Part shown: positions 1-64,000 of the stretch, piece after piece | How positions within the stretch are numbered: the stretch's first letter is position 1 | Layout: each line of letters starts with the position of its first letter | Assembly (NCBI GenBank): GCA_964588335.1 | Contig: CAZPOV010000003.1 | Coordinates: 148,125-212,124 of the forward strand | DNA from: an uncultured Pseudobdellovibrionaceae bacterium | Lineage (GTDB): Bacteria; Bdellovibrionota; Bdellovibrionia; Bdellovibrionales; JAGQZY01 | Direction of reading: 5' to 3' | DNA length: 64,000 bases | Notes under the pieces: generated by a model | The model's input: the letters and a program-made list of their open reading frames with translations, nothing else | Told to the model about the DNA's origin: nothing | The model's database searches: none | Position numbers and translations under genes: made by a program

Positions 1-553
1 TTTGCTTGTAGGCAGCGAAATCCAATTCTCTTGGATAGGCGCTGTAGCCAGCAATTATCAGTTTTGGTTTGCTTTCAGTGGCCAGTTTTTCAAGCTGATC
101 ATAGTTGATGCGATGAGTTTCAGGGTCAATGCCATAGGCCACAACATTGTATAAAAGGCCACTCACGTTGACTGGCGATCCATGGGTGAGATGTCCTCCA
201 TTCGATAGATCCATTCCCATAATGGTGTCACCGGGCTTTAGAGCCGCCATAAAAACAGCGAAATTCGCCTGACTTCCTGAGTGCGGTTGCACGTTGGCAT
301 GATCAGCACCAAATAGCTCTTTAGCGCGATCGATGGCCAACTGCTCGGTTTCATCAACGAATTCACAGCCACCATAATAGCGCTTGCGAGGATACCCTTC
401 GGCGTACTTATTGGTCATCACAGAGCCTTGCGCTTCCATCACCGCTTTTGAACAGTAGTTTTCAGAGGCAATCATCTCCAACCCATACTCTTGTCTGGCC
501 GTTTCATTTTGTATTGATTGATACACCTTGGGATCGACGTCTTTTAATGCCAT
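1..553 (-). CDS. glyA: serine hydroxymethyltransferase, N-terminal ~184 codons (gene runs off the left edge; absent from ORF track)
   Basis: Hand translation of the minus strand from ATG at 553 gives [33 protein letters not shown]...[18 protein letters not shown]...GGHLTHGS. This is a textbook SHMT N-terminus. Confidence 0.9.
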
Positions 554-576
554 GAAGAACTCCTATAAGAGGCAAA

Positions 577-1020
577 TTAGTCCAAATGAGATGATATTTT
601 TTCCACGCGCTTTTGGTGGCGTCCACCTTCGAATTCGGTTTTGAAAAATGTTTCAACAATTTCTAATAATTGATCTTTTTCAACCAATCGAGAAGCCAAG
701 CACATCACATTGGCATTGTTGTGTTGACGAGAAAGAGCCGTGCTCTCTTGATTCCAGCAAAGGGCGGCACGGATATGGCGATATTTGTTTGCTCGCATCG
801 CCATGCCTTGTCCCGAACCACAAATCAACACACCCACCGACTCGGGGTGGAGTTTGAGTTTGTGACAAACTTTATCGGCGAAATCAGGATAATCGACACG
901 ATCATCAGAGCTTGGCCCCATATCTTGAACGTCCAATTGAAGGTCTTTTAATTTTTGAGCGATAAGATCTTTGACCGGGAAGCCGGCGTGATCGGAGGCA
1001 ATAAAAACTGTATGATCCAT
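577..1020 (-). CDS. rpiB: ribose-5-phosphate isomerase B (RpiB/LacA/LacB family)
   Basis: MDHTVFIASDHAGFPVKD...LICGSGQGMAMRANK motifs. I trimmed the track ORF (577..1071) to the internal ATG at 1020 because a terminator hairpin occupies 1045-1076. Confidence 0.85.
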   Translation of the reverse strand: MDHTVFIASDHAGFPVKDLIAQKLKDLQLDVQDMGPSSDDRVDYPDFADKVCHKLKLHPESVGVLICGSGQGMAMRANKYRHIRAALCWNQESTALSRQHNNANVMCLASRLVEKDQLLEIVETFFKTEFEGGRHQKRVEKISSHLD

Positions 1021-1044
1021 AAACAAACCTCGCCCCGGATCATA

Positions 1045-1076
1045 CCAAAAAATAAAAAAGGTGCCAGGCACCTTTT
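1045..1076 (-). terminator. rho-independent terminator of the 1136..1444 gene
   Basis: The minus strand reads ccaaaaggtgcc-t-ggcacctttt followed by ttatttttt (GC stem plus U-run). Confidence 0.6.
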
Positions 1077-1135
1077 GGTATGCGAATGCGTTAATTAGTT
1101 TATCGGGGACTGATTTTTTAAGTTGGCGACGTTGA

Positions 1136-1444
1136 TTATTCCGAAAACTGATCTTTTAAGGCGCCAACCGTGGTCCAGCGCTCCGAACACTGATCAAGAA
1201 ATTGCACGCGACTGTATTGAGACATTTTCCCTTTTTTCGCGTCTTTCTTTTTCAGATCCTTAAGGCATTTAACCAGAACAGCGTCCTCAGCATTGGGCCA
1301 ATCGTCAGTCAGCCCCAGGGAATTGGCTGTTTCAATAAGCTCAGGATTTTGATCTAAAGTTTCAGCCGAAAGACTTCGAGCTTGGCTTGATAGAGCAAAA
1401 ACCCAAACGGCAAAAAAGCAAATTATGGTTTTTCCGAATTTCAT
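1136..1444 (-). CDS. small secreted hypothetical protein (signal peptide)
   Basis: N-terminal MKFGKTIICFFAVWVFALSSQA signal-like segment, AGGAG RBS upstream, own terminator downstream. Confidence 0.55.
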   Translation of the reverse strand: MKFGKTIICFFAVWVFALSSQARSLSAETLDQNPELIETANSLGLTDDWPNAEDAVLVKCLKDLKKKDAKKGKMSQYSRVQFLDQCSERWTTVGALKDQFSE

Positions 1445-1610
1445 TTTTCACTCCTAAGGTTGTAGTCACCTTTATAAGGAGCAATATTGGTTCCAAAATG
1501 AAATCAAAAACATTCTGTAAGATGCTGTTATTATTAAGTAAATCACTGTCTCAGAATGAAACAAATACAATACCCAAAAATGACAGACAATTTCCGTCAC
1601 TTTGGCGCTT

Positions 1611-2891
1611 TTATTCGCTTATTTTTGAAAAAACCAAACTGGCGTTGGTGCCACCAAAACCAAAGGAATTGTTGAGAACATGCTCAAAATCACCATCGCG
1701 AGCTGACAAAGGAACATAGTCCAAGTCGCATTCATCCGATGGGTTTTCCAAATTGATTGTCGGAGGGGCCACTTGATGTTTTAAAGCCAAAAGACTGTAA
1801 ATACTTTCAATAGCTCCGGCAGCCCCCAAAGTGTGACCGGTCATACTCTTTGTACTTGAAACCCAGATCTTGTGGGCGTGATCACCAAAAACAGTTTTTA
1901 AAGCTAACGTCTCCACACCATCTCCTGCGGGAGTGCTGGTCCCATGGGCGTTCACATAGCCAATTTTTTCGGGGTCCAATTGAGCGTCTTTTATAGCCAG
2001 TCGCATGGAAAGAGCCGCCCCATCACCACCAGGGGAGGGGTTTGTCATGTGGTGAGCGTCCGAAGAAAAACCGTAACCGGTTAACTCACCATAAATGGTT
2101 GCCCCTCGACGAGAGGCGTGCTCGTAATCTTCAAGGATCAATGTTCCGGCGCCCTCACTCAGCACAAAACCATCCCGATCGCGATCGAAAGGACGGCTGG
2201 CCAATTCAGGGTTGTCGTTACGAGTCGACAGCGCTTTCATCGAGCCGAATCCAGCAATGGCCATAGGAGTTACAGCCGCTTCACAGCCACCAGCCACCAT
2301 CACGTCACAGTGCCCGTCGCGAATGTACTGCGCGGCTTCACCGATCGAGTGGGCGCCAGAGGCACAGGCCGACGTCACCGAAAAGTTCGGACCACGCAAA
2401 CCATACTTAATTGTAATGTGTCCCGAAGCCATATTGGTAATAACCGCAGGAATAAAGAACGGCGAAATTCGACTAGGACCTTTGTCTCTTAAAACATTGG
2501 CTTGTTTTTCGATATCTGGCAATCCGCCAATACCAACGCCAATCAAGGCACCCGTGCGCGCTTGCAGAAGTTCATTACCCTCAAGTTCAATACCAGAATC
2601 TTCAAGGGCCTGACGGGTCGACTCTAAAGAGAGCATGATGAAGCGATCCATCTTCTTTTGCTCTTTTTTCTCGATGACTGTCGAGGGATCAAAGTTCTTA
2701 ACTTCTCCGGCTATTTTCGCCACAAAACTCTCCGGATCGAAGTGGGTGATGGTTCCCACGCCGGAGCGTCCATTGGTGACGTTATCCCAGTTCTCTTGAG
2801 TGGTCAGACCAATGGGAGTGATTAATCCCAAGCCTGTTACCACCACTCGTCGCTGAGGTTTGCTATCGCGAAGAAAAACGCTTTGACCCAT
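1611..2891 (-). CDS. fabF: beta-ketoacyl-ACP synthase II
   Basis: 426 aa. It has RRVVVTGLGLITPIG, the active-site context SACASG, and HGTSTPAGD / GHTLGAAG motifs. It follows acpP. Confidence 0.95.
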   Translation of the reverse strand: MGQSVFLRDSKPQRRVVVTGLGLITPIGLTTQENWDNVTNGRSGVGTITHFDPESFVAKIAGEVKNFDPSTVIEKKEQKKMDRFIMLSLESTRQALEDSGIELEGNELLQARTGALIGVGIGGLPDIEKQANVLRDKGPSRISPFFIPAVITNMASGHITIKYGLRGPNFSVTSACASGAHSIGEAAQYIRDGHCDVMVAGGCEAAVTPMAIAGFGSMKALSTRNDNPELASRPFDRDRDGFVLSEGAGTLILEDYEHASRRGATIYGELTGYGFSSDAHHMTNPSPGGDGAALSMRLAIKDAQLDPEKIGYVNAHGTSTPAGDGVETLALKTVFGDHAHKIWVSSTKSMTGHTLGAAGAIESIYSLLALKHQVAPPTINLENPSDECDLDYVPLSARDGDFEHVLNNSFGFGGTNASLVFSKISE

Positions 2892-2915
2892 AGAGTTTAC
2901 CGCTTTCTGTAAAAG

Positions 2916-3158
2916 TTAAACTTTGCCTTTAGAAGAAAGATAATCAGCAACATCCTGAACAGTTTTAAGCTTCTCAGCTTCTTCGTCAGGAATATCGATT
3001 TCAAAAGTCTCTTCCATGGCCATAACCAGCTCAACGATATCTAAGCTATCCGCACCCAAATCGTCGATAAAAGAAGCTTCTCCCTTTACGCGCTCGGGGT
3101 CGACACCCAACTGTTCTGTAATCACTTCTTTTACCTTAGCAGGAATTTCTGTGGACAT
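2916..3158 (-). CDS. acpP: acyl carrier protein
   Basis: 80 aa with the LGADSLD phosphopantetheine attachment motif, sitting between fabG and fabF. Confidence 0.95.
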
Positions 3159-3227
3159 TTTAATACCTCCGTAAATAGTTCACTTATCCTAAGCTCACTT
3201 GAGCCGTAATCAAATCGTCTACGATCA

Positions 3228-3968
3228 TCACATATACATGCCGCCATTAACACTAATGGTTTGACCCGTAATATATTTTGATTTTTCACTCAACAAAAAA
3301 GCCACGGAGTGTGCCACGTCAATAGGCTCTCCCATGGTCTGTAAAGGAACCAAAGAAATGTACTTACTTTTGGTTTCCTCAGGCAAGTCTTCCGTCATAT
3401 CTGTGGTTATAAAACCGGGAGCGACGCAGTTGACGCGGACGTGACGGCTTCCGACTTCCTGCGCCACAGACTTTGAGAAAGCTTCAACTCCTGCCTTACT
3501 GGCCGCATAGTTGGCTTGCCCCGGTCCACCGACCTGTCCAATGACCGAAGTGATATTCACAATGCTGCCTGTACGAGCTTTCATCATGATTTTAACGGCC
3601 ATTTTTGTGCACAAAAAGGTGCCTTTTAAATTGGTTTGGATCACTTCGTCGAAATCATCCTCTTTCATTCTCAACAACAATTGGTCCCGCGTGATACCAG
3701 CGTTATTCACCAGTCCATACAGACCACCAAATTCTTTGGTCACAGCATCGATTCCATCGCGAATCGACTCTTCATCGGCCACATTAAAAGGAACCACCAT
3801 ATGGCCGTCACCCTTAAGACTTTTTAGAACCTCTTCGGCTTTGTCTTTAGAACGCCCGTATGTCACGGCCACTCGCATACCCATTTCCGCCAGGTGCTGG
3901 GCCGTCGCTGCGCCGATGCCACGACTGCTTCCCGTTACTAAGACAGTTTTGCCGTCTAAATCACTCAT
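3228..3968 (-). CDS. fabG: 3-oxoacyl-ACP reductase (SDR)
   Basis: TGSSRGIG cofactor motif, NNAG, and YAASKAG catalytic Y-x3-K. Consistent with fab cluster context. Confidence 0.93.
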   Translation of the reverse strand: MSDLDGKTVLVTGSSRGIGAATAQHLAEMGMRVAVTYGRSKDKAEEVLKSLKGDGHMVVPFNVADEESIRDGIDAVTKEFGGLYGLVNNAGITRDQLLLRMKEDDFDEVIQTNLKGTFLCTKMAVKIMMKARTGSIVNITSVIGQVGGPGQANYAASKAGVEAFSKSVAQEVGSRHVRVNCVAPGFITTDMTEDLPEETKSKYISLVPLQTMGEPIDVAHSVAFLLSEKSKYITGQTISVNGGMYM

Positions 3969-4975
3969 TGTGTGACTCCATAGTTGTTAGAGGGTGAGCT
4001 TTGTGGCGCCTGTTGAACCGCTTTGATCTTATCTTCAAAACCCTTCAAATCATTTGTGGAATTGACGGCGACACACTCAAAGTCGGCATCAATTTTTTTA
4101 CTCAAACCGGTCAAGACTTTACCCGGACCAAGTTCGGCACCAAAAACAAAATTTTGCGACTTTAAGGTTTGCATACATTCAACCCAGCGAACAGCTCCTG
4201 ACACCTGCGCAATAATGTTGGCTTTCAGAGTCTGCGGCTCGGTTTCTAACTGACCGGAGTAGTTTTGCACGATTCCAAAACTGGGTTTTTTAAATTCAAT
4301 ATCTTCGAAAGCGGCGGCCATGCCTTGTTCCGCTTTTTTCATCATTGAGCAGTGGAAGGGGGCTGAAACTTTTAAAGGAATCAATCGAACTTTGGTTTTA
4401 TCGCTGCCGATTTTATCAGGACTAAAGTTTTTAATGGCAAAATCGATGGTCTTCAGATTTCCACTGACCACAGTTTGACTGAGAGAATTGTAATTGGCGG
4501 GCTCAAGGGGAGAGGTTTGACTTTCTCGACAAGCCCATTCGCACATTTGGCGAATCTCTTCGGCCTCGAGACCCATGATGGCCAGCATACCACCGTCTCC
4601 CACAGGCACCGACTTTTGCATCAATTGCCCACGCAATTGCACCAACTTCAAAGCCTCTGAAAAGGAAATCACCCCGGCAGCCACAAGAGCCGCGTATTCA
4701 CCCACCGAATGGCCAGCAGCGGCTTTAAAATCCGTCGCGAATTTTTCTTTGACCACGCAATAAGTGGCGTACTCCATTGTTACCAGAGCGGGCTGAGTGT
4801 ACTCTGTAAGTTGCAACTGGTCTGCAGGACCTTCAACGCATAACTTTTTCATGTCATAGCCAAGCGTATCACTGGCCTCTTCGACTTTTTCTGCAAATAC
4901 GGGAAACTGATCAATGAAGTCAGCGCCCATACCCACGGATTGACTGCCCTGTCCCGGGAAAAGTGCGGCAATCAT
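3965..4975 (-). CDS. fabD: malonyl-CoA:ACP transacylase (with ~25-aa C-terminal tail)
   Basis: FPGQGSQ, GHSVGEY (GxSxG) and SAPFHCSMM motifs. There is a 4-nt overlap with fabG. Confidence 0.9.
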   Translation of the reverse strand: MIAALFPGQGSQSVGMGADFIDQFPVFAEKVEEASDTLGYDMKKLCVEGPADQLQLTEYTQPALVTMEYATYCVVKEKFATDFKAAAGHSVGEYAALVAAGVISFSEALKLVQLRGQLMQKSVPVGDGGMLAIMGLEAEEIRQMCEWACRESQTSPLEPANYNSLSQTVVSGNLKTIDFAIKNFSPDKIGSDKTKVRLIPLKVSAPFHCSMMKKAEQGMAAAFEDIEFKKPSFGIVQNYSGQLETEPQTLKANIIAQVSGAVRWVECMQTLKSQNFVFGAELGPGKVLTGLSKKIDADFECVAVNSTNDLKGFEDKIKAVQQAPQSSPSNNYGVTQ

Positions 4976-5962
4976 TTACAGCCTCACCAGCGCGGAAGCA
5001 CTTGTTAATCCAGCACCAAAAGCGGTGAGTAGGACCAAGTCACCTTTTTTGATTTTCCCGGCCTTTATGGCGTTATTGAGTGCCACCGGAATCGTCGCGG
5101 CTGAAGTGTTCCCCATGTTTTCGATATCCACAATCACTTTGTCCATTGGGATTTCAAAATTTTTCGCCACAGCTTCGATGATTCGAACGTTGGCTTGGTG
5201 AGGAATCACCCAATCCACATCGTCTTTGGTCATATTATTGGATTCAAGAGCTTCTTGGCAGGCTTGCGACATGGTGCGAACCGCGTGCTTGAAGATCTCT
5301 CGCCCTTTCATTTTCACGAAAATATCGCGATTATCCAATGTCTCTTGCGTGAATGGAACCACCGATCCGCCACTGGGGACATACAAAAGGTCGGCTAGGC
5401 TGCCGTCGGCGTGAGCATGGGTAGAGTAAACCTGACTTTTTTCTCCATCATCAGCACGAGTGACTATGGCGGCACCGGCTCCGTCACCGAAAAGGATGCA
5501 GGTTCCCCGATCCTCGTAGTCGACTTTATGATGGAGAATTTCAGCTCCGATAATAAGGGCTGTCTTATAATGTCCTGTTTTAATGAAGTTATCGACCACA
5601 CTTAAAGCGTAGACAAAGCCACTGCAAGCGGCCGCCAAATCGAAGGCCATGATATTATTTAAACCCAGTTTCGCCTGTAAGTAACAAGCGGATGAAGGCA
5701 TCAGGTGGTCGGGGGTGACGGTGGCAAACACCAAAAGATCGATATCGTCTTTGGCGATACCGGATTCTTTAATGGCTTCTTCGGCGGCAACAAGGGCCAA
5801 ATCACTGGTTCCTTGACCGTCTTTAGCCAATGAGCGCGAATGGATTCCTGTTCTTTCAACAATCCATTCGTTATTGGTGTCCACCATTTGTTCGAGATCT
5901 TGGTTGGTGAGCTTTTTTGGAGGCAGGAATGAACCCATTCCTGCAATTTTGCTCTTAAACAT
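4976..5962 (-). CDS. fabH: beta-ketoacyl-ACP synthase III
   Basis: 328 aa with AAACSGF active-site Cys context, HQANVRI, and GNTSAATIP motifs. Confidence 0.93.
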   Translation of the reverse strand: MFKSKIAGMGSFLPPKKLTNQDLEQMVDTNNEWIVERTGIHSRSLAKDGQGTSDLALVAAEEAIKESGIAKDDIDLLVFATVTPDHLMPSSACYLQAKLGLNNIMAFDLAAACSGFVYALSVVDNFIKTGHYKTALIIGAEILHHKVDYEDRGTCILFGDGAGAAIVTRADDGEKSQVYSTHAHADGSLADLLYVPSGGSVVPFTQETLDNRDIFVKMKGREIFKHAVRTMSQACQEALESNNMTKDDVDWVIPHQANVRIIEAVAKNFEIPMDKVIVDIENMGNTSAATIPVALNNAIKAGKIKKGDLVLLTAFGAGLTSASALVRL

Positions 5963-6024
5963 GCTGCTGTCCCCCTAAGATGTCTTTCTTAAAATGAATA
6001 GTAATCTTCAGCCGTTGGCGAAGA

Positions 6025-6213
6025 TTATTCTGCAGCCGCTTGAGCAACAACGATTTCCTTACCTTTATAGTAACCGCATGAAGGACAAACATGATGAGGT
6101 TTGACCACAGACTCACAGTTGGAGCAGTTGATAACGGTTTTAGGTGTGGCAAAATCGTGTGAACGGCGCATGCCTCTTCTTGAGCGGGATATACGACTCT
6201 TGGGTCCTGGCAT
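6025..6213 (-). CDS. rpmF: 50S ribosomal protein L32
   Basis: MPGPKSRISRSRRGMRRSH...CSNC...CPSCGYYKG zinc-ribbon L32 signature, at the head of the fab cluster. Confidence 0.93.
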   Translation of the reverse strand: MPGPKSRISRSRRGMRRSHDFATPKTVINCSNCESVVKPHHVCPSCGYYKGKEIVVAQAAAE

Positions 6214-6634
6214 GTGATCCTCCTAGGGGTTTCTTTAAGTAAGCCCCTATAGATAGTGGAATCTGAGAAAAAATCAACGTTTTTTTCATTAAAATGAGCT
6301 TAAAAAAGGGCCTTTTTTTAGGGGGTTAGTGCCACAGAAAGGGGCTATTCACAAAAACTATTAGACCACCACCACGGAAGCCGTTGCATTTGAACTGAGC
6401 GCCTTCTAAGAGCCCCAAAAAAACTTTTAGGCAGCCCTTCAAGGATGTCTCGGTGTTCGAAAACCGAGTTTTCCAAACAAGCGTTCAATCCCATTTTTCC
6501 TGGCCAGACTTTAGTCAATTCAATGGAGTTCGACACAGCCGTCTCAACCTGGATCACTGACAGGCCACTGAGAGCCTCTGACAAAAACCCGGGTGGCAAG
6601 TTATTTGCTTCAATAAGAGGGAAAGGATGAGGGT

Positions 6635-7036
6635 ATGGAGAGTTTGAACAATATCATTAGATGGGGAATGATTCTGTTTTTTATCTTGGGGTCGAATCAA
6701 TTACTAGCCAACAATAAGAACGGCCAACTGGTCCAGTCGATTAACGAGGCTGTCAATCGCTCTGATAATGAACAAGATCAAATAAAAACAAAAATAGAAA
6801 AAGAAGCGGATCGCCGAGTTGAAACCTGGGCCGATCGCGATAGAGATTTAATAGTTATTCAACATTCGGGGATGTCGTCAACTGATCCCGCAAATCTGGG
6901 TGAGGCCGATTTCGACTACGAAGATGTCGGAATAGACCAAAGTGGCCTTGATCGATTGCGTACTGACGTTGAAGACGAACCGATTGATATAGATTTTGAT
7001 AAAGAATTAAGAGAAGTGAGTTCAGTGAAGGATTAA
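6635..7036 (+). CDS. acidic secreted hypothetical protein
   Basis: Signal/TM segment MILFFILGSNQLLA followed by a D/E-rich sequence. A terminator follows. Confidence 0.5.
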   Translation: MESLNNIIRWGMILFFILGSNQLLANNKNGQLVQSINEAVNRSDNEQDQIKTKIEKEADRRVETWADRDRDLIVIQHSGMSSTDPANLGEADFDYEDVGIDQSGLDRLRTDVEDEPIDIDFDKELREVSSVKD

Positions 7037-7080
7037 TTTCTCTTAGTATTTGGTGTTATAGCCAACTAGCCCTCTTCTGA

Positions 7081-7117
7081 GCCATGGGTGTCGCCAAAAA
7101 CCCATGGCTTTTTTTTT
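7081..7117. terminator. hairpin terminator between convergent genes
   Basis: gccatggg-N12-cccatggc followed by T9. Confidence 0.65.
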
Positions 7118-7123
7118 ATCTTT

Positions 7124-8410
7124 TTACTGCAGGCCTCGCATCTCCATAGCCACAATCACTTTGCTAATAGCTATGGAATAACAGGCGGTTCGATAATCCA
7201 GTTCATCCTGTTTCTTCTTTTGCAATATTCTTTCCCAAGCTTTATTGAGCTGTTTTTCAAGACGTTGCAAAACCGTTTCTCTCGACCATTGGTCCCGTTG
7301 ATGATTTTGCACCCATTCAAAATAAGAAACAATCACTCCACCGGCATTGGCCAAGATGTCAGGGATCACCTGGATCTTTTTTTGTCGAAAGACTTTCTCT
7401 GCCTCTAGACTCATAGGCATGTTGGCGCCCTCAACAATCATCGAAGCCTGAACCTTATCAGCATTGCCTTGGTGTAAAACACCCTCGATGGCGGCTGGAA
7501 TTAACACATCCACATCAAGCTCTAATAGCTCTTCATTACTGATTTTTTTCGCCCCACTCAGGTCACTTCCCAGGTCCGACAAGGCAAGACTGTTTGGTTC
7601 GGCTTCGCCGAGTTTGTCGATGATGGATCGAAGTTGAATGCCGTCTTCACAATAAAGTCCGCCCGATTTATCGGAGATCGCGACCACTTTGGCTCCCATT
7701 TCATCAAGACGTTGAGCTAAGTGGCGACCGACATTTCCAAACCCTTGAATAGCAATGGTTGCCGAATCCACATCCTTGCCCGATTCCTCTAAGGCTTTCT
7801 TGGTGACATAGGCAATACCGTAACCTGTGGCCTCTGACCGTCCGTGAATACCAGCGATTTCGGGACATTTACCTGTCACAACTCCAGGTTTGTAACCGGC
7901 TGATTTCGAAAATTGCTCGAATATCCAACCCATCTCTCGCATGCCGGTCCCCATATCAGGCGCCGGAATATCAATGTCAGGACCGATGTCATTTTTCAGT
8001 TTGTCGACGTACTTTTTTGTGATCGCTTCCAATTCTTGCTCCGAAACCTCTTCGGGGTCGACATCAATTCCGCCCTTGGCACCACCAAAGGGCACATCAA
8101 CCAATGAGCATTTCCAAGTCATTAGTGAAGCTAAAATTTCGAAATGGTCGAGATCAACATCGCGATGATAGCGCAATCCTCCCTTAAAAGGCCCGCGCGC
8201 ATTATTGTGCTGGACTCGATAACCGGTGTAAACAGCCATATCTCCTTGGCCGACCCGTATTGGAATCTCAACATAAATTCGTTTAGAAGGGTTTTTTAAA
8301 AAAAACTCCATTCGTTCATCAATTTTTTTGGGATGGTCACGAAGGCCCATATCGATAAAGCCCGATAAACTTGATTTCAAGGTTTCCATTTTACTTTGAT
8401 CTGCACTCAT
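7124..8410 (-). CDS. gdhA: glutamate dehydrogenase (Glu/Leu/Phe/Val dehydrogenase family)
   Basis: 428 aa with the FKGGLRYH, VPFGGAKGGI catalytic-Lys motif and the GFGNVG Rossmann motif. Confidence 0.88.
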   Translation of the reverse strand: MSADQSKMETLKSSLSGFIDMGLRDHPKKIDERMEFFLKNPSKRIYVEIPIRVGQGDMAVYTGYRVQHNNARGPFKGGLRYHRDVDLDHFEILASLMTWKCSLVDVPFGGAKGGIDVDPEEVSEQELEAITKKYVDKLKNDIGPDIDIPAPDMGTGMREMGWIFEQFSKSAGYKPGVVTGKCPEIAGIHGRSEATGYGIAYVTKKALEESGKDVDSATIAIQGFGNVGRHLAQRLDEMGAKVVAISDKSGGLYCEDGIQLRSIIDKLGEAEPNSLALSDLGSDLSGAKKISNEELLELDVDVLIPAAIEGVLHQGNADKVQASMIVEGANMPMSLEAEKVFRQKKIQVIPDILANAGGVIVSYFEWVQNHQRDQWSRETVLQRLEKQLNKAWERILQKKKQDELDYRTACYSIAISKVIVAMEMRGLQ

Positions 8411-8644
8411 AACTGACTGTTCTCCTTAGCGTATCCTCTGATAATACGAGGTTTGAATCAGCAAGCTCCATTTTGGTTTTTAGAATTTATGTAAATAACT
8501 ATAAGAAAAAGAAATGATGAAAAAACCAGCACAAGAGATTGATGTGTGAATGAAAATCCACAAATCGTAAACAAGTGAGTCGGGCAATTTTCTCTGCTTA
8601 TCAATAAATTGAAAAACTTAACGCCATATCCAGGAGAGTTTTCC

Positions 8645-10099
8645 ATGAGTCAGCAGAAAAAAGACATCAAGCCCACCACCAATGATGCTGGCCGCGCCAT
8701 CGCCAGTGATGAACATTCTCTGACCGTGGGGCCCGACGGTCCTATCGTCCTGCATGATGACTACCTGATTGAACAAATGGCTAATTTCAACCGAGAGCGG
8801 ATCCCTGAACGTCAGCCCCACGCCAAGGGCAGCGGCGCTTTTGGTCAATTTGAAGTCACCCAAGATATCTCCAAGTATACCAAAGCGGCGGTTTTTCAGC
8901 CCGGCACCACCACCAAAACTTTGGTTCGGTTTTCAACGGTGGCCGGAGAACGAGGCTCACCTGATACCTGGAGAGATCCGCGAGGTTTCTCGGTGAAATT
9001 TTATACCTCTGAGGGAAATTACGACATGGTCGGTAATAATACGCCGGTGTTTTTTATTCGCGACCCTATGAAGTTTCAACATTTCATTCGCTCTCAGAAA
9101 CGGCGGGCGGACAGTGGAATGCGTGACCACGATATGCAGTGGGACTTTTGGACGCTGTCGCCGGAATCCGCGCATCAAGTCGCCATTCTGATGGGTGACC
9201 GTGGCATACCAAAGAACTTTCGACAAATGAATGGCTACTCCAGTCATACCTATATGTGGGTCAACGCCGACGGTGAAAAGTTTTGGGTGAAGTACCACTT
9301 TAAAACCGATCAGGGGAATGACTTCCTCACTCAAAACGAAGCCGATCGTCTGGCTGGCGAAGACGGCGATTACCACCGGCGCGATCTGTTTAATGCGATC
9401 AAAAACAAAGACTTTCCCTCGTGGACTTTGAAAGTTCAGATCATGGAGTTTGATGAAGCCAAATCCTATCGCATCAACCCTTTTGATTTAACCAAAGTCT
9501 GGCCCCATGAAGATTACCCATTGCACGAAGTTGGTCGTTTAACTTTAAACCGTAACCCTACAGACTTTCACACCCAAATCGAACAAGCCGCTTTCGAACC
9601 CAATAACTTAGTTCCTGGTATTGGCCTCAGTCCTGATAAAATGCTTCTGGCGCGAGGCTTTGCCTATGCCGATGCGCACCGGGCTCGACTCGGAGTCAAT
9701 TACAAACAGATTCCAGTGAATAAGCCGCAATGTCCTTATCATAGTTACAGTAAAGACGGAGCCATGCGCGTGGAGCCGGTTGAAGATCCTGTCTACGCGC
9801 CAAACTCGTATGGGGGCCCTCATGCGGATCCCTCACAGGCGGCCAACGAGGCTGGCCTCTGGCACGCCGATGGTGACATGGTTCGCAAGGCCTACACCTT
9901 GCGCGAAGACGATGACGACTGGAGCCAAGCGGGAGCCTTAGTAAGAGAGATTATGGATGACGAAGCTCGCGGGCGTCTGGTGCAGAATGTTGCCGGACAT
10001 TTAAAAGGGGGCGTTAGCGATCCCATTCAAAAACGTGCGATCGAGTACTGGAAAAATATCGACAAAGATATTGGTCAAAGAATTGAAGCAGAGCTTTAA
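8645..10099 (+). CDS. katA: monofunctional heme catalase
   Basis: [32 protein letters not shown] and FxxRxxYxDAHR-type motifs. Start moved from the TTG at 8609 to the ATG at 8645, which is preceded by AGGAGA. Confidence 0.93.
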
Positions 10100-10120
10100 G
10101 TTTTATTGATCAAGAGACCA

Positions 10121-10151
10121 GGGAGGCTCCGGACCGGCCTCCCTTTTTTTT
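10121..10151 (+). terminator. rho-independent terminator of the catalase gene
   Basis: gggaggc-N9-gcctccc followed by T8. Confidence 0.75.
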
Positions 10152-10180
10152 AAATTCTAAGGAGCGCTTCAAAAGCAGAC

Positions 10181-10209
10181 TGTGTAAACCCTAACAGGGG
10201 TGTGTAAAC
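10181..10209. promoter_or_regulatory. direct repeat TGTGTAAAC x2 with 20-bp periodicity
   Basis: Identical 9-mers at 10181-10189 and 10201-10209, about 115 bp upstream of the Hint-lipoprotein start. Confidence 0.3.
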
Positions 10210-10322
10210 AAAGTAGCTGATTTTCCCAAATTGATACGCCTTATTTTGAGCTGCTGAGCATGGGCTTTGCATCAATTTAAGATACATTATTATTGGCGGT
10301 CTTAAATTCTGGGGGGATTTTG

Positions 10323-11819
10323 ATGATCTTTAGGCTTTTTATAGCATTAGGATTCACATTAGGCTTAACAACGGCTTGTGGACCGATAAACAATTCTGGA
10401 AACGGTGTCAGTTTCAAAACTTACAACTCTATATATGAAGACACAACCGGACATCCCGACGACCAGGGCGACTTTGGATTGGTCGGTCAAACACCGGGCC
10501 TGCAAAATGGCGATGGTGGTTTAGGGTCCGGTGATGGTCCTGGATCGACTTCCAATAACGATGGTGGCCTCACTGGAAATGGTGGAACGGCCAACGTGAA
10601 CCTTGGTCTTGGAACTTGGACCGGAGGCACCAGCCCTCTCCAACAACCGGATGGAGGCCTGATGGGTGGCAATCCAAACCTTGTTGGGGGAACCATGAGT
10701 CGCCCCGCTCAAGACAATGTCTTGGTTGGAATGAACGTTAAGAAAATGTGCCAAGCCGGTGAGATTGATATTCTTCGCGCCGTTTTACCATGTCAGCCCG
10801 ATCAAAACCTTATTGTCACAATGAAAGACAGTATGGGTGAGGTTCTTCTTGAAAATTTTGGTTCCGTGAGCAGCAACAACGGCGATGTCGATACCTTGGT
10901 TGATAAATTGAAAGCCATGCAGTTAAGCGGCGCCATGGTGGGCACAGCCTTAGGCCTGTTTATTTGTATTGACCATAATGCTAACAACAGTTGTGAAGAT
11001 GAAGAGATCACAGATCTCAATGAACACAATGATGATTTTTTATTTGCTGTGAGAAAATCTGATGATGGTGCCAGGGCCCGTGCTGAAGCGGCACAACAAC
11101 TGTGCGCAGAAGATCGCTTGGGCTCACTAAAAAACGGACTTTTGGTGTATCACCAGGAGTTTGTTGACTCCACCGGTGACATCAAATCCAGTGGTGTGAA
11201 AGATCGCGAAAATGTGGCTGAAGAAGTGGCCAGACATATTAAAAACATTGTTGAAGAGAAAGAAGCCATCGACTTTGAACAGGGCACACAGTTCAGTTTG
11301 ACTTTGGTGGAATCGGACAAAGAAACTTGCGAAGAGGTCGGTGCTCGTATGCACGGTTGCTTTATCGCAGGCACAGAGATCTCTCTCAACTCGGATCTTA
11401 AAGTGAATGTCGAAGACCTTCGAGCCGGGGATTCAATCCTACTATCAAGCGGTAAGAAGTCTGAGATTGTAAAAGTGATCAGTGGACCTGAAAAGCACCC
11501 GGTCGTGAAACTTCAGTTGGTTAGCGGTGAAAGTTTAACTGTTACCCAAAGCCACCCCATGTTAACAGAAATGGGTGTGGTGCAAGCCAAAGACCTAAGC
11601 ATAGGCAGTCGATTGCTAACGGCCAAAGGTCATTGGGTGACATTGAGCTCGATCGCGACCGAGTCCTACAAAGGCCATGTCTACAACTTTGAACTGGCGG
11701 GAAGTCACGAAACCGATCACTTGATTTACGGAAACGGAATTGTGACCGGCGATCTCTATCTGCAGCAAAAACTGCAAGACAAACCCACACCAGGAATTCA
11801 CTTCACCTTAAATTACTAA
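10323..11819 (+). CDS. lipoprotein with Gly/Asn-rich linker and C-terminal Hint (Hedgehog/intein-like) autoprocessing domain
   Basis: Lipobox LGLTTAC. The Hint domain starts at HG|CFIAGTEISL (Cys codon 11358-11360), has a TxxH block (TVTQSHPML) and a terminal block VYNFELAGSHETDHLIYGNGIVTGD. Start placed at the ATG at 10323, after a GGGGGG RBS. Confidence 0.75.
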   Translation: MIFRLFIALGFTLGLTTACGPINNSGNGVSFKTYNSIYEDTTGHPDDQGDFGLVGQTPGLQNGDGGLGSGDGPGSTSNNDGGLTGNGGTANVNLGLGTWTGGTSPLQQPDGGLMGGNPNLVGGTMSRPAQDNVLVGMNVKKMCQAGEIDILRAVLPCQPDQNLIVTMKDSMGEVLLENFGSVSSNNGDVDTLVDKLKAMQLSGAMVGTALGLFICIDHNANNSCEDEEITDLNEHNDDFLFAVRKSDDGARARAEAAQQLCAEDRLGSLKNGLLVYHQEFVDSTGDIKSSGVKDRENVAEEVARHIKNIVEEKEAIDFEQGTQFSLTLVESDKETCEEVGARMHGCFIAGTEISLNSDLKVNVEDLRAGDSILLSSGKKSEIVKVISGPEKHPVVKLQLVSGESLTVTQSHPMLTEMGVVQAKDLSIGSRLLTAKGHWVTLSSIATESYKGHVYNFELAGSHETDHLIYGNGIVTGDLYLQQKLQDKPTPGIHFTLNY

Positions 11820-11842
11820 GTGAAGACGATCATTCAAGAATT

Positions 11843-11874
11843 AAAAAAGAGCGCCATCAGAGCGCTCTTTTTTT
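11843..11874 (+). terminator. rho-independent terminator
   Basis: aaaaagagcgc-catcaga-gcgctcttttttt. Confidence 0.7.
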
Positions 11875-12011
11875 GTTGGAATCGCCTGCATTGTTTGCCG
11901 CCAATGAGTCAGCCCCACCAGGGCCTCCCTCGATTGAAAAGTAGTCTTCGAAGAGATTGTTTTTGTTGGTTTATTTTTACGTAGGGAAAACCTCGACCGA
12001 AGACCCCGGTT

Positions 12012-12142
12012 CCTCCTCAAGACTTTGAAATGAAACTCTCAACGGACGCGGCTCCTGCCTTACCTGAATTTCGCCCTTCGGGCGAAACCACTTCACGTTT
12101 TCAGGAGTCCGTTGAGAGTTTCATTTCAAAGTCTTGAGGAGG
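12012..12142. repeat. 131-nt palindromic element: perfect 36-nt inverted arms around a 59-nt core containing a second hairpin
   Basis: The arm at 12012-12047 (cctcctcaagactttgaaatgaaactctcaacggac) is the exact reverse complement of 12107-12142. The inner tcctg/cagga pairing and the central tttcgccc-ttc-gggcgaaa hairpin (12069-12087) were verified base by base. Confidence 0.9.
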
Positions 12143-12189
12143 TTCGAAGTTTGGTCAGAACTTCCATGAACTTTCTCGTTTAATCGGGG

Positions 12190-12212
12190 AGAGTGCCCTG
12201 ACTCTTTTTTTT
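12190..12212 (+). terminator. possible terminator downstream of the palindromic element
   Basis: agagt-gccctg-actct followed by T7. The stem is short. Confidence 0.4.
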
Positions 12213-12294
12213 AGCACTATTGTTTTGTTTATAGACCTCATCGAAAAACCTCCACTCTTTTGCCCACTTTAGCTAGGACTCTTATTATTGAGCT

Positions 12295-13549
12295 TTGGAG
12301 TTCTGTGTGCGTTTTTTGTTTGTAGTCCTGTTGTTGTTAGCCCAGGGAGCCCAAGCGGTGGCTCTTCGGTGTTCGAACATTTTTAAATCCGAAGACGTGC
12401 CGGCCATTTCAGACATGATGGACGAGAGTGGGTTTATCAACCTTTATGGAGGAAAGCCACGACGTGCCCCAGGCCAACAAGCCCGCCTGAGCCGCCTGTA
12501 TCCCGATTCAGTTTAGAGAGCCTGCAAGGCTTAGCTCGCGAGGGACGCAAACATGTGCGTGGCAACCAATGGCCACGAAGCACCCTGGACCGTTTCTTGG
12601 AGTTCACACGCCTCACCCCTCAAGATATTGCTGAACTCACTGTAGCCCAACAGATGGCGCTGTTGAATGCCTTTGGGCAGTGGAATCTTTTGCTGCCTCG
12701 GACACTCCATTCCCGTATCGAAAGCCAATTAACGAGAGATTTCTCACAGTGGTCGCCGCCGGACTTTCTTGAATTTGCCCTGTTTCGAAAAATCAGCCCG
12801 CAAAGCTTTAGCTCCACATTCTTAAGAGGCTATCGAAGCCAGGTGTCTTGTTGCGATTTCCAGAATTAAACGCCAGCACTCAATTGGAAGTTTTGGCTGC
12901 CGAAATCATGCAGGGGAGTCGTTGGAATTTACGGCAGACTAAGGATTTACTTGAACAGACGTCGATATCTGTTGAAACAGAACCGGGTATTCTTCGACTG
13001 AAACCCCTAAAAGAAATGTTTCGCGCTCTCAGTTTCTTAAGAGCGACCGAGCCGACCTTCTTCTTCCATGAAATTGTTCGATTGGAAACAGCTCTTGAAA
13101 ATCAGTTGAACCGACAAAACCTCTCTTTACAGGAAGGCGGAACCAGCGGCTCCAACAACCCGAATCGTCCTTTCGGCCCCAGTTTCGTGGAATTGCAAAA
13201 CCGCATCGATACCCGCTGGCCAGGCCAAGAAAAGGTTTTTGAGGCCATGGAACCCCAGACTCTCGGACTCTTTGACCCCGTCGACCTTTATTATCCAAAC
13301 TTACGATTGGTGGTGGAGTGGGACGGACCGATTCACTACTTTCGTCAGCTTAACGATCGTGGCGGGCTAGAAAACCATGTTTTCGTCTTACGCCCCATTG
13401 ATGCTATCAAAGACCAAAGCCTTCGCCAGCTGGGAATCTCGGTGTTGCGTTGGCCCAAACACTTAAACCACTTGGTCGAACGGGTGGACATTGAGGCCAT
13501 CATTCAATCCCAGAACCCTCGGAATTGGGACCCCGGCCTTTCAAACTAA
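12295..13549 (+). pseudogene. RAP/DUF559-like (PD-(D/E)xK, Vsr-fold) nuclease-domain protein with signal peptide and helical repeats, split into three frames (12295-12516, 12555-12869, 12848-13549)
   Basis: Three consecutive same-strand ORFs sit in frames 1, 0 and 2 with overlapping open windows (frame 0 is open from 12387, frame 2 from 12812). One extra T in the TTT run at 12512-12514 would fuse ORF1 and ORF2. A repeat motif (RFLEFTRLTPQDIAEL / RFPELNASTQLEVLAAEI) spans the second break. The C-terminus has DPVDLYYPNLRLVVEWDGPIHYF...KDQSLRQLGISVLRWP. Confidence 0.5.
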
Positions 13550-13822
13550 CGACTGAGATCGTAAACGCCACGACCACAATTGAAGCTACCGGTGGCTCGA
13601 TCACCCAGACTCCATGAGCGAAACTCACTTTCTGATGAAGGGGCAATGGCACTCTGTCTTGTTTCACCGAAAGCTTCGAAACTAAAAGTCACTTGATAAT
13701 CAGTCTCTCGAGCCCTATGCGATTCCCGCAAGTGGGTCTTGAAATAAAAACTTCGCCATCCAGTGACAAGCTTCCTATAATGTTTTCGCTATTGATATCG
13801 GTGCAGCTAAAGGTCGAGGCTT

Positions 13823-14383
13823 TTACAGAATCAGTTTACGCATCTCGTTTTGTGAATAAACGAAGTCAGCGTAAATCATGGTGTTTGTTATGTTCCGGTG
13901 TCCCAGGGCGATCTGCAGCAATCGCAAATCTTTAACCTTTTTGTAAAGTCGAATGGCGAAAGTGTGGCGCAGACAGTGGAATTTCTTTTTCACCGGCCGG
14001 TAATGATCCCAAATCTGGCGTAAACGGTGGTAGGAAATATCAAACAGTTTTTCGCCCTTTAGGGTTTTAGAATAGTCCTCAAGCATATCAAAAAGCCATT
14101 CAGGAAGGGGGATTTCACGGTCGTTGGAGCCCTTGATACCATGAATGAAAACACTCTGCTCGTAAACGTTCAGGTCTTCTTTTTCAATATTCAATATTTC
14201 TGTGGCCCGAGCTCCCGTATAGATAGCGACGTAAAGTAAAAGGCAGTTACGACGCTCTTTTAGAACGTAACGTTTAAGTAAAAGCTCTAAGTGCTCAAAC
14301 TCGGGGTCCAGCAAATATTTGTTCTTATTAATGGCATAGGGCTTTTTATTTCGCCTTTTTGATTTATCACTTTCTTCAGCCAT
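13823..14383 (-). CDS. minimal tyrosine recombinase (catalytic domain only, 186 aa)
   Basis: TGARATE (Arg), HGIKGSNDR (Lys), HCLRHTF (H-x-x-R), LGHRNITNTMIYADF (His...Tyr nucleophile). There is no N-terminal SAM-like core-binding domain. Confidence 0.85.
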   Translation of the reverse strand: MAEESDKSKRRNKKPYAINKNKYLLDPEFEHLELLLKRYVLKERRNCLLLYVAIYTGARATEILNIEKEDLNVYEQSVFIHGIKGSNDREIPLPEWLFDMLEDYSKTLKGEKLFDISYHRLRQIWDHYRPVKKKFHCLRHTFAIRLYKKVKDLRLLQIALGHRNITNTMIYADFVYSQNEMRKLIL

Positions 14384-14745
14384 AGTTCATGGAACCGTTC
14401 TGCTAACAAGAAGTCAAATTCTTTTGTCGTTTTGAGTGTTTATAAAGCAATACTCATCGACTTTGGAAAGCAAAACCAAGCACCCATGGTTTCTCTATTT
14501 CACGCCGACACTTTGGTCGCCAATGGTCGTCGCAATGTCACTTCCGTTCAATGAATTCAAACAACCTGTGAAGACTGGCAAAGCACCTACAGCCTTATTT
14601 TCTTTTCGTTCTGTCAACTTCCAAAGGGTCCTCTTCCAACAATTGGTTTCTCAAAATGAGGCGGTTTTTTGTGATTTTGTAGACAGAATTTCTCATTTTA
14701 AAACTCTATCCTAGACTTAAGAGTCGAGATGCAAAAGTGGGGATT

Positions 14746-14991
14746 ATGGAACTGATATTTCGAATTTTTACCGCTGTTTCAGCACTTTTGATTGCTTTTG
14801 GAGCGTATGTTAGCCGCGCCGACAGCACTGTTCTGATCGCACCCCAGAGCGCTCTGGCTCCTCAAATCTTTAATAAAAAATCAAAGAATTCTTTTAAGCT
14901 AAGATTCAATACGAACGAAGCTCGAAAGATAGATAATCAACCCAAGTCAATCCGCCAACCCTGGGTTGAGAGTCGCCCTTACTCCTTATAA
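14746..14991 (+). CDS. small secreted hypothetical protein
   Basis: MELIFRIFTAVSALLIAFGAYVSRA signal-like N-terminus. A terminator follows. Confidence 0.4.
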   Translation: MELIFRIFTAVSALLIAFGAYVSRADSTVLIAPQSALAPQIFNKKSKNSFKLRFNTNEARKIDNQPKSIRQPWVESRPYSL

Positions 14992-15013
14992 AACTCATGT
15001 GAGTTTTGTCCTG

Positions 15014-15041
15014 GGCACCCAATAGTGGGTGCCTTTTTTTT
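15014..15041 (+). terminator. rho-independent terminator
   Basis: ggcaccca-atag-tgggtgcc followed by T8. Confidence 0.7.
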
Positions 15042-15043
15042 AC

Positions 15044-15511
15044 TTATTGCTGTGGCTGCCAATCAGGTAATGCAAACTGGTTGGTATAGATCAGTCGGTC
15101 TTGAAAACGGCAGATCACCAAATCATGAACGCTAGCCGTTTCTGATGTCGATTGACAGCGCCTTTTTGCGGAAACACCAGAAATATTTTCAACGACTTCA
15201 ACTTCTCCATTCACTATAATTTTTAAATCACCTTGAGGACGTTGTTTAAAATAGTACCGACCTGCAAATTGGCAGCGGATTCCAAATTCAACAAAGTCTA
15301 AAGCGGCCTTCATACAAAGCGCGTAATGATCTTTAAAGGTGATGGAGTCGTTACGAGTCCAGTCACTCCAGTCGTAAGCAAGGTTTGCTACCTGGATGAC
15401 TCCAGTATCTTCCTGCTGATAGGCTTCTGGCACAACCGGCCCAGCCAAAGCAAAGTTTACAGACGTTAAAACTCCAATTATTGCCAAAATAAATTGTTTT
15501 GTAAGTATCAT
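15044..15511 (-). CDS. secreted hypothetical protein (4 Cys)
   Basis: Signal peptide MILTKQFILAIIGVLTSVNFALA and a GAGGGGG RBS. Confidence 0.55.
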   Translation of the reverse strand: MILTKQFILAIIGVLTSVNFALAGPVVPEAYQQEDTGVIQVANLAYDWSDWTRNDSITFKDHYALCMKAALDFVEFGIRCQFAGRYYFKQRPQGDLKIIVNGEVEVVENISGVSAKRRCQSTSETASVHDLVICRFQDRLIYTNQFALPDWQPQQ

Positions 15512-15917
15512 AGATACCCCCTCTTTCTGTTATGAGATATTAAAAGCAAGTCGCGTACCACCAAATACTTACTCAAAAACATGAGTTTTTAACCTCTTAC
15601 GACAATCTTAAAATGGTAAACTGGAAAGCCAATCAGCAGGCTGAGAGCCACCCAACAGATCAAACTATCCTTTCAGTGCTTGAATCGAACCTAGTGAAAT
15701 CAAAATGGCTCAATAGAGAACTGTTGAACAAGTGAGCGGGTGTCGCCTCAAATTAAGAGCAAACTTCAGTGTTTTCGAGCATGGTCGCTTTCTAAAAAGG
15801 AGGGGCGGGAGTGTTTAGTCGATAAACAGACATGAAGATATTATATTGAAAGGAGGGTTCCCTTAAGTTCTCCCTGGACCTGGTTTATATTCAATTTTTA
15901 ACATTCAAGGATCTGTA

Positions 15918-16757
15918 TTGCGCAACCTAGCCTCTATACTGTTTGTACTGACTGTCGCTGTCGCCAAGCCTTCTGATGCTTGGGCTGCATCACAGTGTTT
16001 GCAAGCCTACAGCAGTGTTCAGAGCGTCTTAGGGACACTGATCCAGTTCACGCAAGCCCTGATTGGTAAACGATGGGCCGAGGACTACAAGTTCGAGAAA
16101 TACAAAGAAGAACTCTTAGAACTTCAGGAAAAAGACCCTGATTTGACGGTTGCAAGCTACATCCAATCGAAACTGGCAGAAAAACCGATTCCAGCGATCG
16201 TTGATATCAACGGAACCATTCGAATTATTGATAATCATCACAAGATGTACGCCTTTACCAAGCTTTATGGTCGCGAGATTGACTTTGAAATCTCGATCCG
16301 CATCGTGCGCGATTACTCCCTCGACCTAACAAGGCCTAACAATCGCCCCTATTGGACAGCCCGAAGAATGATAAGAGATATGGTGGAAAATGGTTATATC
16401 AGCGGCCAAGGCACCAAAGTCCTGTCCATACGCTGGTTTAATCAGCTACCCACCAATATTCTGGAAATGGGAGATTCTCCCTTACGGAGCTTGATGAGCT
16501 TTGTTTTATTGAGCTTTCCCTTTCAACTTAAGGGTAGCTACTTTGAGCCCCATATACAGAATCAACTGGGTCAAAGACTGATCGAACTCGGGATAGAGCC
16601 TTTTTCAAAAGACAGCTTTTCTCAAGAAAACATCCATCGTCTGCGCGACGAAATTTTGTATCGAACCGAGCTTTCTGATTTCTTAAAACAACAGGCTCTT
16701 CCCGAGTCCGGAAAATATGAAGACATCATGGAACTTCTGACCCCATCCGAGTCCTAA
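15918..16757 (+). CDS. secreted ParB-like nuclease-domain protein (ParBc_2-like)
   Basis: Signal peptide ...AVAKPSDAWA. The segment KPIPAIVDINGTIRIIDNHHKMYAF resembles the ParB/sulfiredoxin-fold 'P-x-V-...-D-x-HH' core of the putative ParB-like nuclease family. This is called from memory, not an HMM. Confidence 0.5.
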   Translation: MRNLASILFVLTVAVAKPSDAWAASQCLQAYSSVQSVLGTLIQFTQALIGKRWAEDYKFEKYKEELLELQEKDPDLTVASYIQSKLAEKPIPAIVDINGTIRIIDNHHKMYAFTKLYGREIDFEISIRIVRDYSLDLTRPNNRPYWTARRMIRDMVENGYISGQGTKVLSIRWFNQLPTNILEMGDSPLRSLMSFVLLSFPFQLKGSYFEPHIQNQLGQRLIELGIEPFSKDSFSQENIHRLRDEILYRTELSDFLKQQALPESGKYEDIMELLTPSES

Positions 16758-17139
16758 AAAATCCGACTCAAAAACAAGCCTCCGAATAGGGGTTTTTAAT
16801 CAAAAAAATGAGTGAATTGAAATCCTAAAATTTGTGAATCGAAGAGCCCGAAAAAAAGGGGAGAAAAATCGAAAAATTGTATGCTTAAAAATAGAGCAGT
16901 TTATTTTCGAAAAAACCTGACCCATACCCTTCAAAACGCACTCGTTCAATACAGGGCAAATATGGAGGTCTAAAAAGAAACACCTATTTTCCTTTATAAA
17001 ATCAATACTTTAACACTCAATCATATAACTATAAGTGTGAATTTGAATGTAATGGCTTGATACCAGAGCTCCTGAATTTTTAATTACCCAATAAAAACAA
17101 TAACTTATGGAGATAAACCAGGACTTTAACCTGTAACGT

Positions 17140-17198
17140 GTTGCGTATCGCAACTATATATATTGTGTTACACAATAATATTTATAGTATTTCACAAT
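17140..17198. promoter_or_regulatory. operator-like palindromes upstream of the HTH gene
   Basis: GTTGCG-tat-CGCAAC (17140-17154), ATTGTGT-t-ACACAAT (17162-17176), and an extra CACAAT half-site at 17193-17198, ending ~20 bp before the RBS/ATG at 17218. Confidence 0.35.
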
Positions 17199-17217
17199 AC
17201 AAAAAGGGAGTGAATCA

Positions 17218-17949
17218 ATGGAGAACGAAAAGCCCACGCAAGAGCCCTTGGAATTGAGCCAAGAGGATTTGGAGGCCCTTTTTGAAAGCACTTTCAATGA
17301 CGCCCAGAAAGACGCCCCGAAAAACGATCAAAATAAGCCCCTAAATACCCCCCTTTTTAAGGGCTCTTTTGAAGGCCATGAAAATCAAAGATTTGAAAGG
17401 TCTCGAAACAAGAATTTGAAGCCTGGTGGGGAGTCTAGGGGAGCCAAGTCGTCTTTGCGCATGAAATATGAAGCCGAAGTTAGCAACATAAAGAAAACCC
17501 ATGGCGACCTTGAAGGGATCCGTCGAAAACTGGGACTTTCAAAAAGAAAGGTGGCTCAACTTTTACTTGTGGATCCATCGGCATGGACCCGATGGACCAA
17601 AAAGAAAGGCGAAGCGCCACCCCATATCTATCGAGCCTTGCAATGGTATTTACTTTTGCAAGATAAGCACCCCGAGTACAAAAGTTCGCTGTGGCTGAAT
17701 GCGGTCGCCACACCATCAATCAGTGAGCATGAAATTGAAAACATCAAACGCGAGGTGGTCAGCCAAGCGCGCATGCAGCTTGATGCGATGCCGACCTATA
17801 TTGAAACAGAGAATGTTGATCTGGGGCCATTGGAAAGGCGTCTGCGCGACTCACAAAAACAGGTTAAAACCCTTGAAAATCGGCTGAAGTGGTTGATTGC
17901 CAGCCAAGCCGTACTGCTTTTTGGTTTTATTATTTTGATGCTTTTATAA
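17218..17949 (+). CDS. membrane-anchored XRE/MqsA-like HTH protein
   Basis: IRRKLGLSKRKVAQLLLVDPSAWTRWTKKKGEAPPHIYRAL is an HTH-like segment. It is followed by a coiled-coil stretch and a C-terminal TM helix WLIASQAVLLFGFIILMLL. Confidence 0.55.
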   Translation: MENEKPTQEPLELSQEDLEALFESTFNDAQKDAPKNDQNKPLNTPLFKGSFEGHENQRFERSRNKNLKPGGESRGAKSSLRMKYEAEVSNIKKTHGDLEGIRRKLGLSKRKVAQLLLVDPSAWTRWTKKKGEAPPHIYRALQWYLLLQDKHPEYKSSLWLNAVATPSISEHEIENIKREVVSQARMQLDAMPTYIETENVDLGPLERRLRDSQKQVKTLENRLKWLIASQAVLLFGFIILMLL

Positions 17950-18027
17950 TGTTCTAAATTGGGAAATTCATCAAGTTAGGGCGAAAAAGGCCCGATAGAT
18001 AGAGTGTCTGCGGTAGGGAGAAACTTT

Positions 18028-20712
18028 ATGAATATCGGTACGTCTTCTGTTCGAGGAGTCATCTTGATAGCAATGATGATTTCGACAGCTGTTTCTTGTT
18101 CCAAAAAAGAAAATCGCACATCAGTCACCTTAAGTTTTTCACAGGGGCAGAATAGTGCGCTAAGCCTGAATTACAAAATTCAACACATCATCTTACAAGA
18201 AGATGATGGTCTCAACGGCTCATTCTTTCGTGAATGGGATTGCGAAATTCAAAATGCCTGTTCGAGTATTATCAGTGGCGGCAAAGTCACTCTTCAATTC
18301 GAAACCACCGTAGGCAAAGACCGCCCGTTACAACTTCTGGTCATAGCGGATGTCGACGATGGCACCGGTAAAAACACCATGGGCTTCTTTTATCATGGAG
18401 GACGATTCGACCTCAATAAACCTTTACCACCCTTTGAATTGGCCGAAATCGAAAAAGACATCAATATGGCCGTTGTCTCGGGTCGTTATGTTCCTACCGC
18501 AAATCACCCTTTAAGTGGTCGTTACTTAACGGGTGAAATTGCAACAGCCATCAAAGCCTCCACTCTGCCTGGTTTCAGCTACCCTGATATGCCTCTTTTA
18601 AAAGTTTTGGATTCTGAAATTTTTGGTGGCTATACCAACCTTTATGTATTCGAAAACATACCCGCGACTTATATTTTTCGTGGCTTCGATCAAGCTGGAA
18701 ACTTTCACAGTAAAACCCGAATCCTCAATGACCTTCATCCCGGAGAAAACGGCTTAACCACAGATAGCGCCGGCCTTGTTGCCAGTGGTAACAGCCGGGT
18801 TCGTTACACACTTAACGCCAACAGTGGTTTCTTTTATGACGAAAGAGACGGCGTTCCTGTGCAAAGATACTTTATTGAAAACATCACTGGTTTTTTTGGA
18901 GCCAACCCCAACGGACGCTACCTTTGCGCCGAAGACGATCCAACAGGGCAAACTTTTGATGGCTCAAACTCATCGGAAGAACTTTGTGCTAATGCCACCT
19001 GCAGCAGCCACTTTAATTGGAGTGACATTGCGGTGGCAGGTGACGTTAATGGCCCTGGAGACACATGCACTGACAACTTAGGGCTCAACATGGAGCTTAT
19101 GGACCTTCCTGAAGAAGGGGAAATGTTAGACTTTTTTGGTCCCTTTGTTGGTGCCGGCTCGACCACCGACAGTGTGGATTTTGATGAAGACACCGGGGTC
19201 TTAACCTGGAATTGGAACACCAATGTGCATGGAGTTCGAGGTGTTCCAGCTGTAGAAATTTTTGTTCGCACTTTGGCAAGTAATTTCAACGAAGATGTCC
19301 TGCGCGTACCCAAAAGCAATGGCCTTTTCTGCGATCGTTTGCTTGGGCAAAATTTTCGCTCCGCCGCTGTTCTAGATCGCGGAACCAATTCATTCACCCT
19401 TTCGCCCAACGATCTGGCAAACGAAAACCTTGTAATGGCTGTCTGTTTTCGGCGGCCGGTGGCTATTGGAGGCGGCTATTACAAAACCGCGCATCTTGAA
19501 GATGGCGACCGACACTCACAACCGAAACTCATCGAAATGCGACTGGTCGATTCGACATCGGGCGCGACAGAGGCTGGCTACGACTACAATTCTTTAGCTT
19601 GGGTGGGTGATGGTCTGATTAAAATGGACCCTGTGGATGCCGCCACTGAATCAAAGCAGTGGTTTGAAATAAGAAATACATCGGACAATATAATCACGGT
19701 TGATTCAGCCCATTTTCATGCAACTGTGGGAGGGCTCTCTTTTGAATGGACAACTTCCGATGCCAATCCATCTGGAAAAAACCGCTGCCCTGATTTAGGC
19801 AACGCGACCTTTAATTTGAATCCCGGAGAAGAATGTGTTTTTCAAATTATGTTTGATCCCACTGTTGAATCCTTCACCCAAGGCGCAACGATCCATCAAG
19901 GCGTGAGCATTTCATCTTATGACACAGTCACCGCGGAATATTCCGACTTTAGTTTTAATTTAGTGCCCCTCGTTGAATTATACGTGCCTGATTCTACACT
20001 AGCGTCGGCAAACGTAGCGCTCGCTGTGGAACTCTTCGCCCCGGAAGGGGAGGCAACCGTCAAAGTCATTCGCTTCGAAAACAATGACAGCATAAACACG
20101 TGGGATATCGGCTCAAACATTCCAGCGTCAGGCGCAAATCTTGGTGGCTCTATCAGAATCCATCACAACTGTGGGGTACTCGCCACACTCGGTGGTGAAT
20201 GTCACTTATATGTTCATTTTAGAAATCCTGAAGGCTCTGGTTTTACAGAAGCCTCGGTCGCTGGATCTTTTCCCGTGCCCAATTACAACAGCTCTTACAG
20301 CTTAACCATCAATCCCGTTCGCCTTGTGGATCGTCCAGTATTGAACGAGGCCAGCATTTATGACAACTATGTTAGCTTTGTGTTTCCTTTGCAATTTAGT
20401 GGGGGTCTTACCAACCAAACTGAAACTCTAACAATCACAAACGATTCATCGCAAGCAATGGCGATTCGAACCCCTGGGCAAGTGAATTCGGTGAGCCACA
20501 GTTACTCAATGAGTTATTCGGGCACTCCGACATATGGGTGGTGTTTTGACAGCCTTCCCAATGTCCAAGCCACTGGAGCGACCTGTGAATTCGATCTTGC
20601 AACCAACTACACTGGCAGCAGCGCAACCTTGGTGGATTGGTTCAATTTTTGGTACGGAATCGAAGGAACTTATCGAATTTTCGATTTCGATGTGGTCACA
20701 GATCATCAATAA
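18028..20712 (+). CDS. large lipoprotein (894 aa) with three C-terminal beta-sandwich-like repeats
   Basis: Lipobox STAVSC. There are three repeats of an 'xxIxNxS...G-E/A-x-C-x-F/L' pattern (LNPGEECVFQIMFDPT, LGGECHLYVHFRNPEG, TGATCEFDLATNY) reminiscent of ASH / choice-of-anchor-D domains. Confidence 0.65.
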   Translation: MNIGTSSVRGVILIAMMISTAVSCSKKENRTSVTLSFSQGQNSALSLNYKIQHIILQEDDGLNGSFFREWDCEIQNACSSIISGGKVTLQFETTVGKDRPLQLLVIADVDDGTGKNTMGFFYHGGRFDLNKPLPPFELAEIEKDINMAVVSGRYVPTANHPLSGRYLTGEIATAIKASTLPGFSYPDMPLLKVLDSEIFGGYTNLYVFENIPATYIFRGFDQAGNFHSKTRILNDLHPGENGLTTDSAGLVASGNSRVRYTLNANSGFFYDERDGVPVQRYFIENITGFFGANPNGRYLCAEDDPTGQTFDGSNSSEELCANATCSSHFNWSDIAVAGDVNGPGDTCTDNLGLNMELMDLPEEGEMLDFFGPFVGAGSTTDSVDFDEDTGVLTWNWNTNVHGVRGVPAVEIFVRTLASNFNEDVLRVPKSNGLFCDRLLGQNFRSAAVLDRGTNSFTLSPNDLANENLVMAVCFRRPVAIGGGYYKTAHLEDGDRHSQPKLIEMRLVDSTSGATEAGYDYNSLAWVGDGLIKMDPVDAATESKQWFEIRNTSDNIITVDSAHFHATVGGLSFEWTTSDANPSGKNRCPDLGNATFNLNPGEECVFQIMFDPTVESFTQGATIHQGVSISSYDTVTAEYSDFSFNLVPLVELYVPDSTLASANVALAVELFAPEGEATVKVIRFENNDSINTWDIGSNIPASGANLGGSIRIHHNCGVLATLGGECHLYVHFRNPEGSGFTEASVAGSFPVPNYNSSYSLTINPVRLVDRPVLNEASIYDNYVSFVFPLQFSGGLTNQTETLTITNDSSQAMAIRTPGQVNSVSHSYSMSYSGTPTYGWCFDSLPNVQATGATCEFDLATNYTGSSATLVDWFNFWYGIEGTYRIFDFDVVTDHQ

Positions 20713-20745
20713 TTCTCTACTTATAACGAATACTTATGGGACCTT

Positions 20746-20774
20746 TTAACCCTGCATCATAGGTGCGGGGTTAA
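20746..20774 (+). terminator. 10-bp hairpin after the 902-aa gene (no U-run)
   Basis: ttaaccctgc-N9-gcggggttaa, with one G.U pair. Confidence 0.3.
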
Positions 20775-20873
20775 ATTGCTTCTGACCGAATTTTTCTTGC
20801 AAAATATAAGACCCTTTTATTAATGTGTGCCGGACGTTGACACAACTGTTCATTTTGCGCGGAGGAGGCACAT

Positions 20874-21986
20874 ATGGTTTTTGAAAATATTGGCAAAAAT
20901 GGCAATCACGAAGAGGTGGTTTTCTGCCATGATAAAGAAACCGGTCTTAAAGCCATCATCGCCATCCACAACACAACATTAGGTCCCGCACTTGGTGGAA
21001 CACGGATGTGGAACTACGCCAGTGAAGAAGAGGCGTTGGTTGATGTTCTTCGCCTGTCGGAAGGGATGACCTACAAAGCAGCGGCGGCTGGGTTGAACCT
21101 CGGTGGTGGAAAAGCCGTGATTATTGGCGATCCCAAAAAAGACAAAACCGAAGGACTGTTCCGCGCCTTTGGAATTTACATTAACACTTTGAATGGCCGC
21201 TATATCACGGCTGAAGATGTGGGAACCAGTGTTCACGACATGGAAAAAGTCTATGCCGAAACGCCCTGGGTGACGGGGATTCCAAAAGGCCTTGGCGGTT
21301 CTGGTGACCCGTCTCCGCACACCGCTCACGGTGTTTTAATGGCGATCAAAGCTGCGTGCAAAGAGAAGTTAGGCTCTGACAATATGGATGGTATTCGCGT
21401 GGCTGTGCAAGGCCTTGGCAACGTTGGTTCCAACTTAGTGAAGTTTCTTGTCGAAGAAGGAGCGAAGGTTACAATTTCCGATATCGATAAAGAGCGCACC
21501 AACAAGTTAGCCGAAAAATACAATTTACAAGTGGCCGATCCCAACGAAATTCACATGACCGAATGTGATGTTTTTGCCCCTTGCGCATTGGGTGCGGTCA
21601 TCAATGATCAGACGATCCCTCAACTAAAGTGTAAGGTTGTGGCAGGGGGAGCCAACAATATGCTCGCTGAAACTCGTCACGGTGATGCTCTCCGAGAAAT
21701 GGGTATTTTATACGCTCCCGATTTCGTCGCCAATGCCGGTGGGCTGATGAACGTGTTTGCTGAGTTAGAGGGATACTCCATTGAACGAGCCCTTGAACGC
21801 ACCACTGCTGTTTATGATAACATGATGAATATTTTCGCATTAGCGAAGCGGGACAACTGCTCGACTCATGACGCGGCTTTTAAATTTGCCTCAGCCCGAC
21901 TTGAAACATTGGGTCGCTTAAAACAAAAGCACCAAGGTCGCGCCTCACGTCCTTACTCAACCTTAAAAGAAGTCTACAATCGCTAG
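20874..21986 (+). CDS. leucine (Leu/Phe/Val) dehydrogenase
   Basis: 370 aa. EEVVFCHDKETGLKAIIAIHNTTLGPALGGTRMWNY and GGGKAVI (catalytic Lys) motifs, plus the GLGNVG Rossmann motif. Confidence 0.85.
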   Translation: MVFENIGKNGNHEEVVFCHDKETGLKAIIAIHNTTLGPALGGTRMWNYASEEEALVDVLRLSEGMTYKAAAAGLNLGGGKAVIIGDPKKDKTEGLFRAFGIYINTLNGRYITAEDVGTSVHDMEKVYAETPWVTGIPKGLGGSGDPSPHTAHGVLMAIKAACKEKLGSDNMDGIRVAVQGLGNVGSNLVKFLVEEGAKVTISDIDKERTNKLAEKYNLQVADPNEIHMTECDVFAPCALGAVINDQTIPQLKCKVVAGGANNMLAETRHGDALREMGILYAPDFVANAGGLMNVFAELEGYSIERALERTTAVYDNMMNIFALAKRDNCSTHDAAFKFASARLETLGRLKQKHQGRASRPYSTLKEVYNR

Positions 21987-22041
21987 TCGAGCGACTTAGA
22001 GGGCTGGCAGTGACTGTCTCAGTCGCGTTAAAGCCCCTCAG

Positions 22042-22073
22042 AACCTCTCTGTAGCCCAGAGAGGTTTTTTTTT
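22042..22073 (+). terminator. rho-independent terminator
   Basis: aacctctct-gtagccc-agagaggtt followed by T9. Confidence 0.75.
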
Positions 22074-22249
22074 GCAAAAGCCTCCATCGGAGCTTTGTGA
22101 AAGCCTCAAAAAAGAAAGCAGCCAGAAAGCCCCGTCCGCACTCTCTGTACAGATAAGAATTTCGACCTAAAGCTCATAGATTATTGACTTTTCTATGATT
22201 TCGCACTTTTCTAGGGACTTACTTAATAGTATCGGACAAGGAGCCCTTA

Positions 22250-23092
22250 GTGAGTCAGGATAAACAAGATTTCGACATTCTCGATTTTGCATCAAAGACA
22301 GCAAAAGTTATCGAAAACAATTTTAAAATTCTCCTTGGACTGTTTGTCGTGGCTGTCGTTGCCGGAGCCATTTATTCCTTTGTCGACCACCAAAATCGAC
22401 AACAAGAAATGCAGGCCTTCACAGAGCTTTATAAAATCACTAAAATTTATACCGACAAAAAGTCGGCGTATGATGAGGCGAAAGCGGCACTGGATGAAAA
22501 GAGTGATCCCAAACAAAAATCAGAAGACGGGGAGGACGCACCCAAAAAAGATCTGCAAGCCGCCACCGGTGATTTGGAAAAAGACTACCCTCAAGTTCCT
22601 GACCGGCTGCAAGCTTTTATCGAAAAACACAAAGGCAACAACGCCAGCGGCGAAGCGGCCCTGATTCTTTCTGAAATCTACGACGATTACAACATGCCAG
22701 AAAAAGGGGCGGCTCAGCTCGACAAAGTGATTAAAAACTGGGGTTCTGAAAATGTTTTATTTTTTGTGATGCAGATGCGAGCCGGGGATTTGCACGCTGG
22801 CAGTAACGATTGCAACAGTGCCATTCCCTATTGGCAAGAAGTGGCCAACTCGAAAAGCTTTATTGCCAAACAGGCCCAGTTGAAATTGGGAGTCTGTCTG
22901 CAAAAAGTAGGACGCCTTGAAGAAGCCAAACAGTGGTTCAATCAGTTGGTCGAAGCTGACCCCAATTCCACAGAAGGATTTAGTGCCAAACGTTATCTGC
23001 GTTTTTTAAAATTCAAGAGCAAAGTCGAAACCGATGCCAAGTCTGATGACAAAGCTCAGAACAAAGACTCCAAAAAAGACCAGGCTTCATGA
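22250..23092 (+). CDS. YfgM-like membrane-anchored TPR protein
   Basis: Single N-terminal TM helix (LLGLFVVAVVAGAIYSFV) and a C-terminal TPR-like region. It overlaps (ATGA) a BamB-like gene, as in the enterobacterial yfgM-bamB pair. Confidence 0.55.
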   Translation: MSQDKQDFDILDFASKTAKVIENNFKILLGLFVVAVVAGAIYSFVDHQNRQQEMQAFTELYKITKIYTDKKSAYDEAKAALDEKSDPKQKSEDGEDAPKKDLQAATGDLEKDYPQVPDRLQAFIEKHKGNNASGEAALILSEIYDDYNMPEKGAAQLDKVIKNWGSENVLFFVMQMRAGDLHAGSNDCNSAIPYWQEVANSKSFIAKQAQLKLGVCLQKVGRLEEAKQWFNQLVEADPNSTEGFSAKRYLRFLKFKSKVETDAKSDDKAQNKDSKKDQAS

Positions 23093-24216
23093 AATTTGTT
23101 TTTTTCTTGATAAGCCTACTCTTGGTTTTACCTGGCTGGGGCAAGTCTCAGTTATCTCGACAGTGGTCACGTTCCACATTGCAATCGCCGCATTATAAGT
23201 TTAGACACCAAAATCGCATGGTGCCTTTATTGACTGAGTCTCTGGTTATTCAGGGCAACGCTATTGATGGAATCAAAGCCTTTCGACGCAAATCCGGACA
23301 CATGCTTTGGGCCCTTGAGGTGGACAACGGAGTTGAGGGTGGTGCTGCATTGGATGAAAACCGACTTTATTTCGGTGCCAATAATGGCAAATTCTACTGC
23401 CTGGATGTCAACAGTGGGGCGGTGCTGTGGACCCATGATCTGAATTCCGAGTCTTTGTCGAAACCCTTGGTGGAGGGACAAATCGTTTACCACGTGACTG
23501 GTAATAATACTCTTTACGCTTTTAATAAAAACACCGGTGAATCGTTGTGGGTGAAAACCAATGCTGCGAAATCCAACATGACAGTGCGCGGACAAACTGC
23601 ACCGATTTACGAATCCGGAGTTCTATACCTGGGTTTTAGTGACGGCTCGTTTGCTGCGATCAATGCACAAAACGGTCGCCAGTTATGGAGTAAACGTATT
23701 GGCGACGACAAAAAGTTTAATGATGTCGATGCCACCCCTGTGATCACTGACGCCTGCCTGCTGGTCAGCAGTTTTGCCAACGCTCTTTACTGCATTGACA
23801 AAAATACTGGAAACATCAAATGGCGGCATGACGAAGGTGGGTATTTCTCGGTTATGGTTGCCGATGATCTGATTTATTACCCCACGCTCGGTGGAGAGAT
23901 TCATTTATTAGAGGCCCAATCGGGCAAGTTGATTCGCAAGGTGATCAATATTGATGGTCTGGCAACCACTCCTGTGGCGGTGGGCCCATACATTGTGTAC
24001 GGCGAAACCGAAGGAAAACTGATCGTCAGAAACAAGACGGACTTACAAGAGGTGGACTCTTTTGCCCCAGGGCTGGGGATGTTTGCTCCACCAAGTGTTG
24101 ATCCGAAGACAGAGCAGATTTATTTTGTTTCCAATGATGCCAACCTTTATCGCGTCGACTTAAAAGATCGCAAAGACAATCGTTTTCTATGGAGTGAATC
24201 CAATGTCACAAAATAA
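23089..24216 (+). CDS. bamB: PQQ-repeat beta-propeller, BamB-like outer-membrane assembly factor
   Basis: At least five repeats of the G-x-hydrophobic-Y/F-x-hydrophobic-D/N-x2-(T/S)G-x3-W motif (e.g. GKFYCLDVNSGAVLW, NTLYAFNKNTGESLW). It has a signal peptide but no lipobox Cys. Confidence 0.65.
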   Translation: MKFVFFLISLLLVLPGWGKSQLSRQWSRSTLQSPHYKFRHQNRMVPLLTESLVIQGNAIDGIKAFRRKSGHMLWALEVDNGVEGGAALDENRLYFGANNGKFYCLDVNSGAVLWTHDLNSESLSKPLVEGQIVYHVTGNNTLYAFNKNTGESLWVKTNAAKSNMTVRGQTAPIYESGVLYLGFSDGSFAAINAQNGRQLWSKRIGDDKKFNDVDATPVITDACLLVSSFANALYCIDKNTGNIKWRHDEGGYFSVMVADDLIYYPTLGGEIHLLEAQSGKLIRKVINIDGLATTPVAVGPYIVYGETEGKLIVRNKTDLQEVDSFAPGLGMFAPPSVDPKTEQIYFVSNDANLYRVDLKDRKDNRFLWSESNVTK

Positions 24217-24613
24217 AGTCTTAAGAAGCTTAGTCTGGTGTTGCACCCTGATCATTGTCGCTTGTAGTACAGGTCACTGTCGTCGCGACAGCCAAGAGGT
24301 TTTACAGAAAGTGGATCCTAAGCCTCCCACCGGTTATGAGGAAGAAAACCTCGGTAGCTTACGGGTGGGTAAAGCCGATGGATCACAGCAATGTGGTATG
24401 CGAGCCGGTGTTTCTTTAGAAGATATGGCTAAAGAAGAATTGCAGGGTGTGACGATCTTATCCTCGGAAAAAAGAAACGATGGCCTGATGCGTATTCAAT
24501 CTTGTGGAGCGTCTACCGGCATGCTTAACACTTACGAGATTCGCCACCAGGACCTTCGTAAAGCCCAGAAGTCGGGTTTCACCGTCATTAAAGAGCAAAA
24601 AAATCAGCAATAA
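24203..24613 (+). CDS. small lipoprotein, hypothetical
   Basis: Lipobox LIIVAC and a GGAGTG RBS. It overlaps the bamB-like 3' end. Confidence 0.5.
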   Translation: MSQNKVLRSLVWCCTLIIVACSTGHCRRDSQEVLQKVDPKPPTGYEEENLGSLRVGKADGSQQCGMRAGVSLEDMAKEELQGVTILSSEKRNDGLMRIQSCGASTGMLNTYEIRHQDLRKAQKSGFTVIKEQKNQQ

Positions 24614-24702
24614 TCACAGTCCAATGTCTGGCTAAAATTTGAATTTCCGCATGGGTTTGCCGATGAGATCAAGTATTCAATACAAACCTTGGAGAATCAT
24701 CT

Positions 24703-25800
24703 ATGCTGGCATCGGCACAACATTTTTTAGCAAAAACATATTGGGGAAACACGGTGGGAGAGTGGGCCTTATCACTTTTTCTGATTTTAGGTGTTCTGCT
24801 TTTTTCCAAAGTCCTTAGCACTGTCCTGACACGGGCGCTTAAAAAACTTGTTGGTAAAACAGAAAACACCATCGACGATGCGATTTTTCAAATTGTTGAT
24901 GAACCTTTGCGTTTGATTATCAGCCTAACGGGGACGTGGATTGCCTTTGGCCTTTTGGATTGGCCGCAAATGATTCAACGAATTGGTAGCATCAGCTTTT
25001 ATTTTGTGGCGGTACTCAGTTGTGCCTGGATTTTGGATCGTTTTTTCTGTCGCCTTTTTGAGGAATTCATTGTTCCACTCACCCAAAAAACTGAGACCGA
25101 TCTTGACGACCAACTGCTACCGATTGCCAAGCGAGGCGTGCGCACCATCATTTGGGCGGTGGCCTTTATCGTCGGTGTCGACAATGCCGGTTATGATATC
25201 GGCGCCGTTCTCGCAGGGCTGGGAATTGGTGGTTTGGCTTTCGCATTGGCGGCTCAAGACACAGTATCAAACCTGTTTGGAAGTATTACTATCTTTGTTG
25301 ATAAACCCTTCAAAGTCGGTGAGCGCGTGCAAGTCAGTGGCATCGATGGTGTAGTTATAGAGATCGGTACACGCAGTACCCGAATTCGCACCCTTGAAGG
25401 ACGCATTGTGACCATCCCCAACTCTCAATTTACAGACAATGCCGTCACCAACGTTAGCTCGGAGCCGACCCGCAAAGTCTGTGTCGACCTAGGGCTGACC
25501 TACGACACCACTCCAGAGCAAATCGAACAGGCGATTCAGATTCTACGTAACATTGTCAGTGAAACCGAAGGTGTTCTTGACGATCATTATGCTTGGTTTG
25601 GTTCGTTTGGTGATTTTTCACTGGGCGTGTCTCTGATTTATTATATCAAAAAGGATTCACCACTGGTGGACACCCAGACCGAAATCAACCTGAAAATCAT
25701 GCGTGAATTTGCAAAAGCCAATCTTGAAATGGCATTCCCAACTCAGACCCTATACCACATCAATCCGGGCCAACAGTCAGAATTGAAAAGGTCGGCCTAG
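24703..25800 (+). CDS. small-conductance mechanosensitive channel (MscS family)
   Basis: Multiple TM helices, then DKPFKVGERVQVSGIDGVVIEIGTRSTRIRTLEGRIVTIPNSQF, the MscS beta-domain signature. Confidence 0.85.
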   Translation: MLASAQHFLAKTYWGNTVGEWALSLFLILGVLLFSKVLSTVLTRALKKLVGKTENTIDDAIFQIVDEPLRLIISLTGTWIAFGLLDWPQMIQRIGSISFYFVAVLSCAWILDRFFCRLFEEFIVPLTQKTETDLDDQLLPIAKRGVRTIIWAVAFIVGVDNAGYDIGAVLAGLGIGGLAFALAAQDTVSNLFGSITIFVDKPFKVGERVQVSGIDGVVIEIGTRSTRIRTLEGRIVTIPNSQFTDNAVTNVSSEPTRKVCVDLGLTYDTTPEQIEQAIQILRNIVSETEGVLDDHYAWFGSFGDFSLGVSLIYYIKKDSPLVDTQTEINLKIMREFAKANLEMAFPTQTLYHINPGQQSELKRSA

Positions 25801-25815
25801 ACCTTTCCCGAGTTG

Positions 25816-25849
25816 AGTCTATCATGACCTTTGAAAGTCATGATAGACT
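25816..25849 (+). promoter_or_regulatory. perfect 13-bp-stem intercistronic hairpin
   Basis: agtctatcatgac-ctttgaaa-gtcatgatagact, located 16 nt after the MscS stop. It covers the ATG used by the ORF track (25824). Confidence 0.6.
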
Positions 25850-25856
25850 GAGGCCT

Positions 25857-27152
25857 ATGGGGCGTTTAGAGAATTTTATTCCGAAACTTGAGAAATTTAA
25901 GATCGAAGAGGGCGGCGGTATCGCTGTCGTTCAGTTCAATGGCAAAGATTCATTTCCAGTGGGTCCTGAAACTCTGTCTTTTCTAAAGCAAATCAATGGC
26001 CATCTGTCTTTGCGCGAGATCTTTCTTTTTCTCAACGAGAAGAAAGCTTTCTTTAGTATCGACAAATGCATCGAGATGCTCCGACATCTTGGAAATCTTG
26101 GCGTCATGGACAATGCTGATGATTTTTTTCATGTTCTGCATGGATCCAAGGCCGGGCGCAGTCACAATCCAAAAGCCAGTCGCTTAAAGGAAGACTATTT
26201 TTCCCAGGAAAGACTGATCGCTTTGATCCAAAAGACCACCTTGTTTCTGCAGTGTGATCGCTCCATCGCCGAATCTATTTTAAAAGAATCCAAACTATTG
26301 AAGGTTCCGGCGGGCGAAAAGCTAATCAACCAAGGAACCAAGAGCACTTATTTCTTTGTGCTTCTGGCTGGAGAGGTGGGCGTTTTTCGTGGCAGTGAGT
26401 GCCTTGCCAGTCTTGGCCCTCTTACTGTGTTTGGTGAAAGTGCCGCGATTTTTAATCAACCCCGCAATGCCGATGTTAAAACCCAGGAAGAGTCCTGGGT
26501 GCTACGAATTGACGCCAGCCAAATCGTCGACACTAAAAGTCCAGAAAGTTTCGAGGCCTTTAAAGGCTTAAAGTCACGTTTGATTCTCAATCAAACTTTG
26601 GCAGCCAACCCCTTGTTCCGCTCGTTGCCCACCGATGTGATGCAGTTTTTTATCTCCAAATGTCGGATTGAAAAATACGGACGCGAGCAAATTGTGATTG
26701 AGCAAGGCGAGACCAGTGGTGATTTTTATTTTATTCTCAAAGGCTCAGTCTCTGTGATTAAGGACGGAATTCCCGTCACCAGCTTAGGCGAGGGCAATCA
26801 CTTTGGCGAGGTGGCTGCCATGTTCAACGAACCGCGCACCGCCACCGTTTTATGTGAGACCTCCTGTGCTTTCTTGGTCCTCAATCAAAAATCATTGATG
26901 GAGGTTTTAGCCAGCCATTTTCGATTGGCTGTTGATATCGAAAGAACAGCCAAATTGCGACGCAACTCCAAAGGCAACGTCTTGCAGATTTTTGAAGACA
27001 TTGACTCCACAGAAGAGGACACAGCCGTCACTGTGGTGGAGTTTTCCGGTTCGATGGCCATCGATGAGGACTTCTTAGAAGCTTCACAAAGCAACTTCGA
27101 AATGGAGTTGGTGGATTTTTCTGAGTACAGTGATGACGAGGAAGCCTCTTAG
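25857..27152 (+). CDS. tandem cyclic-nucleotide-binding (CAP_ED x2) protein with acidic tail
   Basis: Two cNMP phosphate-binding cassettes, FGESAAIFNQPRNADVKT and FGEVAAMFNEPRTATVLC. Start moved to the ATG at 25857 (TGAGG RBS) because the hairpin covers 25824. Confidence 0.8.
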   Translation: MGRLENFIPKLEKFKIEEGGGIAVVQFNGKDSFPVGPETLSFLKQINGHLSLREIFLFLNEKKAFFSIDKCIEMLRHLGNLGVMDNADDFFHVLHGSKAGRSHNPKASRLKEDYFSQERLIALIQKTTLFLQCDRSIAESILKESKLLKVPAGEKLINQGTKSTYFFVLLAGEVGVFRGSECLASLGPLTVFGESAAIFNQPRNADVKTQEESWVLRIDASQIVDTKSPESFEAFKGLKSRLILNQTLAANPLFRSLPTDVMQFFISKCRIEKYGREQIVIEQGETSGDFYFILKGSVSVIKDGIPVTSLGEGNHFGEVAAMFNEPRTATVLCETSCAFLVLNQKSLMEVLASHFRLAVDIERTAKLRRNSKGNVLQIFEDIDSTEEDTAVTVVEFSGSMAIDEDFLEASQSNFEMELVDFSEYSDDEEAS

Positions 27153-27505
27153 GACAATAAGAGTCGACCGGCCGAAATCATCCCACTGCCAATCAATAAA
27201 CCATAGATGACCCACATCAATTGCAGGCGACTCGGTGACCGACCCAATTTTTTAAACAAAGACTTCACAAACTGGCCCTCGTCGTCAGGCGATAGGCTTT
27301 GACCCTCAAGACGCCTTTGCCATTGGGTGAGTAGGCATTGATCATTGTTGCACTTCCAATGACCGATGACGACGACAATGGCGACCAGGTGCCATGGCAG
27401 CGTTGATAGCGGTAGCAACCAGCCGAAAATAAAATAGACGATAAAAAGCAGATGAATCAAACCCACAAGCTTGGCTAACAAAAGAGAGGCATTCGTCACC
27501 ATCAC
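27149..27505 (-). CDS. small 3-4 TM membrane protein (DUF2784-like)
   Basis: Hydrophobic N-terminal half and a CLLTQWQRRL motif resembling the DUF2784 C-P-L-T core. The call is weak. Confidence 0.4.
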   Translation of the reverse strand: MMVTNASLLLAKLVGLIHLLFIVYFIFGWLLPLSTLPWHLVAIVVVIGHWKCNNDQCLLTQWQRRLEGQSLSPDDEGQFVKSLFKKLGRSPSRLQLMWVIYGLLIGSGMISAGRLLLS

Positions 27506-28386
27506 ATGATCTTCTTTTCAGGAAGCATCTCCCCAGCTTTCAATTGAACCGGCAAGTGTTTTTGTAATCCCACCGGGCAATGCCAAAACGGCGAGTGCGC
27601 ACAGTAAAAATTCAAAGTTTTATTAAAGTCTAAGACCATAGGGGTGCCGTCGACTAAGCCATTGGGCATGTCAATCACCAGCTCACGTCCTCCGGCATAG
27701 GTCTCTGAACCTTTGCTTTCATCGGTAAAAATCAAAGCCACATAGTCCTTGCTTTCACCGTCCTTTTGCCAATTGTAGGCTGGTAAAAAATAGTCTTTCC
27801 CGGCAATGGAAAAACTGACATTACCCACCTGATGAACCTTGGTGGGGTCGCCTTGAACGGTTTTATAACTGACAAAGCGAGGTTTTTGTTTTTTAAATTG
27901 TCCCCCGACCACGGCGTTGGGGTTGTATTCGTAAAACCGAAAACCGGTGAAACTTTCGATCTGTTTGGGGTCATAGAGATAACCCCACATCTTCTTGTTA
28001 CGTCGACCGAACACCACTTCCGCCACATCGCCATTGGGAAGTTTAAAGGTCTTGCGGCGCGCTTTCGGCTTGTCCTGTAAATATCCCAAAGTCGACTCTT
28101 TCACTTGGATCCGAATACCACCACCCAAATGCTCAGCTACAGCATAAACGTTTTTCGGTTTTTGGGTTCGCCATTGGCTTTGTTTTTTATTGTCCGCCAA
28201 CTCAAGATAAAGACTGTCTCCTGGTTGCGCCTGCTCTAAAGCATAGGCGTTTAAAAAAGAGGTCGGCGAGGTCAGGGCTTTTTTCAATGTCTTCTGTTTC
28301 CAGGCCAGCCAGTTCTGTTCGGCTGGTGAGGTTTGTGGCGCTGGGTCGGCACTTAAAAATGACAAGAGCAGCACAAAATGAAGCAT
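27502..28386 (-). CDS. DUF1684 family protein (secreted)
   Basis: The C-terminal NFYCAHSPFWHCPVGLQKHLPVQLKAGE matches the DUF1684 'C-A-x5-C-P...N-x-L...AGE' signature. Confidence 0.7.
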   Translation of the reverse strand: MLHFVLLLSFLSADPAPQTSPAEQNWLAWKQKTLKKALTSPTSFLNAYALEQAQPGDSLYLELADNKKQSQWRTQKPKNVYAVAEHLGGGIRIQVKESTLGYLQDKPKARRKTFKLPNGDVAEVVFGRRNKKMWGYLYDPKQIESFTGFRFYEYNPNAVVGGQFKKQKPRFVSYKTVQGDPTKVHQVGNVSFSIAGKDYFLPAYNWQKDGESKDYVALIFTDESKGSETYAGGRELVIDMPNGLVDGTPMVLDFNKTLNFYCAHSPFWHCPVGLQKHLPVQLKAGEMLPEKKIM

Positions 28387-28489
28387 AAACAGACCCCCCA
28401 GTTGGCTATTTTGACGGTTTATGCATCATATATAAGACTTCTCTCTGCTGCAACTTATGATAGCCTTAAAAGCTCGGGTGAGGTGATAC

Positions 28490-29509
28490 ATGGACAATAA
28501 GGTGCAATTCAATCTGCAAGGATTGGAACAGGAATTGAAGCAATTGGTTTCAACAAGTTCGGGGCGACGCAGCTTTTTGAAAGCGATGCCGCTTTTGCTT
28601 GCGGCTTGCTCCACGGCCCCCAAAACTCGGTATCGTGAAGGTGATAACACCGGACAGGCCGCCGCTTTGACAGTCTCTCAAGAAAAGAAAATGACGGCGG
28701 AAGTTTTACCCAAAATGCAAAAAGACTACCCTAAATTGCGGGACGCTCAGTTGCAAAATTACATTTCCAGTTTGGGCCAAAAGATAGTCCGTAAAAACAA
28801 CCTTGTTGGAAAACCCTACACCTATAGTTTCTCGGTGGTTGACGTAAAGTACGTCAACGCCTTTGCATTGCCTGCTGGCACCATTTTTGTGACCACCCCG
28901 CTGCTCGCCATGGCCGATAGCGAGGCTGAGCTGGCGGGAGTGATTGGTCACGAGGTTGGACATGTTAAAGCGCGCCACTCGGCCGAGCGCATGTTCAAAG
29001 CCCAACAAGAGCAGCAGAAAAGCTGGCTTTATGCGTTGGGTGGCGGCCTTGGCGGAGCTCTGGTGGGCTTTGGAATTGGTAAACTGGTTTGTCCTCCTAA
29101 GGATAAAAAATGCCTGGCGAAAGCTGCCGCATACGGGGGCGGTGCCGGAGCCCTGGGAGGCCTTCTGATCCAAAAATACGGTTTCTTAGCCAATTCGCGA
29201 GAGGATGAGATGGAAGCTGACCGCATTGGATTTCGCACGTCAACAAAAGCGGGGTATCACAAAGATTATGTTGGAAGGTTTTATTCCAAGTTGTTAAAGA
29301 TGGAGCAAGACCGCAAACAAGGGGGCGGCGTCATGGCTTCATTTGCTGACGCATTAAGCACCCACCCTCCCAGTCGCGAACGGGTTCAACAGATGAACGA
29401 AATGGCGAGAAAGTCAGGAGGCGCTGGTCAGATCAACACGGATCAGTTTGCTAAAATCCGTGCGAAAGCAAAACAAATCTCCATCAAAAGGGGAGCACAA
29501 ATTACGTAA
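28490..29509 (+). CDS. M48-family zinc metalloprotease, Tat-signal lipoprotein
   Basis: HEVGHVKARH zinc motif with a downstream E (REDEMEADRIG). The N-terminus has the SGRRSFLK twin-arginine motif followed by the lipobox LLLAAC. Confidence 0.85.
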   Translation: MDNKVQFNLQGLEQELKQLVSTSSGRRSFLKAMPLLLAACSTAPKTRYREGDNTGQAAALTVSQEKKMTAEVLPKMQKDYPKLRDAQLQNYISSLGQKIVRKNNLVGKPYTYSFSVVDVKYVNAFALPAGTIFVTTPLLAMADSEAELAGVIGHEVGHVKARHSAERMFKAQQEQQKSWLYALGGGLGGALVGFGIGKLVCPPKDKKCLAKAAAYGGGAGALGGLLIQKYGFLANSREDEMEADRIGFRTSTKAGYHKDYVGRFYSKLLKMEQDRKQGGGVMASFADALSTHPPSRERVQQMNEMARKSGGAGQINTDQFAKIRAKAKQISIKRGAQIT

Positions 29510-29518
29510 GGATGACCC

Positions 29519-30031
29519 ATGTCACTAGAAAAAGCTTTAAGAGTGGTGCCCGATTTTCCTAAACCAGGCATTGAATTTTTAGATATTTCTCCACTTCTTG
29601 AAAACCCCGCTCATTTTAAATCTTTGATCCTTGAATTGGCCGAAGCCAGTCAACAGTTTGAATTTTCAAAAATTGTCGCCATCGAATCTCGAGGCTTTAT
29701 TTTAGGCTCTGCCCTGGGGCTGTATTTAGAAAAAGGCTTCGTGATGGTGCGAAAAAAAGGCAAGTTGCCTGGCGAAACCGTTCAGCAGACTTATGATCTT
29801 GAATACGGCACCGACACCATCGAGATGCTTCCCACCAGCTTAGAAAAAGGCGAGAAGGTGCTTGTTCTTGATGATGTTTTAGCCACAGGTGGAACCGCCG
29901 CAGCGGCCTGCCAATTGATCGAAAAGATTGGCGCCGAAGTTTCAGGCTGTCTGTTTTTTGTTGAACTGGATTTTCTTAAGGGTCGTGAAAAACTTTCGAC
30001 TCCGACTCATTCACTGATCCATCGCTCTTGA
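29519..30031 (+). CDS. apt: adenine phosphoribosyltransferase
   Basis: 170 aa with FPKPGIEFLDISPLL and the VLVLDDVLATGGTA PRPP-binding motif. Confidence 0.92.
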   Translation: MSLEKALRVVPDFPKPGIEFLDISPLLENPAHFKSLILELAEASQQFEFSKIVAIESRGFILGSALGLYLEKGFVMVRKKGKLPGETVQQTYDLEYGTDTIEMLPTSLEKGEKVLVLDDVLATGGTAAAACQLIEKIGAEVSGCLFFVELDFLKGREKLSTPTHSLIHRS

Positions 30032-30056
30032 TAAACCCCACACGAAGGAACAAACA

Positions 30057-30623
30057 ATGATGCATATCCTTGTTGGCACCAATCGCCCCCATTCACGAAG
30101 CGCACAAGTGGCCGAATACATTAAACCGTTTTATGAAAAACAAGGCCAAGAGGTCAAAGTCATGAACCTCATTGATGTCGGACTCGATGACGTTAAAACG
30201 GGAAGTTACGGTGATGGAGCCAAACCCGAGGCCATGGTTAATGCTGTCGATGAACTTTTAGAGTCTGATGGGCTTGTGGTCATTGTGCCTGAGTACAATG
30301 GTTCCTACCCAGGGGCCTTGAAGTATTTTATCGACCACTGGAAATACCCCGACTCGTTTGAACATCGACCGGTGGCCTTTATCGGTTTGGGTGGACGCTT
30401 TGGCGGCCTAAGACCTGTGGAGCATTTGCAACAGGTTTTTGGTTACCGAAACGCTTTTATGTATCCGGACCGCGTTTTTCTAACCAATATTTTTGGCATT
30501 CTCAAAGAGGGACAGGTCACAGACACGGTGATGGCGGATCTCCTAATGACACAAGCCCAGGGCTTTTGTCGGTTTATCAAGGCCCTTAAGTCCGAAAACC
30601 TCCATGGGGGCCTTAAAAACTAG
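30057..30623 (+). CDS. NAD(P)H-dependent FMN reductase family oxidoreductase
   Basis: ILVGTNRPHSRS...VIVPEYNGSYPGALKYFIDHW, typical of the FMN_red family. Confidence 0.78.
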   Translation: MMHILVGTNRPHSRSAQVAEYIKPFYEKQGQEVKVMNLIDVGLDDVKTGSYGDGAKPEAMVNAVDELLESDGLVVIVPEYNGSYPGALKYFIDHWKYPDSFEHRPVAFIGLGGRFGGLRPVEHLQQVFGYRNAFMYPDRVFLTNIFGILKEGQVTDTVMADLLMTQAQGFCRFIKALKSENLHGGLKN

Positions 30624-30646
30624 AAAAAATAGGATAAACTGGGTCC

Positions 30647-31414
30647 ATGAAGAAGGCCTTAGTTTTTATCTCAATCGTTGTGTTGGTGGGTTGCGCGTCT
30701 GACGATTCTGTCGATAGTTTACCCAAAGAAATCAATCAAAAATACCCCGTTGTAACAATTGAAACGTCGGGAGACCTTTATTACGAAGAGGGTGGTCAAA
30801 ACGTCCAAATGGACTTGTTTGGTAACTGCGCTCCCGGTCGCAAGGTTATTTACGTAGAGATTGATCGCAAAAAGTCAGTGGCTAATTGCAAAAAGGGCCG
30901 CTACCGATTTTCGATGAATCTTCCCAAAACTTTTTTTGGAAAAAAATATGGTAAGGTTCGCGGGCCTTCTGCCAACTACGTGATGAAAGCGGTCAAAGCT
31001 TTTCACGATGGCCACGAGGAGCTCAATGCGACCTCTTATATCTTAATTGATCGCAAGAAAAAAGAAGTGAAGTCGGTCATTAACAAACAAGTGAAATTCG
31101 AGAAAATTCCAACCGGTGAGTACGAGCCGATCACTCAATTCAATGCCTTTGGTAGTTGCACTTCCGGCACACTTTTAAAGCTTGATATTACGGCTCCTGA
31201 TCGTTACGGCCATGAGGTTTCTAAGTATGATGAGAAGAAAGAGTGTCAGAACTCTGGAGGTTTTTACTTCTTGTCGCAAATCCACGGGTACCCGAAGAAA
31301 GGGACTTTGGTTTATATCTACGAGGACAAAAAAATCAATCCGAAACGAGCTCCAGCGAGCAAGTCGAAGCCTCGATATAAAAACCTATTCAAATGGTCGA
31401 TACCCATTGATTAA
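30647..31414 (+). CDS. lipoprotein, hypothetical, with an internal two-fold repeat
   Basis: Lipobox LVGCAS. The pattern FG-x-C-x-x-G...C-x-x-G-x-Y/F-x-F occurs twice. Confidence 0.6.
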   Translation: MKKALVFISIVVLVGCASDDSVDSLPKEINQKYPVVTIETSGDLYYEEGGQNVQMDLFGNCAPGRKVIYVEIDRKKSVANCKKGRYRFSMNLPKTFFGKKYGKVRGPSANYVMKAVKAFHDGHEELNATSYILIDRKKKEVKSVINKQVKFEKIPTGEYEPITQFNAFGSCTSGTLLKLDITAPDRYGHEVSKYDEKKECQNSGGFYFLSQIHGYPKKGTLVYIYEDKKINPKRAPASKSKPRYKNLFKWSIPID

Positions 31415-31440
31415 AACAAATTCCTTTCTATGAAATCAAA

Positions 31441-31470
31441 ACCCTGGCTTTGAAGGTCAGGTTTTTTTTG
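31441..31470 (+). terminator. probable terminator
   Basis: cctggc-tttgaag-gtcagg (one G.U pair) followed by T8. Confidence 0.5.
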
Positions 31471-31765
31471 TATTTAAAGCTCCTGAAAGGGTGCGCTCTC
31501 AGCTCGTGCAAGCGGCGTGGTAAAGCGCTCGGTGAAATACAAGGCTTGTCAGTCAGGAACACAGGAAACAGCTGGGACGGGACAGTCGAGGCCACAGGCA
31601 TAATTTCTTTTTGCTTCCTCAATATCCTGACTGCGATCAATCAACCTGTAGAGTCGGCGGCAATCATCAACCACAGAGTCGTCGCCCCTAAAGACTGAAG
31701 CGACTCTTTAGAAAAAACACATAACTGTCTTAAGATAATGGGTTTTCTTGGCCTGAAAAGATTTT

Positions 31766-32734
31766 TTAAAGTGAAAAATCACTGAGTGCGAAATAGGTGA
31801 AAATCACATCAGCACCGGCTCGCTTAATGCTAAGAAGAGTTTCGCCAATGGCCTTTTCTTGATTCAACCAGCCTTTTTCGGCAGCCGCCATAATCATGGC
31901 ATACTCACCACTGACATTGTACGCCGCAATCGGTAAGGTTGAATGATTTTTAAGATCGGTAATAATATCTAAATAGGCCAGTGCTGGCTTCACCATTAAA
32001 AAATCAGCGCCCTCTTCGCTATCCAGGTCAGCTTCTAAAAGAGCCTCTTTTTTACTGGCAGGACTCATTTGATAGGTTTTCTTGTCGCCAGCTTTGGGTG
32101 CCGAATCGAGAGCTTCACGAAACGGTCCATAAAAGGCGGAAGCGTATTTCGCAGTGTAGGCTATAATCCCTCGATCGGTAAAACCTTTGCCGTCGAGCGC
32201 TTGGCGTATCGCACCGACTCGACCATCCATCATGTCACTGGGAGCGACAATATCAGCGCCGGCTTCGACGTGCAGGACCGCCATCTTTCCTAAAATTTCC
32301 ACCGTTTCATCATTGAGAATCACGCCATCTTTCACCAACCCGTCGTGGCCATCACTGGAATAGGGGTCCAAGGCAATATCAGTGATGACCAGCAATTCTG
32401 GGAACCGTTTTTTGATCTCGGCCACCGCTTGGCAATTCAAGTTCGAGGAGTTCAGCGCTTCACTGGCTTTTGAATCTTTTAACGATTCTTCGATCGAAGG
32501 GAAAAGGGCAACCGCGCCCACGCCTTTTTGCAGAGCTTGTTCGCAGACATTCAACACCTGATCGACGGACCAACGGTACTGCCCCGGCATCGCCGCAATC
32601 TCTTGTTTTTGTTTTGTCCCGTCGACTAAAAACAGGGGATAGACAAAGTCTTTGCGACTCAATTCCGTGTCTTGGCGCCAATGGCGAAGGGTGGCATTTT
32701 TACGATTGCGTCTTGGTCTTTTTGTTAGCTTCAA
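31766..32734 (-). CDS. hemB: porphobilinogen synthase (ALA dehydratase)
   Basis: RPRRNR...RHWRQDTELS N-terminus, ITDIALDPYSSDGHDG, PSDMMDGRV and YASAFYGPFREA motifs. Confidence 0.93.
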   Translation of the reverse strand: MKLTKRPRRNRKNATLRHWRQDTELSRKDFVYPLFLVDGTKQKQEIAAMPGQYRWSVDQVLNVCEQALQKGVGAVALFPSIEESLKDSKASEALNSSNLNCQAVAEIKKRFPELLVITDIALDPYSSDGHDGLVKDGVILNDETVEILGKMAVLHVEAGADIVAPSDMMDGRVGAIRQALDGKGFTDRGIIAYTAKYASAFYGPFREALDSAPKAGDKKTYQMSPASKKEALLEADLDSEEGADFLMVKPALAYLDIITDLKNHSTLPIAAYNVSGEYAMIMAAAEKGWLNQEKAIGETLLSIKRAGADVIFTYFALSDFSL

Positions 32735-33060
32735 TGATTGTCCTCAAGTTCTTCTAAAGATTCTTCTGATTGGTCGGCTAATCCATACTTTAATCGGCAT
32801 TCTTGCAGATGTTGTTTACCCACTTTTCCCATCGAGGCCAAAGAGGTCAGTAAAATACTGATGTCATCGGCGTATCCGCCTGGCAAAAAGTCGGGCACAG
32901 CGTCGACGGGGAGCAATAGGTAGGCGAGAGCGCCCACCAGTAAAGCCTTTTGAGTGACCGAAATGGACGGGTCTTTCATGGTTAAATAAACGGCCTCACT
33001 GGCGGCCATAACCTCTTTCCCAGCTCTGCGACTGTACTTTTGAATAGTCTTCCAATTCAT
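32731..33060 (-). CDS. DUF1232 (YkvA-like) membrane protein
   Basis: LLPVDAVPDFLPGGYADD matches the DUF1232 'D-x-I-P-D-F-x-P-x-x-G-x-x-DD' core. Confidence 0.7.
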   Translation of the reverse strand: MNWKTIQKYSRRAGKEVMAASEAVYLTMKDPSISVTQKALLVGALAYLLLPVDAVPDFLPGGYADDISILLTSLASMGKVGKQHLQECRLKYGLADQSEESLEELEDNH

Positions 33061-33151
33061 TCGATCACCTTGTCATTATTATGGTGCAAAAGTAGGGTAC
33101 GACTTTGCTTGACTCAAGGATAAAGAGTACACTAGAAGCTAAGGACGCACC

Positions 33152-34441
33152 ATGACAAGCACCACGATTCTTACTGTTCTACTTGTTTTCAGTTTCATTA
33201 TCGGTCGATTTCTTCGCCGCTTTGATACCCCCCATTTTATTTTCTCGGGCATGCTTTATTTAATTCTGGGGCTTCTGGTCGGATCTTATATGGGCTTTGG
33301 AATTCTCACTGAAGATCTTCTCTACAAATTGGAACCGATGACTGACCTAATGACGGGAATTGCCGGTTTTTTACTGGGTTTGCGGTTTCGCTTACTCATG
33401 CAATTTAAACGAAGCTTTGTCAGCGGGAGCCTTTTGGGTTTGACCACATTTATTGCCATGGCGTTGGTGATCTTTTTTGTCTCTCCGTTTGCCATTGATT
33501 TTTCGGCCCTGTCTTTTGATGCGACTTTTTTAGAAGGGGTCGGGCACCAGGGCATACTGAGCTACCTATCATTTCCCTTTGATGTCAATCGCAAGCAGTT
33601 CTGGTTTGCCTTGGGTACCAGTGCCACCGCTTGCTCGGCGTCCCTTCTTAGCCTTGGAATGGTTTCAAAGTTTAATAAAACCACCACCGAAATTTCGCGG
33701 GCCCTAAGTATCATTGCGCCGTCAGGGCAGTTTATTGCCATCAGTTTATTGGGCATTTGCTTGGCGATGGCGCGCGCTGATATTTCAGCAACGGCTCTTC
33801 AGATCTCATTGGCCGAATGGATTGTCGCCAGTCTGTTTTCCGGATTCCTGTGTGGAATTCTGTTTTCCCTTTTTATTGGTCGTCAATCCAATGAAAACCG
33901 TATCATGCTGGCGGCCTTGGGAGCCATTATCTTTGCTGCCGGTATCGGCACGCTCTTAAGTGTGTCGTCGTTGTTTGTTTGCTTTATCACCGGTCTAACC
34001 ATCAGCATATTTTCGAGCTACGCCGAAGTTCTGAAAGAGAATCTGGTCCGCGTTGAGGAGCCCATCTTTGTTCTATTGTTGGTGATTGGTGGAGCCTCTT
34101 GGCATCCCGAGATCAACCGCGCTTGGATTCTCCCAGCGGTATACTTCTTAGTTCGAGCTTTGGTGTTTTCTGGCAGTGCCCATTTCATTCATAAAAAAGT
34201 CACGGGTCGTAAATTGGCTCGACTGGGGCAAGGCCTTTTAGGGCAAGATTTGATCGCGGTGGCGATTGCTCTGTCTTTGGCCAAAGAATTCCCTGGGCTA
34301 TCCCAGCTTTTTCTGACAACCATCTTGGGTAGCATCTTTTTAAATGATATCGTCGCCAACTCATTGCTGAAAAAAGTGATTTTGGACAATGAGCAAGCCA
34401 TTGAGGTTCATCCCCTAGCGACAGAGGAAGGTGAAGAATGA
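33152..34441 (+). CDS. polytopic membrane protein, cation:proton antiporter (CPA2)-like, no RCK domain
   Basis: 429 aa and about 12 hydrophobic segments. The N-terminal pattern FIIGRFLRRFDTPHFIFSGMLYLILGLLVGS resembles the Kef/CPA2 'lP-x-v-x-GyllaGillGP' start. It overlaps trkA (ATGA). Confidence 0.55.
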   Translation: MTSTTILTVLLVFSFIIGRFLRRFDTPHFIFSGMLYLILGLLVGSYMGFGILTEDLLYKLEPMTDLMTGIAGFLLGLRFRLLMQFKRSFVSGSLLGLTTFIAMALVIFFVSPFAIDFSALSFDATFLEGVGHQGILSYLSFPFDVNRKQFWFALGTSATACSASLLSLGMVSKFNKTTTEISRALSIIAPSGQFIAISLLGICLAMARADISATALQISLAEWIVASLFSGFLCGILFSLFIGRQSNENRIMLAALGAIIFAAGIGTLLSVSSLFVCFITGLTISIFSSYAEVLKENLVRVEEPIFVLLLVIGGASWHPEINRAWILPAVYFLVRALVFSGSAHFIHKKVTGRKLARLGQGLLGQDLIAVAIALSLAKEFPGLSQLFLTTILGSIFLNDIVANSLLKKVILDNEQAIEVHPLATEEGEE

Positions 34442-35775
34442 AAATTGTGATAGTGGGCGCTGGCGATGTGGGAAGCTACCTTGCGAAAGATCTTTCGCAA
34501 CGGTCCGAGGATGTCATTATTGTCGATACCGATTCGCGAGCCTTAGAAAGAGTTGAAGAAAAAACCGATGTGATGACGATGCGAGGCAACGGCACCTTTC
34601 GCAAAACCTTAGCCGAAGTGGGTGTTCAATCGGCCGACCTGGTGGTGGGTGTAACAAGTCACGATAATACAAACCTGGTCATTGCCTCCCTGGCTGCCAG
34701 TCTTGGTGCCAAGCGAACAGTCGCTCGTGTTGATGCTCCTGAGTTCTTTATGACCAAGGGTGGAATTGAACGCGGGGTGCTGGATAGTTTTGCCATCGTC
34801 TGTGCCTCGCGACTGGTCAGTGCCGAGCTTTTACGGTTGGTGCGTCGAATTGAAATGCCTTATGTTGAAAATTTCTCTTCCAACTCGATTACGGTCGCTA
34901 TGGTGGAGGTCAATGAAGACTGCCGGTTTTTAGAAAAATCGGGGAGTGACTTAGAGTTGGGAAAAAATGCTAAAGTCATTGGAGTGTTTCGCGACGGCGA
35001 ACTCCGCCGCCCCTTTGATCTCGCCCATCTCTACAATGGCGATAAAATTCTTTTGGCCTCAACATTGGAAAAACTTCCCATTGCCATGCGCCGATTGGTG
35101 CAGATCCCTGGAAAGAAAGCCGTGATTATTGGCGGTGGAGACGTCGGCTACCAACTTTCAAAATCTCTGCAAGAGGTGGAAAACCGCCTGACTGTTATTG
35201 ATGTCGATCGAAGGCGCTGTGAATTCTTAGCTGACAACCTGGATCACGCCACCATTGTTCATGGCGATGGCACAAGCTTAGCCCTGCTTCAAGAAGAGCA
35301 TGTGGAGATGGCGGATTACATTCTAGCAGTGACCCGTGCCGACGAGGTGAACTTGATGTCGTCCCTGGTTTCCCAAGAAATTGGTGTTGATAACACCTTC
35401 ACCTTGGTGCATCGACCTGGCTACGCTCACGTCTACGAGCATTTAGGAATTAAAGGAACAGCCAGTGCCCATGAGTTGATTTCAAAAGCGGTCAACAAGT
35501 ACTTTCCCAATCAAATTATTCTGACCGAATCTCCCATACCGGACACCGACTATTTGGTGGGTGAATTTCAAGTTCCCTATCATGTGACTAACAACAATCT
35601 TAAAATTCGCGACTTATCAATTCCTCCGGGATGTTATTTGGTGGGAATTTCTCGCAACGAAGAGTTTTATTTTGGAGACGGGGATTCTGAAATTCATCCG
35701 GGCGACATCGTTATTGTCGTGCTGAAGAAAAAAGAACTAAAGGGTCTTGAAAATATGTTCAAGAAACTGAAGTAA
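34438..35775 (+). CDS. trkA: Trk system K+ uptake protein TrkA (two RCK/KTN + TrkA_C units)
   Basis: MKIVIVGAGDVGSYLA and a second AVIIGGGDVGYQLS Rossmann motif. Length is 445 aa. Confidence 0.9.
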   Translation: MKIVIVGAGDVGSYLAKDLSQRSEDVIIVDTDSRALERVEEKTDVMTMRGNGTFRKTLAEVGVQSADLVVGVTSHDNTNLVIASLAASLGAKRTVARVDAPEFFMTKGGIERGVLDSFAIVCASRLVSAELLRLVRRIEMPYVENFSSNSITVAMVEVNEDCRFLEKSGSDLELGKNAKVIGVFRDGELRRPFDLAHLYNGDKILLASTLEKLPIAMRRLVQIPGKKAVIIGGGDVGYQLSKSLQEVENRLTVIDVDRRRCEFLADNLDHATIVHGDGTSLALLQEEHVEMADYILAVTRADEVNLMSSLVSQEIGVDNTFTLVHRPGYAHVYEHLGIKGTASAHELISKAVNKYFPNQIILTESPIPDTDYLVGEFQVPYHVTNNNLKIRDLSIPPGCYLVGISRNEEFYFGDGDSEIHPGDIVIVVLKKKELKGLENMFKKLK

Positions 35776-35784
35776 GGATTTTCA

Positions 35785-37245
35785 TTGCAAAAACGTATTG
35801 TGGCCTACTATGTGGGTCAGCTTTTCATCATTTTATCTTTTTTCATGCTAGCGCCGCTAGCCATGGCCTATTATGACAACGCTCAGGAATCACTCAACGC
35901 TTACATGATGGCCATTTTGATTTCCATCGGCTCAGGAATTTTACTGCGCTATTTTGCACACCGACTGAAGGTGAATATTCTCTCGATTTCCCGCAAGGAT
36001 GCCTTTGGTATTGTGGCTCTTGGATGGGTCGGTTCCGGATTTATCAGTGGTCTGCCTTTCTTTTTTGAAGGTAGCATTGCTGACCTAAGTGCCTCCACTT
36101 TTGAAGCGATTTCAGGGCTTACCACCACTGGCGCCACAGTTATCAACGATATTGAATCCTTGTCGCGAGCCACCCATTTGTGGCGCGTGCTCTTGCATTG
36201 GATCGGTGGGATGGGAATTGTGGTTCTTTTCGTGGCTATTTTTCCCCACATGGGCCTGGGAGGAAAACATCTTTTTAAAACCGAAGTGGCGGGTCCCATC
36301 ACTGAAGGTTTGAAGCCGCGGATCAAGCAGACCGCTTTGCGCCTGTGGTGGGTCTATATGATGTTCACCGCTGCCTGCACGGCTCTTCTGTTCCTGTGCG
36401 GACTCTCTCTTTTTGATTCGATCTGTCACGCTTTTTCAACTCTTTCCACTGGTGGTTTTTCTACCCGTGCCGCCAGTGTCGGAGCATTTAACAACCCCAT
36501 GGCCGAATGGGTGATCATTATTTTCATGCTCGCTGGTGGTGTCAACTTTGGTCTTTACTACGGACTGTTCCGTGGAAAATTTCAAAAGCTTTTCACCAGT
36601 GTTGAAGTTCGTTTTTTTCTCCTTTTAAATTTGGTCGTTGGCCTGGTGATCTTTTTCATGACGACCCATTTCGAAAGTGGTAAGTGGACCGAAGAGCTCA
36701 GAGACTCCTTTTTCCAAACTGTGGCGGTGACCACAACCACGGGTTTAATGACCGCCGATTTTGATCTCTACCCTTTGGTTAGTAAATACCTCCTTTTTAT
36801 CTGCATGTTTATTGGCGGTTGTGCCGGATCAACGGCGGGAGGCCTTAAGGTTTCTCGAGTTCTCATCGTTTTTAAACGCTGTATTCAAGAACTTCGCCTG
36901 ACTTTGCACCCGCAAGAGGTGGTTTCTACAAAACTGGGTAAGCAAACCATTTCACGTCGGGTTCTGAGCTCGGTGTTTATCTTCTTTTGCTCCTATTTCC
37001 TGCTCTACCTTTTTGGTGTCTTTATCATGTCACTCTTAGGTCTGGACGGGGAGTCGGCCGCCAGCAGTGTGGTCGCGGCTCTATCCAGTGTGGGCCCTGG
37101 ATTTGGAGCGGTCGGACCGACGCAAAGCTACAATTTCATTCATCCCATTGGAAAATTAGTGCTATGCTTTTACATGATCGCCGGACGTCTTGAAATTTTT
37201 GTACTACTGACTCTGCTAACGCCATCATTCTGGAGGAAAGGTTAA
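35785..37245 (+). CDS. trkH: Trk/Ktr K+ transporter membrane subunit TrkH
   Basis: Four selectivity-filter-like motifs (GLTTTGATV, TLSTGGFS, VTTTTGLMT, AGSTAGGLKVSR). Length is 486 aa. Confidence 0.9.
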   Translation: MQKRIVAYYVGQLFIILSFFMLAPLAMAYYDNAQESLNAYMMAILISIGSGILLRYFAHRLKVNILSISRKDAFGIVALGWVGSGFISGLPFFFEGSIADLSASTFEAISGLTTTGATVINDIESLSRATHLWRVLLHWIGGMGIVVLFVAIFPHMGLGGKHLFKTEVAGPITEGLKPRIKQTALRLWWVYMMFTAACTALLFLCGLSLFDSICHAFSTLSTGGFSTRAASVGAFNNPMAEWVIIIFMLAGGVNFGLYYGLFRGKFQKLFTSVEVRFFLLLNLVVGLVIFFMTTHFESGKWTEELRDSFFQTVAVTTTTGLMTADFDLYPLVSKYLLFICMFIGGCAGSTAGGLKVSRVLIVFKRCIQELRLTLHPQEVVSTKLGKQTISRRVLSSVFIFFCSYFLLYLFGVFIMSLLGLDGESAASSVVAALSSVGPGFGAVGPTQSYNFIHPIGKLVLCFYMIAGRLEIFVLLTLLTPSFWRKG

Positions 37246-40200
37246 ATGAGAAAAGTTTTTATTCTGTTTATTCTTTTCTCAATCAGCTTTGCCTTAAAGG
37301 GTGCTGGTATCCTGAGTGACACCCACAATTCGGTTCTCCTAGCCATTGGATTGGTGATATTGGCAGCCTATACTTTGTCTGAGGTGGGTTCGACTTTGAA
37401 ACTCCCGCGGGTCACCGGCTATATTTTAACTGGTCTTCTCCTGGGTCCTTACGCTTTAAAGATTCTTTCGGTCACTGTTGTTAAAGAAATCGAGATGTTT
37501 AACACCTTGGCGATCGGCTTGATTGCCACAACCGCCGGTTTGGAGCTGCATTTTTCATCACTGAAAAAAGTGATCGCACCTATTTTGTCGACTTCGGCTT
37601 TAAAAATCCTATTTTTAGCGATAACCAGCGTCGGCGCTTTTTATATAGCCAATATGTATATTCACGATTTCGGTCTGGGCATGGGATTACCACTGATCTC
37701 TTTAGCCTTGGTTTTTGCCGCATTGGCTTTAGGAACCTCTCCGGCGATTTCGATAGCGGTTATTTCCGAAATGAAGGCAAAAAGTCGCATGAGCCAAATG
37801 GTTCTGGGTTCGGCCATCGTCAAAGATGTCTTGGTGGTGGTTATCCTTGCGGTTTGTATCTCGTTCACGAAATCGATCACCATTGGTGGCGGGGACATTG
37901 GCTCTAGTTTCTTACATTTGATGGAAGAGCTGGCTTACTCCCTTTTGGCCGGAGGTGTTTTAGGGGCTCTTTTCATTGGCTACTTGAAGTTTGTTCGCAA
38001 AGAAATGTTTTTATTTATTGCGGCTATGATTTTAACCACAGCCGAGGTCAGTCAGACTTTACATCTTGAGCTTCTGTTGGTTTTTATCGTCGCCGGAATT
38101 GTGGTTCGCAACTTCTGTGAGGAGCAACACATTCTGCATGAAGCTCTAGAAAAAGTCTCACTGCCGGTGTTTGTCGTCTTCTTTACCAATGTTGGAGCCG
38201 GTCTGGATTTGACCTCGACCTGGGCTTTCTTACCGGTGGCAGGACTGTTATTTGCCACTCGAGCTTTATCTTTCATAGGTGGTTCTTGGTTGGCCGGCGC
38301 CTGGCATGGTGAATCCGCGCCCATTCAAAAGAAAATATGGCTGGGGTATTTGCCACAAGCCGGGGTCACCCTCGGGTTGATCCAGATTGCTTCAAAAAGT
38401 CTTCCGGAACATGCGTCTATTATAACCAATGTTGGGATCGGCTTGGTAACATTGAATCTTTTAATCGGGCCCATTTTTCTACGCATGGTTTTGCAGGCCG
38501 AGGAGCCGCAAGGGGACACTGAAGAGGAGAGCACTCAAGACTCCACCACCATTGAGGATGTGCAGTCAGAACGACCGCCGCAGAAGCCCGCTGAGGTGTC
38601 TGAGTTTGACAGTGATTTCGACCTCATGCTGCACTCTCACACCGAGGACATGGATGATCCTCTTTTAGAGAAACAGTATTATGAATTGTCACAAGCGGTT
38701 TACGATGTTTTCAAAAAATCGCAAGTTCTCCCTCAAAAAGCCATTTTAAATACCTTTCTGGAAGCCCTTGAGAAAATGGGTGACCTCCCAGAAAAAGAGA
38801 TCGTTAACAAAATCGACGATCATTTTCGCAAAATGGGTGAGAAAGGACGTGACATCTACAATGCGATTGCCGCTTATAAAAAAGAAGTGGATCGACAAGT
38901 TGTGGTTATGAAAAGGCCGTACCCAGCCTCCGGCATTTACCTGCAAAAAGGTGACTCGGTTGTCGTGCAAGCCAAAAAACTTATGCAACGACCTTACTAT
39001 TGGTTTGCCAAGCGTCCGACTCGAGAAATTCCTTTGCGGAAAATAGCGAAATACAACCTTGATCCCATGATTGGCGCTTTTTCACTCAGTATGATCAACT
39101 CCTGGTACCGCTTACTGGGCAAACACATTGCTATTTTTCAAAAATCTTTAGAGGATCATGAGTTCAATTCAACAGAGATTATCGAAAAAATCTCAAAAGA
39201 AAACGAAATCTGGTTTCGTTCCATCCAATCCGATTTTCACAAAGAGTTTTCACAGGCTTCCAATCGATGGGTGAGCCACCTTAGGAACGTCAACACACCA
39301 GCGCTGCCCGATACGCACCTGCGCTACTCACAAGTGGAACCACAGATCTCAGAGAATTTTGAACGGGCCAAGAAATTCTCAGTCAACTGGGAAGAGAAGT
39401 TTGTTTACTGTCGAAACCGCCTAAAGGTGATCGTACAGTCGGCGCTGCTTTCCAATGCCGTTGAAACTCTGCTTGATGAAAAGTTTTTTGGTCCCGTCAA
39501 CACTGCCAAAACCAATACTGACCTTATGGTCAAAGACGTGTTTTCGTTCTTTGATCGCATCGAAAGGGAACTGAAAGAGACGGAGTCTTTTGATAAAACG
39601 GCCTACGAAAAACTGCATCAAGACACCAAAGCTTTTAGTGAAGATCATCTGCAGGCGGAAATTAAGACCAAATATGTGCGTGGAAGCTTTCGCCTGTTAA
39701 ACCGTGATATTTCATTGAATTTAAAAAAGAACCTTCCCAAAGAGGAGGGGTCTTTTCAGATCGCCTCGGAGCAAACACCGGCCGACCAGGTGAGTTCCCC
39801 ATCAGAAATAATAGTCAAGAAAATCAATCTCACCGAACTGTTTGAACAAAGCATTCTTATTAACTTTCTTCCGGTCATTGAAGAAAGAATCGAAGGGGTC
39901 TCAAACTACCTTGAGTCGCTCTTGCTTGAGATGGAGCAGGCCTTCTCAATCATTCACTACAGTCTTGAATCTCAGATTGCCGGCGAATCGGAATTGAACC
40001 CAAAAGAACTCACCGATAGCCTTTTAACGTCGATCACTTCCGAAAGAGAAAAGATCAATGAGATCTATGAAGGACTGGTGAGTTACATCGATTCTTCAAG
40101 TATCGCCACGGAAAAACTTTTAGAAGAGGTTCAAGGTGAGGTTCGTTTGGGGATTGAGCGCTTTTCAGTGGTCAACACCGCCAAAAATCAATTTCGCCAA

Positions 40201-41475
40201 CGTCTTTACAATATTGTGCAAAAGGGCCGACAGCTTAAACATGACGTTGACGATAAAATTGACAGCGCTTATCAGAAAATCAAGAAACTTGGCATTCAGC
40301 AAACCGAGCGTGAAGTTGATCGAGCGATCAGCAACAAAATTCAGTCGAAAACTCTGGACACCACCACCATTCGACAGTTTATCAAAGAAACCTATTCCTT
40401 TGATCGCGAGCTTAAAAAATTACCGCGTGTCTATTTCCGACTTTTCAGTTTGGATCCGATTCAAGATCGACGCTTCTTTGTGGCGCATCGGGATCGCTGG
40501 CGTCACTTTGAGCCCTTCACACGCGACCAGGGTTTTACCGAAAGCCAAAAGATCTTGGTCATCGGCGACCGCGGAATCGGCAAGTCGTCGCTTATCAACG
40601 TGGCTCAGATGGAAATTCAGAACACGCGCTTGATACGCATCGACGGTGAGTCACAAGGTGGTCCGCTCAATGAACTGACTCGAGCTCTAGGCTGCAAGAA
40701 CAACAATGCCTCTATACTGGCTGCGCTTCGTAAAAACGGAGCCACCATCGTGATGGACAACGTCGATCAGATGCTCAGTAAAAACAATCTCGATCGTTTC
40801 GAGCGTCTGTTTGATATTATTAAACAGTCACCTCACGAAGCCCATTGGATTCTTTCAATCACCAGTTTCAACCTGGATCCTTTGGACCGAGCCTTCAAGA
40901 TTCGCAGTCTTTTCAATAAGCTTATTGACCTGAATGAGATCAACTTAGAGACCTGCAAAGAAATCATCTTGGGCCGCCATCGGTTGAGTGGTTTAGAAAT
41001 TGAGTATCCTCGAACCTTAATGAGCGATCTGGCCATGAAAGTCGGTTTTTCTTCTGAGGATGAAATGTTTTTCCGCGTTCTTTATGAACGTTCGGGTGGG
41101 CACCTTCGTCACTTGATCTACCTGTGGCTTCTTAGTCTCGAAGATTCCGATGGCAAGAAAATCAAGCTGTCACTCAATCGCTCTATCGACCGTGGCTTAC
41201 CGATGATTCACGAATTCTCGGTTTTACAAAAATACATTCTTCACGAGCTCTACAGCTTTCATTCACTCAGTGTTCAGCAAATGAGCCAAAACTTGGGAGT
41301 GTCTTACTCCATTGTCGACAACGAAACTCAGTACCTGGAGCACTGTGGACTGATTGAAACCAAAGGGATTGACCGCAGTGTTTTCGAAATCCCCAACCCT
41401 CTGGTGATGCCGGTGGGTACGGAACTTAAAAAGGAGGGCGTCCTGAATGAAGGATTCAACAACTTACGCCTCTAG
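37246..41475 (+). CDS. 1409-aa fusion: N-terminal CPA2 (Kef-like) antiporter domain + acidic linker + ~650-aa helical region + P-loop ATPase (AAA/ATPase_2-like) + C-terminal winged-HTH-like domain
   Basis: CPA2 start LKLPRVTGYILTGLLLGP and ~12 TM segments up to about residue 410. Walker A is VIGDRGIGKSSL (40564-40590) and Walker-B-like ATIVMDNVDQ. The C-terminal LSVQQMSQNLGVSYSIVDNETQYLEHCGLIETKG is wHTH-like. The ATG directly abuts the trkH stop. Confidence 0.8.
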   Translation: MRKVFILFILFSISFALKGAGILSDTHNSVLLAIGLVILAAYTLSEVGSTLKLPRVTGYILTGLLLGPYALKILSVTVVKEIEMFNTLAIGLIATTAGLELHFSSLKKVIAPILSTSALKILFLAITSVGAFYIANMYIHDFGLGMGLPLISLALVFAALALGTSPAISIAVISEMKAKSRMSQMVLGSAIVKDVLVVVILAVCISFTKSITIGGGDIGSSFLHLMEELAYSLLAGGVLGALFIGYLKFVRKEMFLFIAAMILTTAEVSQTLHLELLLVFIVAGIVVRNFCEEQHILHEALEKVSLPVFVVFFTNVGAGLDLTSTWAFLPVAGLLFATRALSFIGGSWLAGAWHGESAPIQKKIWLGYLPQAGVTLGLIQIASKSLPEHASIITNVGIGLVTLNLLIGPIFLRMVLQAEEPQGDTEEESTQDSTTIEDVQSERPPQKPAEVSEFDSDFDLMLHSHTEDMDDPLLEKQYYELSQAVYDVFKKSQVLPQKAILNTFLEALEKMGDLPEKEIVNKIDDHFRKMGEKGRDIYNAIAAYKKEVDRQVVVMKRPYPASGIYLQKGDSVVVQAKKLMQRPYYWFAKRPTREIPLRKIAKYNLDPMIGAFSLSMINSWYRLLGKHIAIFQKSLEDHEFNSTEIIEKISKENEIWFRSIQSDFHKEFSQASNRWVSHLRNVNTPALPDTHLRYSQVEPQISENFERAKKFSVNWEEKFVYCRNRLKVIVQSALLSNAVETLLDEKFFGPVNTAKTNTDLMVKDVFSFFDRIERELKETESFDKTAYEKLHQDTKAFSEDHLQAEIKTKYVRGSFRLLNRDISLNLKKNLPKEEGSFQIASEQTPADQVSSPSEIIVKKINLTELFEQSILINFLPVIEERIEGVSNYLESLLLEMEQAFSIIHYSLESQIAGESELNPKELTDSLLTSITSEREKINEIYEGLVSYIDSSSIATEKLLEEVQGEVRLGIERFSVVNTAKNQFRQRLYNIVQKGRQLKHDVDDKIDSAYQKIKKLGIQQTEREVDRAISNKIQSKTLDTTTIRQFIKETYSFDRELKKLPRVYFRLFSLDPIQDRRFFVAHRDRWRHFEPFTRDQGFTESQKILVIGDRGIGKSSLINVAQMEIQNTRLIRIDGESQGGPLNELTRALGCKNNNASILAALRKNGATIVMDNVDQMLSKNNLDRFERLFDIIKQSPHEAHWILSITSFNLDPLDRAFKIRSLFNKLIDLNEINLETCKEIILGRHRLSGLEIEYPRTLMSDLAMKVGFSSEDEMFFRVLYERSGGHLRHLIYLWLLSLEDSDGKKIKLSLNRSIDRGLPMIHEFSVLQKYILHELYSFHSLSVQQMSQNLGVSYSIVDNETQYLEHCGLIETKGIDRSVFEIPNPLVMPVGTELKKEGVLNEGFNNLRL

Positions 41476-42187
41476 CGCTCTCCCCATTGATTTGCCCGAA
41501 CTATCGATGCAAGTGGTTTCGTTCTTGCAGATTGGTCTTTTTATCGCCTTGGCCACTCTCACTTATTATGTCACCCGCAAGTTTTTACAGACCATGGGAA
41601 ACACTGGCGCACTTGAAAAAAGCACTCTCACTTATCAAGTGTTAAACATCGCCACTTTTGTACTACCGGGATTAATTTTCCTGTATGGTCTTACCAACGT
41701 CTCTCAGGACTCGTTATTTGTTTCTTTATTATTTTTCGTTATTTTCAGCATTGTTTTCGGCTACTCATTGATCGACCCTATGAAGTCCATTTTAGCGGCC
41801 CTGATGATCACTGTGCGTGGCGATCTGCGAGTTGGAGACTACATCACTATGGGAGAGATTGAGGGCGAAATTGCAGCCATAGGAGCCTTTAATATATTGG
41901 TTCTAACAAAAAATGGATCACGGACTTTTATCCCCACCAATAAAATTCTGAACCAGGCTTACGAAATCCACGCTAAAAAAGGCGGGCCATCCATTATGAT
42001 CAACGTGCCATCCGATAAAATCAGCAAACGCAATTTGGAGCGCTTGGCTCACCTGTGTTCCTTCAAAAGAAAAGGTTCTGACATTCGTATTTCAACCATG
42101 GACGGTCAGCATCGTCTTTCCATTGAAATCGTAAACCGTGAAGCTCGCCCTTGGGTGCAAAAATATTTCGACCGCCACCTTCAATAG
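41447..42187 (+). CDS. small MscS-like mechanosensitive channel family protein
   Basis: Three or four TM helices, then GDLRVGDYITMGEIEGEIAAIGAFNILVLTKNGSRTFIPTNKIL (MscS beta-domain pattern). It overlaps the upstream gene by 29 nt. Confidence 0.6.
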   Translation: MKDSTTYASSALPIDLPELSMQVVSFLQIGLFIALATLTYYVTRKFLQTMGNTGALEKSTLTYQVLNIATFVLPGLIFLYGLTNVSQDSLFVSLLFFVIFSIVFGYSLIDPMKSILAALMITVRGDLRVGDYITMGEIEGEIAAIGAFNILVLTKNGSRTFIPTNKILNQAYEIHAKKGGPSIMINVPSDKISKRNLERLAHLCSFKRKGSDIRISTMDGQHRLSIEIVNREARPWVQKYFDRHLQ

Positions 42188-42269
42188 TCTGGCGACGTTG
42201 GCATAGTCTTCAGGCCTATTCTTCAAAATTAGCCCCCAGCATTAGATAATCTTAGTATGGGGGTGATTG

Positions 42270-43109
42270 ATGAAAGTTTGGGGTCTTTTTCTATTTGTTC
42301 TAGGAGTATCGACGCAGGCCTTTGCATTGAATATTGCGAAACCAGTAGAGACAGCTTTTCTCAACGCCGGTGGTTCCAGCAAAGCTCTAACTCATTTGAA
42401 GTGTTTTCTGCATAATTACGGGCAAGCCTCGTTTCGATTAAAAAGCGCGCAATTGTCGGAGCGTTGTAATAATATGGCCGGCAATAAGACAGCTGTGAAC
42501 ATCAACAGCACCAAGCATGTGGTGGTGGTCGATTACACCAAACCCTCATCTCAGCGTCGTCTTTTTATCGTCGATCTGGAAAATCCCCTGCCCCCTTATG
42601 TCGAGACTTACTACGTCAGTCATGGTCGCTACCAAGCCAGCTACGACAATACGATTAAAGCGATCCATCAAAACACCATCGAAGAGATTGATTACTATAG
42701 TAATGTTTATGGCTCCAACGCTTCGTCTTCAGGCTTCTACATCAGCGGACACATCTATCAGGGGCGCTGGGTCGGACCGCAAGGAGACAAGTTTTCACTG
42801 ATTGTTCACGGGATCAATAAAGGTCTTAACGACAATGCCTGTGACCGGGCTGTGGTGTTGCACGGTAACTCTTACATTAAAGAACAAGGCCCTGATCAGG
42901 GCGTGTCTCGTATGAGCAGTGGCTGTTTTATGGTCGATTACGACTGGGTCAACCAAATTATTGGTCAGATTCGCGGAGGTGGTGGCACACACTTTCCAAA
43001 CGAACCGCGCCTGGGTGGCGTTTTACTGTTCACCTATGGCAACACCGAAGCGCAGCTTCCCTCCAACTATTACTGCACCGAGGACAGCCGAAGCAGTCTC
43101 CGGCTCTGA
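42270..43109 (+). CDS. secreted L,D-transpeptidase-like protein (YkuD_2-like)
   Basis: Signal peptide, RRLFIVDL, VSHGRYQ, VVLHGNSYI, and the SSGCFMV catalytic-Cys context typical of the YkuD_2 family. Confidence 0.6.
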   Translation: MKVWGLFLFVLGVSTQAFALNIAKPVETAFLNAGGSSKALTHLKCFLHNYGQASFRLKSAQLSERCNNMAGNKTAVNINSTKHVVVVDYTKPSSQRRLFIVDLENPLPPYVETYYVSHGRYQASYDNTIKAIHQNTIEEIDYYSNVYGSNASSSGFYISGHIYQGRWVGPQGDKFSLIVHGINKGLNDNACDRAVVLHGNSYIKEQGPDQGVSRMSSGCFMVDYDWVNQIIGQIRGGGGTHFPNEPRLGGVLLFTYGNTEAQLPSNYYCTEDSRSSLRL

Positions 43110-43162
43110 TAACCACAACAATGAAAGATGCCGTCAGCCTAAGACGGTCTCCTGAGACGCTT

Positions 43163-44329
43163 TTAACGGATGGCTTCGATACCAGTCACTTCAAGTCCGA
43201 CGACCAGACGATGAATGTCTTCAGTGCCTTCGTATGTGTTGACGGTTTCTAAGTTGAGCATGTGGCGAATCACTGGATACTCGTCAATGATTCCGTTTCC
43301 ACCCAGCATGTCGCGAGCTTCGCGCGCCACATCCAAAGCCATACGACAATTGTTCATTTTTGCAAGAGACACGTGATGGGGCTGCATTTTACCGGCCTCT
43401 TTTAGACGTCCCAATTGCAACGCCAACAATTGTCCTTTGGTGATTTCCTGTACCATCTTCACAAGCTTGGCCTGCGCCAGCTGATATCCAGCCAGTGGTT
43501 TTGTGAAAATCGTGCGTTCTTTCGAGTAGTGAAGAGCCTCGTGATAACAAGTGTTCGCAGCCCCTAATACACCCCAGGCGATTCCATAGCGCGCTTGGGT
43601 TAAGCAACTTAAGGGGCCCTTTAGGCCTTCGATGTTTGGAAGAATGGCATCTTCTGGTATCACACAATCTTGCATGTGCAACTCACTGGTGGTGCTCACG
43701 CGCAACGAGAACTTTCCTTTCATGGTCGACGTGCTGAACCCCTTGGTTTTGGTGTCGACGATAAAGCCACGGACTTTACCATCAAGCTTGGCCCAAACAA
43801 CGGCGATATCACTGACACAACCATTGGTGATCCACATTTTGTTACCATTTAACTTAAAACCACCATCGACCTTTTCAGCGGTGGTCAACATACCGCCAGG
43901 ATTGGAACCGGCATCGGGCTCGGTCAGGCCGAAACAACCGATCATTTCACCTTTGGCCAATTGGGGAAGATATTTTTGTTTTTGCTCTTCCGAACCATAA
44001 GCATAAATCGGATACATCACCAGGGCCCCTTGTACGGAACAAAACGATCGAATTCCTGAATCGGCACGCTCCAGTTCCTGCATCAGCAGGCCATAAGAAA
44101 CATCACCCAATCCTGGGCAATCGTAGCCCTTGATGGTTGAACCCAATAAGCCAAGCTCAGCAAATCGAGGCACCAGCTCCATAGGGAATTTTTCTTCGCG
44201 ATGAGCTTCTTGCAGCTTCGGTATGATTTCCTTTGTGGCAAACTCGCGAACCGTGTTGCGAACCATGAGTTCTTCTTCGCTCAGTAGACTATCAAAATCC
44301 ATATAATTGAGTGATTCATAGGCAGCCAT
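43163..44329 (-). CDS. gcdH: glutaryl-CoA dehydrogenase (acyl-CoA dehydrogenase family)
   Basis: 388 aa with IGCFGLTEPDAGSNPGGM, KMWITNG and the C-terminal YEGTEDIHRLVVG motif. Confidence 0.85.
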   Translation of the reverse strand: MAAYESLNYMDFDSLLSEEELMVRNTVREFATKEIIPKLQEAHREEKFPMELVPRFAELGLLGSTIKGYDCPGLGDVSYGLLMQELERADSGIRSFCSVQGALVMYPIYAYGSEEQKQKYLPQLAKGEMIGCFGLTEPDAGSNPGGMLTTAEKVDGGFKLNGNKMWITNGCVSDIAVVWAKLDGKVRGFIVDTKTKGFSTSTMKGKFSLRVSTTSELHMQDCVIPEDAILPNIEGLKGPLSCLTQARYGIAWGVLGAANTCYHEALHYSKERTIFTKPLAGYQLAQAKLVKMVQEITKGQLLALQLGRLKEAGKMQPHHVSLAKMNNCRMALDVAREARDMLGGNGIIDEYPVIRHMLNLETVNTYEGTEDIHRLVVGLEVTGIEAIR

Positions 44330-44466
44330 GCTGATCTCCTTTTCTCGCTATAAGTCTAGCACCAATGTTTAAATTAGCATTGCTATGACCTATAGGATAA
44401 GGGAAAATGCCCGTTAAGAATAGCTATTGACCCTTATGCATCATATCAATCGGGGAGAGGAGTGAA

Positions 44467-46686
44467 ATGAGTGTTTTTAATCGAGCCGAGGTGATTGATA
44501 AGAACTTCCAGAGTCGTGTCGCCAGCCTGGAACTCCCTAAAAACAGTTCAAACACTCCGTACCATGACGCTGTCATGCCCCCCGAGGAGCTCATAGACCT
44601 GTTTGAAAGCCAAGTCATGAGCCGCTGCCTGGACCTGCGCGCCCGCGAGCTTAAAAAGGATGGTCATTGCTATTATACGATTGGCAGCTCTGGGCATGAA
44701 GGCAACGCCGCCTTCGCCAAAGCCTTCCGCTACACCGATGTTGCTTTTTTACACTATCGAAGCGCGGCTTTTTTTATTCAACGAGCCAAACAGAAAATGG
44801 GATCGACACCGCTTTTTGATCTTTTGCTTTCCTTTATGGCTTCACAAGACGATCCCATTTCTGGTGGACGACACAAGGTTCTGGGCAGTCTGGATCTTTG
44901 CATCCCACCGCAAACTTCAACCATAGCCTCACATTTACCGAAAGCCGTGGGAGCTGCTCTTTCCATTGGCAAGGCCAAAGATTTGCAAATCGCCAGTCGG
45001 TGGCCAGAAAACAGTGTCGCTCTTTGCAGCTTTGGCGACGCTTCGGCCAACCACTCAACGGCCTTGGGCGCCATCAACACCGCCAGCTGGGTGGCCTATC
45101 AAAACATCAAGCTGCCTTTAGTTTATTTTTGTGAGGACAATGGCCTGGGTATCTCTGTTAAAACCCCCAACGAGTGGATCAAGAAAAACTTTTCGGGACG
45201 TCCAGGATTATTGTACCTTGAGTGTGATGGTTTGAATTTGGTCGATGTTTATCAAACCTGTCGTCATGCCGCTCAATATGCCCGAGCCCGCAAGAAACCG
45301 GTTTTTGTGCGTATGAAAACAGTGCGCCTGTTGGGACACGCGGGGAGCGATGTCGAGTCTAACTATCACTCCATGGATTTTATCAAGAACACTGAGGCCC
45401 AGGACCCCTTGTTGCACAGTGCACGTTTACTGATTGAAAATGAAATTTTATCGAGCGAGGAGATTCTTAATCTTTATCAACATGTGAAGCAAAGAATTCA
45501 GCACGTTTCCGATCAAGTGGTCTTGCGCAAACCACTACAGAACATCGAGGACGTGGCGGCATCCATCACGGCTTGCACCCATCCACAGCCCCCTCAACCC
45601 CTGAGTGATGAGGCATCCCGAGAGCCACTTTTTGAAAAAGAATACAGTAAACTCAGCACACCTCAACATATGGCGAAATTGATCAATTGGGGTCTCAACG
45701 ATGTGATGCTTCAATATCCCAACACTTTGGTTTTTGGCGAGGATGTGGCCGAAAAAGGTGGCGTCTATCACGTCACTGACAATCTGAAAAAACGCTTTCG
45801 TTCACGACGAGTGTTCAACTCTCCGCTGGATGAACAAAGTATTTTGGGAACCGCCATCGGTTTGGCCCACAATAATTTTATTCCTATTCCAGAAATTCAA
45901 TTTCTAGCCTACGTTCACAATGCCGAGGATCAAATCCGTGGTGAAGCGGCGACCTTAAACTTTTTTTCAAAAGGCCAATACACCAACCCCATGGTCATCC
46001 GTGTGGCTGGGCTGGCTTATCAAAAAGGCTTTGGAGGCCATTTTCACAATGACAACTCACTGGCCATTTTCCGCGACATCCCGGGGCTGATTATCGCGGT
46101 GCCAAGCCATGGCGCCGATGCCGTTAGAATGCTGAGAACCTGTGTTAAGGAAGCCCATGAGCGAGGCCGGATCAGTGTCTTCATCGAGCCGATTGCTCTG
46201 TACATGACCCGTGACCTTCACGAGGAGAACGACAAAGCCTGGACCTTCCCGTATCCAGATCCTTCCGAGCACGCACCTTTGGGGGAGTGGTCAACCTATG
46301 GCGACGCTGACTCCAAAGTCGTCATTCTCACTTATGGCAATGGCACCTTCTTATCCTTACAAGCCCAGAAACTATTGCAGGAAAAACATGACATCTCATC
46401 ACAAATCATTGATTTAAAATGGATTGCTCCGCTGGATCAAGAAAAGCTAGCCTCTGAAGTTGGCAGCAACAAACATGTTCTCTTCGTCGAAGAATGTCGG
46501 CAAACTGGCTCTTTCGCCGAAGGGGTGATTTCACAGTTGGCCATACGCAACCCGCAAAACCGTTACCAAATTCACGGTGCCGCCGATTGTTTTATTCCTC
46601 TCGGTCCAGCGGCGACAGCGGGTTTACCCAGCCGAGAATCCATAATTAAAGCTGTCCTCGACTTCACAGGAGGAAATCATGAGTAA
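44467..46686 (+). CDS. 2-oxoacid dehydrogenase E1 component, fused alpha+beta subunits (TPP-dependent)
   Basis: 739 aa. The alpha part has SSGHEGN and FGDASANH...YFCEDNGLGIS (TPP motif). The beta part has FGEDVAEKGGVY and NSPLDEQSILGTAIGLA. Confidence 0.85.
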   Translation: MSVFNRAEVIDKNFQSRVASLELPKNSSNTPYHDAVMPPEELIDLFESQVMSRCLDLRARELKKDGHCYYTIGSSGHEGNAAFAKAFRYTDVAFLHYRSAAFFIQRAKQKMGSTPLFDLLLSFMASQDDPISGGRHKVLGSLDLCIPPQTSTIASHLPKAVGAALSIGKAKDLQIASRWPENSVALCSFGDASANHSTALGAINTASWVAYQNIKLPLVYFCEDNGLGISVKTPNEWIKKNFSGRPGLLYLECDGLNLVDVYQTCRHAAQYARARKKPVFVRMKTVRLLGHAGSDVESNYHSMDFIKNTEAQDPLLHSARLLIENEILSSEEILNLYQHVKQRIQHVSDQVVLRKPLQNIEDVAASITACTHPQPPQPLSDEASREPLFEKEYSKLSTPQHMAKLINWGLNDVMLQYPNTLVFGEDVAEKGGVYHVTDNLKKRFRSRRVFNSPLDEQSILGTAIGLAHNNFIPIPEIQFLAYVHNAEDQIRGEAATLNFFSKGQYTNPMVIRVAGLAYQKGFGGHFHNDNSLAIFRDIPGLIIAVPSHGADAVRMLRTCVKEAHERGRISVFIEPIALYMTRDLHEENDKAWTFPYPDPSEHAPLGEWSTYGDADSKVVILTYGNGTFLSLQAQKLLQEKHDISSQIIDLKWIAPLDQEKLASEVGSNKHVLFVEECRQTGSFAEGVISQLAIRNPQNRYQIHGAADCFIPLGPAATAGLPSRESIIKAVLDFTGGNHE

Positions 46687-47710
46687 AAAACGCGCCGTAG
46701 TCATTTGCCCCGGTCGAGGCTCTTACACCAAAGAAAACTTGGGCACCCTAAAAGATCGATCAAGTATCAAGCAAGACCTGCAACTGATTGACGAAGAGCG
46801 AGTCAAAAGAGATTACCCAACGATCAGTGATCTCGACAGTTCGGATAAGTTTAAAGTGTCTTTGCACACCAAAGGCGAGCACGCCTCACCTTTGATTTAT
46901 ACCTGTGCCAAGGCCGACTTTTTAGAAATCGATAGAGAAAAGATCGACGTGGTGGCGATGGCTGGCAATTCCATGGGTTGGTACCTGACTCTGGCTTTTG
47001 CTGGCGCCCTTAACCCCTATGACTCTTACCATCTGATTCAAACCATGGGCTCTATGATGGAAAAGGAACTGATCGGCGGCCAAGTGATTTACCCCATCAT
47101 CGATGAAAATTGGCAACGTGATCCCGTCAAAATCGAGCAAGTTGAAGATCTGCTGATAGACATTAACAGCACTCCCGATGCCCAGGTCTACACCTCCATT
47201 CACCTCGGTGGCTACAAGGTCTTGGCGGGTAATAAAAAAGGCGTGGCTCTGCTATTAGAGAAACTGCCTAAAATCGACCCTTACCCCTTTCAGCTTGTGA
47301 ATCACGGCGCTTTCCACACGCCTCTGCTAAAAGAAATCTCTGAAATTGCTGAACACTCTCTGTACAAAATTAAATTTGAAAACCCCAAGATTCCTATGAT
47401 TGATGGTCGTGGTCATATTTGGCCCACTTACGCCAGCAACTCGAAACAGCTCTATGAGTACACTCTGGGCCACCAAGTCACTGAAACTTACGATTTTTCA
47501 AAATCAATTGAAGTGGCGATAAAGGAGTTTGCGCCTGACCTTTTGATTCTTCTTGGCCCAGGCAATTCTTTGGGGGGAAGTATCGGACAAATACTGATTG
47601 AACATCAGTGGTTGGGAATCAATGATAAAGCGACCTTTCAAAATCGTCAGGCCGAAAATCCATTTCTTATTTCGATGGGGGTCAGCGACCAACGGGCGTT
47701 GGTCACCTGA
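46679..47710 (+). CDS. FabD-like acyltransferase (AT-fold, GxSxG)
   Basis: VICPGRGSY (compare FPGQGSQ), AGNSMGWY (GxSxG nucleophile elbow) and NHGAFHTPLL (compare SxPFHSxLM). It overlaps the E1 gene by 8 nt. Confidence 0.65.
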   Translation: MSKKRAVVICPGRGSYTKENLGTLKDRSSIKQDLQLIDEERVKRDYPTISDLDSSDKFKVSLHTKGEHASPLIYTCAKADFLEIDREKIDVVAMAGNSMGWYLTLAFAGALNPYDSYHLIQTMGSMMEKELIGGQVIYPIIDENWQRDPVKIEQVEDLLIDINSTPDAQVYTSIHLGGYKVLAGNKKGVALLLEKLPKIDPYPFQLVNHGAFHTPLLKEISEIAEHSLYKIKFENPKIPMIDGRGHIWPTYASNSKQLYEYTLGHQVTETYDFSKSIEVAIKEFAPDLLILLGPGNSLGGSIGQILIEHQWLGINDKATFQNRQAENPFLISMGVSDQRALVT

Positions 47711-47727
47711 TAGACTTGCAAGGCGCC

Positions 47728-50700
47728 TTACTGTTCTAAAAAGTAAGGGCCCCAGTTTTGCTGTTGACGCTGATAAAACCTTTCAGTGTTGATTTGAAAC
47801 TGGTTCATTTCATTCTGAAATTGATAAACACTTTGAGTTAATGGCTTAAACTCAAAAAGATCATCTTGCAGACTGACTTTGAGCTGAGAAGGGTTTTCTG
47901 GATAATAATCAAGAAACAAAGCCTCGGCATTCTCGTAAAGCTGATGAGCTGCATCCAATTGTAAATTCAAATCCTTTTTCGCTTGCACAAACTGCTGATC
48001 TAAAATTTCTTTATCAAATTTAAAAAGAAACAGTCCACGCCGAGTACGGGCCTCAAAAAATTCTTGAGCTCGAAAAAAGTAGGTTTTCCAAAAATCGCCA
48101 TCGCGATCATAGGACGGGGACACAGCGGCTCGAACCAAGTTGCGAGAGGTCGCATGAAAATTAAGGGAAACATAATAATCATTAATAAAATTACGTCCAA
48201 GATAAGGGGACGTCACCATCTCCAACGGCAAATCTAAAAATCCTTTCAGTCGACTGAATGGGATTGGCTTTTCGGTTTCATTGATCACCGCAAAGGCTTT
48301 GCTCTGTTGATGGCCTATTCCGGTATCGAACAGCAATTGAATACCCATGTTCTGTTTATGGAGAAAGTCCGTCTCCTTAATCGCCTCAAGATAGGTCTGC
48401 TCAGCTTGATCAATCTGCACCAGATTAAAACTCTGATGCATAGCTCGGGCTAAATCTTCAAGTGCCACTTTCTCTTCGATCAAACAGTCTTCAGAAAGGG
48501 GACGGTTAAGTTCTTGGCATTGTGGCTTGTCGTAGTTGGCAATTTTGTAGCCATTGAAAAAATACCGTTGAACCAAATGATCCAAGCGACCTTTTTCATA
48601 ACTTTCAAGATTTTCGACGTTCGACGAGTAATGGATCACCTCTTCTTTATCCCAAGCTGTGTAGAGTTCTCGTTTGGGAGAAAAGCTGAATTGATCAGAG
48701 GCTTGGGCCACGGCCTCAAGCGCAATCGCCGCCGCTGTCATATTGGGACGGTAGTGGACTACCGAGTCCGGAGCCTCGCGGTACGGAAAATCGGGGCTAT
48801 TGAGAGCATCAATAGGCATCTGTATGGTGAGACTACGACCGACGACGGCCGGAATCTCAAGATCAATAGCTTCATTCTGGTTGTACCTTAAACCGGTTGT
48901 CAGATAACGACGCACTCGGTTCATGTAGCTTTGTTTGGTAAACTTATAAAAAACCTGATCACCACTTTCAGACTTCACAATCCGAGAATCGTAATGCGAA
49001 CTGCGACCATTGACTTCAAAAAGAATATCATTGGCTTCATCGACGGTGAGTTCCGATTGATAAACCGCTTTTAAAAGAGGATAGACGGCTTTCATAAAGT
49101 ATTGCTTTTCACTTAAAACCACGGCTTTGGCTCGGCGTCGAGACTCATTGATTGAAACATACATGCAGTCATCAAAGATTTTTCCGTAAAAAGCCTGTTG
49201 TCCAAGATAGGATCGCACTCGATTATCAAGACTTTGAAAATAACGGGCTGTCGACTCAAGAGGAACTCTTGAAAACTCAGAATTCTGACGTTGCAGTTTT
49301 TGATAAGCCTTCATCACCTGATCAAAATATCCCATGATCGGAAGCACTTCTTGCCGAATTCGCGAGGTCACTGTTAAAGGTGAAGTATGAGTGAAATCCG
49401 CCGGATCAATCATAATAGAATCAAACTGAGAGCTTCGAAATTCATCACTATAGAAAAAGTTTGTATAAAACCGGTCCGAGATCTTTCGGTTCTCGAAGAA
49501 ATCTTTACTAAAACCCAAAAGATACTTGTCGAGATCGAAATACCGGATCAGCTCAGGTTGGTATTGATCCTTTTTAATTCCCTCACACCAACGAGCCCAA
49601 CGTCGCGACAGACTGTCTGGCGAATGATAAAGGTCACGCTGCATCTCCTGCACTGTCGAAATTAATATTTCTCTTTCGATCACTAAGTCTTTGAATAAAG
49701 TGAGAATAAAATCATCAGGATCAAAACCGTAAGATTTATAAACATTACCGGCAAAAAAGTAGTAAAAACTATCGACAATTTCGTGACGAAATAGACTGAC
49801 TTTGTTTTTTAAGGCACCAGAACCAATTCCATCTTCCGATTTTAAAAAATCGAACCATAAGCCACGGTAGGCACCAGCAAAGAACAGCTCGACAATAAGA
49901 TCGGCATTAACATCAAAAACACCAAGAAGCTTATCTTTCCACTCCGAGCGAACCATCTCGTACATGAAGGCCATCATATTTGGGTAAATCACTGTCTTCA
50001 TGACATTACGATCGATACTGCTAAAAAACTCTGCGATTTCATTGATTTGTTGCGAAGAAAGGGCTGTCGATTGCGCTTCAAGAAGATTTTGTAAAGCTTC
50101 GACACGACCGGTGTGAAATTCGACCCAATCAGGACGAAGAGTGTTTGCATAATCTTTCGAAGCCTTAACATGTTGAGCCGACTTGGTGGCCTGACTGTTG
50201 TAAAACGCTGCAATTTTCTCATTGGTATCGACTGCCATAATAGCTAAATCCCAACGGATTAAAACTTTACTGTAGTCGATGAGTCGGTCCAATGACTCGG
50301 TTTTGTTTGGAAAACTACGGATTAATAAGTTGGCCTGAGTGATCGACATTTCTTTGAAATAGACTGAAAACAGAACATGGTACTCCCATGGAGCGATTTC
50401 AAACATCTTTTGTATGTTGATATCTTTATAAGCCGGGTACTCAGAAAGATCCTTTTTACTGGCAATCATTTCTTGCCAATAGGCTTGCGCGTAGCGATCA
50501 AAACTGTCTCGAATCTCAGGATTCTCGTTGGCGTAAATCGAAATAAAAGGCGTTAAGAAGTTTTTAAGATCACGGTCCACCAAGGATGATTCCGACGATG
50601 CCTGTTGCCAAGGCGCCAAACGTATGAAATAGCGGCGTTGAAACTCTGAAGGGTTCTGCCAGTCCATCAGCTGAAAAGCCGCGATCACGTTGTGTGAGTG

Positions 50701-51387
50701 TCGTGCTTTTTCTGGAATATCGATATTTTGGTCCACCATAGAGAAAAAAGTTTCAATATAAAGTTGCGACAGATTGTCTTTTTGCCGACGGTTACCAACC
50801 TCGTAGGCAACACCAATCAATTTCAATTTACTTTCTAGATTGTCTTCGTTTTCAATAAAATAAATGACTATATCAACCAAGGAACTGGCCTGTGGAAGAC
50901 TTTCGCGCAGGTATGTACAGGTGTTGATACTGTCATCAGTACAAGGCGTGATGAAGCGCTCACGAAACAACGCCAATGATTTTTCAAACTCTGAACGAAA
51001 AGTGTCGTCGTTTGAGGTTTTGAATTTGACAAATAGGTCACGGTACAAGTTGAGGTAACCAGCATAAGGTCGACTTCCATATTGCGACTTGTCTTTTGAC
51101 CCCGGTCCAAACAACGCCAATTGGAGGCGCTCTAAAGCCAACACCCAACTCTCGATGGATTCAGATTCAATCAAAGCCTGAATTTGTAGATGATCGGGGC
51201 CATATTGCACAGACACTTCGCCGGCAGGGGATTGAGGTTCAACTCGGGTATTGGCCAAATCCTCATCCACGACTTTCTGGTGACGCGGCAGCTCCTTATC
51301 GGTGCAAGCGACGCCCCCAAAAACAAGGGCCAGTGCTAAAGTGCTTTGATAAAATGCTTTTACCCAATCGGTCTTAATCATTAACAA
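47728..51387 (-). CDS. 1219-aa orphan lipoprotein, paralog of the upstream 1234-aa gene
   Basis: Lipobox FGGVAC. I recognise no motif in it. A shared block with 51374..55078 is IYPNMMAFMYEMVRSEW...LIVELFFAGAYRGLWFDF versus AYPSMYPMLVAMTKNEL...LISLFFSGSFSPWFSY. The start overlaps the upstream gene by 14 nt. Confidence 0.7.
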   Translation of the reverse strand: MLMIKTDWVKAFYQSTLALALVFGGVACTDKELPRHQKVVDEDLANTRVEPQSPAGEVSVQYGPDHLQIQALIESESIESWVLALERLQLALFGPGSKDKSQYGSRPYAGYLNLYRDLFVKFKTSNDDTFRSEFEKSLALFRERFITPCTDDSINTCTYLRESLPQASSLVDIVIYFIENEDNLESKLKLIGVAYEVGNRRQKDNLSQLYIETFFSMVDQNIDIPEKARHSHNVIAAFQLMDWQNPSEFQRRYFIRLAPWQQASSESSLVDRDLKNFLTPFISIYANENPEIRDSFDRYAQAYWQEMIASKKDLSEYPAYKDINIQKMFEIAPWEYHVLFSVYFKEMSITQANLLIRSFPNKTESLDRLIDYSKVLIRWDLAIMAVDTNEKIAAFYNSQATKSAQHVKASKDYANTLRPDWVEFHTGRVEALQNLLEAQSTALSSQQINEIAEFFSSIDRNVMKTVIYPNMMAFMYEMVRSEWKDKLLGVFDVNADLIVELFFAGAYRGLWFDFLKSEDGIGSGALKNKVSLFRHEIVDSFYYFFAGNVYKSYGFDPDDFILTLFKDLVIEREILISTVQEMQRDLYHSPDSLSRRWARWCEGIKKDQYQPELIRYFDLDKYLLGFSKDFFENRKISDRFYTNFFYSDEFRSSQFDSIMIDPADFTHTSPLTVTSRIRQEVLPIMGYFDQVMKAYQKLQRQNSEFSRVPLESTARYFQSLDNRVRSYLGQQAFYGKIFDDCMYVSINESRRRAKAVVLSEKQYFMKAVYPLLKAVYQSELTVDEANDILFEVNGRSSHYDSRIVKSESGDQVFYKFTKQSYMNRVRRYLTTGLRYNQNEAIDLEIPAVVGRSLTIQMPIDALNSPDFPYREAPDSVVHYRPNMTAAAIALEAVAQASDQFSFSPKRELYTAWDKEEVIHYSSNVENLESYEKGRLDHLVQRYFFNGYKIANYDKPQCQELNRPLSEDCLIEEKVALEDLARAMHQSFNLVQIDQAEQTYLEAIKETDFLHKQNMGIQLLFDTGIGHQQSKAFAVINETEKPIPFSRLKGFLDLPLEMVTSPYLGRNFINDYYVSLNFHATSRNLVRAAVSPSYDRDGDFWKTYFFRAQEFFEARTRRGLFLFKFDKEILDQQFVQAKKDLNLQLDAAHQLYENAEALFLDYYPENPSQLKVSLQDDLFEFKPLTQSVYQFQNEMNQFQINTERFYQRQQQNWGPYFLEQ

Positions 51388-54300
51388 CTTCTTTTATTTC
51401 ATTAAGGTGCGAATTGATGTCAGAACGGTAATAGAATTTAAAATTCCTATTCATGTCACCGACAAATGTTTCAAATTTACCAAACTGAAACTCACTAACA
51501 ACCGGATCAATGGCATTGTCACTGGCATCACTGGCTCCAATAGGGAAACAACGATCATTTTCATAACAGTAAGTTCCTGCTTCAATGGTTGGGGCCATGA
51601 TCTTAGCCTCAATCAGGAAGCGTTTCACTGATTTAAAATAGTCGCTAATCCACAACTTGTGATCATTATCAAACAGTCCATAAATCTCCTCTTTGTTGTA
51701 AGGAAAGATAAAATAAGCCTTTTCCAAGTCATCTTCAGTGGATGTGAAGCGCGACAGACGATCTTGAAACCAAACACCCTCTTCACTGCGCACGCTACTG
51801 TCGGAAAAGACCTTTTTAAAGATCAAATCAAAGTAGGAGAACAACTGGTGATTGTTCTGTCTTTTAATAATATTCTCGTACTCCGTTCGGGTGTATTTTT
51901 TCACCTTACCAAGAGTCGTGAAAACAAATTTGTCGACAGGATCGTAATGCATGTAATCGATCATATCTTTATAATGATTGATCACTTCCGCAGGATGAAT
52001 GGATCGACAGTCCTGAGCCTGCTCTGGATTGTCACAATTAACATCATCAGCGACAGGAAGATCATTCAGTTTAAAGATTCCCGTAATTGTACTCCCTTTA
52101 CGTTCTATAAGACGCATATCCGGTGCACCAGATGACCATCTGAAAACTTTGGCAAACTCAAGTAAACCCTGCTTGATAAAATCACTTTTTGCGGTTTCTT
52201 TGTCTTTGCCCGTCCAATCAAATCGGACTCGCCATTTGTCGGACTTTTGAAACAGGCCATCTTCGATGTTGTCAAAACGACGGGGATATGAAAATTGGTA
52301 CTGACCAGCAAAAGGCTCTTCGCTCAAATAGCTAACTAAACGGGCATAATAATCCGATTTGTACATAACCAATTCCAAAGCCGTCATCTGTGAATAACCA
52401 TGATTGTCTCTAAAATCATCAGGCAGATGGGTGTTCTGATTGGCGTAGGTGAAGACCTCTTTACGAATATCCTCAATGGACGCCAATTGTTCTTGGCTCA
52501 GATTCTGTCTCTCTTCATCGGTCATCTGACCCACAGAGGCATACATTTTCTCAAAAAGATCTTCGAGAAACTGGGCTTCCTTGAAAAATAAAGCATAACG
52601 AACATCTCGTTCACGTTTAAGGAACGGAAGTTCACAGGATTGCCCGTTGACCTTTAATTCATCGTGCATTTCAAAAAACAAATCCGTGTACTCATGCTTT
52701 AAATCATTAAACTTTTTAAACTGCTCATCAATGATCTGCTCTAAAGACTCCTCACCTTCAACAGCGATATCATTGTCCTGGGCGTAACGTTTGTACATTT
52801 CAACCAACATCTTGACTTTGGTGTTATTCAAAACGTAGCCACTTTGAAAACGTTCAAAAGTCGTATTAACGTCATGAGAATAGACATCTTCGAAGTACTT
52901 ATAAGCACTATCACTGACATGATCCGAGTTCTGCGGATAAACCACACTTTGTCCAAGCTCAATAAAATCGATATCGTTTTTTCCCTGTCGACGAGGCAGT
53001 AGGTTCTGATTGAATCCTGTTACAATATCAAAATTACCGCTCTCTACGTTTTCGACGAGACTGCGACGTTCACGCTCTTGTAAACGTATTTCCTCGGCAC
53101 ACATCGATTTTAGATTTTCTATTTTCGACTGATAACTACCACGCACACGTTTTAGGTTGGTGAGCTTTATTTCGAGATTCTTTTCATTTTCCTCAATAAA
53201 TTTTGCCACAATGATGCGAAAAAATTCTTTTGCATCAAACTGCATTTTCGAGTTGTTTTTATAACTGCTCAAAGTCTGGGTCACAATGGTGTAATAAAAC
53301 GCCACCATCAGCTCAGTTTCGTCCAAAGCGACGGTGTTTCCACCGTATGAAAACCAAGGGCTAAAGGAACCAGAAAAGAAAAGACTGATCAGTGTATTAT
53401 GGTCGATGGTACCGAACCAGAAAGACTTTTTCAGCTCATTCTTTGTCATAGCCACCAACATCGGATACATCGACGGGTAGGCGGCCAAATATTTGATATT
53501 TAACTTAATAGCACGCACCAAAGTTCGAAACTCATCACGCGCTCGACGATTCTGAAAATCCGAATCAGGAACCACACGGTTGATAAAATCCAATAAATAG
53601 GTGGCTCTCAGATTGATTTTCTCCCAAGACAGGGTCAAAAAGTCAGCCTCTTGCTTGGTTTGCTGCAAAAGTGTGATCAAACCACCACTGTCATTGTTCT
53701 CATAAAACTTGTTCATTCTTGCATTGGTAAAAACGATGTTATAAACCAACTGCATTTTGATCAAATGAGTGGCGGCTTCGATCAATCGTTCACTGTTACG
53801 ATTTGAGTTTTCCCAAAACGAATCCGAATCAGAAATATAATAATGCTCATAAAATATTTGATGAGTCAGATAAAAGTACTCGTCATACTGAAAGTTCACA
53901 TCACCCATCATCGATCCTAGGATATTCTTACTCTCAGATCCAAACTTCATGACCTGGGGATTGGCCTCTAATTCGGCTTCAACCAGTTCATCGCGCTCCG
54001 GACTAAAAACCGTTGCTTCAGAAGCATCACTCCATGCGCCGTTGATATTGCTTTTCTGGAACTCAATTCCGTACTCGAAGTCTGATCCAATTCGATATTT
54101 AAGGTCCTCGATGGCCTCTTGCATTGAATTGGAAAGACTGGTTTTTTGGGCGTCCGAATAAAGAAATTTCTCGGAGGCTATTTTCAATAACTCGGGCATC
54201 GACTGCGATATTTCATCACTGGAACTCCGACTCATAGTCCATGGGTTCAGTTGTTCAACAATCGAGATATAGCTGTCATTACTGGCAAAATCCAAAGAAT

Positions 54301-55078
54301 CCAGTTTCAAAATCGTCGCAAACAATTGGTTGTCAAGCTGTCGACGAGTGGTTGAAAGCTCACCTTTTTGACGCAACTCAAAGCTCTCTAAAATCCGAGA
54401 CATGAGCATCAATCTTAACGTCGTATCCAAACGACGATTCTTCAGATCAAAAGTGGCTCGTAAAATACGTGTTTTTTCAGCCTCAACCGACTCATTATCG
54501 TAAATTATTTGCATGACTTTTGAAATATTGGGGGAGTCTGCATTCCTAAAAAAGTTTATGAGCTTGCAAGACCCAACAAGATTTTCATCACAGTCCCACA
54601 GAATAATATTCTTATAGGCCGGTAAGATATTGGTTGTAGTTAAAATCTCTTTATTACTGCCGTAAACCATAATCAGGGCTTGGTCAAAAAGACTGACCAG
54701 CTGATAACTCAGTTTTCGTCGATTTTCATCCATTACATTGCGAAAATCAGGGTTCAGCATGTTGTCCATATCGAAAAGAACTTCTTTCAGCGGTATGATG
54801 ACCTTCGTCATCAGCATATTGGGGTCCCGCTGTTCTTTGTGTTTCTCAAGCTCAGAGTTTACGAAGGGGCGAGTTTGTCGAATAAGCAGTTCCAATTGGC
54901 TTACCATGTCTTGATTCTGTAGACGTAGAGATTCGCTCTCTTCAACCAGATAATCGCCATCAGTCATCATTCGCTTCCGGGAGGAAGACTCAGGACTACA
55001 AGCGACTAGCAAAAGAGCGGTGACTAGCAGAGTGGTTCGCAATAGATCTTTAAGTGTCATCGTGTTCCTCATTGTCAT
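51374..55078 (-). CDS. 1234-aa orphan lipoprotein, paralog of 47728..51387
   Basis: Lipobox LLLVAC. The start is 3 nt after the metalloprotease stop. There is no HExxH motif. Confidence 0.7.
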   Translation of the reverse strand: MTMRNTMTLKDLLRTTLLVTALLLVACSPESSSRKRMMTDGDYLVEESESLRLQNQDMVSQLELLIRQTRPFVNSELEKHKEQRDPNMLMTKVIIPLKEVLFDMDNMLNPDFRNVMDENRRKLSYQLVSLFDQALIMVYGSNKEILTTTNILPAYKNIILWDCDENLVGSCKLINFFRNADSPNISKVMQIIYDNESVEAEKTRILRATFDLKNRRLDTTLRLMLMSRILESFELRQKGELSTTRRQLDNQLFATILKLDSLDFASNDSYISIVEQLNPWTMSRSSSDEISQSMPELLKIASEKFLYSDAQKTSLSNSMQEAIEDLKYRIGSDFEYGIEFQKSNINGAWSDASEATVFSPERDELVEAELEANPQVMKFGSESKNILGSMMGDVNFQYDEYFYLTHQIFYEHYYISDSDSFWENSNRNSERLIEAATHLIKMQLVYNIVFTNARMNKFYENNDSGGLITLLQQTKQEADFLTLSWEKINLRATYLLDFINRVVPDSDFQNRRARDEFRTLVRAIKLNIKYLAAYPSMYPMLVAMTKNELKKSFWFGTIDHNTLISLFFSGSFSPWFSYGGNTVALDETELMVAFYYTIVTQTLSSYKNNSKMQFDAKEFFRIIVAKFIEENEKNLEIKLTNLKRVRGSYQSKIENLKSMCAEEIRLQERERRSLVENVESGNFDIVTGFNQNLLPRRQGKNDIDFIELGQSVVYPQNSDHVSDSAYKYFEDVYSHDVNTTFERFQSGYVLNNTKVKMLVEMYKRYAQDNDIAVEGEESLEQIIDEQFKKFNDLKHEYTDLFFEMHDELKVNGQSCELPFLKRERDVRYALFFKEAQFLEDLFEKMYASVGQMTDEERQNLSQEQLASIEDIRKEVFTYANQNTHLPDDFRDNHGYSQMTALELVMYKSDYYARLVSYLSEEPFAGQYQFSYPRRFDNIEDGLFQKSDKWRVRFDWTGKDKETAKSDFIKQGLLEFAKVFRWSSGAPDMRLIERKGSTITGIFKLNDLPVADDVNCDNPEQAQDCRSIHPAEVINHYKDMIDYMHYDPVDKFVFTTLGKVKKYTRTEYENIIKRQNNHQLFSYFDLIFKKVFSDSSVRSEEGVWFQDRLSRFTSTEDDLEKAYFIFPYNKEEIYGLFDNDHKLWISDYFKSVKRFLIEAKIMAPTIEAGTYCYENDRCFPIGASDASDNAIDPVVSEFQFGKFETFVGDMNRNFKFYYRSDINSHLNEIKEVVND

Positions 55079-55081
55079 CTC

Positions 55082-58000
55082 CTATTCCAAATACTGGAAC
55101 ACTTGGGGAAGGATCCATCCGTTTAGAGAAAGAGCTGTAGCACCAATAAGGCCCAGTCCTTTCCGCGATTCAATACACTCTCTTTGGTCTGGTTTTCTAA
55201 CGCCATCCAAACTGTTGTACTTTTCAAATTGTTCGATCACTGAGTTTTCAAATTGCTGCTGCGTTAAACTACTGACAGCGATATTTGATGATGTCGTAAA
55301 TCCGTCGAATTTCTCTTCTTTGATCTCACCCTCCTCATCTGTGGTTCGATTGTTTTTAGTAAAGAAACTGGCTAGACCATTTTCACCACGCATACAATCA
55401 TCCAAGACCTTGTTTGACAGGGTTCGAATAATCGATTTAACGCTAAACCCTTGCAAAGGGTCACCATTTCGAGTTGGCTCGTAAGTCACCTCGACGGCCC
55501 AAATGTAAGCGGTTTTTGGTCCAATAAATCTGAGTTTTGTTAATGGCATAACGATCTGACCGTCTGTTCCACGCACCACGGTGTTTCCGTGCGGCAAGAT
55601 GTAAGCTTCCGGGAGCGTAATCAATCCGTCTTTGGCGCGACTGAATATCTTAGGTGTGAATCCAAAGATGATTGAATCAGAGATCTCTTGATCGACAACA
55701 GCTTCAAATAGAACTGGAGACACACTCACACGAAAGTTGGTCTGACCTTTAACATCATCCAAAAAGATATCATCAAAGCCTCGATGCAAATTGTCTCGAG
55801 TCAGCCAATTGTCTCGTCGCAAAAAGTATGACATGTACAAGTTCGCCAAACTCAACGAGGCTTTATCGCCCAGGTCAACACCTCCAAATGACATGTTGTT
55901 TTCAACCGAAGATTTAACAATATCGGTGTACTCTTCAGGATAGAAGGCATAATAGCTGTAATTACCTTTTTTACCTGAGTATTGAGGCTTGCTCACATTC
56001 CAGTATCCGTATCGCATTGTCGAAGACGGTGAGGTTAGAACGCTGAGTGCGGCCAACTTTAGGGGCAGAATCCCCAAAGTTATATAACGTCCAAAAACCT
56101 TATTGTATTGGGCTCGGGCGTTGGCACCTCGCAATCCTGTTGGAATCACTGAGCCTTCGAAGTCATACTCGGTATGATCATACCCAGGCAGCGAAAGTAA
56201 AGTTTTGGTGTGGTCTAAAGACTTTCGGTTGGCGCGACAAAGCTTATGAAGCTCTGTAAAAGCCACTCCATCAGCATAAAGACTGTTCTCTAAGTCCAAT
56301 TTCTCCTCAGCTGACAGGTCGAGATAGCTTTTGTCTCCAAAACTTCTCATAGCGCCTCGGTATTTATTTAACAGTGTTCTGTTGATCGAGTTGTAATCAC
56401 CGCCGCGGCGTTCGGTTTCGAAAAGTTTACCTGTCGCGGTAGCTGTCGGCTGTAGAACCAGCTTCGCAAAATCTTCTTGGTAGTCATCGCTAGCAAGTAG
56501 GGGATCGACACAGGCTTTAGAAAACTGGACCAAAACGTCACGGTCAGCAATCATCTCGTAGAACACCTTGGCATAGCTCGGTCTGTGAAGATCATCGATC
56601 ATGTCGAAACGCATCTTATCGTAAAATGTTCGATTGTAGTTCATTAAAGCATAAGTGTCGTGCCAAAGCCTCCAGCTCATGTAACTATCGCTACCTCCAG
56701 TGGCTTGCGTGAACGAGTTCATTCTCTTGATAAATGAATCTTTAAATTGATCAAAATTGTCGTCAATAATAGTTGGCGCATCATGACCGCTATCCCAACG
56801 TCGACAATAGGGGTCGGTCGCTAACCAGGCTTCCAAATCTGAACATTGTGGCATATAGCGCACCTGTCGCATCCGCCCTTGGTGTATAATGGTTTTTGGA
56901 ATGCTTCCGTCAATTGGTAGGTCTACCATAACGAAGTCATCTTCTCCAGGCTCAAAAGTCGCGATTTTTTGGTTATAAAGATATTGTAAAACCAGTTCAT
57001 CGTGGCTGCGCAAAGTCACATCCTCTGGTTTCAGTGAAACCTCTGTTTGCCCACTCTGGTAATCCATGACACTGGTATAGTGTTTACCCGAACGAACCCG
57101 TTCACTCATCTCTTGATAAAGAGTTTCAGGAATTGTTCCTCGTTCTGGCAAAATATTTCCTTTAAATTGGTGCCCCATTCCTAGGACATGACCAACCTCA
57201 TGCAACATGACATTTTTGATAACTGAAATAGCCGCTTCTTCACGCTCGGGATAGCCCATTTCTGAAGTTTGCGCCAGCCACTCACCGTAGTGATCGGCGA
57301 TGGTATTATCCCAATCAACATCCATTCGAAGCATGGTTTTGTAGTCAGTAATCAACTGCCTCTTGACCTCTTCAGGATTCTCGTTACTGATAACAGAGTT
57401 TCTTTTTTCCTTCTCAAGGTCGCTATAGACGGCTGAAACGCCAAGCTGGGATTTTTGCATCAAAGACTGTTTGTAGTCCTGTTCTTCTAAACGAAAGTTC
57501 CTAAAATCGGGGAAGACATCCGAGTCCAAATTATTAGGTACGGTTGCAACCACTTCAGAGATCTTTTTATTCACCAATTCTTCTATTTTTGACTGCAGAA
57601 CTTGACTGGCATTTTGACCACTTGCGGTCAATTGCTCTATCACTGACGCCTGTTGGTAATGGGATTGCAGTTGCCCAGCCTCATCTTCAATACCTAGAAC
57701 TCGAACCAGTTCGGTTTGTTCCATCGCACTCGCTTGGCTCGCATTGGCTCCAGCGGCTTCAATTTTCGCCTGCACATGAGTCAATAGCATCGCACGGAAA
57801 GACTCTTTTAATTTACTGTCGTCGGCCAGCTCTTCATGCTGCCCAATCGGACGCATACCCGTAATGTCAGGCATCTCTAACTGATGATTAATGTCCGAGA
57901 AATAGGGTTGATCTTTGATCGATTGAATTCTCTCTAAGACTTCATGAGTGTTTCGGGCCAATGCATCCACTGGCGATTCCGATTCACGATTGACAAGATA

Positions 58001-59209
58001 ATCGATCATTCCACCCCAAACAATAGCGCTTCCCCAAAGGATTTCACCGGTTTTGATGTTGGTATTCACCAAACCGATACCAAGAGGGGCACCCATAGAG
58101 AGCTCTGGGTCGGCGACAAAATTAATACTGGGACAACGCATATCAAAGACGTAATCATAGGTTTTGTCTGATACAACAAAACCAACCTGTCCGTCTTTAA
58201 GAGCTCCAATCTTGCGCAAGGTCTTGTTGACCTCGGCGATCACTTCTTCTCCTATCTTTCTATATCTTCCATCCTCAGGGAATCCATTCAGACACATCTT
58301 AATGGGTTTTGAGAAGTCCCAGTGAGCCGCGTAATTTTTTTCGTTCATACCATCTTCACGAGTCCCAAGAATATGCAGAATGTTCATATTCTGAGAGACA
58401 GTGTCTGGATCGTAGGCTGTGACTTTAAAACCTTTGGTTCCTTCGAACTCTAGGAAATTAAAACGAATCTCATGTTGAACGTCAGACCCAAACACACTAG
58501 ACGTTAGAGTGCCTGTGTAAGCAAAAAAGTTCTTACCGTTTTCATCTTGCGACAATTCAATATCGTGAACGTCGTGAACTCGTCCTCCGTTTAGAGGATG
58601 ATAGGTTCCGAAAAGAATAAGAGGGTCTTTTTCTCTATTTGTATAGTTAATATTTTTGATGTCGAGGTCCATATACGGCTGCAGCTGCCAGTTCTTTCGA
58701 TCAGAAACTTTGGCAAATCGATTCAACTCGCGACCTCTTGAATCCACGTCTTTTTCATAAAAATAGTGCTTTGTGATTGGAATCACAAAAAGAGTCTGCC
58801 AATCCGCAACATTCGGCTTGTCGACGTTGACCTCAAGAGCTTCAAGTCCTGAACCATCCTCAGTGATTCTAAAAACCATGTTACAGTGACGAGTATTATA
58901 AGGGGCTCCGGTCAGACCACCGACATTTTTAAATTTTCCGCTCTGCCGAACCGGCGCCCAACCACACAGCCATGTTTTATCTTCATAAGCCCATTCATTG
59001 GTTTCCTGGTTGATCTTAATACCAAAGAAAGATTTCTTTGCCGACAGAACACCATTTTGAACTTTTCCAAAAACCGAGGATTGCTCAAGTCCAGGAACCG
59101 GGTTTTCCTCTTCCGGGGTCACATAAGTGCATTGGCTCAAGAATAAGTAGGCGAGCGCCAGTACACTTATTGCGATGGTGGATTTTAGCTTTAGGGGAGT
59201 CCGCATCAT
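55082..59209 (-). CDS. 1375-aa secreted/lipoprotein metzincin-type zinc metalloprotease (DUF5117/DUF4953-like)
   Basis: HEVGHVLGMGH (plus-strand coordinates 57170-57202) is an HExxHxxGxxH motif, followed ~37 aa later by the SVMDY Met-turn. The upstream GAPLGIGLVNTNIKTGEILWGS block is typical of this family. The signal peptide ends FLSQC. Confidence 0.8.
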   Translation of the reverse strand: MMRTPLKLKSTIAISVLALAYLFLSQCTYVTPEEENPVPGLEQSSVFGKVQNGVLSAKKSFFGIKINQETNEWAYEDKTWLCGWAPVRQSGKFKNVGGLTGAPYNTRHCNMVFRITEDGSGLEALEVNVDKPNVADWQTLFVIPITKHYFYEKDVDSRGRELNRFAKVSDRKNWQLQPYMDLDIKNINYTNREKDPLILFGTYHPLNGGRVHDVHDIELSQDENGKNFFAYTGTLTSSVFGSDVQHEIRFNFLEFEGTKGFKVTAYDPDTVSQNMNILHILGTREDGMNEKNYAAHWDFSKPIKMCLNGFPEDGRYRKIGEEVIAEVNKTLRKIGALKDGQVGFVVSDKTYDYVFDMRCPSINFVADPELSMGAPLGIGLVNTNIKTGEILWGSAIVWGGMIDYLVNRESESPVDALARNTHEVLERIQSIKDQPYFSDINHQLEMPDITGMRPIGQHEELADDSKLKESFRAMLLTHVQAKIEAAGANASQASAMEQTELVRVLGIEDEAGQLQSHYQQASVIEQLTASGQNASQVLQSKIEELVNKKISEVVATVPNNLDSDVFPDFRNFRLEEQDYKQSLMQKSQLGVSAVYSDLEKEKRNSVISNENPEEVKRQLITDYKTMLRMDVDWDNTIADHYGEWLAQTSEMGYPEREEAAISVIKNVMLHEVGHVLGMGHQFKGNILPERGTIPETLYQEMSERVRSGKHYTSVMDYQSGQTEVSLKPEDVTLRSHDELVLQYLYNQKIATFEPGEDDFVMVDLPIDGSIPKTIIHQGRMRQVRYMPQCSDLEAWLATDPYCRRWDSGHDAPTIIDDNFDQFKDSFIKRMNSFTQATGGSDSYMSWRLWHDTYALMNYNRTFYDKMRFDMIDDLHRPSYAKVFYEMIADRDVLVQFSKACVDPLLASDDYQEDFAKLVLQPTATATGKLFETERRGGDYNSINRTLLNKYRGAMRSFGDKSYLDLSAEEKLDLENSLYADGVAFTELHKLCRANRKSLDHTKTLLSLPGYDHTEYDFEGSVIPTGLRGANARAQYNKVFGRYITLGILPLKLAALSVLTSPSSTMRYGYWNVSKPQYSGKKGNYSYYAFYPEEYTDIVKSSVENNMSFGGVDLGDKASLSLANLYMSYFLRRDNWLTRDNLHRGFDDIFLDDVKGQTNFRVSVSPVLFEAVVDQEISDSIIFGFTPKIFSRAKDGLITLPEAYILPHGNTVVRGTDGQIVMPLTKLRFIGPKTAYIWAVEVTYEPTRNGDPLQGFSVKSIIRTLSNKVLDDCMRGENGLASFFTKNNRTTDEEGEIKEEKFDGFTTSSNIAVSSLTQQQFENSVIEQFEKYNSLDGVRKPDQRECIESRKGLGLIGATALSLNGWILPQVFQYLE

Positions 59210-59366
59210 GGGATTTCATCCTTTCTTTTTTTATTAACACTTTTTAAGGTACACAAAATGTACCAAGTCTAAGTCACCGAAATGACAGTAAATATTATGC
59301 TTACAGCGCTCCAATAAATGGCTCCACCGTAAAATTGTCAGACACTTGTCCGCAGGTTGTCAGAAT

Positions 59367-60281
59367 TCAAAACGAATAGGTCACCCCACCCGAAATCAAG
59401 CGACGATATCGGTCAAACATCACCGGATCGATACTGTCGTTTTCTGGATATGATTGATTGAGATAGCTTAAGTAAAGTTGAAAACCCTGGACGTTGGCAA
59501 AAAGGGTGACATTGTTACCCATGACCGTTGTCCATTGACCATCAAGGTAGCGTTCAGCACTGGCATTAAAGCTGGTGCGCAACCCCAAAAAATTCCATGG
59601 AACGTAAGTGATTCCAAAAGAATTGGCGAGCAACCAATCGCGATTGATGAGATCAGTTGTAATTGAGTATTTTTGACTGTTCCACTGAAAGTGAGCCATC
59701 ATTCGATTGAATAGAATCATCTTATTCCAGCTGTATGAACTCATGAAGTTTGTCAAAGAAAGACTTCCGATGTGTTTATCAAAACGACTGACCTCACTGG
59801 TCGGTAAAGAGATATTGAAGGTATTGGAGCTGCGATTCACAAACGAAAGAGGCTTCATCTTGGAGTACACAACTCCAAAGTTCAGATTGGTAAATTGATG
59901 AAAAGGCTCGCTCGAAGTTTCGCGGACAATTCGACCGCCGTACGATTCATGAAGAACCCCAGCCGATGTGTAAGCACTCCAATGCTTATCAAAACCATAG
60001 GTGCCGGCGAGAGACAAAATATGACGGGTGGTTTTGATCTCGACTTGCTGTAACTGATCGTAAGTAAATCCATAGTTTGCGATCAGCCCAAAACGATTGG
60101 CCGGTGGCATGAAGTCCGATTGGTCCACACCCAGTTTGTTTTTTTCACTTTTCTTTGATTTTTTCTTATTATCTGTGATTTGAGTTTTGCTTTGGTTGGA
60201 CTTTTCTTCAGCAAACGCTGACGGCAATGACACCAGGCCACTCAGGAAAACTGCAATGAATGATTGAAATATAGGACGCAA
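59367..60281 (-). CDS. outer-membrane beta-barrel protein (small, ~14-16 strands predicted by eye)
   Basis: Signal peptide ...LPSAFA, alternating hydrophobic pattern, aromatic-rich sequence, and a C-terminal GGVTYSF ending in Phe. TTG start with a GGAGAGG RBS. Confidence 0.6.
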   Translation of the reverse strand: MRPIFQSFIAVFLSGLVSLPSAFAEEKSNQSKTQITDNKKKSKKSEKNKLGVDQSDFMPPANRFGLIANYGFTYDQLQQVEIKTTRHILSLAGTYGFDKHWSAYTSAGVLHESYGGRIVRETSSEPFHQFTNLNFGVVYSKMKPLSFVNRSSNTFNISLPTSEVSRFDKHIGSLSLTNFMSSYSWNKMILFNRMMAHFQWNSQKYSITTDLINRDWLLANSFGITYVPWNFLGLRTSFNASAERYLDGQWTTVMGNNVTLFANVQGFQLYLSYLNQSYPENDSIDPVMFDRYRRLISGGVTYSF

Positions 60282-60484
60282 AACCTCTCCACATTTTATT
60301 CGACTTGTACCCAGTTAAGAGATGCACAAAGCACGCCACGGCTAAGTTATTGATATTTCTGAAATTACAGAATTAAAAGTTGTACACCACTGACCATTTT
60401 CGCGCCCCCAAACCGCCAGCTCACTTTTTTTGACCGTCTAAAATCAGCTTCTTGACTCCTTCGAACAAGAGGCTAGAAACAACT

Positions 60485-60727
60485 ATGGTATTAAAAATGA
60501 TTCAACAATCGATCTATTTTACAAGATACGGGCTGGGGCTTTTGGGAATTGTTATTGGTATGGGAATGGTATTTCAAAGCGTTCTACCCATTCATCCAAG
60601 CTTTTTATTTCGGCTCGAAGGCGACACCGTTCCATTAATTTTTACCCATAGAGCTCTACTGGCTTTGGTTGGAGCCTGTATTTACATCACCGCCACCCAA
60701 TGCCTTCCTCTTGGGGAAAGGAAATAA
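60485..60727 (+). CDS. possible small 2-TM membrane protein
   Basis: Two hydrophobic segments (LGLLGIVIGMGMVF, ALLALVGACIYI). The RBS is weak. Confidence 0.3.
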   Translation: MVLKMIQQSIYFTRYGLGLLGIVIGMGMVFQSVLPIHPSFLFRLEGDTVPLIFTHRALLALVGACIYITATQCLPLGERK

Positions 60728-60730
60728 ACT

Positions 60731-61024
60731 TTAGAATGCCACCTCAACACCACTGTCATAAGTTTCCATTGAGGTGAATTCGATGCCTTGTTCCTGAGAG
60801 CTTTGATCGTCAGCTGACGCCACAAAGAAGGGAACGGTGCCAAACGGGCAGGGTGAATTCGGTCCGGTGACAGCTGTATAACCATCAGCACCATCCATAC
60901 AATACCATCCTGATACCGTGATCGTTGATTGACTTTCACTGGACTCACTTTGTAGGTCTTTTGGAGCATAGGCAAAGGACACATTGGCCAGCAACATTGA
61001 TAGAATAATGATCGTTTGTTTCAT
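60731..61024 (-). CDS. small secreted hypothetical protein
   Basis: Signal peptide MKQTIIILSMLLANVSFAYA and a GAGGAG RBS. It ends in ...VEVAF. Confidence 0.5.
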   Translation of the reverse strand: MKQTIIILSMLLANVSFAYAPKDLQSESSESQSTITVSGWYCMDGADGYTAVTGPNSPCPFGTVPFFVASADDQSSQEQGIEFTSMETYDSGVEVAF

Positions 61025-61352
61025 AGTAATCTCCTCACTAAAGTCAGTTCACAAATCATGCCAGGCTGCTGATTCACTCAGATCCAAATCAAAGTCTTTC
61101 GACGTGCCAGTGTTTCAGCGCAAATTGTTCGAGACGCTTTTTTTCGCAAATAAAAAATAGTTAGTGATTTCAGTATCCTGTAATATTTGCCTGAAATTTT
61201 TGTCAAAAAAATAGACGAAACCACCCCCTAAAACCTATTCACCTACGAAAGTTTTACCTAGTAAATTCAGCAACATAGACCATGGCCTGGTTTGTGTATC
61301 ATAATGGGGCACAAACAAACGGACATATTTAAAAACAAAAAGGCCTCAATCA

Positions 61353-62216
61353 GTGATCCAACTTTTCAAACATTTTAATCTGTTCCGAACCCTAGCGATC
61401 GGTGTTGGTTCACTTATGGCATGCAGCCTTTCGTTGGCCTCTTATGAAAACACCACACAATTAGGAATTAAGAAAAAAGAGAGTCAAATCAATCTAGTCA
61501 ACTCTTTTAGCTATCGCATGTCCTCGGATGCTTTTGATAGCAATGACCGCAAGGTCTTTAACCATGGTCTTGGTTACAATGGGACTCTGTTTTTTCTCGA
61601 TAAATATTATGCTAACGCTGGCTTAGCCGCCACTTATCACAGTGTTGATTCAACGATTATTCAACAAGATAACGGAACCTATCATTTAAGTGATGCTGTT
61701 ATCGGCTTAGGGACAAAAGGATTCCAACTCTACAAAGGCAACTCAGATAGCCTGTCTTTGTTTAATAATATCCGCAATGTTGTTCCTCTCAGTGATCGCA
61801 GTCGCAATGAAGGTTACAAGTCATTAACTTCTGTCTCCGGAGATTTGGCTTATCAGCGCGGCCCACTAAGCTTTGTTCTGACCGGGCAGTACAACTATGT
61901 CTTCAATTCGTTTGAAACCAATACCGATGGCTTATACAACTTACGATCGTCGTCCCTGGCTGGAGTCACAGCTCGTTACAATTACAAAAAACTTCGTCTG
62001 CAGTACTCTTACCGTTTTGGAGTGCTTGAATATATGGACGGCAATCGATTGGGCTCTTCAGGAAACACCCTTTCAATCATGGCATTATTTAATAAATCAT
62101 TATGGGCCGGCATTTCGACATCAAACTTGAGTTACGCTGAAGAACAGTATGTCGATGTTTGGTTTTATGACCCCTTTCGAAGAATTTATAACCTCACACT
62201 AGGAGTAACATTCTAA
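61353..62216 (+). CDS. outer-membrane beta-barrel protein, paralog of 59367..60281
   Basis: Signal peptide ...SLSLASY. The C-terminus DPFRRIYNLTLGVTF aligns with DRYRRLISGGVTYSF of the other barrel. Its stop overlaps the next ATG (TAATG). Confidence 0.6.
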   Translation: MIQLFKHFNLFRTLAIGVGSLMACSLSLASYENTTQLGIKKKESQINLVNSFSYRMSSDAFDSNDRKVFNHGLGYNGTLFFLDKYYANAGLAATYHSVDSTIIQQDNGTYHLSDAVIGLGTKGFQLYKGNSDSLSLFNNIRNVVPLSDRSRNEGYKSLTSVSGDLAYQRGPLSFVLTGQYNYVFNSFETNTDGLYNLRSSSLAGVTARYNYKKLRLQYSYRFGVLEYMDGNRLGSSGNTLSIMALFNKSLWAGISTSNLSYAEEQYVDVWFYDPFRRIYNLTLGVTF

Positions 62217-64000
62217 TGAGACTCATCCTAATAACAGCACTTTTCCTAAGCTTCGGCCTGACAGCATGTGACGTCAACAAGCGAGACCCCGAAACTCCAG
62301 CGCCCACTGTCAAAAGAGTGAAAAGCGATTTCTTTTTTGAATACAGTGCTGATCGTAGCACTTTCAAATCAAGACGGTTTTTATTTGGGATGGCGACTGA
62401 AGACAAAACCGGAGTCTACAGAGACATCACCATGGATCACTTTAACCACTACAGTTATGGAAGCTCCAATATTGAGTTTGACTTTAATGAAGAGGGGACC
62501 AAACTGATCGGACGTTTAGTCAACCCAACCTATCCTAATAATAAAAACAAGTGGCAGGTTCTATTAACCTTCGATGTGAGCCGTAGTTATTACCAAGAAA
62601 ATAGAGTCGATGGCAGTGGACGAACCAGTAACGACCAGATCGAAAGAACCGATCGCAGTCATCCTCACGCTCGAACCTATATCGATATTGAACTGAGTTC
62701 CTTAAGATTTGAAAACAATGTTCTGATTGGTCCCTATGCTGGCCTTGGCTTACGACAAATTCAAAAAATTGAAGATGTCGAATGGAGTATTGACGAAAAG
62801 TTCCTCGCCTTTACAGCCGTTTCAACCAACGTAGCCTTAGGATCCAATGCTCAAACTATTGACCGAGTGAATTTTTTGCGTATGGAGAAAAGACCAGATG
62901 ATTTCGAGGTCACGCGATACAATAAATTTAACGATGAACACGTGCAGATTCTTTACACCCTGGGCTCACGCCCTAACCACTATGGTGAAGATTTAAAGGC
63001 CGTGCACTGGGACATTAACGAGAAAACCAAAAAGACCCACACTATATATCTCCACAATTTCCCCTCTGAGTACCTGCAGATCGCTAAAGACTCTGTGGAA
63101 TCATGGAATGATACCTTCCAGGATGTAGTTGGTTATCGCCCTTTTAAAACGGAAGTTTGGGAAAGTAAGTATCACTTTGACCTTCGTCGCCATGTGATTC
63201 ACTGGGTGGATGACATCCGTCTGTCTGCCGCTGGTCCTCTTGGTGTTGCCAACATTGCCGCTGACGTTGAAACCGGACAGGTTCTGTGGACAGGCTCCAT
63301 TGTTTGGGGTGGATTGCTGGACCGCTACGCCGGTCGTTATGTGCCGTCTTCAAGCGTTGCAGGTTTTGCGTCCTATGCCAGCAATTCTCATAGTATGCAA
63401 AATCTTATTGCAGCCAATCGCAGCGCCTGGTCGACACCCTTGGCTCACCCCAGTTTAGAAACCTATTTTTCGGACTTTACTGATTACCTTACTGATCGAG
63501 TAACCGATCTGAATCAACGTGTGATTGAACAAAGAATTGAAGAGTACAATGCCGGTGTTGATGCCGCCGTTGAACGCAACGAGATCACGGAACAAGAGGC
63601 TACGATCAATAAACAACAGTTTGCTCTTGAGGCACGCAGCCCTGAGGACCTGTTCTCAGCCCAACAACAATTAAATACTCTGCGCGAGTCTCTGCAGATG
63701 GACCCGGTCAATGATGTTGACCTTGACGATGCCTATGCCGGCCTTCAACAAAGCCCGTTCACATTCAACCAAATGCTTGAGGAACTGGGAATGGAGACGT
63801 CGTCAACAGAAAACAACGCCCCTTTATATATGGGGATGATTGATCCTCAGTCTGAATTTTTCGAGCAATTGCCAGAAAATTTAAAAAACCGAGCCATGCA
63901 AGTACCCAATGGCTTTTACAAATACACCCATGATGGTGATTACTCGGCTTTTCAAGCCATTCAAAGTATCAATTCAGGCATAAGCGAGCTTTTAAGCTCT
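62216..64000 (+). CDS. metzincin-family lipoprotein paralog, N-terminal 595 codons (runs off the right edge; absent from ORF track)
   Basis: Hand translation is open from the ATG at 62216 to 64000. It has the lipobox FGLTAC. AAGPLGVANIAADVETGQVLWTGSIVWGGLLDRY aligns with GAPLGIGLVNTNIKTGEILWGSAIVWGGMIDYL of 55082..59209. Confidence 0.75.
   Translation, partial: MRLILITALFLSFGLTACDVNKRDPETPAPTVKRVKSDFFFEYSADRSTFKSRRFLFGMATEDKTGVYRDITMDHFNHYSYGSSNIEFDFNEEGTKLIGRLVNPTYPNNKNKWQVLLTFDVSRSYYQENRVDGSGRTSNDQIERTDRSHPHARTYIDIELSSLRFENNVLIGPYAGLGLRQIQKIEDVEWSIDEKFLAFTAVSTNVALGSNAQTIDRVNFLRMEKRPDDFEVTRYNKFNDEHVQILYTLGSRPNHYGEDLKAVHWDINEKTKKTHTIYLHNFPSEYLQIAKDSVESWNDTFQDVVGYRPFKTEVWESKYHFDLRRHVIHWVDDIRLSAAGPLGVANIAADVETGQVLWTGSIVWGGLLDRYAGRYVPSSSVAGFASYASNSHSMQNLIAANRSAWSTPLAHPSLETYFSDFTDYLTDRVTDLNQRVIEQRIEEYNAGVDAAVERNEITEQEATINKQQFALEARSPEDLFSAQQQLNTLRESLQMDPVNDVDLDDAYAGLQQSPFTFNQMLEELGMETSSTENNAPLYMGMIDPQSEFFEQLPENLKNRAMQVPNGFYKYTHDGDYSAFQAIQSINSGISELLSS

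What the first reader, a model, noticed from the sequence alone, without database searches (positions are those of the whole stretch)
10323..11819. Lipoprotein ending in a Hedgehog-style 'G|CF' Hint domain that lacks the intein C-terminal Asn
- **Seen, domain layout:** the lipobox (LTTAC) is followed by a G/N/D-rich linker and a ~200-aa middle region. The Hint-like module starts at HG-CFIAGTEISL (Cys356 of the track ORF, nt 11358).
- **Seen, Hint blocks:** it has a T-x-x-H block (TVTQSHP) and a terminal block ...HLIYGNGIVTGD. The usual intein 'HN' is replaced by 'GD', and only ~28 aa follow.
- **Established:** Hedgehog proteins self-cleave at a Gly-Cys-Phe site via the Hint Cys thioester, and loss of the terminal Asn precludes splicing but not N-terminal cleavage. 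Bacterial intein-like (BIL) domains and PT-HINT domains usually sit upstream of a toxin cargo, whereas this one is terminal.
- **Inference:** the module self-cleaves and releases or transfers the lipid-anchored N-terminal domain, possibly ligating it to a nucleophile.
Basis: partly seen in the sequence, partly recalled or inferred. Interest (0 to 1): 0.6.

Follow-up and report, generated by a model that had tools for sequence, protein, structure and literature searches.

The report
Self-cleaving Hint tail on predator lipoprotein
A Bdellovibrio-like bacterium encodes a membrane-anchored lipoprotein whose last 150 residues are an intein/Hedgehog-type self-cutting module that can cut itself off but cannot splice; it belongs to a small, unannotated family seen only in uncultured relatives of predatory bacteria.

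Summary
ORF 10323-11819 (+) encodes a 498-aa lipoprotein: signal peptide with lipobox Cys19, a roughly 110-aa Gly/Asn-rich linker, a Cys-rich domain of about 210 aa, and a C-terminal Hint domain starting at G345|C346-F. The Hint call rests on Pfam PT-HINT above its cut-off, a PDB profile hit to a bacterial intein-like (BIL) domain, and a predicted fold matching BILs and mini-inteins.

In 63 distinct family Hints the N-cleavage residues never or almost never vary (Gly-1, Cys1, Thr408, His411). The intein His-Asn is replaced by invariant Gly476 and Asp/Glu477. The +1 residue is always Leu, so splicing is excluded. Only 9-37 residues follow, so there is no cargo.

The closest relatives are bacterial BIL domains, not Hedgehog. 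The family is always C-terminal and carries varied N-terminal partners. The middle domain has no known fold or family: 39 cluster representatives among 1.84 billion, nearly all fused to this Hint.

Most likely mechanism: thioester-mediated self-cleavage at Gly345|Cys346, which sheds the Hint and leaves a 34-kDa lipid-anchored domain. Transfer of the thioester to another nucleophile is not excluded. C-type BILs were described in Bdellovibrio in 2009, and I could not test identity with them. I rate it a new variant of a known kind, of moderate interest.

The parts
10266..10317 (+). Weak sigma-70-like promoter match (10266-10293) and GGGGGGA ribosome-binding run (10311-10317), 5 nt before the ATG
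   Evidence: 9/12 promoter match, not above shuffle expectation; sequence
10323..11819 (+). Whole gene: 498-aa lipoprotein with C-terminal Hint domain (stop TAA 11817-11819)
10323..10379 (+). Signal peptide MIFRLFIALGFTLGLTTA and lipobox Cys19 (TGT 10377-10379)
   Evidence: Sequence. The Cys aligns with L-[ST]-[GA]-C lipoboxes of orthologues
10380..10709 (+). Linker of about 110 aa, rich in Gly/Asn/Thr/Asp (30 Gly in 110), predicted disordered and variable in length between orthologues
   Evidence: composition; pLDDT 23-30; indels
10710..11342 (+). Cys-rich middle domain (aa ~130-340) of unknown fold. Conserved Cys143, 157, 215, 224, 261 and 336
   Evidence: No Pfam, PDB or Foldseek relative
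10965..11003 (+). Family hallmark loop C215-I-D-H-N-A-N-N-S-C224-E-D-E. It resembles a disulfide-closed, calcium-binding-type acidic loop (inference)
   Evidence: C215 and C224 42/42, D217 41/42, D226 and E227 38/42; motif present in 41 of 42 members
11355..11360 (+). Predicted self-cleavage site Gly345 | Cys346 (GGT TGC)
   Evidence: Gly and Cys invariant in 63/63 Hints
11358..11753 (+). Hint domain proper, Cys346-Asp477 (132 aa, 14.1 kDa)
11544..11555 (+). Block B Thr408-Gln-Ser-His411 (intein positions B:7 and B:10), which assist the N-S acyl shift
   Evidence: T 62/63, H 63/63. Roles as described in PMC4031507
11748..11753 (+). Gly476-Asp477, occupying the intein His(G:6)-Asn(G:7) position
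   Evidence: register against BIL2 6Y75; G 63/63; D 59, E 4
11754..11816 (+). 21-aa tail LYLQQKLQDKPTPGIHFTLNY. Leu478 and Gln481 are invariant; residues 478-485 are a predicted helix
11843..11879 (+). Intrinsic-terminator-like hairpin followed by a T-run, directly after the stop codon
   Evidence: RNAfold -15.7 kcal/mol. The scan did not list it

Best explanation
The gene encodes an envelope lipoprotein of a Bdellovibrio-like bacterium. Its C-terminal Hint (bacterial intein-like) domain acts once, in cis, as a self-removing module.

**Proposed steps.**
1. After export and lipidation at Cys19, Cys346 attacks the Gly345 carbonyl (N-S acyl shift), helped by Thr408 and His411.
2. The resulting thioester is resolved, most likely by water or a small thiol.
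3. A 34-kDa lipid-anchored fragment remains: the flexible Gly/Asn-rich tether plus the Cys-rich, probably calcium-binding, domain ending at Gly345.
4. A 16.6-kDa Hint-plus-tail fragment is set free.

**What cannot happen.** Splicing is impossible, because residue +1 is an invariant Leu and there is no real C-extein.

**Shown versus inferred.**
- Shown: domain identity, residue conservation, architecture and family distribution.
- Inferred: that cleavage occurs, and what becomes of the thioester.
For: **Hint identity.** Pfam PT-HINT is above its gathering score. A profile hit to the PDB BIL domain 2LWY has E 3e-10. The predicted fold superposes on BILs and mini-inteins with target TM 0.8-0.9.

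**Catalytic set conserved in 63 distinct Hints, at pairwise identities down to about 30% between members.**
- G345, C346 and H411: 63/63.
- T408, E390 and H466: 62/63.
- N455: 63/63.

**Purifying selection.** The Hint is at least as conserved as the 'cargo' domain between orthologues. Hint identities to the window protein for five shared homologues are 80, 68, 64, 65 and 41%. Middle-domain identities for the same five are 74, 50, 51, 46 and 32%. This is not a decaying remnant.

**No splicing and no cargo.** Leu478 is 63/63, and tails are only 9-37 aa.

**Domain boundary.** Middle-domain-only relatives P0084, P0085, P0087 and P0088 end 3-25 aa after the last conserved Cys (=Cys336). This is just before the position of the cleavage site, so the N-fragment is a self-sufficient unit.

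**Extracytoplasmic location.** Lipobox Cys and conserved Cys pairs.

**Precedent.**
- BILs catalyse splice-site cleavage uncoupled from splicing (PMC4031507).
- From my memory of the abstract of Dori-Bachash et al. 2009 (PMID 19153786, not readable here): the C-type BIL of the secreted B. bacteriovorus protein Bd2400 showed in vitro N-terminal autocleavage and in vivo processing.
Against: - No experimental data exist for this protein or any family member.
- Block F:4 is Asn455 rather than the usual Asp.
- The invariant Gly476-Asp/Glu477-Leu478-x-x-Gln481 motif and the conserved tail have no role in a simple hydrolysis model. This hints at an additional step: activation of a nucleophile, C-terminal cleavage, or substrate recognition.
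- A module that only removes itself has no obvious benefit unless it serves as a pro-domain or chaperone.
- The periplasm is oxidising, and Cys346 could be trapped in a disulfide.
Confidence: 0.55

Rival explanations
1. Hedgehog- or BUBL-like transfer. The Gly345 thioester is resolved not by water but by a specific nucleophile, such as a lipid head group, a peptidoglycan amine, or a lysine of a partner or prey protein. The C-terminus of the lipid-anchored domain then becomes covalently attached. Asp/Glu477, or Glu390 at the Hedgehog Asp46 register, would act as the general base.
For: - An invariant acidic residue sits at G:7, with invariant Leu478/Gln481 and a conserved tail that plain hydrolysis does not explain.
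- Glu390 (62/63) lies 44 residues after Cys346, the same register as Hedgehog Asp46 (my own alignment from the remembered Hh-C sequence; inference).
- The same Hint subtype is fused to at least four unrelated N-terminal partners, as in nematode Hog proteins.
- Precedents exist: cholesterol transfer in Hedgehog (PMC5874633) and isopeptide conjugation by Tetrahymena BIL2 (PMC8616854).
Against: - The tail is only 9-37 aa, far shorter than the roughly 60-aa sterol-recognition region of Hedgehog (size from my memory).
- No conserved neighbouring gene suggests an acceptor.
- An acidic residue at the Glu390 position is common in ordinary inteins and BILs.
- Hedgehog is only a distant structural match (rank 38-39).
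Confidence: 0.15
2. Double cleavage, or A-type-BIL-style ligation. Asp477 (or Glu) cyclises, as Asn does in inteins, and cuts the Asp477|Leu478 bond to release the 21-aa tail. The freed tail amine might then attack the thioester and join the tail to Gly345.
For: - Asp/Glu occupies exactly the G:7 position.
- Inteins with C-terminal Asp, Gln or Glu can cleave by cyclisation, and about 5% of functional inteins lack His G:6 (PMC4031507).
- His466 (F:13), which assists cyclisation, is conserved 62/63.
- The tail is well conserved among orthologues.
Against: - The penultimate His is replaced by an invariant Gly.
- The 'L-x-L-Q' start of the tail travels with the Hint whatever the N-terminal partner. 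It is absent from middle-domain-only proteins, so it behaves as part of the Hint module, not as a C-extein.
- Tails can be as short as 9 residues.
Confidence: 0.12
3. Non-catalytic Hint. The domain has lost processing activity and serves as a binding or structural module at the end of a surface lipoprotein.
For: - G:6, G:7 and F:4 all differ from the intein consensus.
- Most family members fall below every Pfam Hint threshold.
Against: Gly-1, Cys1, Thr B:7 and His B:10 are invariant or nearly so (62-63 of 63) across very divergent members. That is hard to explain without catalysis. The residues that changed are those needed only for the C-terminal steps.
Confidence: 0.1
4. Classical PT-HINT: a pre-toxin Hint that releases a C-terminal polymorphic toxin.
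For: PT-HINT is the best Pfam model.
Against: - Only 21 residues follow the Hint, then a stop codon and a terminator.
- No family member carries a C-terminal domain.
- No immunity-like gene lies downstream.
Confidence: 0.02

Closest known systems
C-type bacterial intein-like (BIL) domains of predatory bacteria (Dori-Bachash et al. 2009, Funct Integr Genomics 9:153, PMID 19153786; Bd2400 of B. bacteriovorus)
   Same: - A Hint domain in secreted or envelope proteins of Bdellovibrio-type predators.
- Located at the C-terminal part of the protein, directly after a lineage-specific domain ('PPS-1', cited in PMC9185962).
- N-terminal autocleavage rather than splicing (my memory of the abstract).
   Different: - I could not obtain the published sequences or motifs, so identity is untested.
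- Of the 30 family members looked up for source names, none came from a cultured strain; the only names were MAG or metagenome 'hypothetical protein'. C-type BILs were defined on four cultured predators.
- From my memory of the abstract, Bd2400 has a signal peptide and a PKD domain rather than a lipoprotein with a Gly-rich linker.
A-type BIL / Pfam PT-HINT (PF07591), e.g. Clostridium thermocellum BIL, PDB 2LWY
   Same: - Best sequence and structure match.
- C-F-x-x-G-T start and T-x-x-H-P block.
- No +1 nucleophile.
   Different: - A-type BILs end in His-Asn and sit between two protein parts, often upstream of a toxin or variable domain.
- This one ends Gly-Asp/Glu, has Asn at F:4, and is always terminal with a short conserved L-x-L-Q tail.
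Hedgehog / Hog autoprocessing domains (Pfam Hint PF01079; PDB 1AT0)
   Same: - A C-terminal Hint that cleaves at Gly|Cys-Phe and is discarded.
- No terminal Asn.
- Varied N-terminal 'cargo' domains within one family.
- An acidic residue at the Asp46 register (Glu390).
   Different: - Only a distant match: 18.4 bits against a cut-off of 29.7, and Foldseek rank 38-39.
- No adduct-recognition region of comparable size.
- Bacterial, and lipidated at the N-terminus by the lipoprotein pathway.
Tetrahymena BUBL BIL2 (PDB 6Y75/6TMM)
   Same: - Hint fold: E 1.3e-5, E about 2e-8.
- It shows that a BIL thioester can be passed to a lysine amine (PMC8616854).
   Different: BIL2 keeps His-Asn and lies between two ubiquitin-like domains. 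It is eukaryotic.

Membership tests
Hint superfamily (Hedgehog/intein fold) | Significant profile match to a Hint model | tested here: met
   PT-HINT 33.8 bits against a cut-off of 27.7, E 4.7e-8. PDB profile hit to 2LWY at E 3e-10.
Hint superfamily (Hedgehog/intein fold) | Hint fold | tested here: met
   AlphaFold model with Hint-region pLDDT about 65-90. Foldseek gives 63 PDB Hint hits at E <= 1e-3; target TM 0.81-0.89 for the top three.
Hint superfamily (Hedgehog/intein fold) | N-terminal Cys/Ser nucleophile and block B Thr-x-x-His | tested here: met
   C346 and H411 63/63, T408 62/63.
Intein | C-terminal Asn (or Gln/Asp) preceded by His, and a Cys/Ser/Thr at +1 | tested here: not met
   Gly476-Asp477, and the +1 residue is Leu478 in 63/63.
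Intein | Inserted within a conserved host protein, with a functional C-extein | tested here: not met
   Only 21 aa follow (9-37 in the family), then a stop codon and a terminator.
A-type BIL / PT-HINT | C-terminal His-Asn | tested here: not met
   Gly-Asp/Glu is invariant. The definition of type A is taken from PMC4031507.
A-type BIL / PT-HINT | Followed by a C-terminal toxin or variable domain | tested here: not met
B-type BIL / Pfam Hint_2 | Match to Hint_2 and no similarity to intein block G | tested here: not met
   Hint_2 scores 23.3 bits against a cut-off of 28.4 and covers only aa 346-386. Block G similarity ('NGIV-x-x-x') is retained.
C-type BIL (predatory bacteria) | Occurs in secreted proteins of predatory bacteria | tested here: met
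   Relatives are Bdellovibrionales, Pseudobdellovibrionaceae, Oligoflexia and 'Deltaproteobacteria' MAGs. A lipoprotein signal is present.
C-type BIL (predatory bacteria) | Sequence motifs of the published C-type alignment, and a PPS-1 domain immediately upstream | not testable with these tools
   The paper is not held and no sequence of Bd2400 was available. Two unrelated domains occur upstream of this Hint subtype (A3 versus A4); either, or neither, may be PPS-1.
C-type BIL (predatory bacteria) | Autocatalytic N-terminal cleavage | not tested
   Needs an experiment.
Hedgehog/Hog | Gly|Cys-Phe cleavage site | tested here: met
   G345-C346-F347: Gly and Cys 63/63, Phe 61/63 and Tyr 2. The motif is not specific to Hedgehog.
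Hedgehog/Hog | Match to Pfam Hint PF01079, and a sterol/adduct-recognition region after the Hint | tested here: not met
   18.4 bits against a cut-off of 29.7. The tail is only 21 aa. 1AT0 ranks 39th by structure.
Bacterial lipoprotein | Signal peptide ending in a lipobox with an invariant Cys | tested here: met
   MIFRLFIALGFTLGLTTA-C19. The aligned Cys sits in canonical L-[ST]-[GA]-C boxes in P0005-P0007, P0057 and P0058. Lipidation itself was not tested.

The most novel reading that the evidence does not exclude
This terminal Hint family is a bacterial counterpart of Hedgehog/Hog processing. The Gly345 thioester would be handed to a defined non-water nucleophile, with the invariant Asp/Glu477 (or Glu390) as general base and the conserved L-x-L-Q tail helping to position the acceptor. 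Candidate acceptors are a membrane lipid, a peptidoglycan amine, or a lysine on a partner or prey protein. The result would be a lipoprotein covalently fixed at both ends, for example an enzyme-free outer-membrane-to-wall tether or a covalent hook on prey. The 20-residue-N-extein members would then be peptide-thioester generators.
Probability: 0.12. Interest if true: 0.85.

Novelty: new variant of a known kind. Interest (0 to 1): 0.45.

Why it matters
Hint domains are the chemistry behind protein splicing, Hedgehog lipidation and many protein-engineering tools. This family has several features that mark it out:
- It is compact (132 aa) and naturally terminal.
- Its N-cleavage machinery is invariant, but it has an acidic residue where inteins have Asn.
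- It operates in the cell envelope.

If active, it is a ready-made natural 'thioester generator' without the C-terminal side reactions. It would also show how predatory-lineage bacteria mature, or possibly covalently attach, surface lipoproteins.

The family also defines an unannotated Cys-rich domain with a calcium-loop-like hallmark. That domain is found almost only fused to this Hint.

If the family is simply the C-type BIL already described in Bdellovibrio, the result is a useful extension of that family to lipoproteins and to uncultured lineages, not a new principle.

Tried and rejected
1. **Hedgehog affinity.** Rejected as the closest relationship. Pfam Hint and Vint are below threshold, and Hedgehog structures rank 38-39 behind BILs and mini-inteins.
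2. **Toxin cargo / PT-HINT system.** Rejected. There is no C-terminal domain in any member.
3. **Middle-domain identification.** All routes were negative:
   - Pfam and NCBIfam.
   - PDB by sequence profile (best E 0.047).
   - Foldseek of a dedicated model against PDB (best E 0.89).
   - Word-indexed search with the domain profile, which found only known members.
4. **Two upstream domains.** I tested whether the middle domain and the other domain found upstream of this Hint type (alignment A4) are related, which would have pointed to 'PPS-1'. hhalign gave probability 0.1, so they are not related.
5. **Literature.** The 2009 C-type BIL paper and the 2008 proteome paper are not held. Citing papers give only one sentence, and the Bd2400 mentions give no sequence information.
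6. **Conserved partner genes.**
   - Only a small secreted acidic protein (6635-7036) and a small recombinase-like ORF are syntenic in close relatives.
   - P0008 has a different context (Peptidase_S8 downstream).
   - No acceptor or processing partner emerges.
7. **Second Hint in the window.** None was found by an HMM search of the six-frame translation.
8. **Source names.** Of the 30 family members looked up, the only names were MAG or metagenome 'hypothetical protein'; no cultured strain appeared.
Full report
**1. The observation**

The window carries an ORF on the + strand from ATG 10323 to TAA 11817-11819, encoding 498 aa. The ATG has a GGGGGGA run 5 nt upstream, and all orthologues start at the equivalent Met.

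The gene has its own terminator-like hairpin at 11843-11879 (-15.7 kcal/mol, then a T-run). The upstream catalase gene ends with another at 10120-10144. The gene therefore looks monocistronic.

The protein has five parts:
- A signal peptide ending L-T-T-A-Cys19.
- A linker of about 110 aa with 30 Gly and 12 Asn, predicted disordered.
- A Cys-rich domain of about 210 aa.
- The sequence R-M-H-G345|C346-F-I-A-G-T, which opens a Hint domain.
- A 21-aa tail.

The Hint assignment is not a chance resemblance:
- Pfam PT-HINT scores 33.8 bits (cut-off 27.7, E 4.7e-8). Five other Hint-clan models hit the same stretch below threshold.
- A profile of nine family Hints finds PDB 2LWY, 'bacterial intein-like domain', at E 3e-10, and many inteins.
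- The AlphaFold model (Hint region pLDDT about 65-90) gives 63 Foldseek hits at E <= 1e-3, all Hint folds among the 50 listed. The best are 2LWY (target TM 0.81, rmsd 2.2 A) and the gp41-1 mini-intein (0.89).

21 residues, not about 28, follow Asp477. The expected fragments are 34.4 and 16.6 kDa.

**2. Anatomy of the Hint and what is conserved**

I collected relatives three ways:
- The whole protein: 10 hits in 5.8 billion clusters.
- A Hint profile: 37 more.
- An exhaustive HMMER search with the middle-domain profile: 39 representatives in 1.84 billion.

Aligning the 63 distinct Hints that include both ends gives these conserved positions:
- 63/63: Gly345, Cys346, Thr351, Gly388, His411, Ala422, Val453, Asn455, Gly476, Leu478, Gln481.
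- 62/63: Glu390, Thr408, Pro412, His466.
- Asp477: Asp in 59 and Glu in 4.

In intein block nomenclature (PMC4031507):
- Thr408 is B:7 and His411 is B:10.
- Asn455 is F:4, which is usually Asp.
- His466 is F:13.
- Gly476 is G:6, which is usually His.
- Asp/Glu477 is G:7, which is usually Asn.

The register at block G follows from the HMMER alignment to Tetrahymena BIL2 (6Y75), where '..HNFFANGVL' plus three residues reaches Asn143.

So every residue needed to make the N-terminal thioester is fixed. The residues for branch formation and Asn cyclisation are replaced in a uniform, conserved way. With Leu at +1, splicing by the intein route is excluded.

All members are C-terminal, with 9-37 residues after Asp/Glu477, beginning L-[YFH]-[LI]-Q. 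This start of the tail travels with the Hint whatever lies upstream, so I treat it as part of the Hint module. It is a predicted helix, residues 478-485.

**3. The rest of the protein and the family**

The middle domain has no relative in Pfam or NCBIfam. It has none in PDB by sequence or by fold, using a dedicated model of pLDDT 64 with a core near 80.

Its hallmark is the loop C215-x-D-x-[ND]-x-[ND]-x-x-C224-x-D-E:
- C215 and C224 are 42/42.
- D217 is 41/42.
- D226 and E227 are 38/42.

I read this as a disulfide-closed, calcium-binding-type loop. That is an inference from its resemblance to Dx[DN]x[DN]G motifs. Cys143 and Cys336 are also near-invariant, which fits an extracytoplasmic, oxidised protein.

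Of the 39 representatives, 35 carry the same C-terminal Hint. These are typically 400-550 aa, many with lipoboxes. Four (P0084, P0085, P0087, P0088) are the middle domain alone and stop 3-25 residues after the Cys336 equivalent. This marks the domain boundary just before the cleavage site. It also shows that the N-fragment can function without a Hint.

Conversely, the same Hint subtype is fused to unrelated N-terminal parts:
- An 812-824-aa class with a different Cys-rich domain directly upstream (alignment A4). It is unrelated to the middle domain by hhalign.
- Small secreted Cys-rich proteins.
- Proteins whose whole N-extein is 18-25 residues with no signal peptide. For P0028 the ORF start is unambiguous.

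Thirty members were looked up for source names. Those with an organism label are MAGs of Bdellovibrionales, Pseudobdellovibrionaceae, Oligoflexia or unclassified 'Delta/Proteobacteria'. None came from a cultured strain, and every name given is 'hypothetical protein'.

**4. Genomic context**

The window is about 92% identical at protein level to a Bdellovibrionales MAG (L001) and syntenic with it.

In more distant relatives (L002-L004, L008/L009) the conserved order is:
- fabH-fabD-fabG-acpP-fabF and rpmF on the - strand.
- A small secreted acidic protein on the + strand (window 6635-7036).
- The Hint lipoprotein on the + strand.
- A variable insert.
- A 186-aa Phage_integrase-type ORF on the - strand (window 13823-14383).

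In this window, glutamate dehydrogenase and catalase have been inserted between the small acidic protein and the Hint gene. No immunity gene, transporter or candidate acceptor is conserved. A distant member (P0008) sits next to a subtilisin instead. Context therefore gives no functional partner.

**5. Mechanism**

Best-supported reading (confidence 0.55):
1. The protein is exported and lipidated at Cys19.
2. The Hint performs an N-S acyl shift at Gly345-Cys346.
3. The thioester is hydrolysed.
4. The Hint-plus-tail fragment (16.6 kDa) leaves. The tethered Cys-rich domain (34.4 kDa) stays on the membrane with Gly345 as its new C-terminus.

Supporting points:
- The N-cleavage residues are invariant.
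- The Hint is under purifying selection at least as strong as the cargo domain. Hint identities are 80, 68, 64, 65 and 41%. Middle-domain identities for the same five homologues are 74, 50, 51, 46 and 32%.
- BILs are known to carry out cleavage uncoupled from splicing.
- From my memory of its abstract, the Bdellovibrio C-type BIL of Bd2400 was shown to cleave N-terminally in vitro and to be processed in vivo.

This model does not explain the invariant Gly-Asp/Glu-Leu-x-x-Gln motif and the conserved tail. Three rivals therefore stay open:
- **(a)** Transfer of the thioester to a specific nucleophile, as in Hedgehog or BIL2, with Asp/Glu477 or Glu390 as base (0.15).
- **(b)** Cleavage at Asp477|Leu478 by Asp/Glu cyclisation. 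This is chemically precedented for inteins ending in Asp, Gln or Glu, and might be followed by A-type-BIL ligation of the tail (0.12).
- **(c)** A catalytically dead Hint (0.10). This is disfavoured, because exactly the N-cleavage residues are the ones that never vary.

A PT-HINT toxin-release role is excluded by the absence of any cargo.

**6. Comparison with known systems**

*What it works like:* a Hedgehog/Hog-type or BIL-type single-turnover autoprocessing domain.

*What it is a member of:* the Hint superfamily. All features tested were met.

*What it is not:*
- An intein: no Asn, no +1 nucleophile, no C-extein.
- An A-type BIL/PT-HINT in the strict sense: no His-Asn, no downstream domain.
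- A B-type BIL/Hint_2: below threshold, and it retains block G similarity.
- A Hedgehog Hint: below threshold, rank 38-39 by structure, and no adduct-recognition region.

The most likely home is the 'C-type BIL' class described in 2009 for predatory bacteria. That class is accompanied by a 'putative predator-specific domain 1' (PMC9185962). I could not read that paper or obtain Bd2400, so membership is untested.

One point argues for at least a distinct clade. None of the 30 members checked for source names came from a cultured organism. The 2009 class was defined on four cultured predators, according to my memory of the abstract.

**7. Verdict**

The Hedgehog flavour is overstated. Cleavage would release the Hint, not the lipid-anchored part. 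Terminal Hints of this kind form a family rather than an oddity.

Novelty: a new variant of a known kind (BIL/Hint autoprocessing). It could drop to 'new member' if it proves to be a C-type BIL.

Interest is moderate at 0.45. The invariant acidic G:7 residue, Asn at F:4, the conserved tail, the strictly terminal position and the peptide-sized N-exteins make a coherent, testable case for an unusual Hint chemistry. No evidence yet shows anything beyond self-cleavage.

Noticed in passing
L005 5001-5555 (P0028); also P0022, P0026, P0031: Proteins of 174-196 aa consisting of an 18-25-residue N-terminal peptide without a signal peptide, then G|CF and the same Hint with the GDLYLQ tail. The ORF start is unambiguous: it is the first start codon after a stop, with GAGGA upstream. 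They could be generators of a short peptide or peptide thioester.
   Followed up: partly
window 6635-7036 (+): A 133-aa secreted, very acidic protein with no Pfam match. It lies directly upstream of the Hint lipoprotein gene in L002, L003, L004 and L008/L009. In this window it is separated from the Hint gene by the inserted glutamate dehydrogenase (7124-8410, -) and catalase (8609-10099, +).
   Followed up: partly
window 13823-14383 (-): A 186-aa ORF with only the catalytic part of a Phage_integrase/tyrosine recombinase. It is 86-99% identical across L001, L003 and L004, which makes it more conserved than its neighbours. It always flanks the Hint gene across a variable insert.
   Followed up: no
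L008/L009 7769-12799: In the P0005 relative, the slot between the Hint gene and the small recombinase holds a RiPP-like cluster: a 56-aa ORF, PqqD, radical SAM/SPASM, a nucleotidyltransferase and an ABC transporter. The slot behaves as an insertion hotspot. In this window it holds ORFs 12295-13549.
   Followed up: no
P0009/P0010 (812-824 aa), P0011-P0017; alignment A4: A second Cys-rich domain (CPxxARCF...RTPF..V...SC.AT...R.DLG|CF) sits immediately upstream of the same Hint subtype. It is unrelated to the middle domain by hhalign and may be the published 'PPS-1'. P0009 and P0010 start with a pilin/TadE-like hydrophobic N-terminus.
   Followed up: partly
P0084, P0085, P0087, P0088: Stand-alone versions of the middle domain (253-351 aa) that end a few residues after the last conserved Cys, i.e. 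where the Hint would begin.
   Followed up: partly
window 37246-41475 (+), 47728-59209 (-): Four very large ORFs (1219-1409 aa); the three on the - strand are consecutive. I did not examine them.
   Followed up: no

What the first reader, a model, noticed from the sequence alone, without database searches (positions are those of the whole stretch)
33152..42187. Five translationally coupled ion-transport genes: CPA2-like, trkA, trkH, CPA2-ATPase fusion, MscS-like
- **Seen, coupling:** all five genes are on the plus strand. The junctions are ATGA (34438-34441), a 9-nt gap (35775/35785), direct abutment (37245/37246) and a 29-nt overlap (41447-41475).
- **Seen, domain content:** the two CPA2-like membrane proteins, neither with its own RCK domain, flank trkA, which encodes four RCK lobes.
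- **Inference:** a single RCK protein may gate uptake (TrkH) and efflux (CPA2) modules. The MscS-like channel would act as a relief valve, giving an integrated K+/osmotic homeostasis unit.
- **Context:** such bundling is not the usual trkA-trkH pair organisation.
Basis: partly seen in the sequence, partly recalled or inferred. Interest (0 to 1): 0.55.

Follow-up and report, generated by a model that had tools for sequence, protein, structure and literature searches.

The report
Conserved ion-transport operon with ATPase-fused antiporter
The five coupled ion-transport genes are real and recur in the same order across two bacterial phyla, and their conserved core is an undescribed 1,400-residue antiporter-like protein fused to an ATP-binding switch, paired with a degenerate copy of itself and a small pressure-relief channel.

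Summary
**Observation:** confirmed. Five plus-strand ORFs lie at the stated coordinates with the stated junctions, and each start follows a Shine-Dalgarno-like motif.

**Conservation:** the order g1-trkA-trkH-big-mscS is complete in 36 of 83 related loci. These come from Bdellovibrionota, Oligoflexia and Myxococcota, including cultured Enhygromyxa salina and Plesiocystis pacifica. At least 26 further loci have g1-big-mscS without trkAH. The invariant core is therefore the triad, and trkAH is a recurrent insert between g1 and big.

**Gene identities:**
- **g1 (429 aa)** has no Pfam hit but has the cation/proton antiporter (CPA) fold. It has Gln where the ion-binding Asp should be.
- **big (1409 aa)** combines a very conserved CPA2-type membrane domain, about 650 residues of long helices, and a C-terminal ORC/Cdc6/STAND-like P-loop ATPase with a winged helix. 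Its ion-site motif GTSP / K-D / R is unusual and invariant.
- **Neither CPA protein** has an RCK domain.

**Interpretation:** most likely a monovalent-cation/osmotic homeostasis operon in which the fused ATPase, not TrkA, regulates the antiporter. K+ specificity of the antiporter is not supported by its motif.

**Novelty:** no literature was found. I rate it a new variant of a known kind.

The parts
33152..34441 (+). g1: a 429-aa CPA-fold membrane protein. It is a degenerate paralogue of big's membrane domain, with Gln in place of the ion-binding Asp and the TM10/11 Arg (R335) retained.
   Evidence: - No Pfam or NCBIfam hit.
- BLASTP against big aa 1-465: 23% identity over 415 aa, E 6e-7.
- hhalign of the g1 family against big's TM family: probability 99.4%, E 3.8e-21.
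- AlphaFold2 model: pLDDT 77.9, pTM 0.80.
- Foldseek: PaNhaP, NapA, KefC and SLC9C1 at TM-score 0.59-0.67.
- Present upstream of big in every locus with enough upstream sequence.
34438..35775 (+). trkA: a tandem-RCK gating subunit (2 x TrkA_N and 2 x TrkA_C). Both GxGxxG...D nucleotide-binding motifs are intact.
   Evidence: - Pfam and NCBIfam NF007039, 345 bits against a cutoff of 293.
- Sequence read directly.
- ATGA overlap with g1 in the window; the equivalent -4 overlap recurs in most 5-gene loci.
35785..37245 (+). trkH: the TrkH-family K+ translocating subunit, with a TTG start 9 nt after the trkA stop.
   Evidence: - PF02386, 231 bits.
- TIGR00933, 314.9 bits, just below its cutoff of 331.
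- SD-like 'taaggat' upstream of the start.
37246..38535 (+). big, aa 1-430: a CPA2-type 13-TM membrane domain. Invariant residues are T164 S165 (P166 near-invariant), K193 D194, N289 and R339, plus Y368 A372 G373 in a near-invariant YLPQAGV segment. The CPA motif reads G-T-S-P / no Glu5 / K6-D7 / R8.
   Evidence: - PF00999, 98 bits, found in 34 of 34 family members scanned.
- Conservation analysis.
- Profile alignment to NHE6/NHE9 places GTSP on ATDP and K-D on N-D.
38536..40476 (+). big, aa 431-1077: a cytoplasmic region of very long helices (up to about 100 residues) with two small beta hairpins. Scattered residues are invariant or nearly so: D570, R593, P596, R693, S695, W715, Y1063, R1076. 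Function unknown.
   Evidence: - AlphaFold2 model: mean pLDDT 86.5.
- The PDB profile search gave only weak helical-bundle, apolipoprotein and LnaB hits.
- No Pfam hit.
40477..41475 (+). big, aa 1078-1409: a P-loop NTPase of ORC/Cdc6/STAND type, with lid and winged-helix domain.
- Walker A is G1107xxGxG[K/R][S/T]S (Lys in the window).
- Walker B is hhhhD1171-[D/N] (Asn in the window).
- R1244 and W1201 are invariant.
- The winged-helix domain (WHD) is acidic in this genome.
   Evidence: - Pfam on 34 members: AAA_22 in 19, AAA_16 in 10, MarR/HTH_5/TrmB in several, nSTAND1 in 3, NACHT in 2.
- Foldseek: ORC4 8s0e_D at E 1.2e-8, archaeal Orc/Cdc6, RuvB, and one NLR resistosome.
- Motif counts.
- WHD composition.
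41447..42187 (+). A small MscS-like channel (246 aa) comprising TM helices and the MscS beta-domain. Its start overlaps the end of big by 29 nt.
   Evidence: - PF00924, 40.7 bits against a cutoff of 20.2.
- Weak NCBIfam MscS hits.
- A homologue lies immediately downstream of big in nearly all loci.

Best explanation
**What it is.** This is a vertically inherited operon of Bdellovibrionota and Myxococcota for monovalent-cation and osmotic homeostasis.

**The invariant core is a triad.**
- **big** is a CPA2-type cation/proton exchanger domain tethered through about 650 residues of long helices to a C-terminal ORC/Cdc6/STAND-like nucleotide-binding switch with a winged helix.
- **g1** is a transport-degenerate CPA-fold paralogue of big's membrane domain.
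- **The third member** is a minimal MscS-like release valve.

**TrkA and TrkH.** In about half of the loci, including this window, the K+ uptake pair TrkA/TrkH sits between g1 and big. It is translationally coupled to them, so uptake, exchange and release proteins are made together.

**Proposed mechanism (inferred).**
- The nucleotide state of big's own ATPase module gates its exchanger domain. This replaces the RCK/KTN domain used by Kef-type CPA2 proteins.
- The ATPase module binds nucleotide but probably hydrolyses poorly.
- g1 most likely serves as the partner protomer of a CPA dimer.
- TrkA gates TrkH as usual.

**Shown here:** gene order, coupling, conservation, folds and motifs.

**Inferred:** ion transported, gating by the ATPase, the g1-big partnership, and any crosstalk with TrkA.
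For: - **Coupled genes:** ORFs and junctions; Shine-Dalgarno motifs inside the upstream genes.
- **Conserved order:** 36 complete 5-gene loci and at least 26 3-gene loci, all on the same strand and mostly with -4 overlaps.
- **Co-inheritance:** distance matrices of all five genes correlate, Spearman 0.77-0.92.
- **Repeated loss or gain of trkAH:** 5-gene and 3-gene forms interleave on the big tree.
- **Family size:** more than 380 full-length homologues of about 1400 aa and 381 clusters at 50% identity with E <= 1e-10.
- **Selection on transport-like function:** the TM domain is far more conserved than the cytoplasmic part, about 0.7 against 0.4 per-column conservation. The ion-site residues T164, S165, D194 and R339 are invariant.
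- **ATPase module:** the fold is supported by Pfam on 34 members, a confident AlphaFold2 model with pLDDT 86.5 and Foldseek hits to ORC4/Cdc6/RuvB at E about 1e-8. The P-loop glycines and Walker B Asp are invariant or nearly so, while the Walker A Lys is Arg in 74 of 120 members. That pattern fits a binding switch rather than a motor.
- **g1:** CPA fold but Gln at the Asp position.
- **TrkA and TrkH:** canonical by NCBIfam/Pfam, with intact GxGxxG motifs.
- **Not a genomic island:** GC content of the cluster matches the rest of the window.
Against: - No experiment exists for any member, and no paper was found.
- Lys at CPA motif position 6, next to the ion-binding Asp, is not among the variants (D/N/Q) discussed for working antiporters (PMC6181914, PMC11150392). 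With Arg at position 8 it could neutralise the cation site, so big may not be a conventional cation/proton exchanger.
- The window's ATPase has Asn at the second Walker B position, so ATP turnover is doubtful.
- Myxobacterial members have an ArsR/MarR-like recognition helix with Arg/His, which would fit DNA binding rather than transporter gating.
- The g1-big heterodimer and ATPase gating are untested, because no multimer prediction was available.
- The correlation between distance matrices is confounded by shared species phylogeny.
- Operon status rests on gene spacing and synteny only.
Confidence: 0.5

Rival explanations
1. **The first reader's model.** The single tandem-RCK protein TrkA gates both TrkH (uptake) and the RCK-less CPA proteins g1 and big (K+ efflux), with MscS acting as a relief valve. 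The result would be one RCK-governed K+ homeostat.
For: - g1 and big lack RCK domains, while trkA lies between them.
- The g1/trkA ATGA overlap recurs in most 5-gene loci.
- All five genes co-evolve.
- From my own knowledge rather than a test here: separate RCK subunits do regulate CPA2 antiporters in other bacteria, for example KhtT-KhtU.
Against: - At least 26 loci have g1-big-mscS with no trkA/trkH in the cluster, and these interleave phylogenetically with 5-gene loci.
- big has its own large ATPase regulatory module.
- No region of big is more conserved when trkAH is present.
- g1 lacks the ion-binding Asp.
- big lacks the Kef 'QD' motif, and its GTSP motif has a non-polar position 4, which by the Masrati rule is Na+-type rather than K+-type (PMC6181914).
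Confidence: 0.15
2. **Transceptor model.** big is not primarily a transporter. It is a membrane-embedded sensor-regulator whose CPA-like domain senses ion or pH status, with a site occupied by its own Lys193. The ORC/STAND-like ATPase with winged helix then signals, by oligomerising or binding DNA, to control expression or activity of TrkAH, the MscS-like channel or other targets.
For: - The K-D-R site carries a built-in positive charge.
- The C-terminus is NTPase plus wHTH. MarR, ArsR and TrmB Pfam hits occur in several members, and Arg/His occupy the recognition helix in myxobacterial members.
- Soluble relatives with a similar helical-ATPase-WHD module but no transporter domain exist.
- A sigma-54 activator follows the cluster in some Polyangiaceae loci.
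Against: - In the window's protein and its Bdellovibrionales relatives the WHD is acidic. Net charge is about -4, and the recognition helix 'SYSIVDNETQYLEH' has no Lys or Arg, so DNA binding is unlikely here.
- Conservation of the whole TM domain is extreme, including the unwound-helix and Asp positions. That is what an active carrier would show.
- WHDs are integral, non-DNA-binding parts of STAND modules (established knowledge).
Confidence: 0.2
3. **No integrated system.** The five genes are adjacent and co-transcribed only for convenient co-regulation of independent ion-transport proteins. They make no physical or allosteric contact, and g1 is a decaying duplicate.
For: - Each gene product belongs to a family that can function alone.
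- trkAH can be absent.
- g1 is less conserved than big's TM domain and lacks the key Asp.
Against: - g1 is retained in every locus with enough upstream sequence across two phyla, with invariant Gly, Arg and Trp positions. That is not the pattern of a pseudogene.
- Fixed order and overlapping stop/start codons persist at about 27-60% mean pairwise protein identity.
- trkAH always sits at exactly the same position, between g1 and big.
Confidence: 0.15

Closest known systems
Kef-type CPA2 K+/H+ exchangers (E. coli KefC/KefB, plant KEA), regulated by a fused C-terminal RCK/KTN domain
   Same: - CPA2-type 13-TM fold, no Glu at motif position 5, and the invariant ion-binding Asp (D7).
- A cytoplasmic nucleotide-binding regulatory domain fused C-terminally.
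- A link to K+ homeostasis genes.
   Different: - There is no RCK/KTN domain. In its place are about 650 residues of long helices plus an ORC/STAND-like P-loop ATPase with WHD.
- The motif is K-D with Arg8 instead of Q-D with Lys8, and GTSP instead of LSST.
- TIGR00932 scores 62.9 bits against a cutoff of 238.
- There are no KefF/KefG partners.
- It is paired with a degenerate CPA paralogue.
TrkAH K+ uptake system (TrkH channel-like subunit gated by the TrkA tandem-RCK ring)
   Same: The window's trkA and trkH are canonical by NCBIfam/Pfam, adjacent and coupled.
   Different: Here the pair is embedded inside another conserved gene triad, between g1 and big, in many species of two phyla. It is dispensable for that triad.
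CPA2 antiporters with a separate RCK subunit (e.g. Bacillus KhtTU/YhaTU), recalled from knowledge and not tested here
   Same: An RCK-less CPA2 membrane protein is encoded next to a stand-alone RCK protein.
   Different: - The RCK protein here is a bona fide TrkA, encoded with its own TrkH partner.
- The association is absent in at least 26 loci.
- No interaction evidence exists.
Eukaryotic CPA exchangers with very large cytoplasmic regulatory regions (plant SOS1; sperm SLC9C1)
   Same: - A CPA-fold membrane domain followed by 600-1000 cytoplasmic residues that auto-regulate transport.
- These were among the best structural matches of g1's fold.
   Different: - They belong to CPA1, not CPA2.
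- Their regulatory domains are CNBD/VSD or helical autoinhibitory domains, not P-loop ATPases.
- The resemblance is an analogy, not homology of the cytoplasmic part.
ORC/Cdc6 and STAND (AAA_16/AAA_22/NACHT) NTPases with lid and winged-helix domains
   Same: - The C-terminal 330 residues share this fold: Foldseek E 1e-8 to ORC4, Cdc6 and RuvB, plus an NLR hit.
- The Walker B is the hhhhDD type typical of STAND.
- The WHD follows the lid.
   Different: - The module is fused to the end of a transporter through a long helical stalk.
- There are no sensor repeats and no known DNA-replication role.
- The Walker A Lys is often Arg.
- Pfam scores are mostly below gathering thresholds.
MscS-family mechanosensitive channels (MscS; MscK/'KefA')
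   Same: The pore-helix/beta-domain signature PF00924 is present. A plausible role as an osmotic release valve sits alongside K+ transport genes.
   Different: - It is much smaller than MscS relatives such as MscK.
- It scores far below the NCBIfam MscS equivalog cutoffs, 20 bits against 500.
- It is always encoded directly after big, often overlapping it.

Membership tests
TrkA (Trk system RCK subunit) | Two tandem RCK domains (2 x TrkA_N and 2 x TrkA_C) scoring above the curated equivalog cutoff | tested here: met
   - Pfam finds TrkA_N in 2 stretches and TrkA_C in 2 stretches.
- NF007039 scores 345 bits against a cutoff of 293.
- Both GxGxxG...D motifs were read in the sequence.
TrkH/KtrB superfamily K+ translocating subunit | Full-length match to the TrkH profile | tested here: met
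   - PF02386 scores 231 bits (cutoff 27) over aa 67-478.
- TIGR00933 scores 314.9 bits, just under its cutoff of 331.
- The NF008020 equivalog is not reached, 351 against 866.
- The protein is therefore a family member, not an E. coli TrkH equivalog.
CPA (Na_H_Exchanger, PF00999) - big | Match to PF00999 above the gathering score over the whole TM domain | tested here: met
   98.3 bits (cutoff 26.2) over aa 42-416, and 34 of 34 family members match.
CPA2 subfamily / Kef-type K+/H+ exchanger - big | TIGR00932 CPA2 subfamily score | tested here: not met
   TIGR00932 scores 62.9 bits against a cutoff of 238.3.
CPA2 subfamily / Kef-type K+/H+ exchanger - big | 'QD' ion-binding motif with Lys at TM11 (KefC Q155-D156, K307) | tested here: not met
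   The motif is K193-D194 with R339. The alignment to NHE6/9 fixes the register (PMC11150392).
CPA2 subfamily / Kef-type K+/H+ exchanger - big | Fused RCK/KTN domain | tested here: not met
   No TrkA_N or RCK hit is found in the window's protein or in the 34 family members scanned.
CPA2 versus CPA1 (Masrati motif rule) | Absence of Glu at motif position 5. CPA1 is defined by Glu5 together with Arg8. | tested here: met
   Position 189 is Ala or Ser where NHE6 has Glu (PMC6181914). By this rule the protein is CPA2-type, although it carries Arg8.
CPA fold - g1 (429 aa) | Direct match to PF00999 | tested here: not met
   No Pfam, NCBIfam or PDB sequence hit at E <= 0.01 to 1.
CPA fold - g1 (429 aa) | Homology to a bona fide CPA domain, and a CPA 3-D fold | tested here: met
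   - hhalign to big's TM family: probability 99.4%, E 3.8e-21 over 379 columns.
- The AlphaFold2 model (pTM 0.80) matches PaNhaP, NapA, KefC and SLC9C1 at TM-score 0.59-0.67.
Functional cation/proton antiporter - g1 | Conserved ion-binding Asp (motif position 7) | tested here: not met
   g1 Q193 aligns with big D194. No conserved acidic residue occurs at this TM position across 70 g1 homologues.
AAA+/STAND P-loop NTPase (ORC/Cdc6-like) - big C-terminus | Walker A and Walker B motifs | tested here: met
   - Walker A GxxGxG[K/R][S/T]S: the glycines are invariant or nearly so, with Lys in 43 and Arg in 74 of 120 members.
- Walker B: D1171 in 119 of 120, with the second position Asp in 91 and Asn in 28.
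- The window has Lys and D-N.
AAA+/STAND P-loop NTPase (ORC/Cdc6-like) - big C-terminus | alpha/beta NTPase core, helical lid and winged helix in 3-D | tested here: met
   - AlphaFold2 pLDDT is mostly above 85 in this part.
- Foldseek hits: ORC4 8s0e_D at E 1.2e-8, Cdc6 1fnn, Orc1 2v1u, RuvB 8efv, and NLR 9h2l.
- This is a prediction, not a solved structure.
AAA+/STAND P-loop NTPase (ORC/Cdc6-like) - big C-terminus | Pfam family score above the gathering threshold | tested here: inconclusive
   - The window protein scores 21.3 bits on AAA_22 (cutoff 27).
- Among other members, AAA_22 matches 19 of 34 and AAA_16 matches 10 of 34, with best E 1.9e-7.
AAA+/STAND P-loop NTPase (ORC/Cdc6-like) - big C-terminus | ATP binding and hydrolysis | not testable with these tools
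   This needs biochemistry.
MscS family | PF00924 beta-domain preceded by a pore-lining TM helix | tested here: met
   - PF00924 scores 40.7 bits (cutoff 20.2) over aa 111-171.
- Hydrophobic helices precede it.
- NCBIfam MscS equivalogs are far below cutoff.
Known anti-phage defence systems (checked because of the STAND-like ATPase) | Significant match to a PADLOC model | tested here: not met
   Only marginal hits with E >= 4e-4, to mad8 and CasR.

The most novel reading that the evidence does not exclude
g1 and the membrane domain of big form an obligate heteromeric CPA exchanger with one active and one dead protomer. Its activity would be switched by an ORC/STAND-like nucleotide-binding module through a long helical stalk. 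In 5-gene organisms it would assemble with TrkAH and the MscS-like channel into one membrane supercomplex coordinating K+ uptake, cation/H+ exchange and solute release. That would be a new class of nucleotide-gated CPA machine, with an unprecedented Lys-Asp ion site.
Probability: 0.2. Interest if true: 0.8.

Novelty: new variant of a known kind. Interest (0 to 1): 0.6.

Why it matters
- **A new form of transporter regulation.** CPA antiporters are known to be regulated by pH sensing, RCK/KTN domains, calmodulin-like partners, cyclic-nucleotide or voltage domains. A P-loop ATPase of the ORC/STAND type fused to a CPA2 domain would be a further way to couple ion exchange to the cell's nucleotide state.
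- **A test of ion-site models.** The invariant Lys-Asp-Arg ion site and the conserved 'dead' paralogue bear on current models of CPA ion binding, electrogenicity and dimer function.
- **A hypothesis for salt and osmotic adaptation.** The fixed embedding of TrkAH in this triad gives a concrete, testable idea of how predatory and marine Bdellovibrionota and Myxococcota manage K+/Na+/H+ balance and turgor.
- **Experiments are feasible.** Cultured carriers exist (Enhygromyxa salina, Plesiocystis pacifica).
- **An annotation gap.** Hundreds of these 1,400-aa proteins are currently labelled only 'cation:proton antiporter'.

Tried and rejected
- **PDB profile search on the middle region.** It gave only low-complexity helical-bundle and apolipoprotein hits, plus a marginal LnaB/Dot hit (E 2.6e-4, domain i-Evalue 0.05). 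I did not accept these as homology.
- **Source assembly.** Looking up the exact protein P0001 to identify the source assembly found nothing on record.
- **Defence-system reading of the STAND-like ATPase.** No significant PADLOC hit.
- **Riboswitch or RNA leader, such as c-di-AMP.** No Rfam match at E <= 0.1 in 30000-45000.
- **Internal promoters and terminators.** There are 11 promoter-like sites against 12.5 expected. There are 24 terminator-like sites against 13 expected, but all are short, weak stems inside T-rich membrane-protein coding sequence. This is not evidence of separation.
- **A TrkA-dependent surface on big.** Per-column divergence and conservation between 5-gene and 3-gene myxobacterial members showed no region selectively constrained when trkAH is present.
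- **Further conserved neighbours.** Only lineage-specific ones turned up: Asparaginase_2 upstream and a sigma-54 activator downstream in Polyangiaceae-type loci, and Peptidase_M28 downstream in Nannocystaceae-type loci. The unit ends at g1 and mscS.
- **Literature.** Four searches found nothing on this fusion or cluster.
- **DNA binding by the WHD in this genome.** Judged unlikely from its acidic composition.

Full report
**1.

The ORF listing returns five plus-strand ORFs at exactly the coordinates given:

| Gene | Coordinates | Length |
|---|---|---|
| g1 | 33152-34441 | 429 aa |
| trkA | 34438-35775 | 445 aa |
| trkH | 35785-37245 | 486 aa, TTG start |
| big | 37246-41475 | 1409 aa |
| mscS-like | 41447-42187 | 246 aa |

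- Each start codon is preceded by a GGAGG/AAGGA-type Shine-Dalgarno motif lying inside the upstream gene.
- The flanking genes are unrelated: hemB and a DUF1232 gene upstream on the other strand, a YkuD-type L,D-transpeptidase downstream, and an acyl-CoA dehydrogenase on the other strand.
- GC content of the cluster matches the rest of the window.
- No Rfam element lies in or around it.
- Consensus scans show no excess of promoter-like sites. The terminator-like hits are weak stems in T-rich coding sequence.

**2. What the genes are**

- **TrkA** is canonical. It has two TrkA_N and two TrkA_C stretches, scores 345 bits on NF007039 against a cutoff of 293, and keeps both GxGxxG...D motifs.
- **TrkH** is a clear family member, with 231 bits on PF02386.
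- **The 246-aa protein** carries the MscS beta-domain: PF00924, 40.7 bits.
- **The 1409-aa protein (big)** matches PF00999 over aa 42-416 and gives weak AAA hits near aa 1100-1230.
Three later tests support it:
  - g1 is a distant paralogue of big's membrane domain: 23% identity over 415 aa, E 6e-7.
  - Profile-profile comparison of the two families gives probability 99.4%, E 3.8e-21.
  - An AlphaFold2 model (pTM 0.80) matches PaNhaP, NapA, KefC and SLC9C1 over its full length at TM-score 0.59-0.67.
- Neither CPA-like protein has an RCK domain.

**3. The cassette is conserved, and its core is a triad**

- big has more than 380 full-length homologues of about 1400 aa. Where a source names them, the name is 'cation:proton antiporter' or 'Kef-type membrane component'.
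- A scan of one genome per species found 148 species encoding a relative. The 80 best loci come from Bdellovibrionales/Pseudobdellovibrionaceae MAGs (one is 96% identical to the window), Oligoflexia, and Myxococcota (Nannocystaceae and Polyangiaceae). Cultured carriers include Enhygromyxa salina and Plesiocystis pacifica SIR-1.
- I searched the six-frame ORFs of all 83 loci with the five window proteins and their myxobacterial counterparts.

| Arrangement | Loci |
|---|---|
| g1-trkA-trkH-big-mscS, complete | 36 |
| same, with split trkA | 1 |
| compatible with 5-gene but cut by a contig end | 9 |
| g1-big-mscS, no trkAH | 26 |
| g1-big (cut by a contig end or dropped by my position filter; two with no or only a weak MscS-like hit) | 7 |

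- All genes lie on one strand. Most junctions are -4 overlaps or gaps of a few bases.
- g1 is present in every locus with enough upstream sequence. An MscS-like gene follows big in nearly all.
- On a neighbour-joining tree of big, 5-gene and 3-gene forms interleave. For example, L012/L039 (5-gene) are sister to L028/L002 (3-gene), and L018 to L019.
- Among 5-gene loci the pairwise distance matrices of all five proteins correlate, Spearman 0.77-0.92.
- The simplest reading is an ancestral five-gene unit that lost trkAH repeatedly. The correlation is partly due to shared species phylogeny.
- No other neighbour is conserved beyond single lineages.

**4. Anatomy of big**

*Membrane domain (aa 1-430).*
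- It is far more conserved than the rest: about 0.7 against 0.4 per-column conservation, with 58% mean column identity.
- A profile alignment to solved NHE6/NHE9 fixes the register. big G163-T164-S165-P166 aligns with the unwound-helix A-T-D-P, and K193-D194 aligns with the N-D motif.
- In the eight-position CPA motif of Masrati et al. (PMC6181914), big reads G-T-S-P / no Glu5 / K6-D7 / R8 (R339).
- K193, D194, T164, S165 and R339 are invariant in 120 sequences.
- Known working antiporters have D, N or Q at position 6. KefC uses Q155-D156 with K307 (PMC11150392). Lys at position 6 is not discussed in either paper.
- The non-polar position 4 would, by the Masrati rule, suggest a Na+-type rather than a K+-type CPA2 site. 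This is a hint only.
- g1 has Gln where big has D194 and lacks a conserved acidic residue there. It keeps the Arg equivalent to R339.

*Cytoplasmic part (aa 431-1409).*
- It was modelled with 68 homologues, giving mean pLDDT 86.5.
- About 650 residues of very long helices, two of them 85-100 residues long, are followed by an alpha/beta P-loop domain, a helical lid and a winged helix.
- Foldseek against the PDB finds ORC4, archaeal Orc1/Cdc6 and RuvB at E 1e-8 to 1e-6, plus one NLR resistosome.
- Pfam on 34 members gives AAA_22 (19), AAA_16 (10), MarR/MarR_2/HTH_5/TrmB (several), nSTAND1 (3) and NACHT (2).
- The P-loop is GxxGxG[K/R][S/T]S, with Arg in 74 and Lys in 43 of 120 members.
- Walker B is hhhhD-[D/N]. 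R1244 and W1201 are invariant.
- The window's protein has Lys in Walker A and D-N in Walker B. This pattern points to a conserved nucleotide-binding switch with weak or no turnover.
- The winged helix has an ArsR/MarR-like 'R-H-x-x-F-L-x-x-A-G-L' signature in myxobacterial members. In the window and its relatives the recognition helix is 'SYSIVDNETQYLEH' and the domain is net acidic, so DNA binding is unlikely here.

*Family size and relatives.*
- An exhaustive phmmer search with the cytoplasmic part finds 381 clusters (at 50% identity) at E <= 1e-10. Most have the same 1400-aa architecture.
- It also finds soluble 900-1030-aa proteins with no transmembrane segment, which match the distal part of the helical region together with the ATPase or the ATPase-WHD alone, and short stand-alone ATPase-WHD proteins.
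- big is therefore a fusion of a CPA2 domain with a member of a wider soluble ATPase family.
- There is no significant match to known defence systems.

**5. How it most likely works**

*Shown.* This is a co-inherited, translationally coupled unit. Its invariant members are an exchanger-like domain with an intact but unusual ion site, a degenerate paralogue of that domain, and an MscS-like channel. A canonical K+ uptake pair is frequently inserted at a fixed position.

*Inferred.*
- The unit serves monovalent-cation and osmotic homeostasis.
- big's own nucleotide-binding module gates its exchanger, taking the role that RCK/KTN plays in Kef proteins.
- g1 is the partner protomer of a CPA dimer. 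CPA exchangers work as dimers, and a retained adjacent paralogue lacking the catalytic Asp is the pattern expected of an asymmetric heteromer.
- TrkA gates TrkH.
- I put this at about 0.5.

- The idea that TrkA also gates the CPA modules has a precedent in separate-RCK CPA2 systems (from my own knowledge).
- Three findings weaken it: the many trkAH-less loci, big's own regulator, and the absence of any region of big more constrained when trkAH is present.
- I give it about 0.15.

*The other rivals.*
- A transceptor or membrane-tethered regulator reading is kept at about 0.2 because of the K-D-R site and the wHTH.
- Plain co-regulation without interaction is kept at about 0.15.

**6. Comparison with what is known, and novelty**

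- TrkA, TrkH, the CPA fold and the MscS domain are all known, so the operon's general theme is not surprising.
- The following appear undescribed. Four full-text searches found nothing:
  - the CPA2-helical stalk-ORC/STAND ATPase-WHD fusion family;
  - its invariant Lys-Asp-Arg site;
  - its obligatory pairing with a degenerate CPA paralogue and a mini-MscS;
  - the fixed embedding of trkAH in that triad across two phyla.
- big fails the membership tests for Kef-type CPA2: no RCK, no QD motif, and a TIGR00932 score below cutoff.
- I rate the finding a new variant of a known kind, with interest 0.6.

**7. Caveats**

- All structural statements rest on predictions.
- Operon status rests on spacing and synteny.
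- Taxon labels of MAGs are as deposited. A few, such as 'Enterobacteriaceae' and 'Acidobacteriota', are probably binning or labelling errors.
- The transported ion is unknown.

Noticed in passing
window 47728-59209 (- strand): Three adjacent giant ORFs of 1219, 1234 and 1375 aa. None has a Pfam match except a weak DUF4953 Met-zincin hit in the 1375-aa one. The first two are distant paralogues, 24% identity over 223 aa, E 1e-8. Their function is unknown.
   Followed up: partly
L002 5558-6715 and 13066-14403; also L003, L012, L028, L042: In Polyangiaceae-type loci an Asparaginase_2 gene lies directly upstream of g1 and overlaps its start in L002. A homologous ORF occurs upstream in 14 loci. A PAS-sigma54-activator-HTH_8 gene directly follows the MscS-like gene. 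This may be a lineage-specific regulator of the cluster.
   Followed up: partly
L026 14145-16574 and 16 other Nannocystaceae-type loci: A gene of about 800 aa containing Peptidase_M28 recurs downstream of the MscS-like gene. It is lineage-specific and probably not part of the unit.
   Followed up: partly
proteins P0239, P0240, P0244, P0256, P0261: These soluble 900-1030-aa proteins have no transmembrane segment. P0239, P0240 and P0244 match the distal helical region plus the ATPase of big's cytoplasmic module; P0256 and P0261 match only the AAA_16-type ATPase-WHD part. This family is itself uncharacterised. Its genomic contexts were not examined.
   Followed up: no
protein P0159 (955 aa, 42% identical to big aa 453-1398): This is a stand-alone version of big's whole cytoplasmic region with no CPA domain. 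It could be a split gene, a gene-calling artefact or a real soluble form.
   Followed up: no
window 40477-41475 (big aa 1326-1400): The winged helix is acidic and lacks basic residues in the recognition helix in the window and its Bdellovibrionales relatives. Myxobacterial members have Arg/His there. The two lineages may use this domain differently.
   Followed up: partly
window 32731-33060 (- strand) and 42267-43109 (+ strand): A DUF1232 membrane protein is divergently oriented 91 nt upstream of g1. A YkuD_2 L,D-transpeptidase lies 79 nt downstream of the MscS-like gene on the same strand. The 5-gene Bdellovibrionales locus read in full (L001) has different neighbours.
   Followed up: partly

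What the first reader, a model, noticed from the sequence alone, without database searches (positions are those of the whole stretch)
37246..41475. Unusual single-polypeptide fusion: Kef-like CPA2 antiporter + ~650-aa helical spacer + P-loop ATPase + winged-HTH
- **Seen, membrane part:** the ORF is continuous for 1409 codons. Residues 1 to ~410 look like a CPA2 membrane domain (LPRVTGYILTGLLLGP start, ~12 TM segments).
- **Seen, spacer:** an acidic linker (EEPQGDTEEESTQDSTT...) is followed by a long Lys/Glu-rich helical region.
- **Seen, ATPase and DNA-binding part:** FVAHRDRWRHF...VIGDRGIGKSSL (Walker A) is followed by IVMDNVDQ (Walker-B-like). A C-terminal segment resembles the wHTH that follows archaeal-type ATPase_2/ORC-like NTPases.
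- **Established:** Kef/CPA2 proteins are normally gated by fused or associated RCK/KTN domains, not by AAA/STAND-like NTPases with DNA-binding-type domains.
- **Inference:** this could be an ion transporter regulated by, or signalling through, an NTP-dependent switch. I am not aware of this architecture being described.
Basis: partly seen in the sequence, partly recalled or inferred. Interest (0 to 1): 0.7.

Follow-up and report, generated by a model that had tools for sequence, protein, structure and literature searches.

The report
Antiporter fused to ORC-like ATPase switch
This is a real, widely conserved but unstudied 1409-residue membrane protein that joins an unusual cation/proton exchanger to a new helical domain and an ORC/Cdc6-like nucleotide switch, always encoded next to a small MscS-type channel and here also next to the TrkAH potassium uptake system, which points to a new way of controlling ion flux.

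Summary
The ORF at 37246-41475 is uninterrupted, and its domain order is real. It runs: CPA-fold transporter (Pfam E 5.6e-28), acidic linker, ~590-residue helical domain, AAA+ base, lid, winged helix.

It is not an assembly artefact. At least 400 protein clusters of ~1350-1450 aa share the architecture. They come from Bdellovibrionales MAGs and from cultured marine myxobacteria (Plesiocystis, Enhygromyxa, Paraliomyxa, Pseudenhygromyxa). Sources name them only "cation:proton antiporter" or "KefB".

- The "spacer" is a conserved folded domain with no significant PDB match.
- The transporter is not Kef-like. It has no KTN domain, and the DD/QD ion-site motif is an invariant Lys-Asp.
- The ATPase looks like a binding switch rather than a motor. 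Walker B is D-N/D, and the Walker A Lys is Arg in 46 of 106 relatives.

New context:
- The gene sits in a conserved cassette: degenerate CPA paralog, TrkA, TrkH, the fusion, MscS-like channel.
- The helical-AAA+-wHTH module also exists without the transporter.
- An MscS-like gene lies immediately downstream in all 13 loci examined.

Best reading: a nucleotide-state regulator or scaffold of K+/osmotic ion flux. The mechanism is inferred, not shown. I found no literature on it.

The parts
33061..33151 (+). Conserved promoter/leader region of the cassette. It reads ...AAAGTAGGG-ACGACTTTGCTTGACTCAAGGATAAAGAGTAcACTA...AAGGACGCACC-ATG, with a possible TTGCTT-17-TA(A/C)ACT promoter.
   Evidence: The region is nearly identical in window, L007, L009, L010, L015, L004, L001 and L002. 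In L002 it is followed by a 4-codon remnant of the deleted paralog gene. The promoter assignment comes from inspection only; the consensus scan was uninformative.
33152..34441 (+). Degenerate CPA-fold paralog (429 aa, multi-pass membrane protein) that lacks the ion-binding Lys-Asp. The aligned residues are G-Q.
   Evidence: There is no Pfam hit. hhalign against the fusion's transporter domain gives probability 97.6%, E 4e-12 over 349 columns. The gene lies upstream of TrkA in every CPA2-fused locus with sequence available. It is absent from the short-form loci.
34438..35775 (+). TrkA (two RCK/KTN units). It overlaps the upstream gene by 4 nt.
   Evidence: Pfam TrkA_N E 9.5e-44 and TrkA_C. NCBIfam NF007039 scores 345 bits against a cut-off of 293.
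35785..37245 (+). TrkH K+ transporter subunit. Its stop codon abuts the fusion's ATG.
   Evidence: Pfam TrkH E 2.3e-68. NCBIfam TrkH models give E 1e-104.
37246..41475 (+). The whole fusion ORF (1409 aa plus stop).
37318..38499 (+). CPA-fold transporter domain (residues 25-418). Family signature residues: G163-T164-S165-P166 (TM4 break), K193-D194 (TM5), H273/E275, R339 and Q371.
   Evidence: Pfam Na_H_Exchanger. The NapA (5bz2) alignment places NapA D156-D157 on K193-D194. These residues are invariant in 105 of 106 full-length relatives. The domain is 45-48% identical to myxobacterial members, against 13-16% for the helical domain.
38500..38655 (+). Acidic, poorly conserved linker (residues 419-470).
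   Evidence: Net charge -16, pI 4.05. Identity across clades is 10-20%, with variable length.
38656..40419 (+). Family-specific all-helical domain ("MID", residues 471-1058) with three small beta hairpins.
   Evidence: AlphaFold2 model, pLDDT 84 and pTM 0.67. No significant PDB match; best Foldseek E is 0.017. No Pfam hit. A broad HMM recovers this domain in distant fused members (1.8e-106) and in CPA2-less relatives: P0161 at 2e-20 and P0130 at 3e-12.
40420..40941 (+). AAA+ P-loop base (residues 1059-1232). Walker A lies at 40564-40590 and the Walker-B-like IVMDNVD at 40747-40767.
   Evidence: Invariant motifs. Foldseek hits to ORC4, Orc1/Cdc6 and RuvB. Family-wide residue counts.
40942..41175 (+). 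AAA+ lid (residues 1233-1310). It carries R1244 (conserved in 106 of 106) and the ORC/Cdc6-like sensor-2 motif G1285-H-L-R1288.
41176..41472 (+). C-terminal winged helix-turn-helix (residues 1311-1409).
   Evidence: The model shows an H-H-H-beta-beta topology. Weak matches to LrpA, AsnC and CodY, to the Csa3 wHTH and to CasR. Relatives hit MarR_2, HTH_24 and HTH_5. Net charge is -4 to -5 here and the family median is -1.
41447..42187 (+). Small MscS-like channel (246 aa). It overlaps the fusion's 3' end by 29 nt.
   Evidence: Pfam MS_channel_2nd scores 40.7 bits against a cut-off of 20.2. An MS_channel_2nd gene lies immediately downstream of the module in all 13 loci examined.

Best explanation
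**What it is (shown)**
- The ORF encodes a genuine member of a large, unnamed protein family.
- The domain order is: (i) a strongly constrained CPA-fold ion transporter whose ion-site motif is Lys-Asp rather than Asp-Asp; (ii) an acidic tether; (iii) a ~590-residue family-specific helical domain; (iv) an ORC/Cdc6-like AAA+ base, lid and winged helix.
- It is the fourth gene of a tightly packed, conserved cassette: degenerate CPA paralog, TrkA, TrkH, the fusion, MscS-like channel.

**How it most likely works (inferred)**
- The helical-AAA+-wHTH module is a nucleotide-state switch or scaffold. It probably binds nucleotide more than it hydrolyses it.
- It acts on ion-conducting partners. Its constant partner is the small MscS-like channel encoded immediately downstream, often with overlapping stop and start codons.
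- In this lineage the module is also covalently tethered to a K-D-type CPA exchanger. That exchanger probably pairs with the transport-dead paralog, because CPA proteins work as dimers.
- Co-transcription with TrkAH would give one unit that balances K+ uptake against K+/cation release. The signal could be the cell's energy charge or ionic state, serving osmotic, K+ and pH homeostasis in marine or predatory Myxococcota and Bdellovibrionota.
- In this reading the winged helix is part of the switch, as in ORC and STAND modules, rather than a dedicated DNA reader.
For: **Domain identities**
- Established.

**Fusion conserved over large distances**
- 25 close homologues.
- 1808 representatives at E<=1e-3 and 117 at E<=1e-30, most of them ~1350-1465 aa.
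- All 106 retrieved proteins of >=1300 aa carry the family's transporter domain at E<=4.5e-100.
- At least 400 clusters, including Plesiocystis, Enhygromyxa, Paraliomyxa and Pseudenhygromyxa.

**The transporter domain is the slowest-evolving part**
- It is 45-48% identical between phyla, against 13-16% for MID.
- This argues that it is a working transporter and not just an anchor.

**Cassette conserved between phyla**
- Seen in the window, L004, L005, L017 and Pseudenhygromyxa L018.

**The module is separable from the transporter**
- Short forms of 955-964 aa keep the TrkA-TrkH-X-MscS context.
- They have lost both the CPA2 domain and the paralog. A start-codon remnant of the paralog is still visible.
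- A more distant CPA2-less subfamily shares MID, AAA+ and wHTH.

**MscS-like gene immediately downstream in 13 of 13 loci**
-.
- L024 also carries TrkA_C, CCC and MgtE genes nearby.

**Switch rather than motor**
- The Walker B catalytic position is N (34) or D (62), never the canonical E except in 2 sequences.
- The Walker A Lys is Arg in 46 of 106.
- No conserved arginine finger is seen at the R1220 column.

**Winged helix not consistently basic**
- Median net charge is -1, and -4 to -5 in this protein.

**No link to defence systems**
- No significant PADLOC match.
- The locus is syntenic next to hemB across Bdellovibrionales.
Against: - Nothing here shows a physical contact between the module and the MscS-like channel, TrkAH or the paralog. 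Gene adjacency is the only evidence.
- The MscS-like partners are only 14-20% identical between clades. That is no closer than they are to a canonical MscS, so I could not show co-evolution.
- The C-terminal domain is sequence-similar to the ArsR, MarR and Lrp DNA-binding winged helices. A DNA-binding output therefore remains possible.
- Nucleotide binding is unproven. A Lys at CPA motif position 6 has no characterised precedent that I found, so the transported ion, and even whether transport occurs, is unknown.
- I inferred the assignment of R339 to CPA motif position 8. The attempt to align it to NapA K305 failed.
- Both AlphaFold2 models rest on a shallow alignment of 25 sequences.
Confidence: 0.45

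Rival explanations
1. **Large ATP-dependent transcription regulator.** The helical domain, with the fused transporter acting as a co-sensor or "transceptor", senses ions or flux. The AAA+ module oligomerises on ATP binding. The C-terminal winged helix then binds DNA to control the cassette, including the mscS-like gene. The logic resembles MalT/LAL-type STAND regulators or membrane-tethered regulators such as CadC and ToxR.
For: - The C-terminal domain resembles the Lrp/AsnC, CodY, MarR, ArsR and Csa3 winged helices.
- ORC/Cdc6 winged helices bind DNA (established knowledge; structures hit).
- AAA_16 hits in relatives are typical of STAND regulators.
- The constant adjacency to one gene (mscS-like) would also fit a regulator and its target.
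- There is a strongly conserved promoter region with an imperfect inverted repeat upstream of the -35 element.
Against: - The winged helix is acidic in this protein (net -4 to -5). Across the family its charge ranges from -8 to +6 with a median of -1.
- The recognition-helix and wing residues are not conserved across clades.
- The module is co-directional and often translationally coupled with the mscS-like gene. That is more typical of complex subunits.
- The transporter domain is the most conserved part, which is not expected of a mere sensor anchor.
- About 1000 residues of conserved cytoplasmic mass is large for a repressor or activator with no separate sensor repeats.
Confidence: 0.2
2. 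**ATP-driven remodelling or assembly factor.** The AAA+ module actively hydrolyses ATP. It uses the energy to assemble, disassemble or mechanically gate the channel and transporter complexes.
For: - The window protein itself keeps a canonical Walker A Lys, a Walker B Asp and a sensor-2-like Arg.
- RuvB, Vps4, NSF and ClpB/C appear among the lower Foldseek hits.
Against: - The catalytic Glu is missing family-wide.
- The Walker A Lys is Arg in 46 of 106 relatives.
- No conserved arginine finger is seen at the R1220 column.
- The best structural matches are the initiator/switch type (ORC4, Orc1/Cdc6), not the unfoldases.
Confidence: 0.08
3. **Anti-phage or abortive-infection system.** A STAND-like NTPase triggers ion-conducting effectors (the CPA domain and the MscS-like channel) to collapse membrane potential.
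For: - The NTPase is STAND/ORC-like, with an N-terminal "effector" and a membrane-channel neighbour. Weak nSTAND1 and AAA_16 hits.
- Weak mad8 hit in PADLOC, E 4e-4.
Against: - No significant PADLOC match.
- There is no C-terminal sensor repeat array after the winged helix.
- The chromosomal position is fixed and syntenic, next to hemB, DUF1232 and acyl-CoA dehydrogenase genes, across Bdellovibrionales. The housekeeping TrkAH genes lie inside the operon.
- The transporter domain is slow-evolving. The family appears to be inherited vertically across two phyla.
Confidence: 0.04
4. **Artefactual fusion.** An assembly or frameshift error has joined an antiporter gene to a separate ATPase gene.
For: - The window comes from what looks like an uncultured Bdellovibrionales genome.
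- A few database entries are shorter (723-977 aa).
Against: - Hundreds of independent assemblies, including isolate genomes, carry the same uninterrupted ~1400-aa ORF.
- The true short forms begin exactly at the TrkH stop codon and lack any transporter-coding DNA.
- Base composition is uniform across the junction.
Confidence: 0.01

Closest known systems
KefC/KefB glutathione-gated K+/H+ antiporters (CPA2 with a fused KTN/RCK domain, plus KefF/KefG)
   Same: - A CPA-fold transporter carries a large C-terminal cytoplasmic regulatory region that binds a nucleotide-type ligand.
- The likely role is K+/H+ homeostasis.
- Database names for this family ("KefB") derive from this resemblance.
   Different: - No KTN/RCK domain is present in the polypeptide.
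- The CPA2 subfamily model falls far below its cut-off.
- The ion-site motif is G-T-S-P ... K-D ... R, whereas Kef has L-S-S-T ... Q-D ... K (PMC6181914).
- The regulatory region is a P-loop AAA+ module with a winged helix and a novel helical domain.
TrkAH / KtrAB K+ uptake systems (an RCK ring gated by ATP/ADP)
   Same: - The logic is the same: a cytoplasmic nucleotide-binding assembly gates an ion pathway.
- TrkA and TrkH are encoded in the same operon.
   Different: - The nucleotide binder here has a P-loop AAA+ fold, not the Rossmann-type RCK fold.
- It is fused to a CPA-fold transporter, not a TrkH/KtrB-type one.
- Whether it touches TrkAH is unknown.
ORC/Cdc6 (archaeal Orc1/Cdc6, eukaryotic ORC4): initiator-clade AAA+ followed by a winged helix
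   Same: - These are the best structural matches (E 1e-7 to 1e-5).
- The order is the same: AAA+ base, lid with a "G-x-x-R" sensor-2 motif, then a C-terminal winged helix.
- As in ORC4, the catalytic residues are partly degenerate.
   Different: - There is no replication context.
- Sequence similarity is marginal (ORC4 E 0.039).
- Here the module is preceded by a 590-residue helical domain and a membrane transporter.
- Walker B is D-N/D-x-D/E.
- I did not examine the initiator-specific motif.
STAND NTPases and LAL/MalT-type regulators
   Same: - The nucleotide-binding oligomerisation module has an attached winged helix.
- The Walker B is of the D-D type in most relatives.
- Relatives give weak AAA_16 and nSTAND1 hits.
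   Different: - No C-terminal sensor repeats are present.
- No Pfam STAND model reaches its threshold.
- The large extra domain is N-terminal and helical.
- The protein is membrane-embedded.
SUR/Kir6 KATP channels and CFTR (my own knowledge; analogy only)
   Same: - P-loop NTPase domains serve as nucleotide-state regulators of an ion pathway rather than as pumps.
   Different: - These are unrelated folds and lineages: ABC NBDs against AAA+, and eukaryotic.
- No homology is implied.
MscK (KefA) and other MscS-family channels with large accessory domains
   Same: - An MscS-type pore is linked to K+ physiology and to additional regulatory mass.
   Different: - Here the MscS-like protein is minimal (246 aa).
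- The large regulatory protein is a separate gene product of the AAA+ type.

Membership tests
CPA superfamily (Pfam Na_H_Exchanger, PF00999) | The whole-protein score exceeds Pfam's gathering threshold. | tested here: met
   98.3 bits against 26.2, covering residues 42-416 and model positions 8-373 of 375.
CPA superfamily | The essential ion-binding Asp on TM5 is present (CPA motif position 7; EcNhaA D164, NapA D157). | tested here: met
   D194 aligns with NapA D157. It is D in 104 of 106 relatives.
CPA2 subfamily (NCBIfam TIGR00932) | The score exceeds the curated cut-off. | tested here: not met
   62.9 bits against 238.3.
CPA2 (Masrati et al. 2018 motif, PMC6181914) | Position 6 on TM5 is Asp (electrogenic) or Asn/Gln. 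Position 5 is not Glu. Position 8 on TM10 is basic. | tested here: not met
   - Position 6 is Lys (K193), in 105 of 106 relatives.
- Position 5 is S189, so it is not Glu and the protein is not CPA1.
- An invariant R339 is the likely position 8, but I only inferred this.
Kef-type K+ efflux systems | A fused C-terminal KTN/RCK domain and the L-S-S-T / Q-D motif. | tested here: not met
   No TrkA_N or TrkA_C hit in the fusion. The motif is G-T-S-P / K-D.
P-loop AAA+ NTPase | Walker A of the form GxxGxGK[ST]. | tested here: met
   G1107-DRGIG-K1113-SS is invariant in the clade. Family-wide the Lys is K in 59 and R in 46 sequences.
P-loop AAA+ NTPase | Walker B of the form hhhhD-E, with a catalytic Glu. 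| tested here: not met
   The sequence is IVM-D1171-N1172. Family-wide the second position is D in 62, N in 34, G in 8 and E in 2 sequences.
P-loop AAA+ NTPase | A Pfam AAA-type model scores above its gathering threshold. | tested here: not met
   AAA_22 scores 21.3 against 27. AAA scores 17.5 against 21.2. AAA_16 scores 14.8 against 32.6.
ORC/Cdc6-type AAA+ | The fold is an AAA+ base, a helical lid and a C-terminal winged helix. | tested here: met
   Foldseek top hits are ORC4, Orc1/Cdc6 (2qby, 1fnn, 2v1u) and RuvB, at E 1e-7 to 1e-5 and probability 1.00. TM-scores are low (0.3 on target length) because the query has 960 residues and several domains.
ORC/Cdc6-type AAA+ | A sensor-2 Arg in the lid (a "G-D/N-x-R" motif). 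| tested here: met
   G1285-H-L-R1288 in this protein. The Arg is present in 68 of 106 relatives.
ORC/Cdc6-type AAA+ | An arginine finger (box VII) and the initiator-specific motif. | tested here: inconclusive
   The candidate R1220 is Arg in only 57 of 106 relatives. I did not examine the initiator-specific motif.
STAND NTPases | A C-terminal sensor repeat domain (TPR, WD40 or LRR) after the NOD-winged-helix module, and a STAND Pfam model above threshold. | tested here: not met
   The protein ends about 40 residues after the winged helix. nSTAND1 scores 11.9 against 27.1.
DNA-binding winged-helix regulators (MarR, ArsR, Lrp) | Sequence membership and actual DNA binding. | tested here: inconclusive
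   - Only weak hits were found: LrpA E 0.024, Csa3 E 0.031, CasR 5e-4.
- The domain is acidic in this protein.
- DNA binding itself cannot be tested with these tools.
MscS family (downstream gene 41447-42187) | The Pfam MS_channel_2nd beta-domain scores above threshold. | tested here: met
   40.7 bits against 20.2. Three predicted TM helices precede the beta-domain (my reading of the sequence).
TrkA / TrkH (upstream genes) | The curated family models score above threshold. | tested here: met
   - TrkA: NF007039 scores 345 against 293.
- TrkH: Pfam scores 231 against 27.
- The TrkH NCBIfam equivalog cut-off is not reached (351 against 866).
Known anti-phage defence systems (PADLOC-DB 2.0) | A significant match to any defence protein model. 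| tested here: not met
   The best hit is mad8 at E 4e-4 and 18 bits. The MscS-like protein, the paralog and P0138 gave no hits.

The most novel reading that the evidence does not exclude
The helical-AAA+-winged-helix protein and the small MscS-like channel form a previously unrecognised two-component ion-flux device that is widespread. In it, an ORC/STAND-like P-loop nucleotide switch directly gates an MscS-type pore. In the fused forms it also gates a Lys-Asp-type CPA transporter that works as a heterodimer with a transport-dead paralog. This would be the first P-loop NTPase regulator known for either the MscS or the CPA family. It would also be a new use of the replication-initiator AAA+ fold at the membrane.
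Probability: 0.3. Interest if true: 0.85.

Novelty: new variant of a known kind. Interest (0 to 1): 0.68.

Why it matters
- **A gap in known regulation.** Bacterial K+, pH and turgor control is thought to rest on three things: RCK/KTN domains, second messengers such as c-di-AMP, and membrane tension. No P-loop or AAA+ regulator of a CPA exchanger or an MscS channel is known.
- **Scale of the family.** It has hundreds of clusters in two phyla of predatory or marine bacteria, including culturable strains. It combines an atypical exchanger (a Lys at the ion site), a large domain with no significant PDB match, and an ORC-like switch. It is locked into an operon with TrkAH and an MscS-like channel.
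- **If the model holds.** It adds a new regulatory principle for ion homeostasis. It gives a function to a 590-residue orphan domain. It also supplies a natural Lys-for-Asp variant that bears on the debated CPA transport mechanism.
- **If the winged helix instead binds DNA.** The protein would be a new class of transporter-tethered regulator.
- **Annotation.** In either case the current database names ("KefB", "cation:proton antiporter", and even "diguanylate cyclase") are inadequate.

Tried and rejected
**Searches that gave nothing useful**
- Sequence searches of the PDB with the transporter domain found nothing at E<=0.01. Only NapA appeared, at E 0.013.
- Aligning NapA's C-terminal half to the family HMM, to map K305, failed because it locked onto the internal repeat. 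The R339 assignment therefore stays an inference.
- Foldseek of the helical domain against the PDB returned only generic or designed helical bundles (best E 0.017).
- A second homologous-protein run with a diverse alignment returned only the close clade.
- Four literature searches found nothing on this architecture. One further query was rejected for syntax.
- The consensus promoter/terminator scan was at chance level.

**Ideas I considered and rejected**
- *Misassembly.* Rejected because of the architecture's recurrence.
- *A defence system.* Rejected on the PADLOC result and the synteny.
- *The 657-aa and 659-aa unknown neighbours in L018 and L020 are a further shared component.* They are not homologous to each other and have no Pfam hit.
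- *The separate Na_H_Exchanger gene in L020 is an unfused orthologue.* It has N-N at the K-D position, so it is a different CPA type.
- *The MscS-like partners form one distinctive subfamily.* Identities between clades are only 14-20%, no higher than to a canonical MscS. Only a short shared "C-P-Y/F" motif hints at relatedness.

Full report
**1.

- The window contains one uninterrupted ORF, 37246..41475 (+), of 1409 codons. Its ATG follows the stop codon of the upstream gene directly.
- Residues 42-416 match Pfam Na_H_Exchanger well above threshold (E 5.6e-28, 98.3 bits against 26.2).
- A Kyte-Doolittle scan finds about a dozen hydrophobic segments before residue 418 and none after 430.
- The linker (418-470) has net charge -16.

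**2. It is not an artefact, and it is not rare**

- A search with residues 420-1409 returned 25 proteins down to 41% identity. Most are ~1400 aa and carry PF00999 at the N-terminus.
- A profile search of 1.84 billion cluster representatives found 1808 proteins at E<=1e-3, 1001 at E<=1e-10 and 117 at E<=1e-30. Most of the top hits are 1350-1465 aa and match from about residue 450-550 to the C-terminus.
- All 106 retrieved proteins of >=1300 aa carry the family's own transporter domain at E<=4.5e-100.
- A search seeded with the Pseudenhygromyxa member found at least 400 clusters at E<=1e-40. Named sources include Plesiocystis pacifica SIR-1, Enhygromyxa salina, Paraliomyxa miuraensis, and Nannocystaceae and Myxococcales MAGs.
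- The close clade consists of Bdellovibrionales and Pseudobdellovibrionaceae MAGs.
- Sources call these proteins "cation:proton antiporter" or "KefB". One is called "diguanylate cyclase/phosphodiesterase". No NCBIfam model covers them.

**3. Anatomy**

*(a) Transporter domain*
- The only PDB sequence match is NapA (5bz2, E 0.013). The alignment is clear around TM4-TM5. NapA "ATSV" aligns with G163-T164-S165-P166, and NapA "AAVIDDVLG" aligns with "SAIVK193-D194-VLV".
- In the eight-position CPA motif of Masrati et al. (PMC6181914), position 7 (Asp) is kept. Position 5 is not Glu, so the protein is not CPA1.
- Position 6 is Lys. In the passages of that paper I retrieved, position 6 is given as Asp, Asn or Gln. 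Lys at that position did not appear there.
- K193, D194, T164, S165, R339 and Q371 are each conserved in 104-105 of 106 relatives. H273 and E275 are conserved in 98 and 96.
- This domain is 45-48% identical between the window protein and myxobacterial members. The helical domain is 13-16% identical and the AAA+ base 26-28%. The transporter domain is therefore under the strongest constraint. I read it as a working ion pathway and not just a membrane anchor.
- It is not Kef. No KTN domain is present, and TIGR00932 scores 62.9 against 238.3.

*(b) Helical domain (~471-1058)*
- AlphaFold2 gives a confident all-helical bundle with three small hairpins (pLDDT 84, pTM 0.67).
- Foldseek against the PDB finds nothing significant (best E 0.017, then designed bundles).
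- Pfam finds nothing.
- A broad HMM built from 106 diverse members recovers the domain in L017 (1.8e-106). It also recovers it in proteins that lack the transporter: P0161 at 2e-20, P0130 at 3e-12 and P0127 at 6e-9.

*(c) C-terminal module (1059-1409)*
- Foldseek of the 960-residue cytoplasmic model (pLDDT 75.8) puts ORC4, archaeal Orc1/Cdc6 and RuvB on top (E 1e-7 to 1e-5).
- The profile search of PDB sequences gives ORC4 at E 0.039 and LrpA, AsnC and CodY winged helices at 0.02-0.8.
- Motif counts across 106 relatives:
  - Walker A Lys is K in 59 and R in 46.
  - Walker B is D in 101, followed by D in 62 or N in 34.
  - The +2 acidic position is E in 63 and D in 28.
  - R1244 is conserved in 106 of 106.
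  - The sensor-2-like Arg is present in 68 of 106.
  - The candidate arginine finger is Arg in only 57 of 106.
- This pattern is that of a nucleotide-binding switch with weak or no hydrolysis.
- The winged helix carries net charge -4 to -5 here. The family median is -1, with a range of -8 to +6.

**4. Context**

- The window's genes are tightly packed:
  - 33152-34441, 429-aa membrane protein with no Pfam hit;
  - 34438-35775, TrkA;
  - 35785-37245, TrkH;
  - 37246-41475, the fusion;
  - 41447-42187, 246-aa MscS-like protein.
- The 429-aa protein is a distant paralog of the fusion's transporter domain (hhalign probability 97.6%, E 4e-12 over 349 columns). It has G-Q where the fusion has K-D, so it lacks the essential Asp.
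- The same five-gene cassette occurs at 41-52% identity (L004, L005). It also occurs in a distant member (L017) and in Pseudenhygromyxa of the Myxococcota (L018).
- In two lineages the protein is only 955-964 aa and starts at the TrkH stop codon (L001, L002, L003). There, both the transporter domain and the paralog gene are missing.
- In L002 the conserved promoter is followed by "ATGACAACCAGCTGA", a remnant of the paralog's start. Deletion is therefore the likely history.
- The two CPA-fold units are present together or absent together. Combined with the established dimeric nature of CPA transporters, this suggests a heterodimer. That is an inference.
- The more distant subfamily without a transporter (870-1022 aa) shares MID, AAA+ and wHTH.
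- In all six loci of that subfamily that I examined, the next gene downstream is an MS_channel_2nd protein (L019-L024).
- Counting the fused and short forms as well, an MscS-like gene is immediately downstream in 13 of 13 loci. Stop and start codons often overlap.
- The MscS-like partners are very divergent between clades (14-20% identity), so I could not demonstrate co-evolution.

**5. Mechanism**

*Shown*
- The domain identities.
- Their conservation.
- The separability of the cytoplasmic module from the transporter.
- The invariant gene pairing with an MscS-like channel.
- The Trk-containing cassette in two phyla.

*Inferred*
- The helical-AAA+-wHTH module is a nucleotide-state switch or scaffold for ion-conducting partners.
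- In this lineage it is tethered to a K-D-type CPA exchanger that pairs with a dead paralog.
- It is expressed with TrkAH so that K+ uptake and release are coordinated.
- I give this reading about 0.45.

*Rivals*
- The main rival (about 0.2) is that the winged helix binds DNA and the protein is a large ATP-dependent regulator of the cassette, tethered to a transporter. The MarR/ArsR/Lrp-like sequence signal and the conserved promoter keep this alive. The acidic, poorly conserved winged helix and the translational coupling to the mscS-like gene argue against it.
- A defence role is unlikely. PADLOC is negative, the locus is syntenic with housekeeping genes, and there are no sensor repeats.
- An ATP-driven remodelling role is disfavoured by the degenerate catalytic residues.

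**6. Comparison and novelty**

- The protein works most like the nucleotide-gated K+ systems: KefC-KTN and TrkAH/KtrAB. By analogy only, it also resembles SUR/Kir6.
- It is a member of neither Kef nor the RCK world.
- Its switch is structurally an ORC/Cdc6-like AAA+ with a winged helix, with STAND-like Walker B features. It fails the sequence thresholds of every curated AAA or STAND model.
- I found no paper describing it.
- I rate it a new variant of a known kind: a transporter with a fused regulatory module of a type not previously linked to CPA or MscS proteins.
- A more radical reading is open at about 0.3: a new AAA+-MscS ion-flux system.

**7. Caveats**

- Everything functional rests on gene adjacency and motif logic.
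- Both structural models come from a 25-sequence alignment.
- Two fold libraries were unavailable.
- Taxonomic breadth beyond Bdellovibrionota and Myxococcota is unknown, because most relatives are unnamed metagenomic sequences.

Noticed in passing
window 33061-33151 (also L001, L002, L004, L007, L009, L010, L015 upstream regions): The ~70-bp region upstream of the cassette is almost identical across Bdellovibrionales loci. It contains a plausible TTGCTT-17-TA(A/C)ACT promoter and an imperfect inverted repeat (CAAAG...CTTTG) just upstream of it. This could be an operator.
   Followed up: partly
L002 ~5150-5190 and L001 ~5150-5195: Short-form loci keep the conserved promoter. In L002 a 4-codon remnant (ATGACAACCAGCTGA) of the deleted CPA-paralog gene follows it, directly before TrkA. 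This looks like a clean deletion scar.
   Followed up: partly
L004 3986-4765 and 4789-5196: In this metagenomic contig the CPA paralog is split into two ORFs of 259 and 135 aa. The cause could be a frameshift, a pseudogene or a sequencing error.
   Followed up: no
window 31766-33060 (- strand): hemB (ALAD) and a DUF1232 membrane protein lie divergently upstream of the cassette. This arrangement is syntenic in L001, L002 and L004. Acyl-CoA dehydrogenase and E1 dehydrogenase genes lie downstream in both the window and L002.
   Followed up: partly
P0192 (Enhygromyxa salina homologue): A full-length family member is annotated in NCBI and UniRef as "diguanylate cyclase/phosphodiesterase". Its only precomputed Pfam domain is Na_H_Exchanger, so this looks like a misannotation.
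   Followed up: no
L020 326-5908: Upstream of the CPA2-less relative P0138 lie four genes: a canonical MscS, an HtrA-like protease, a separate Na_H_Exchanger gene (N-N at the K-D position) and a 659-aa protein with no Pfam hit. This is a second, different ion-related neighbourhood around the same module.
   Followed up: partly
L024 2055-2702 and 8236-11726: Another CPA2-less relative (P0130) sits among a TrkA_C-domain protein, a cation-chloride cotransporter-like gene and MgtE. This is again an ion-homeostasis neighbourhood.
   Followed up: no
MscS-like partners (window 41447-42187; L001, L002, L004, L005, L017-L019): A short motif, (L/T)-C-(P/S)-(Y/F), in the C-terminal alpha-beta domain is shared by most partner MscS-like proteins. 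The canonical MscS of L020 lacks it. It could mark the contact site with the module.
   Followed up: no
Family-wide, Walker A (window residue K1113, nt 40582-40584): Nearly half of the family (46 of 106) naturally carries Arg instead of the Walker A Lys (GSGR[ST]S). This substitution is unusual in nature for a P-loop protein.
   Followed up: partly
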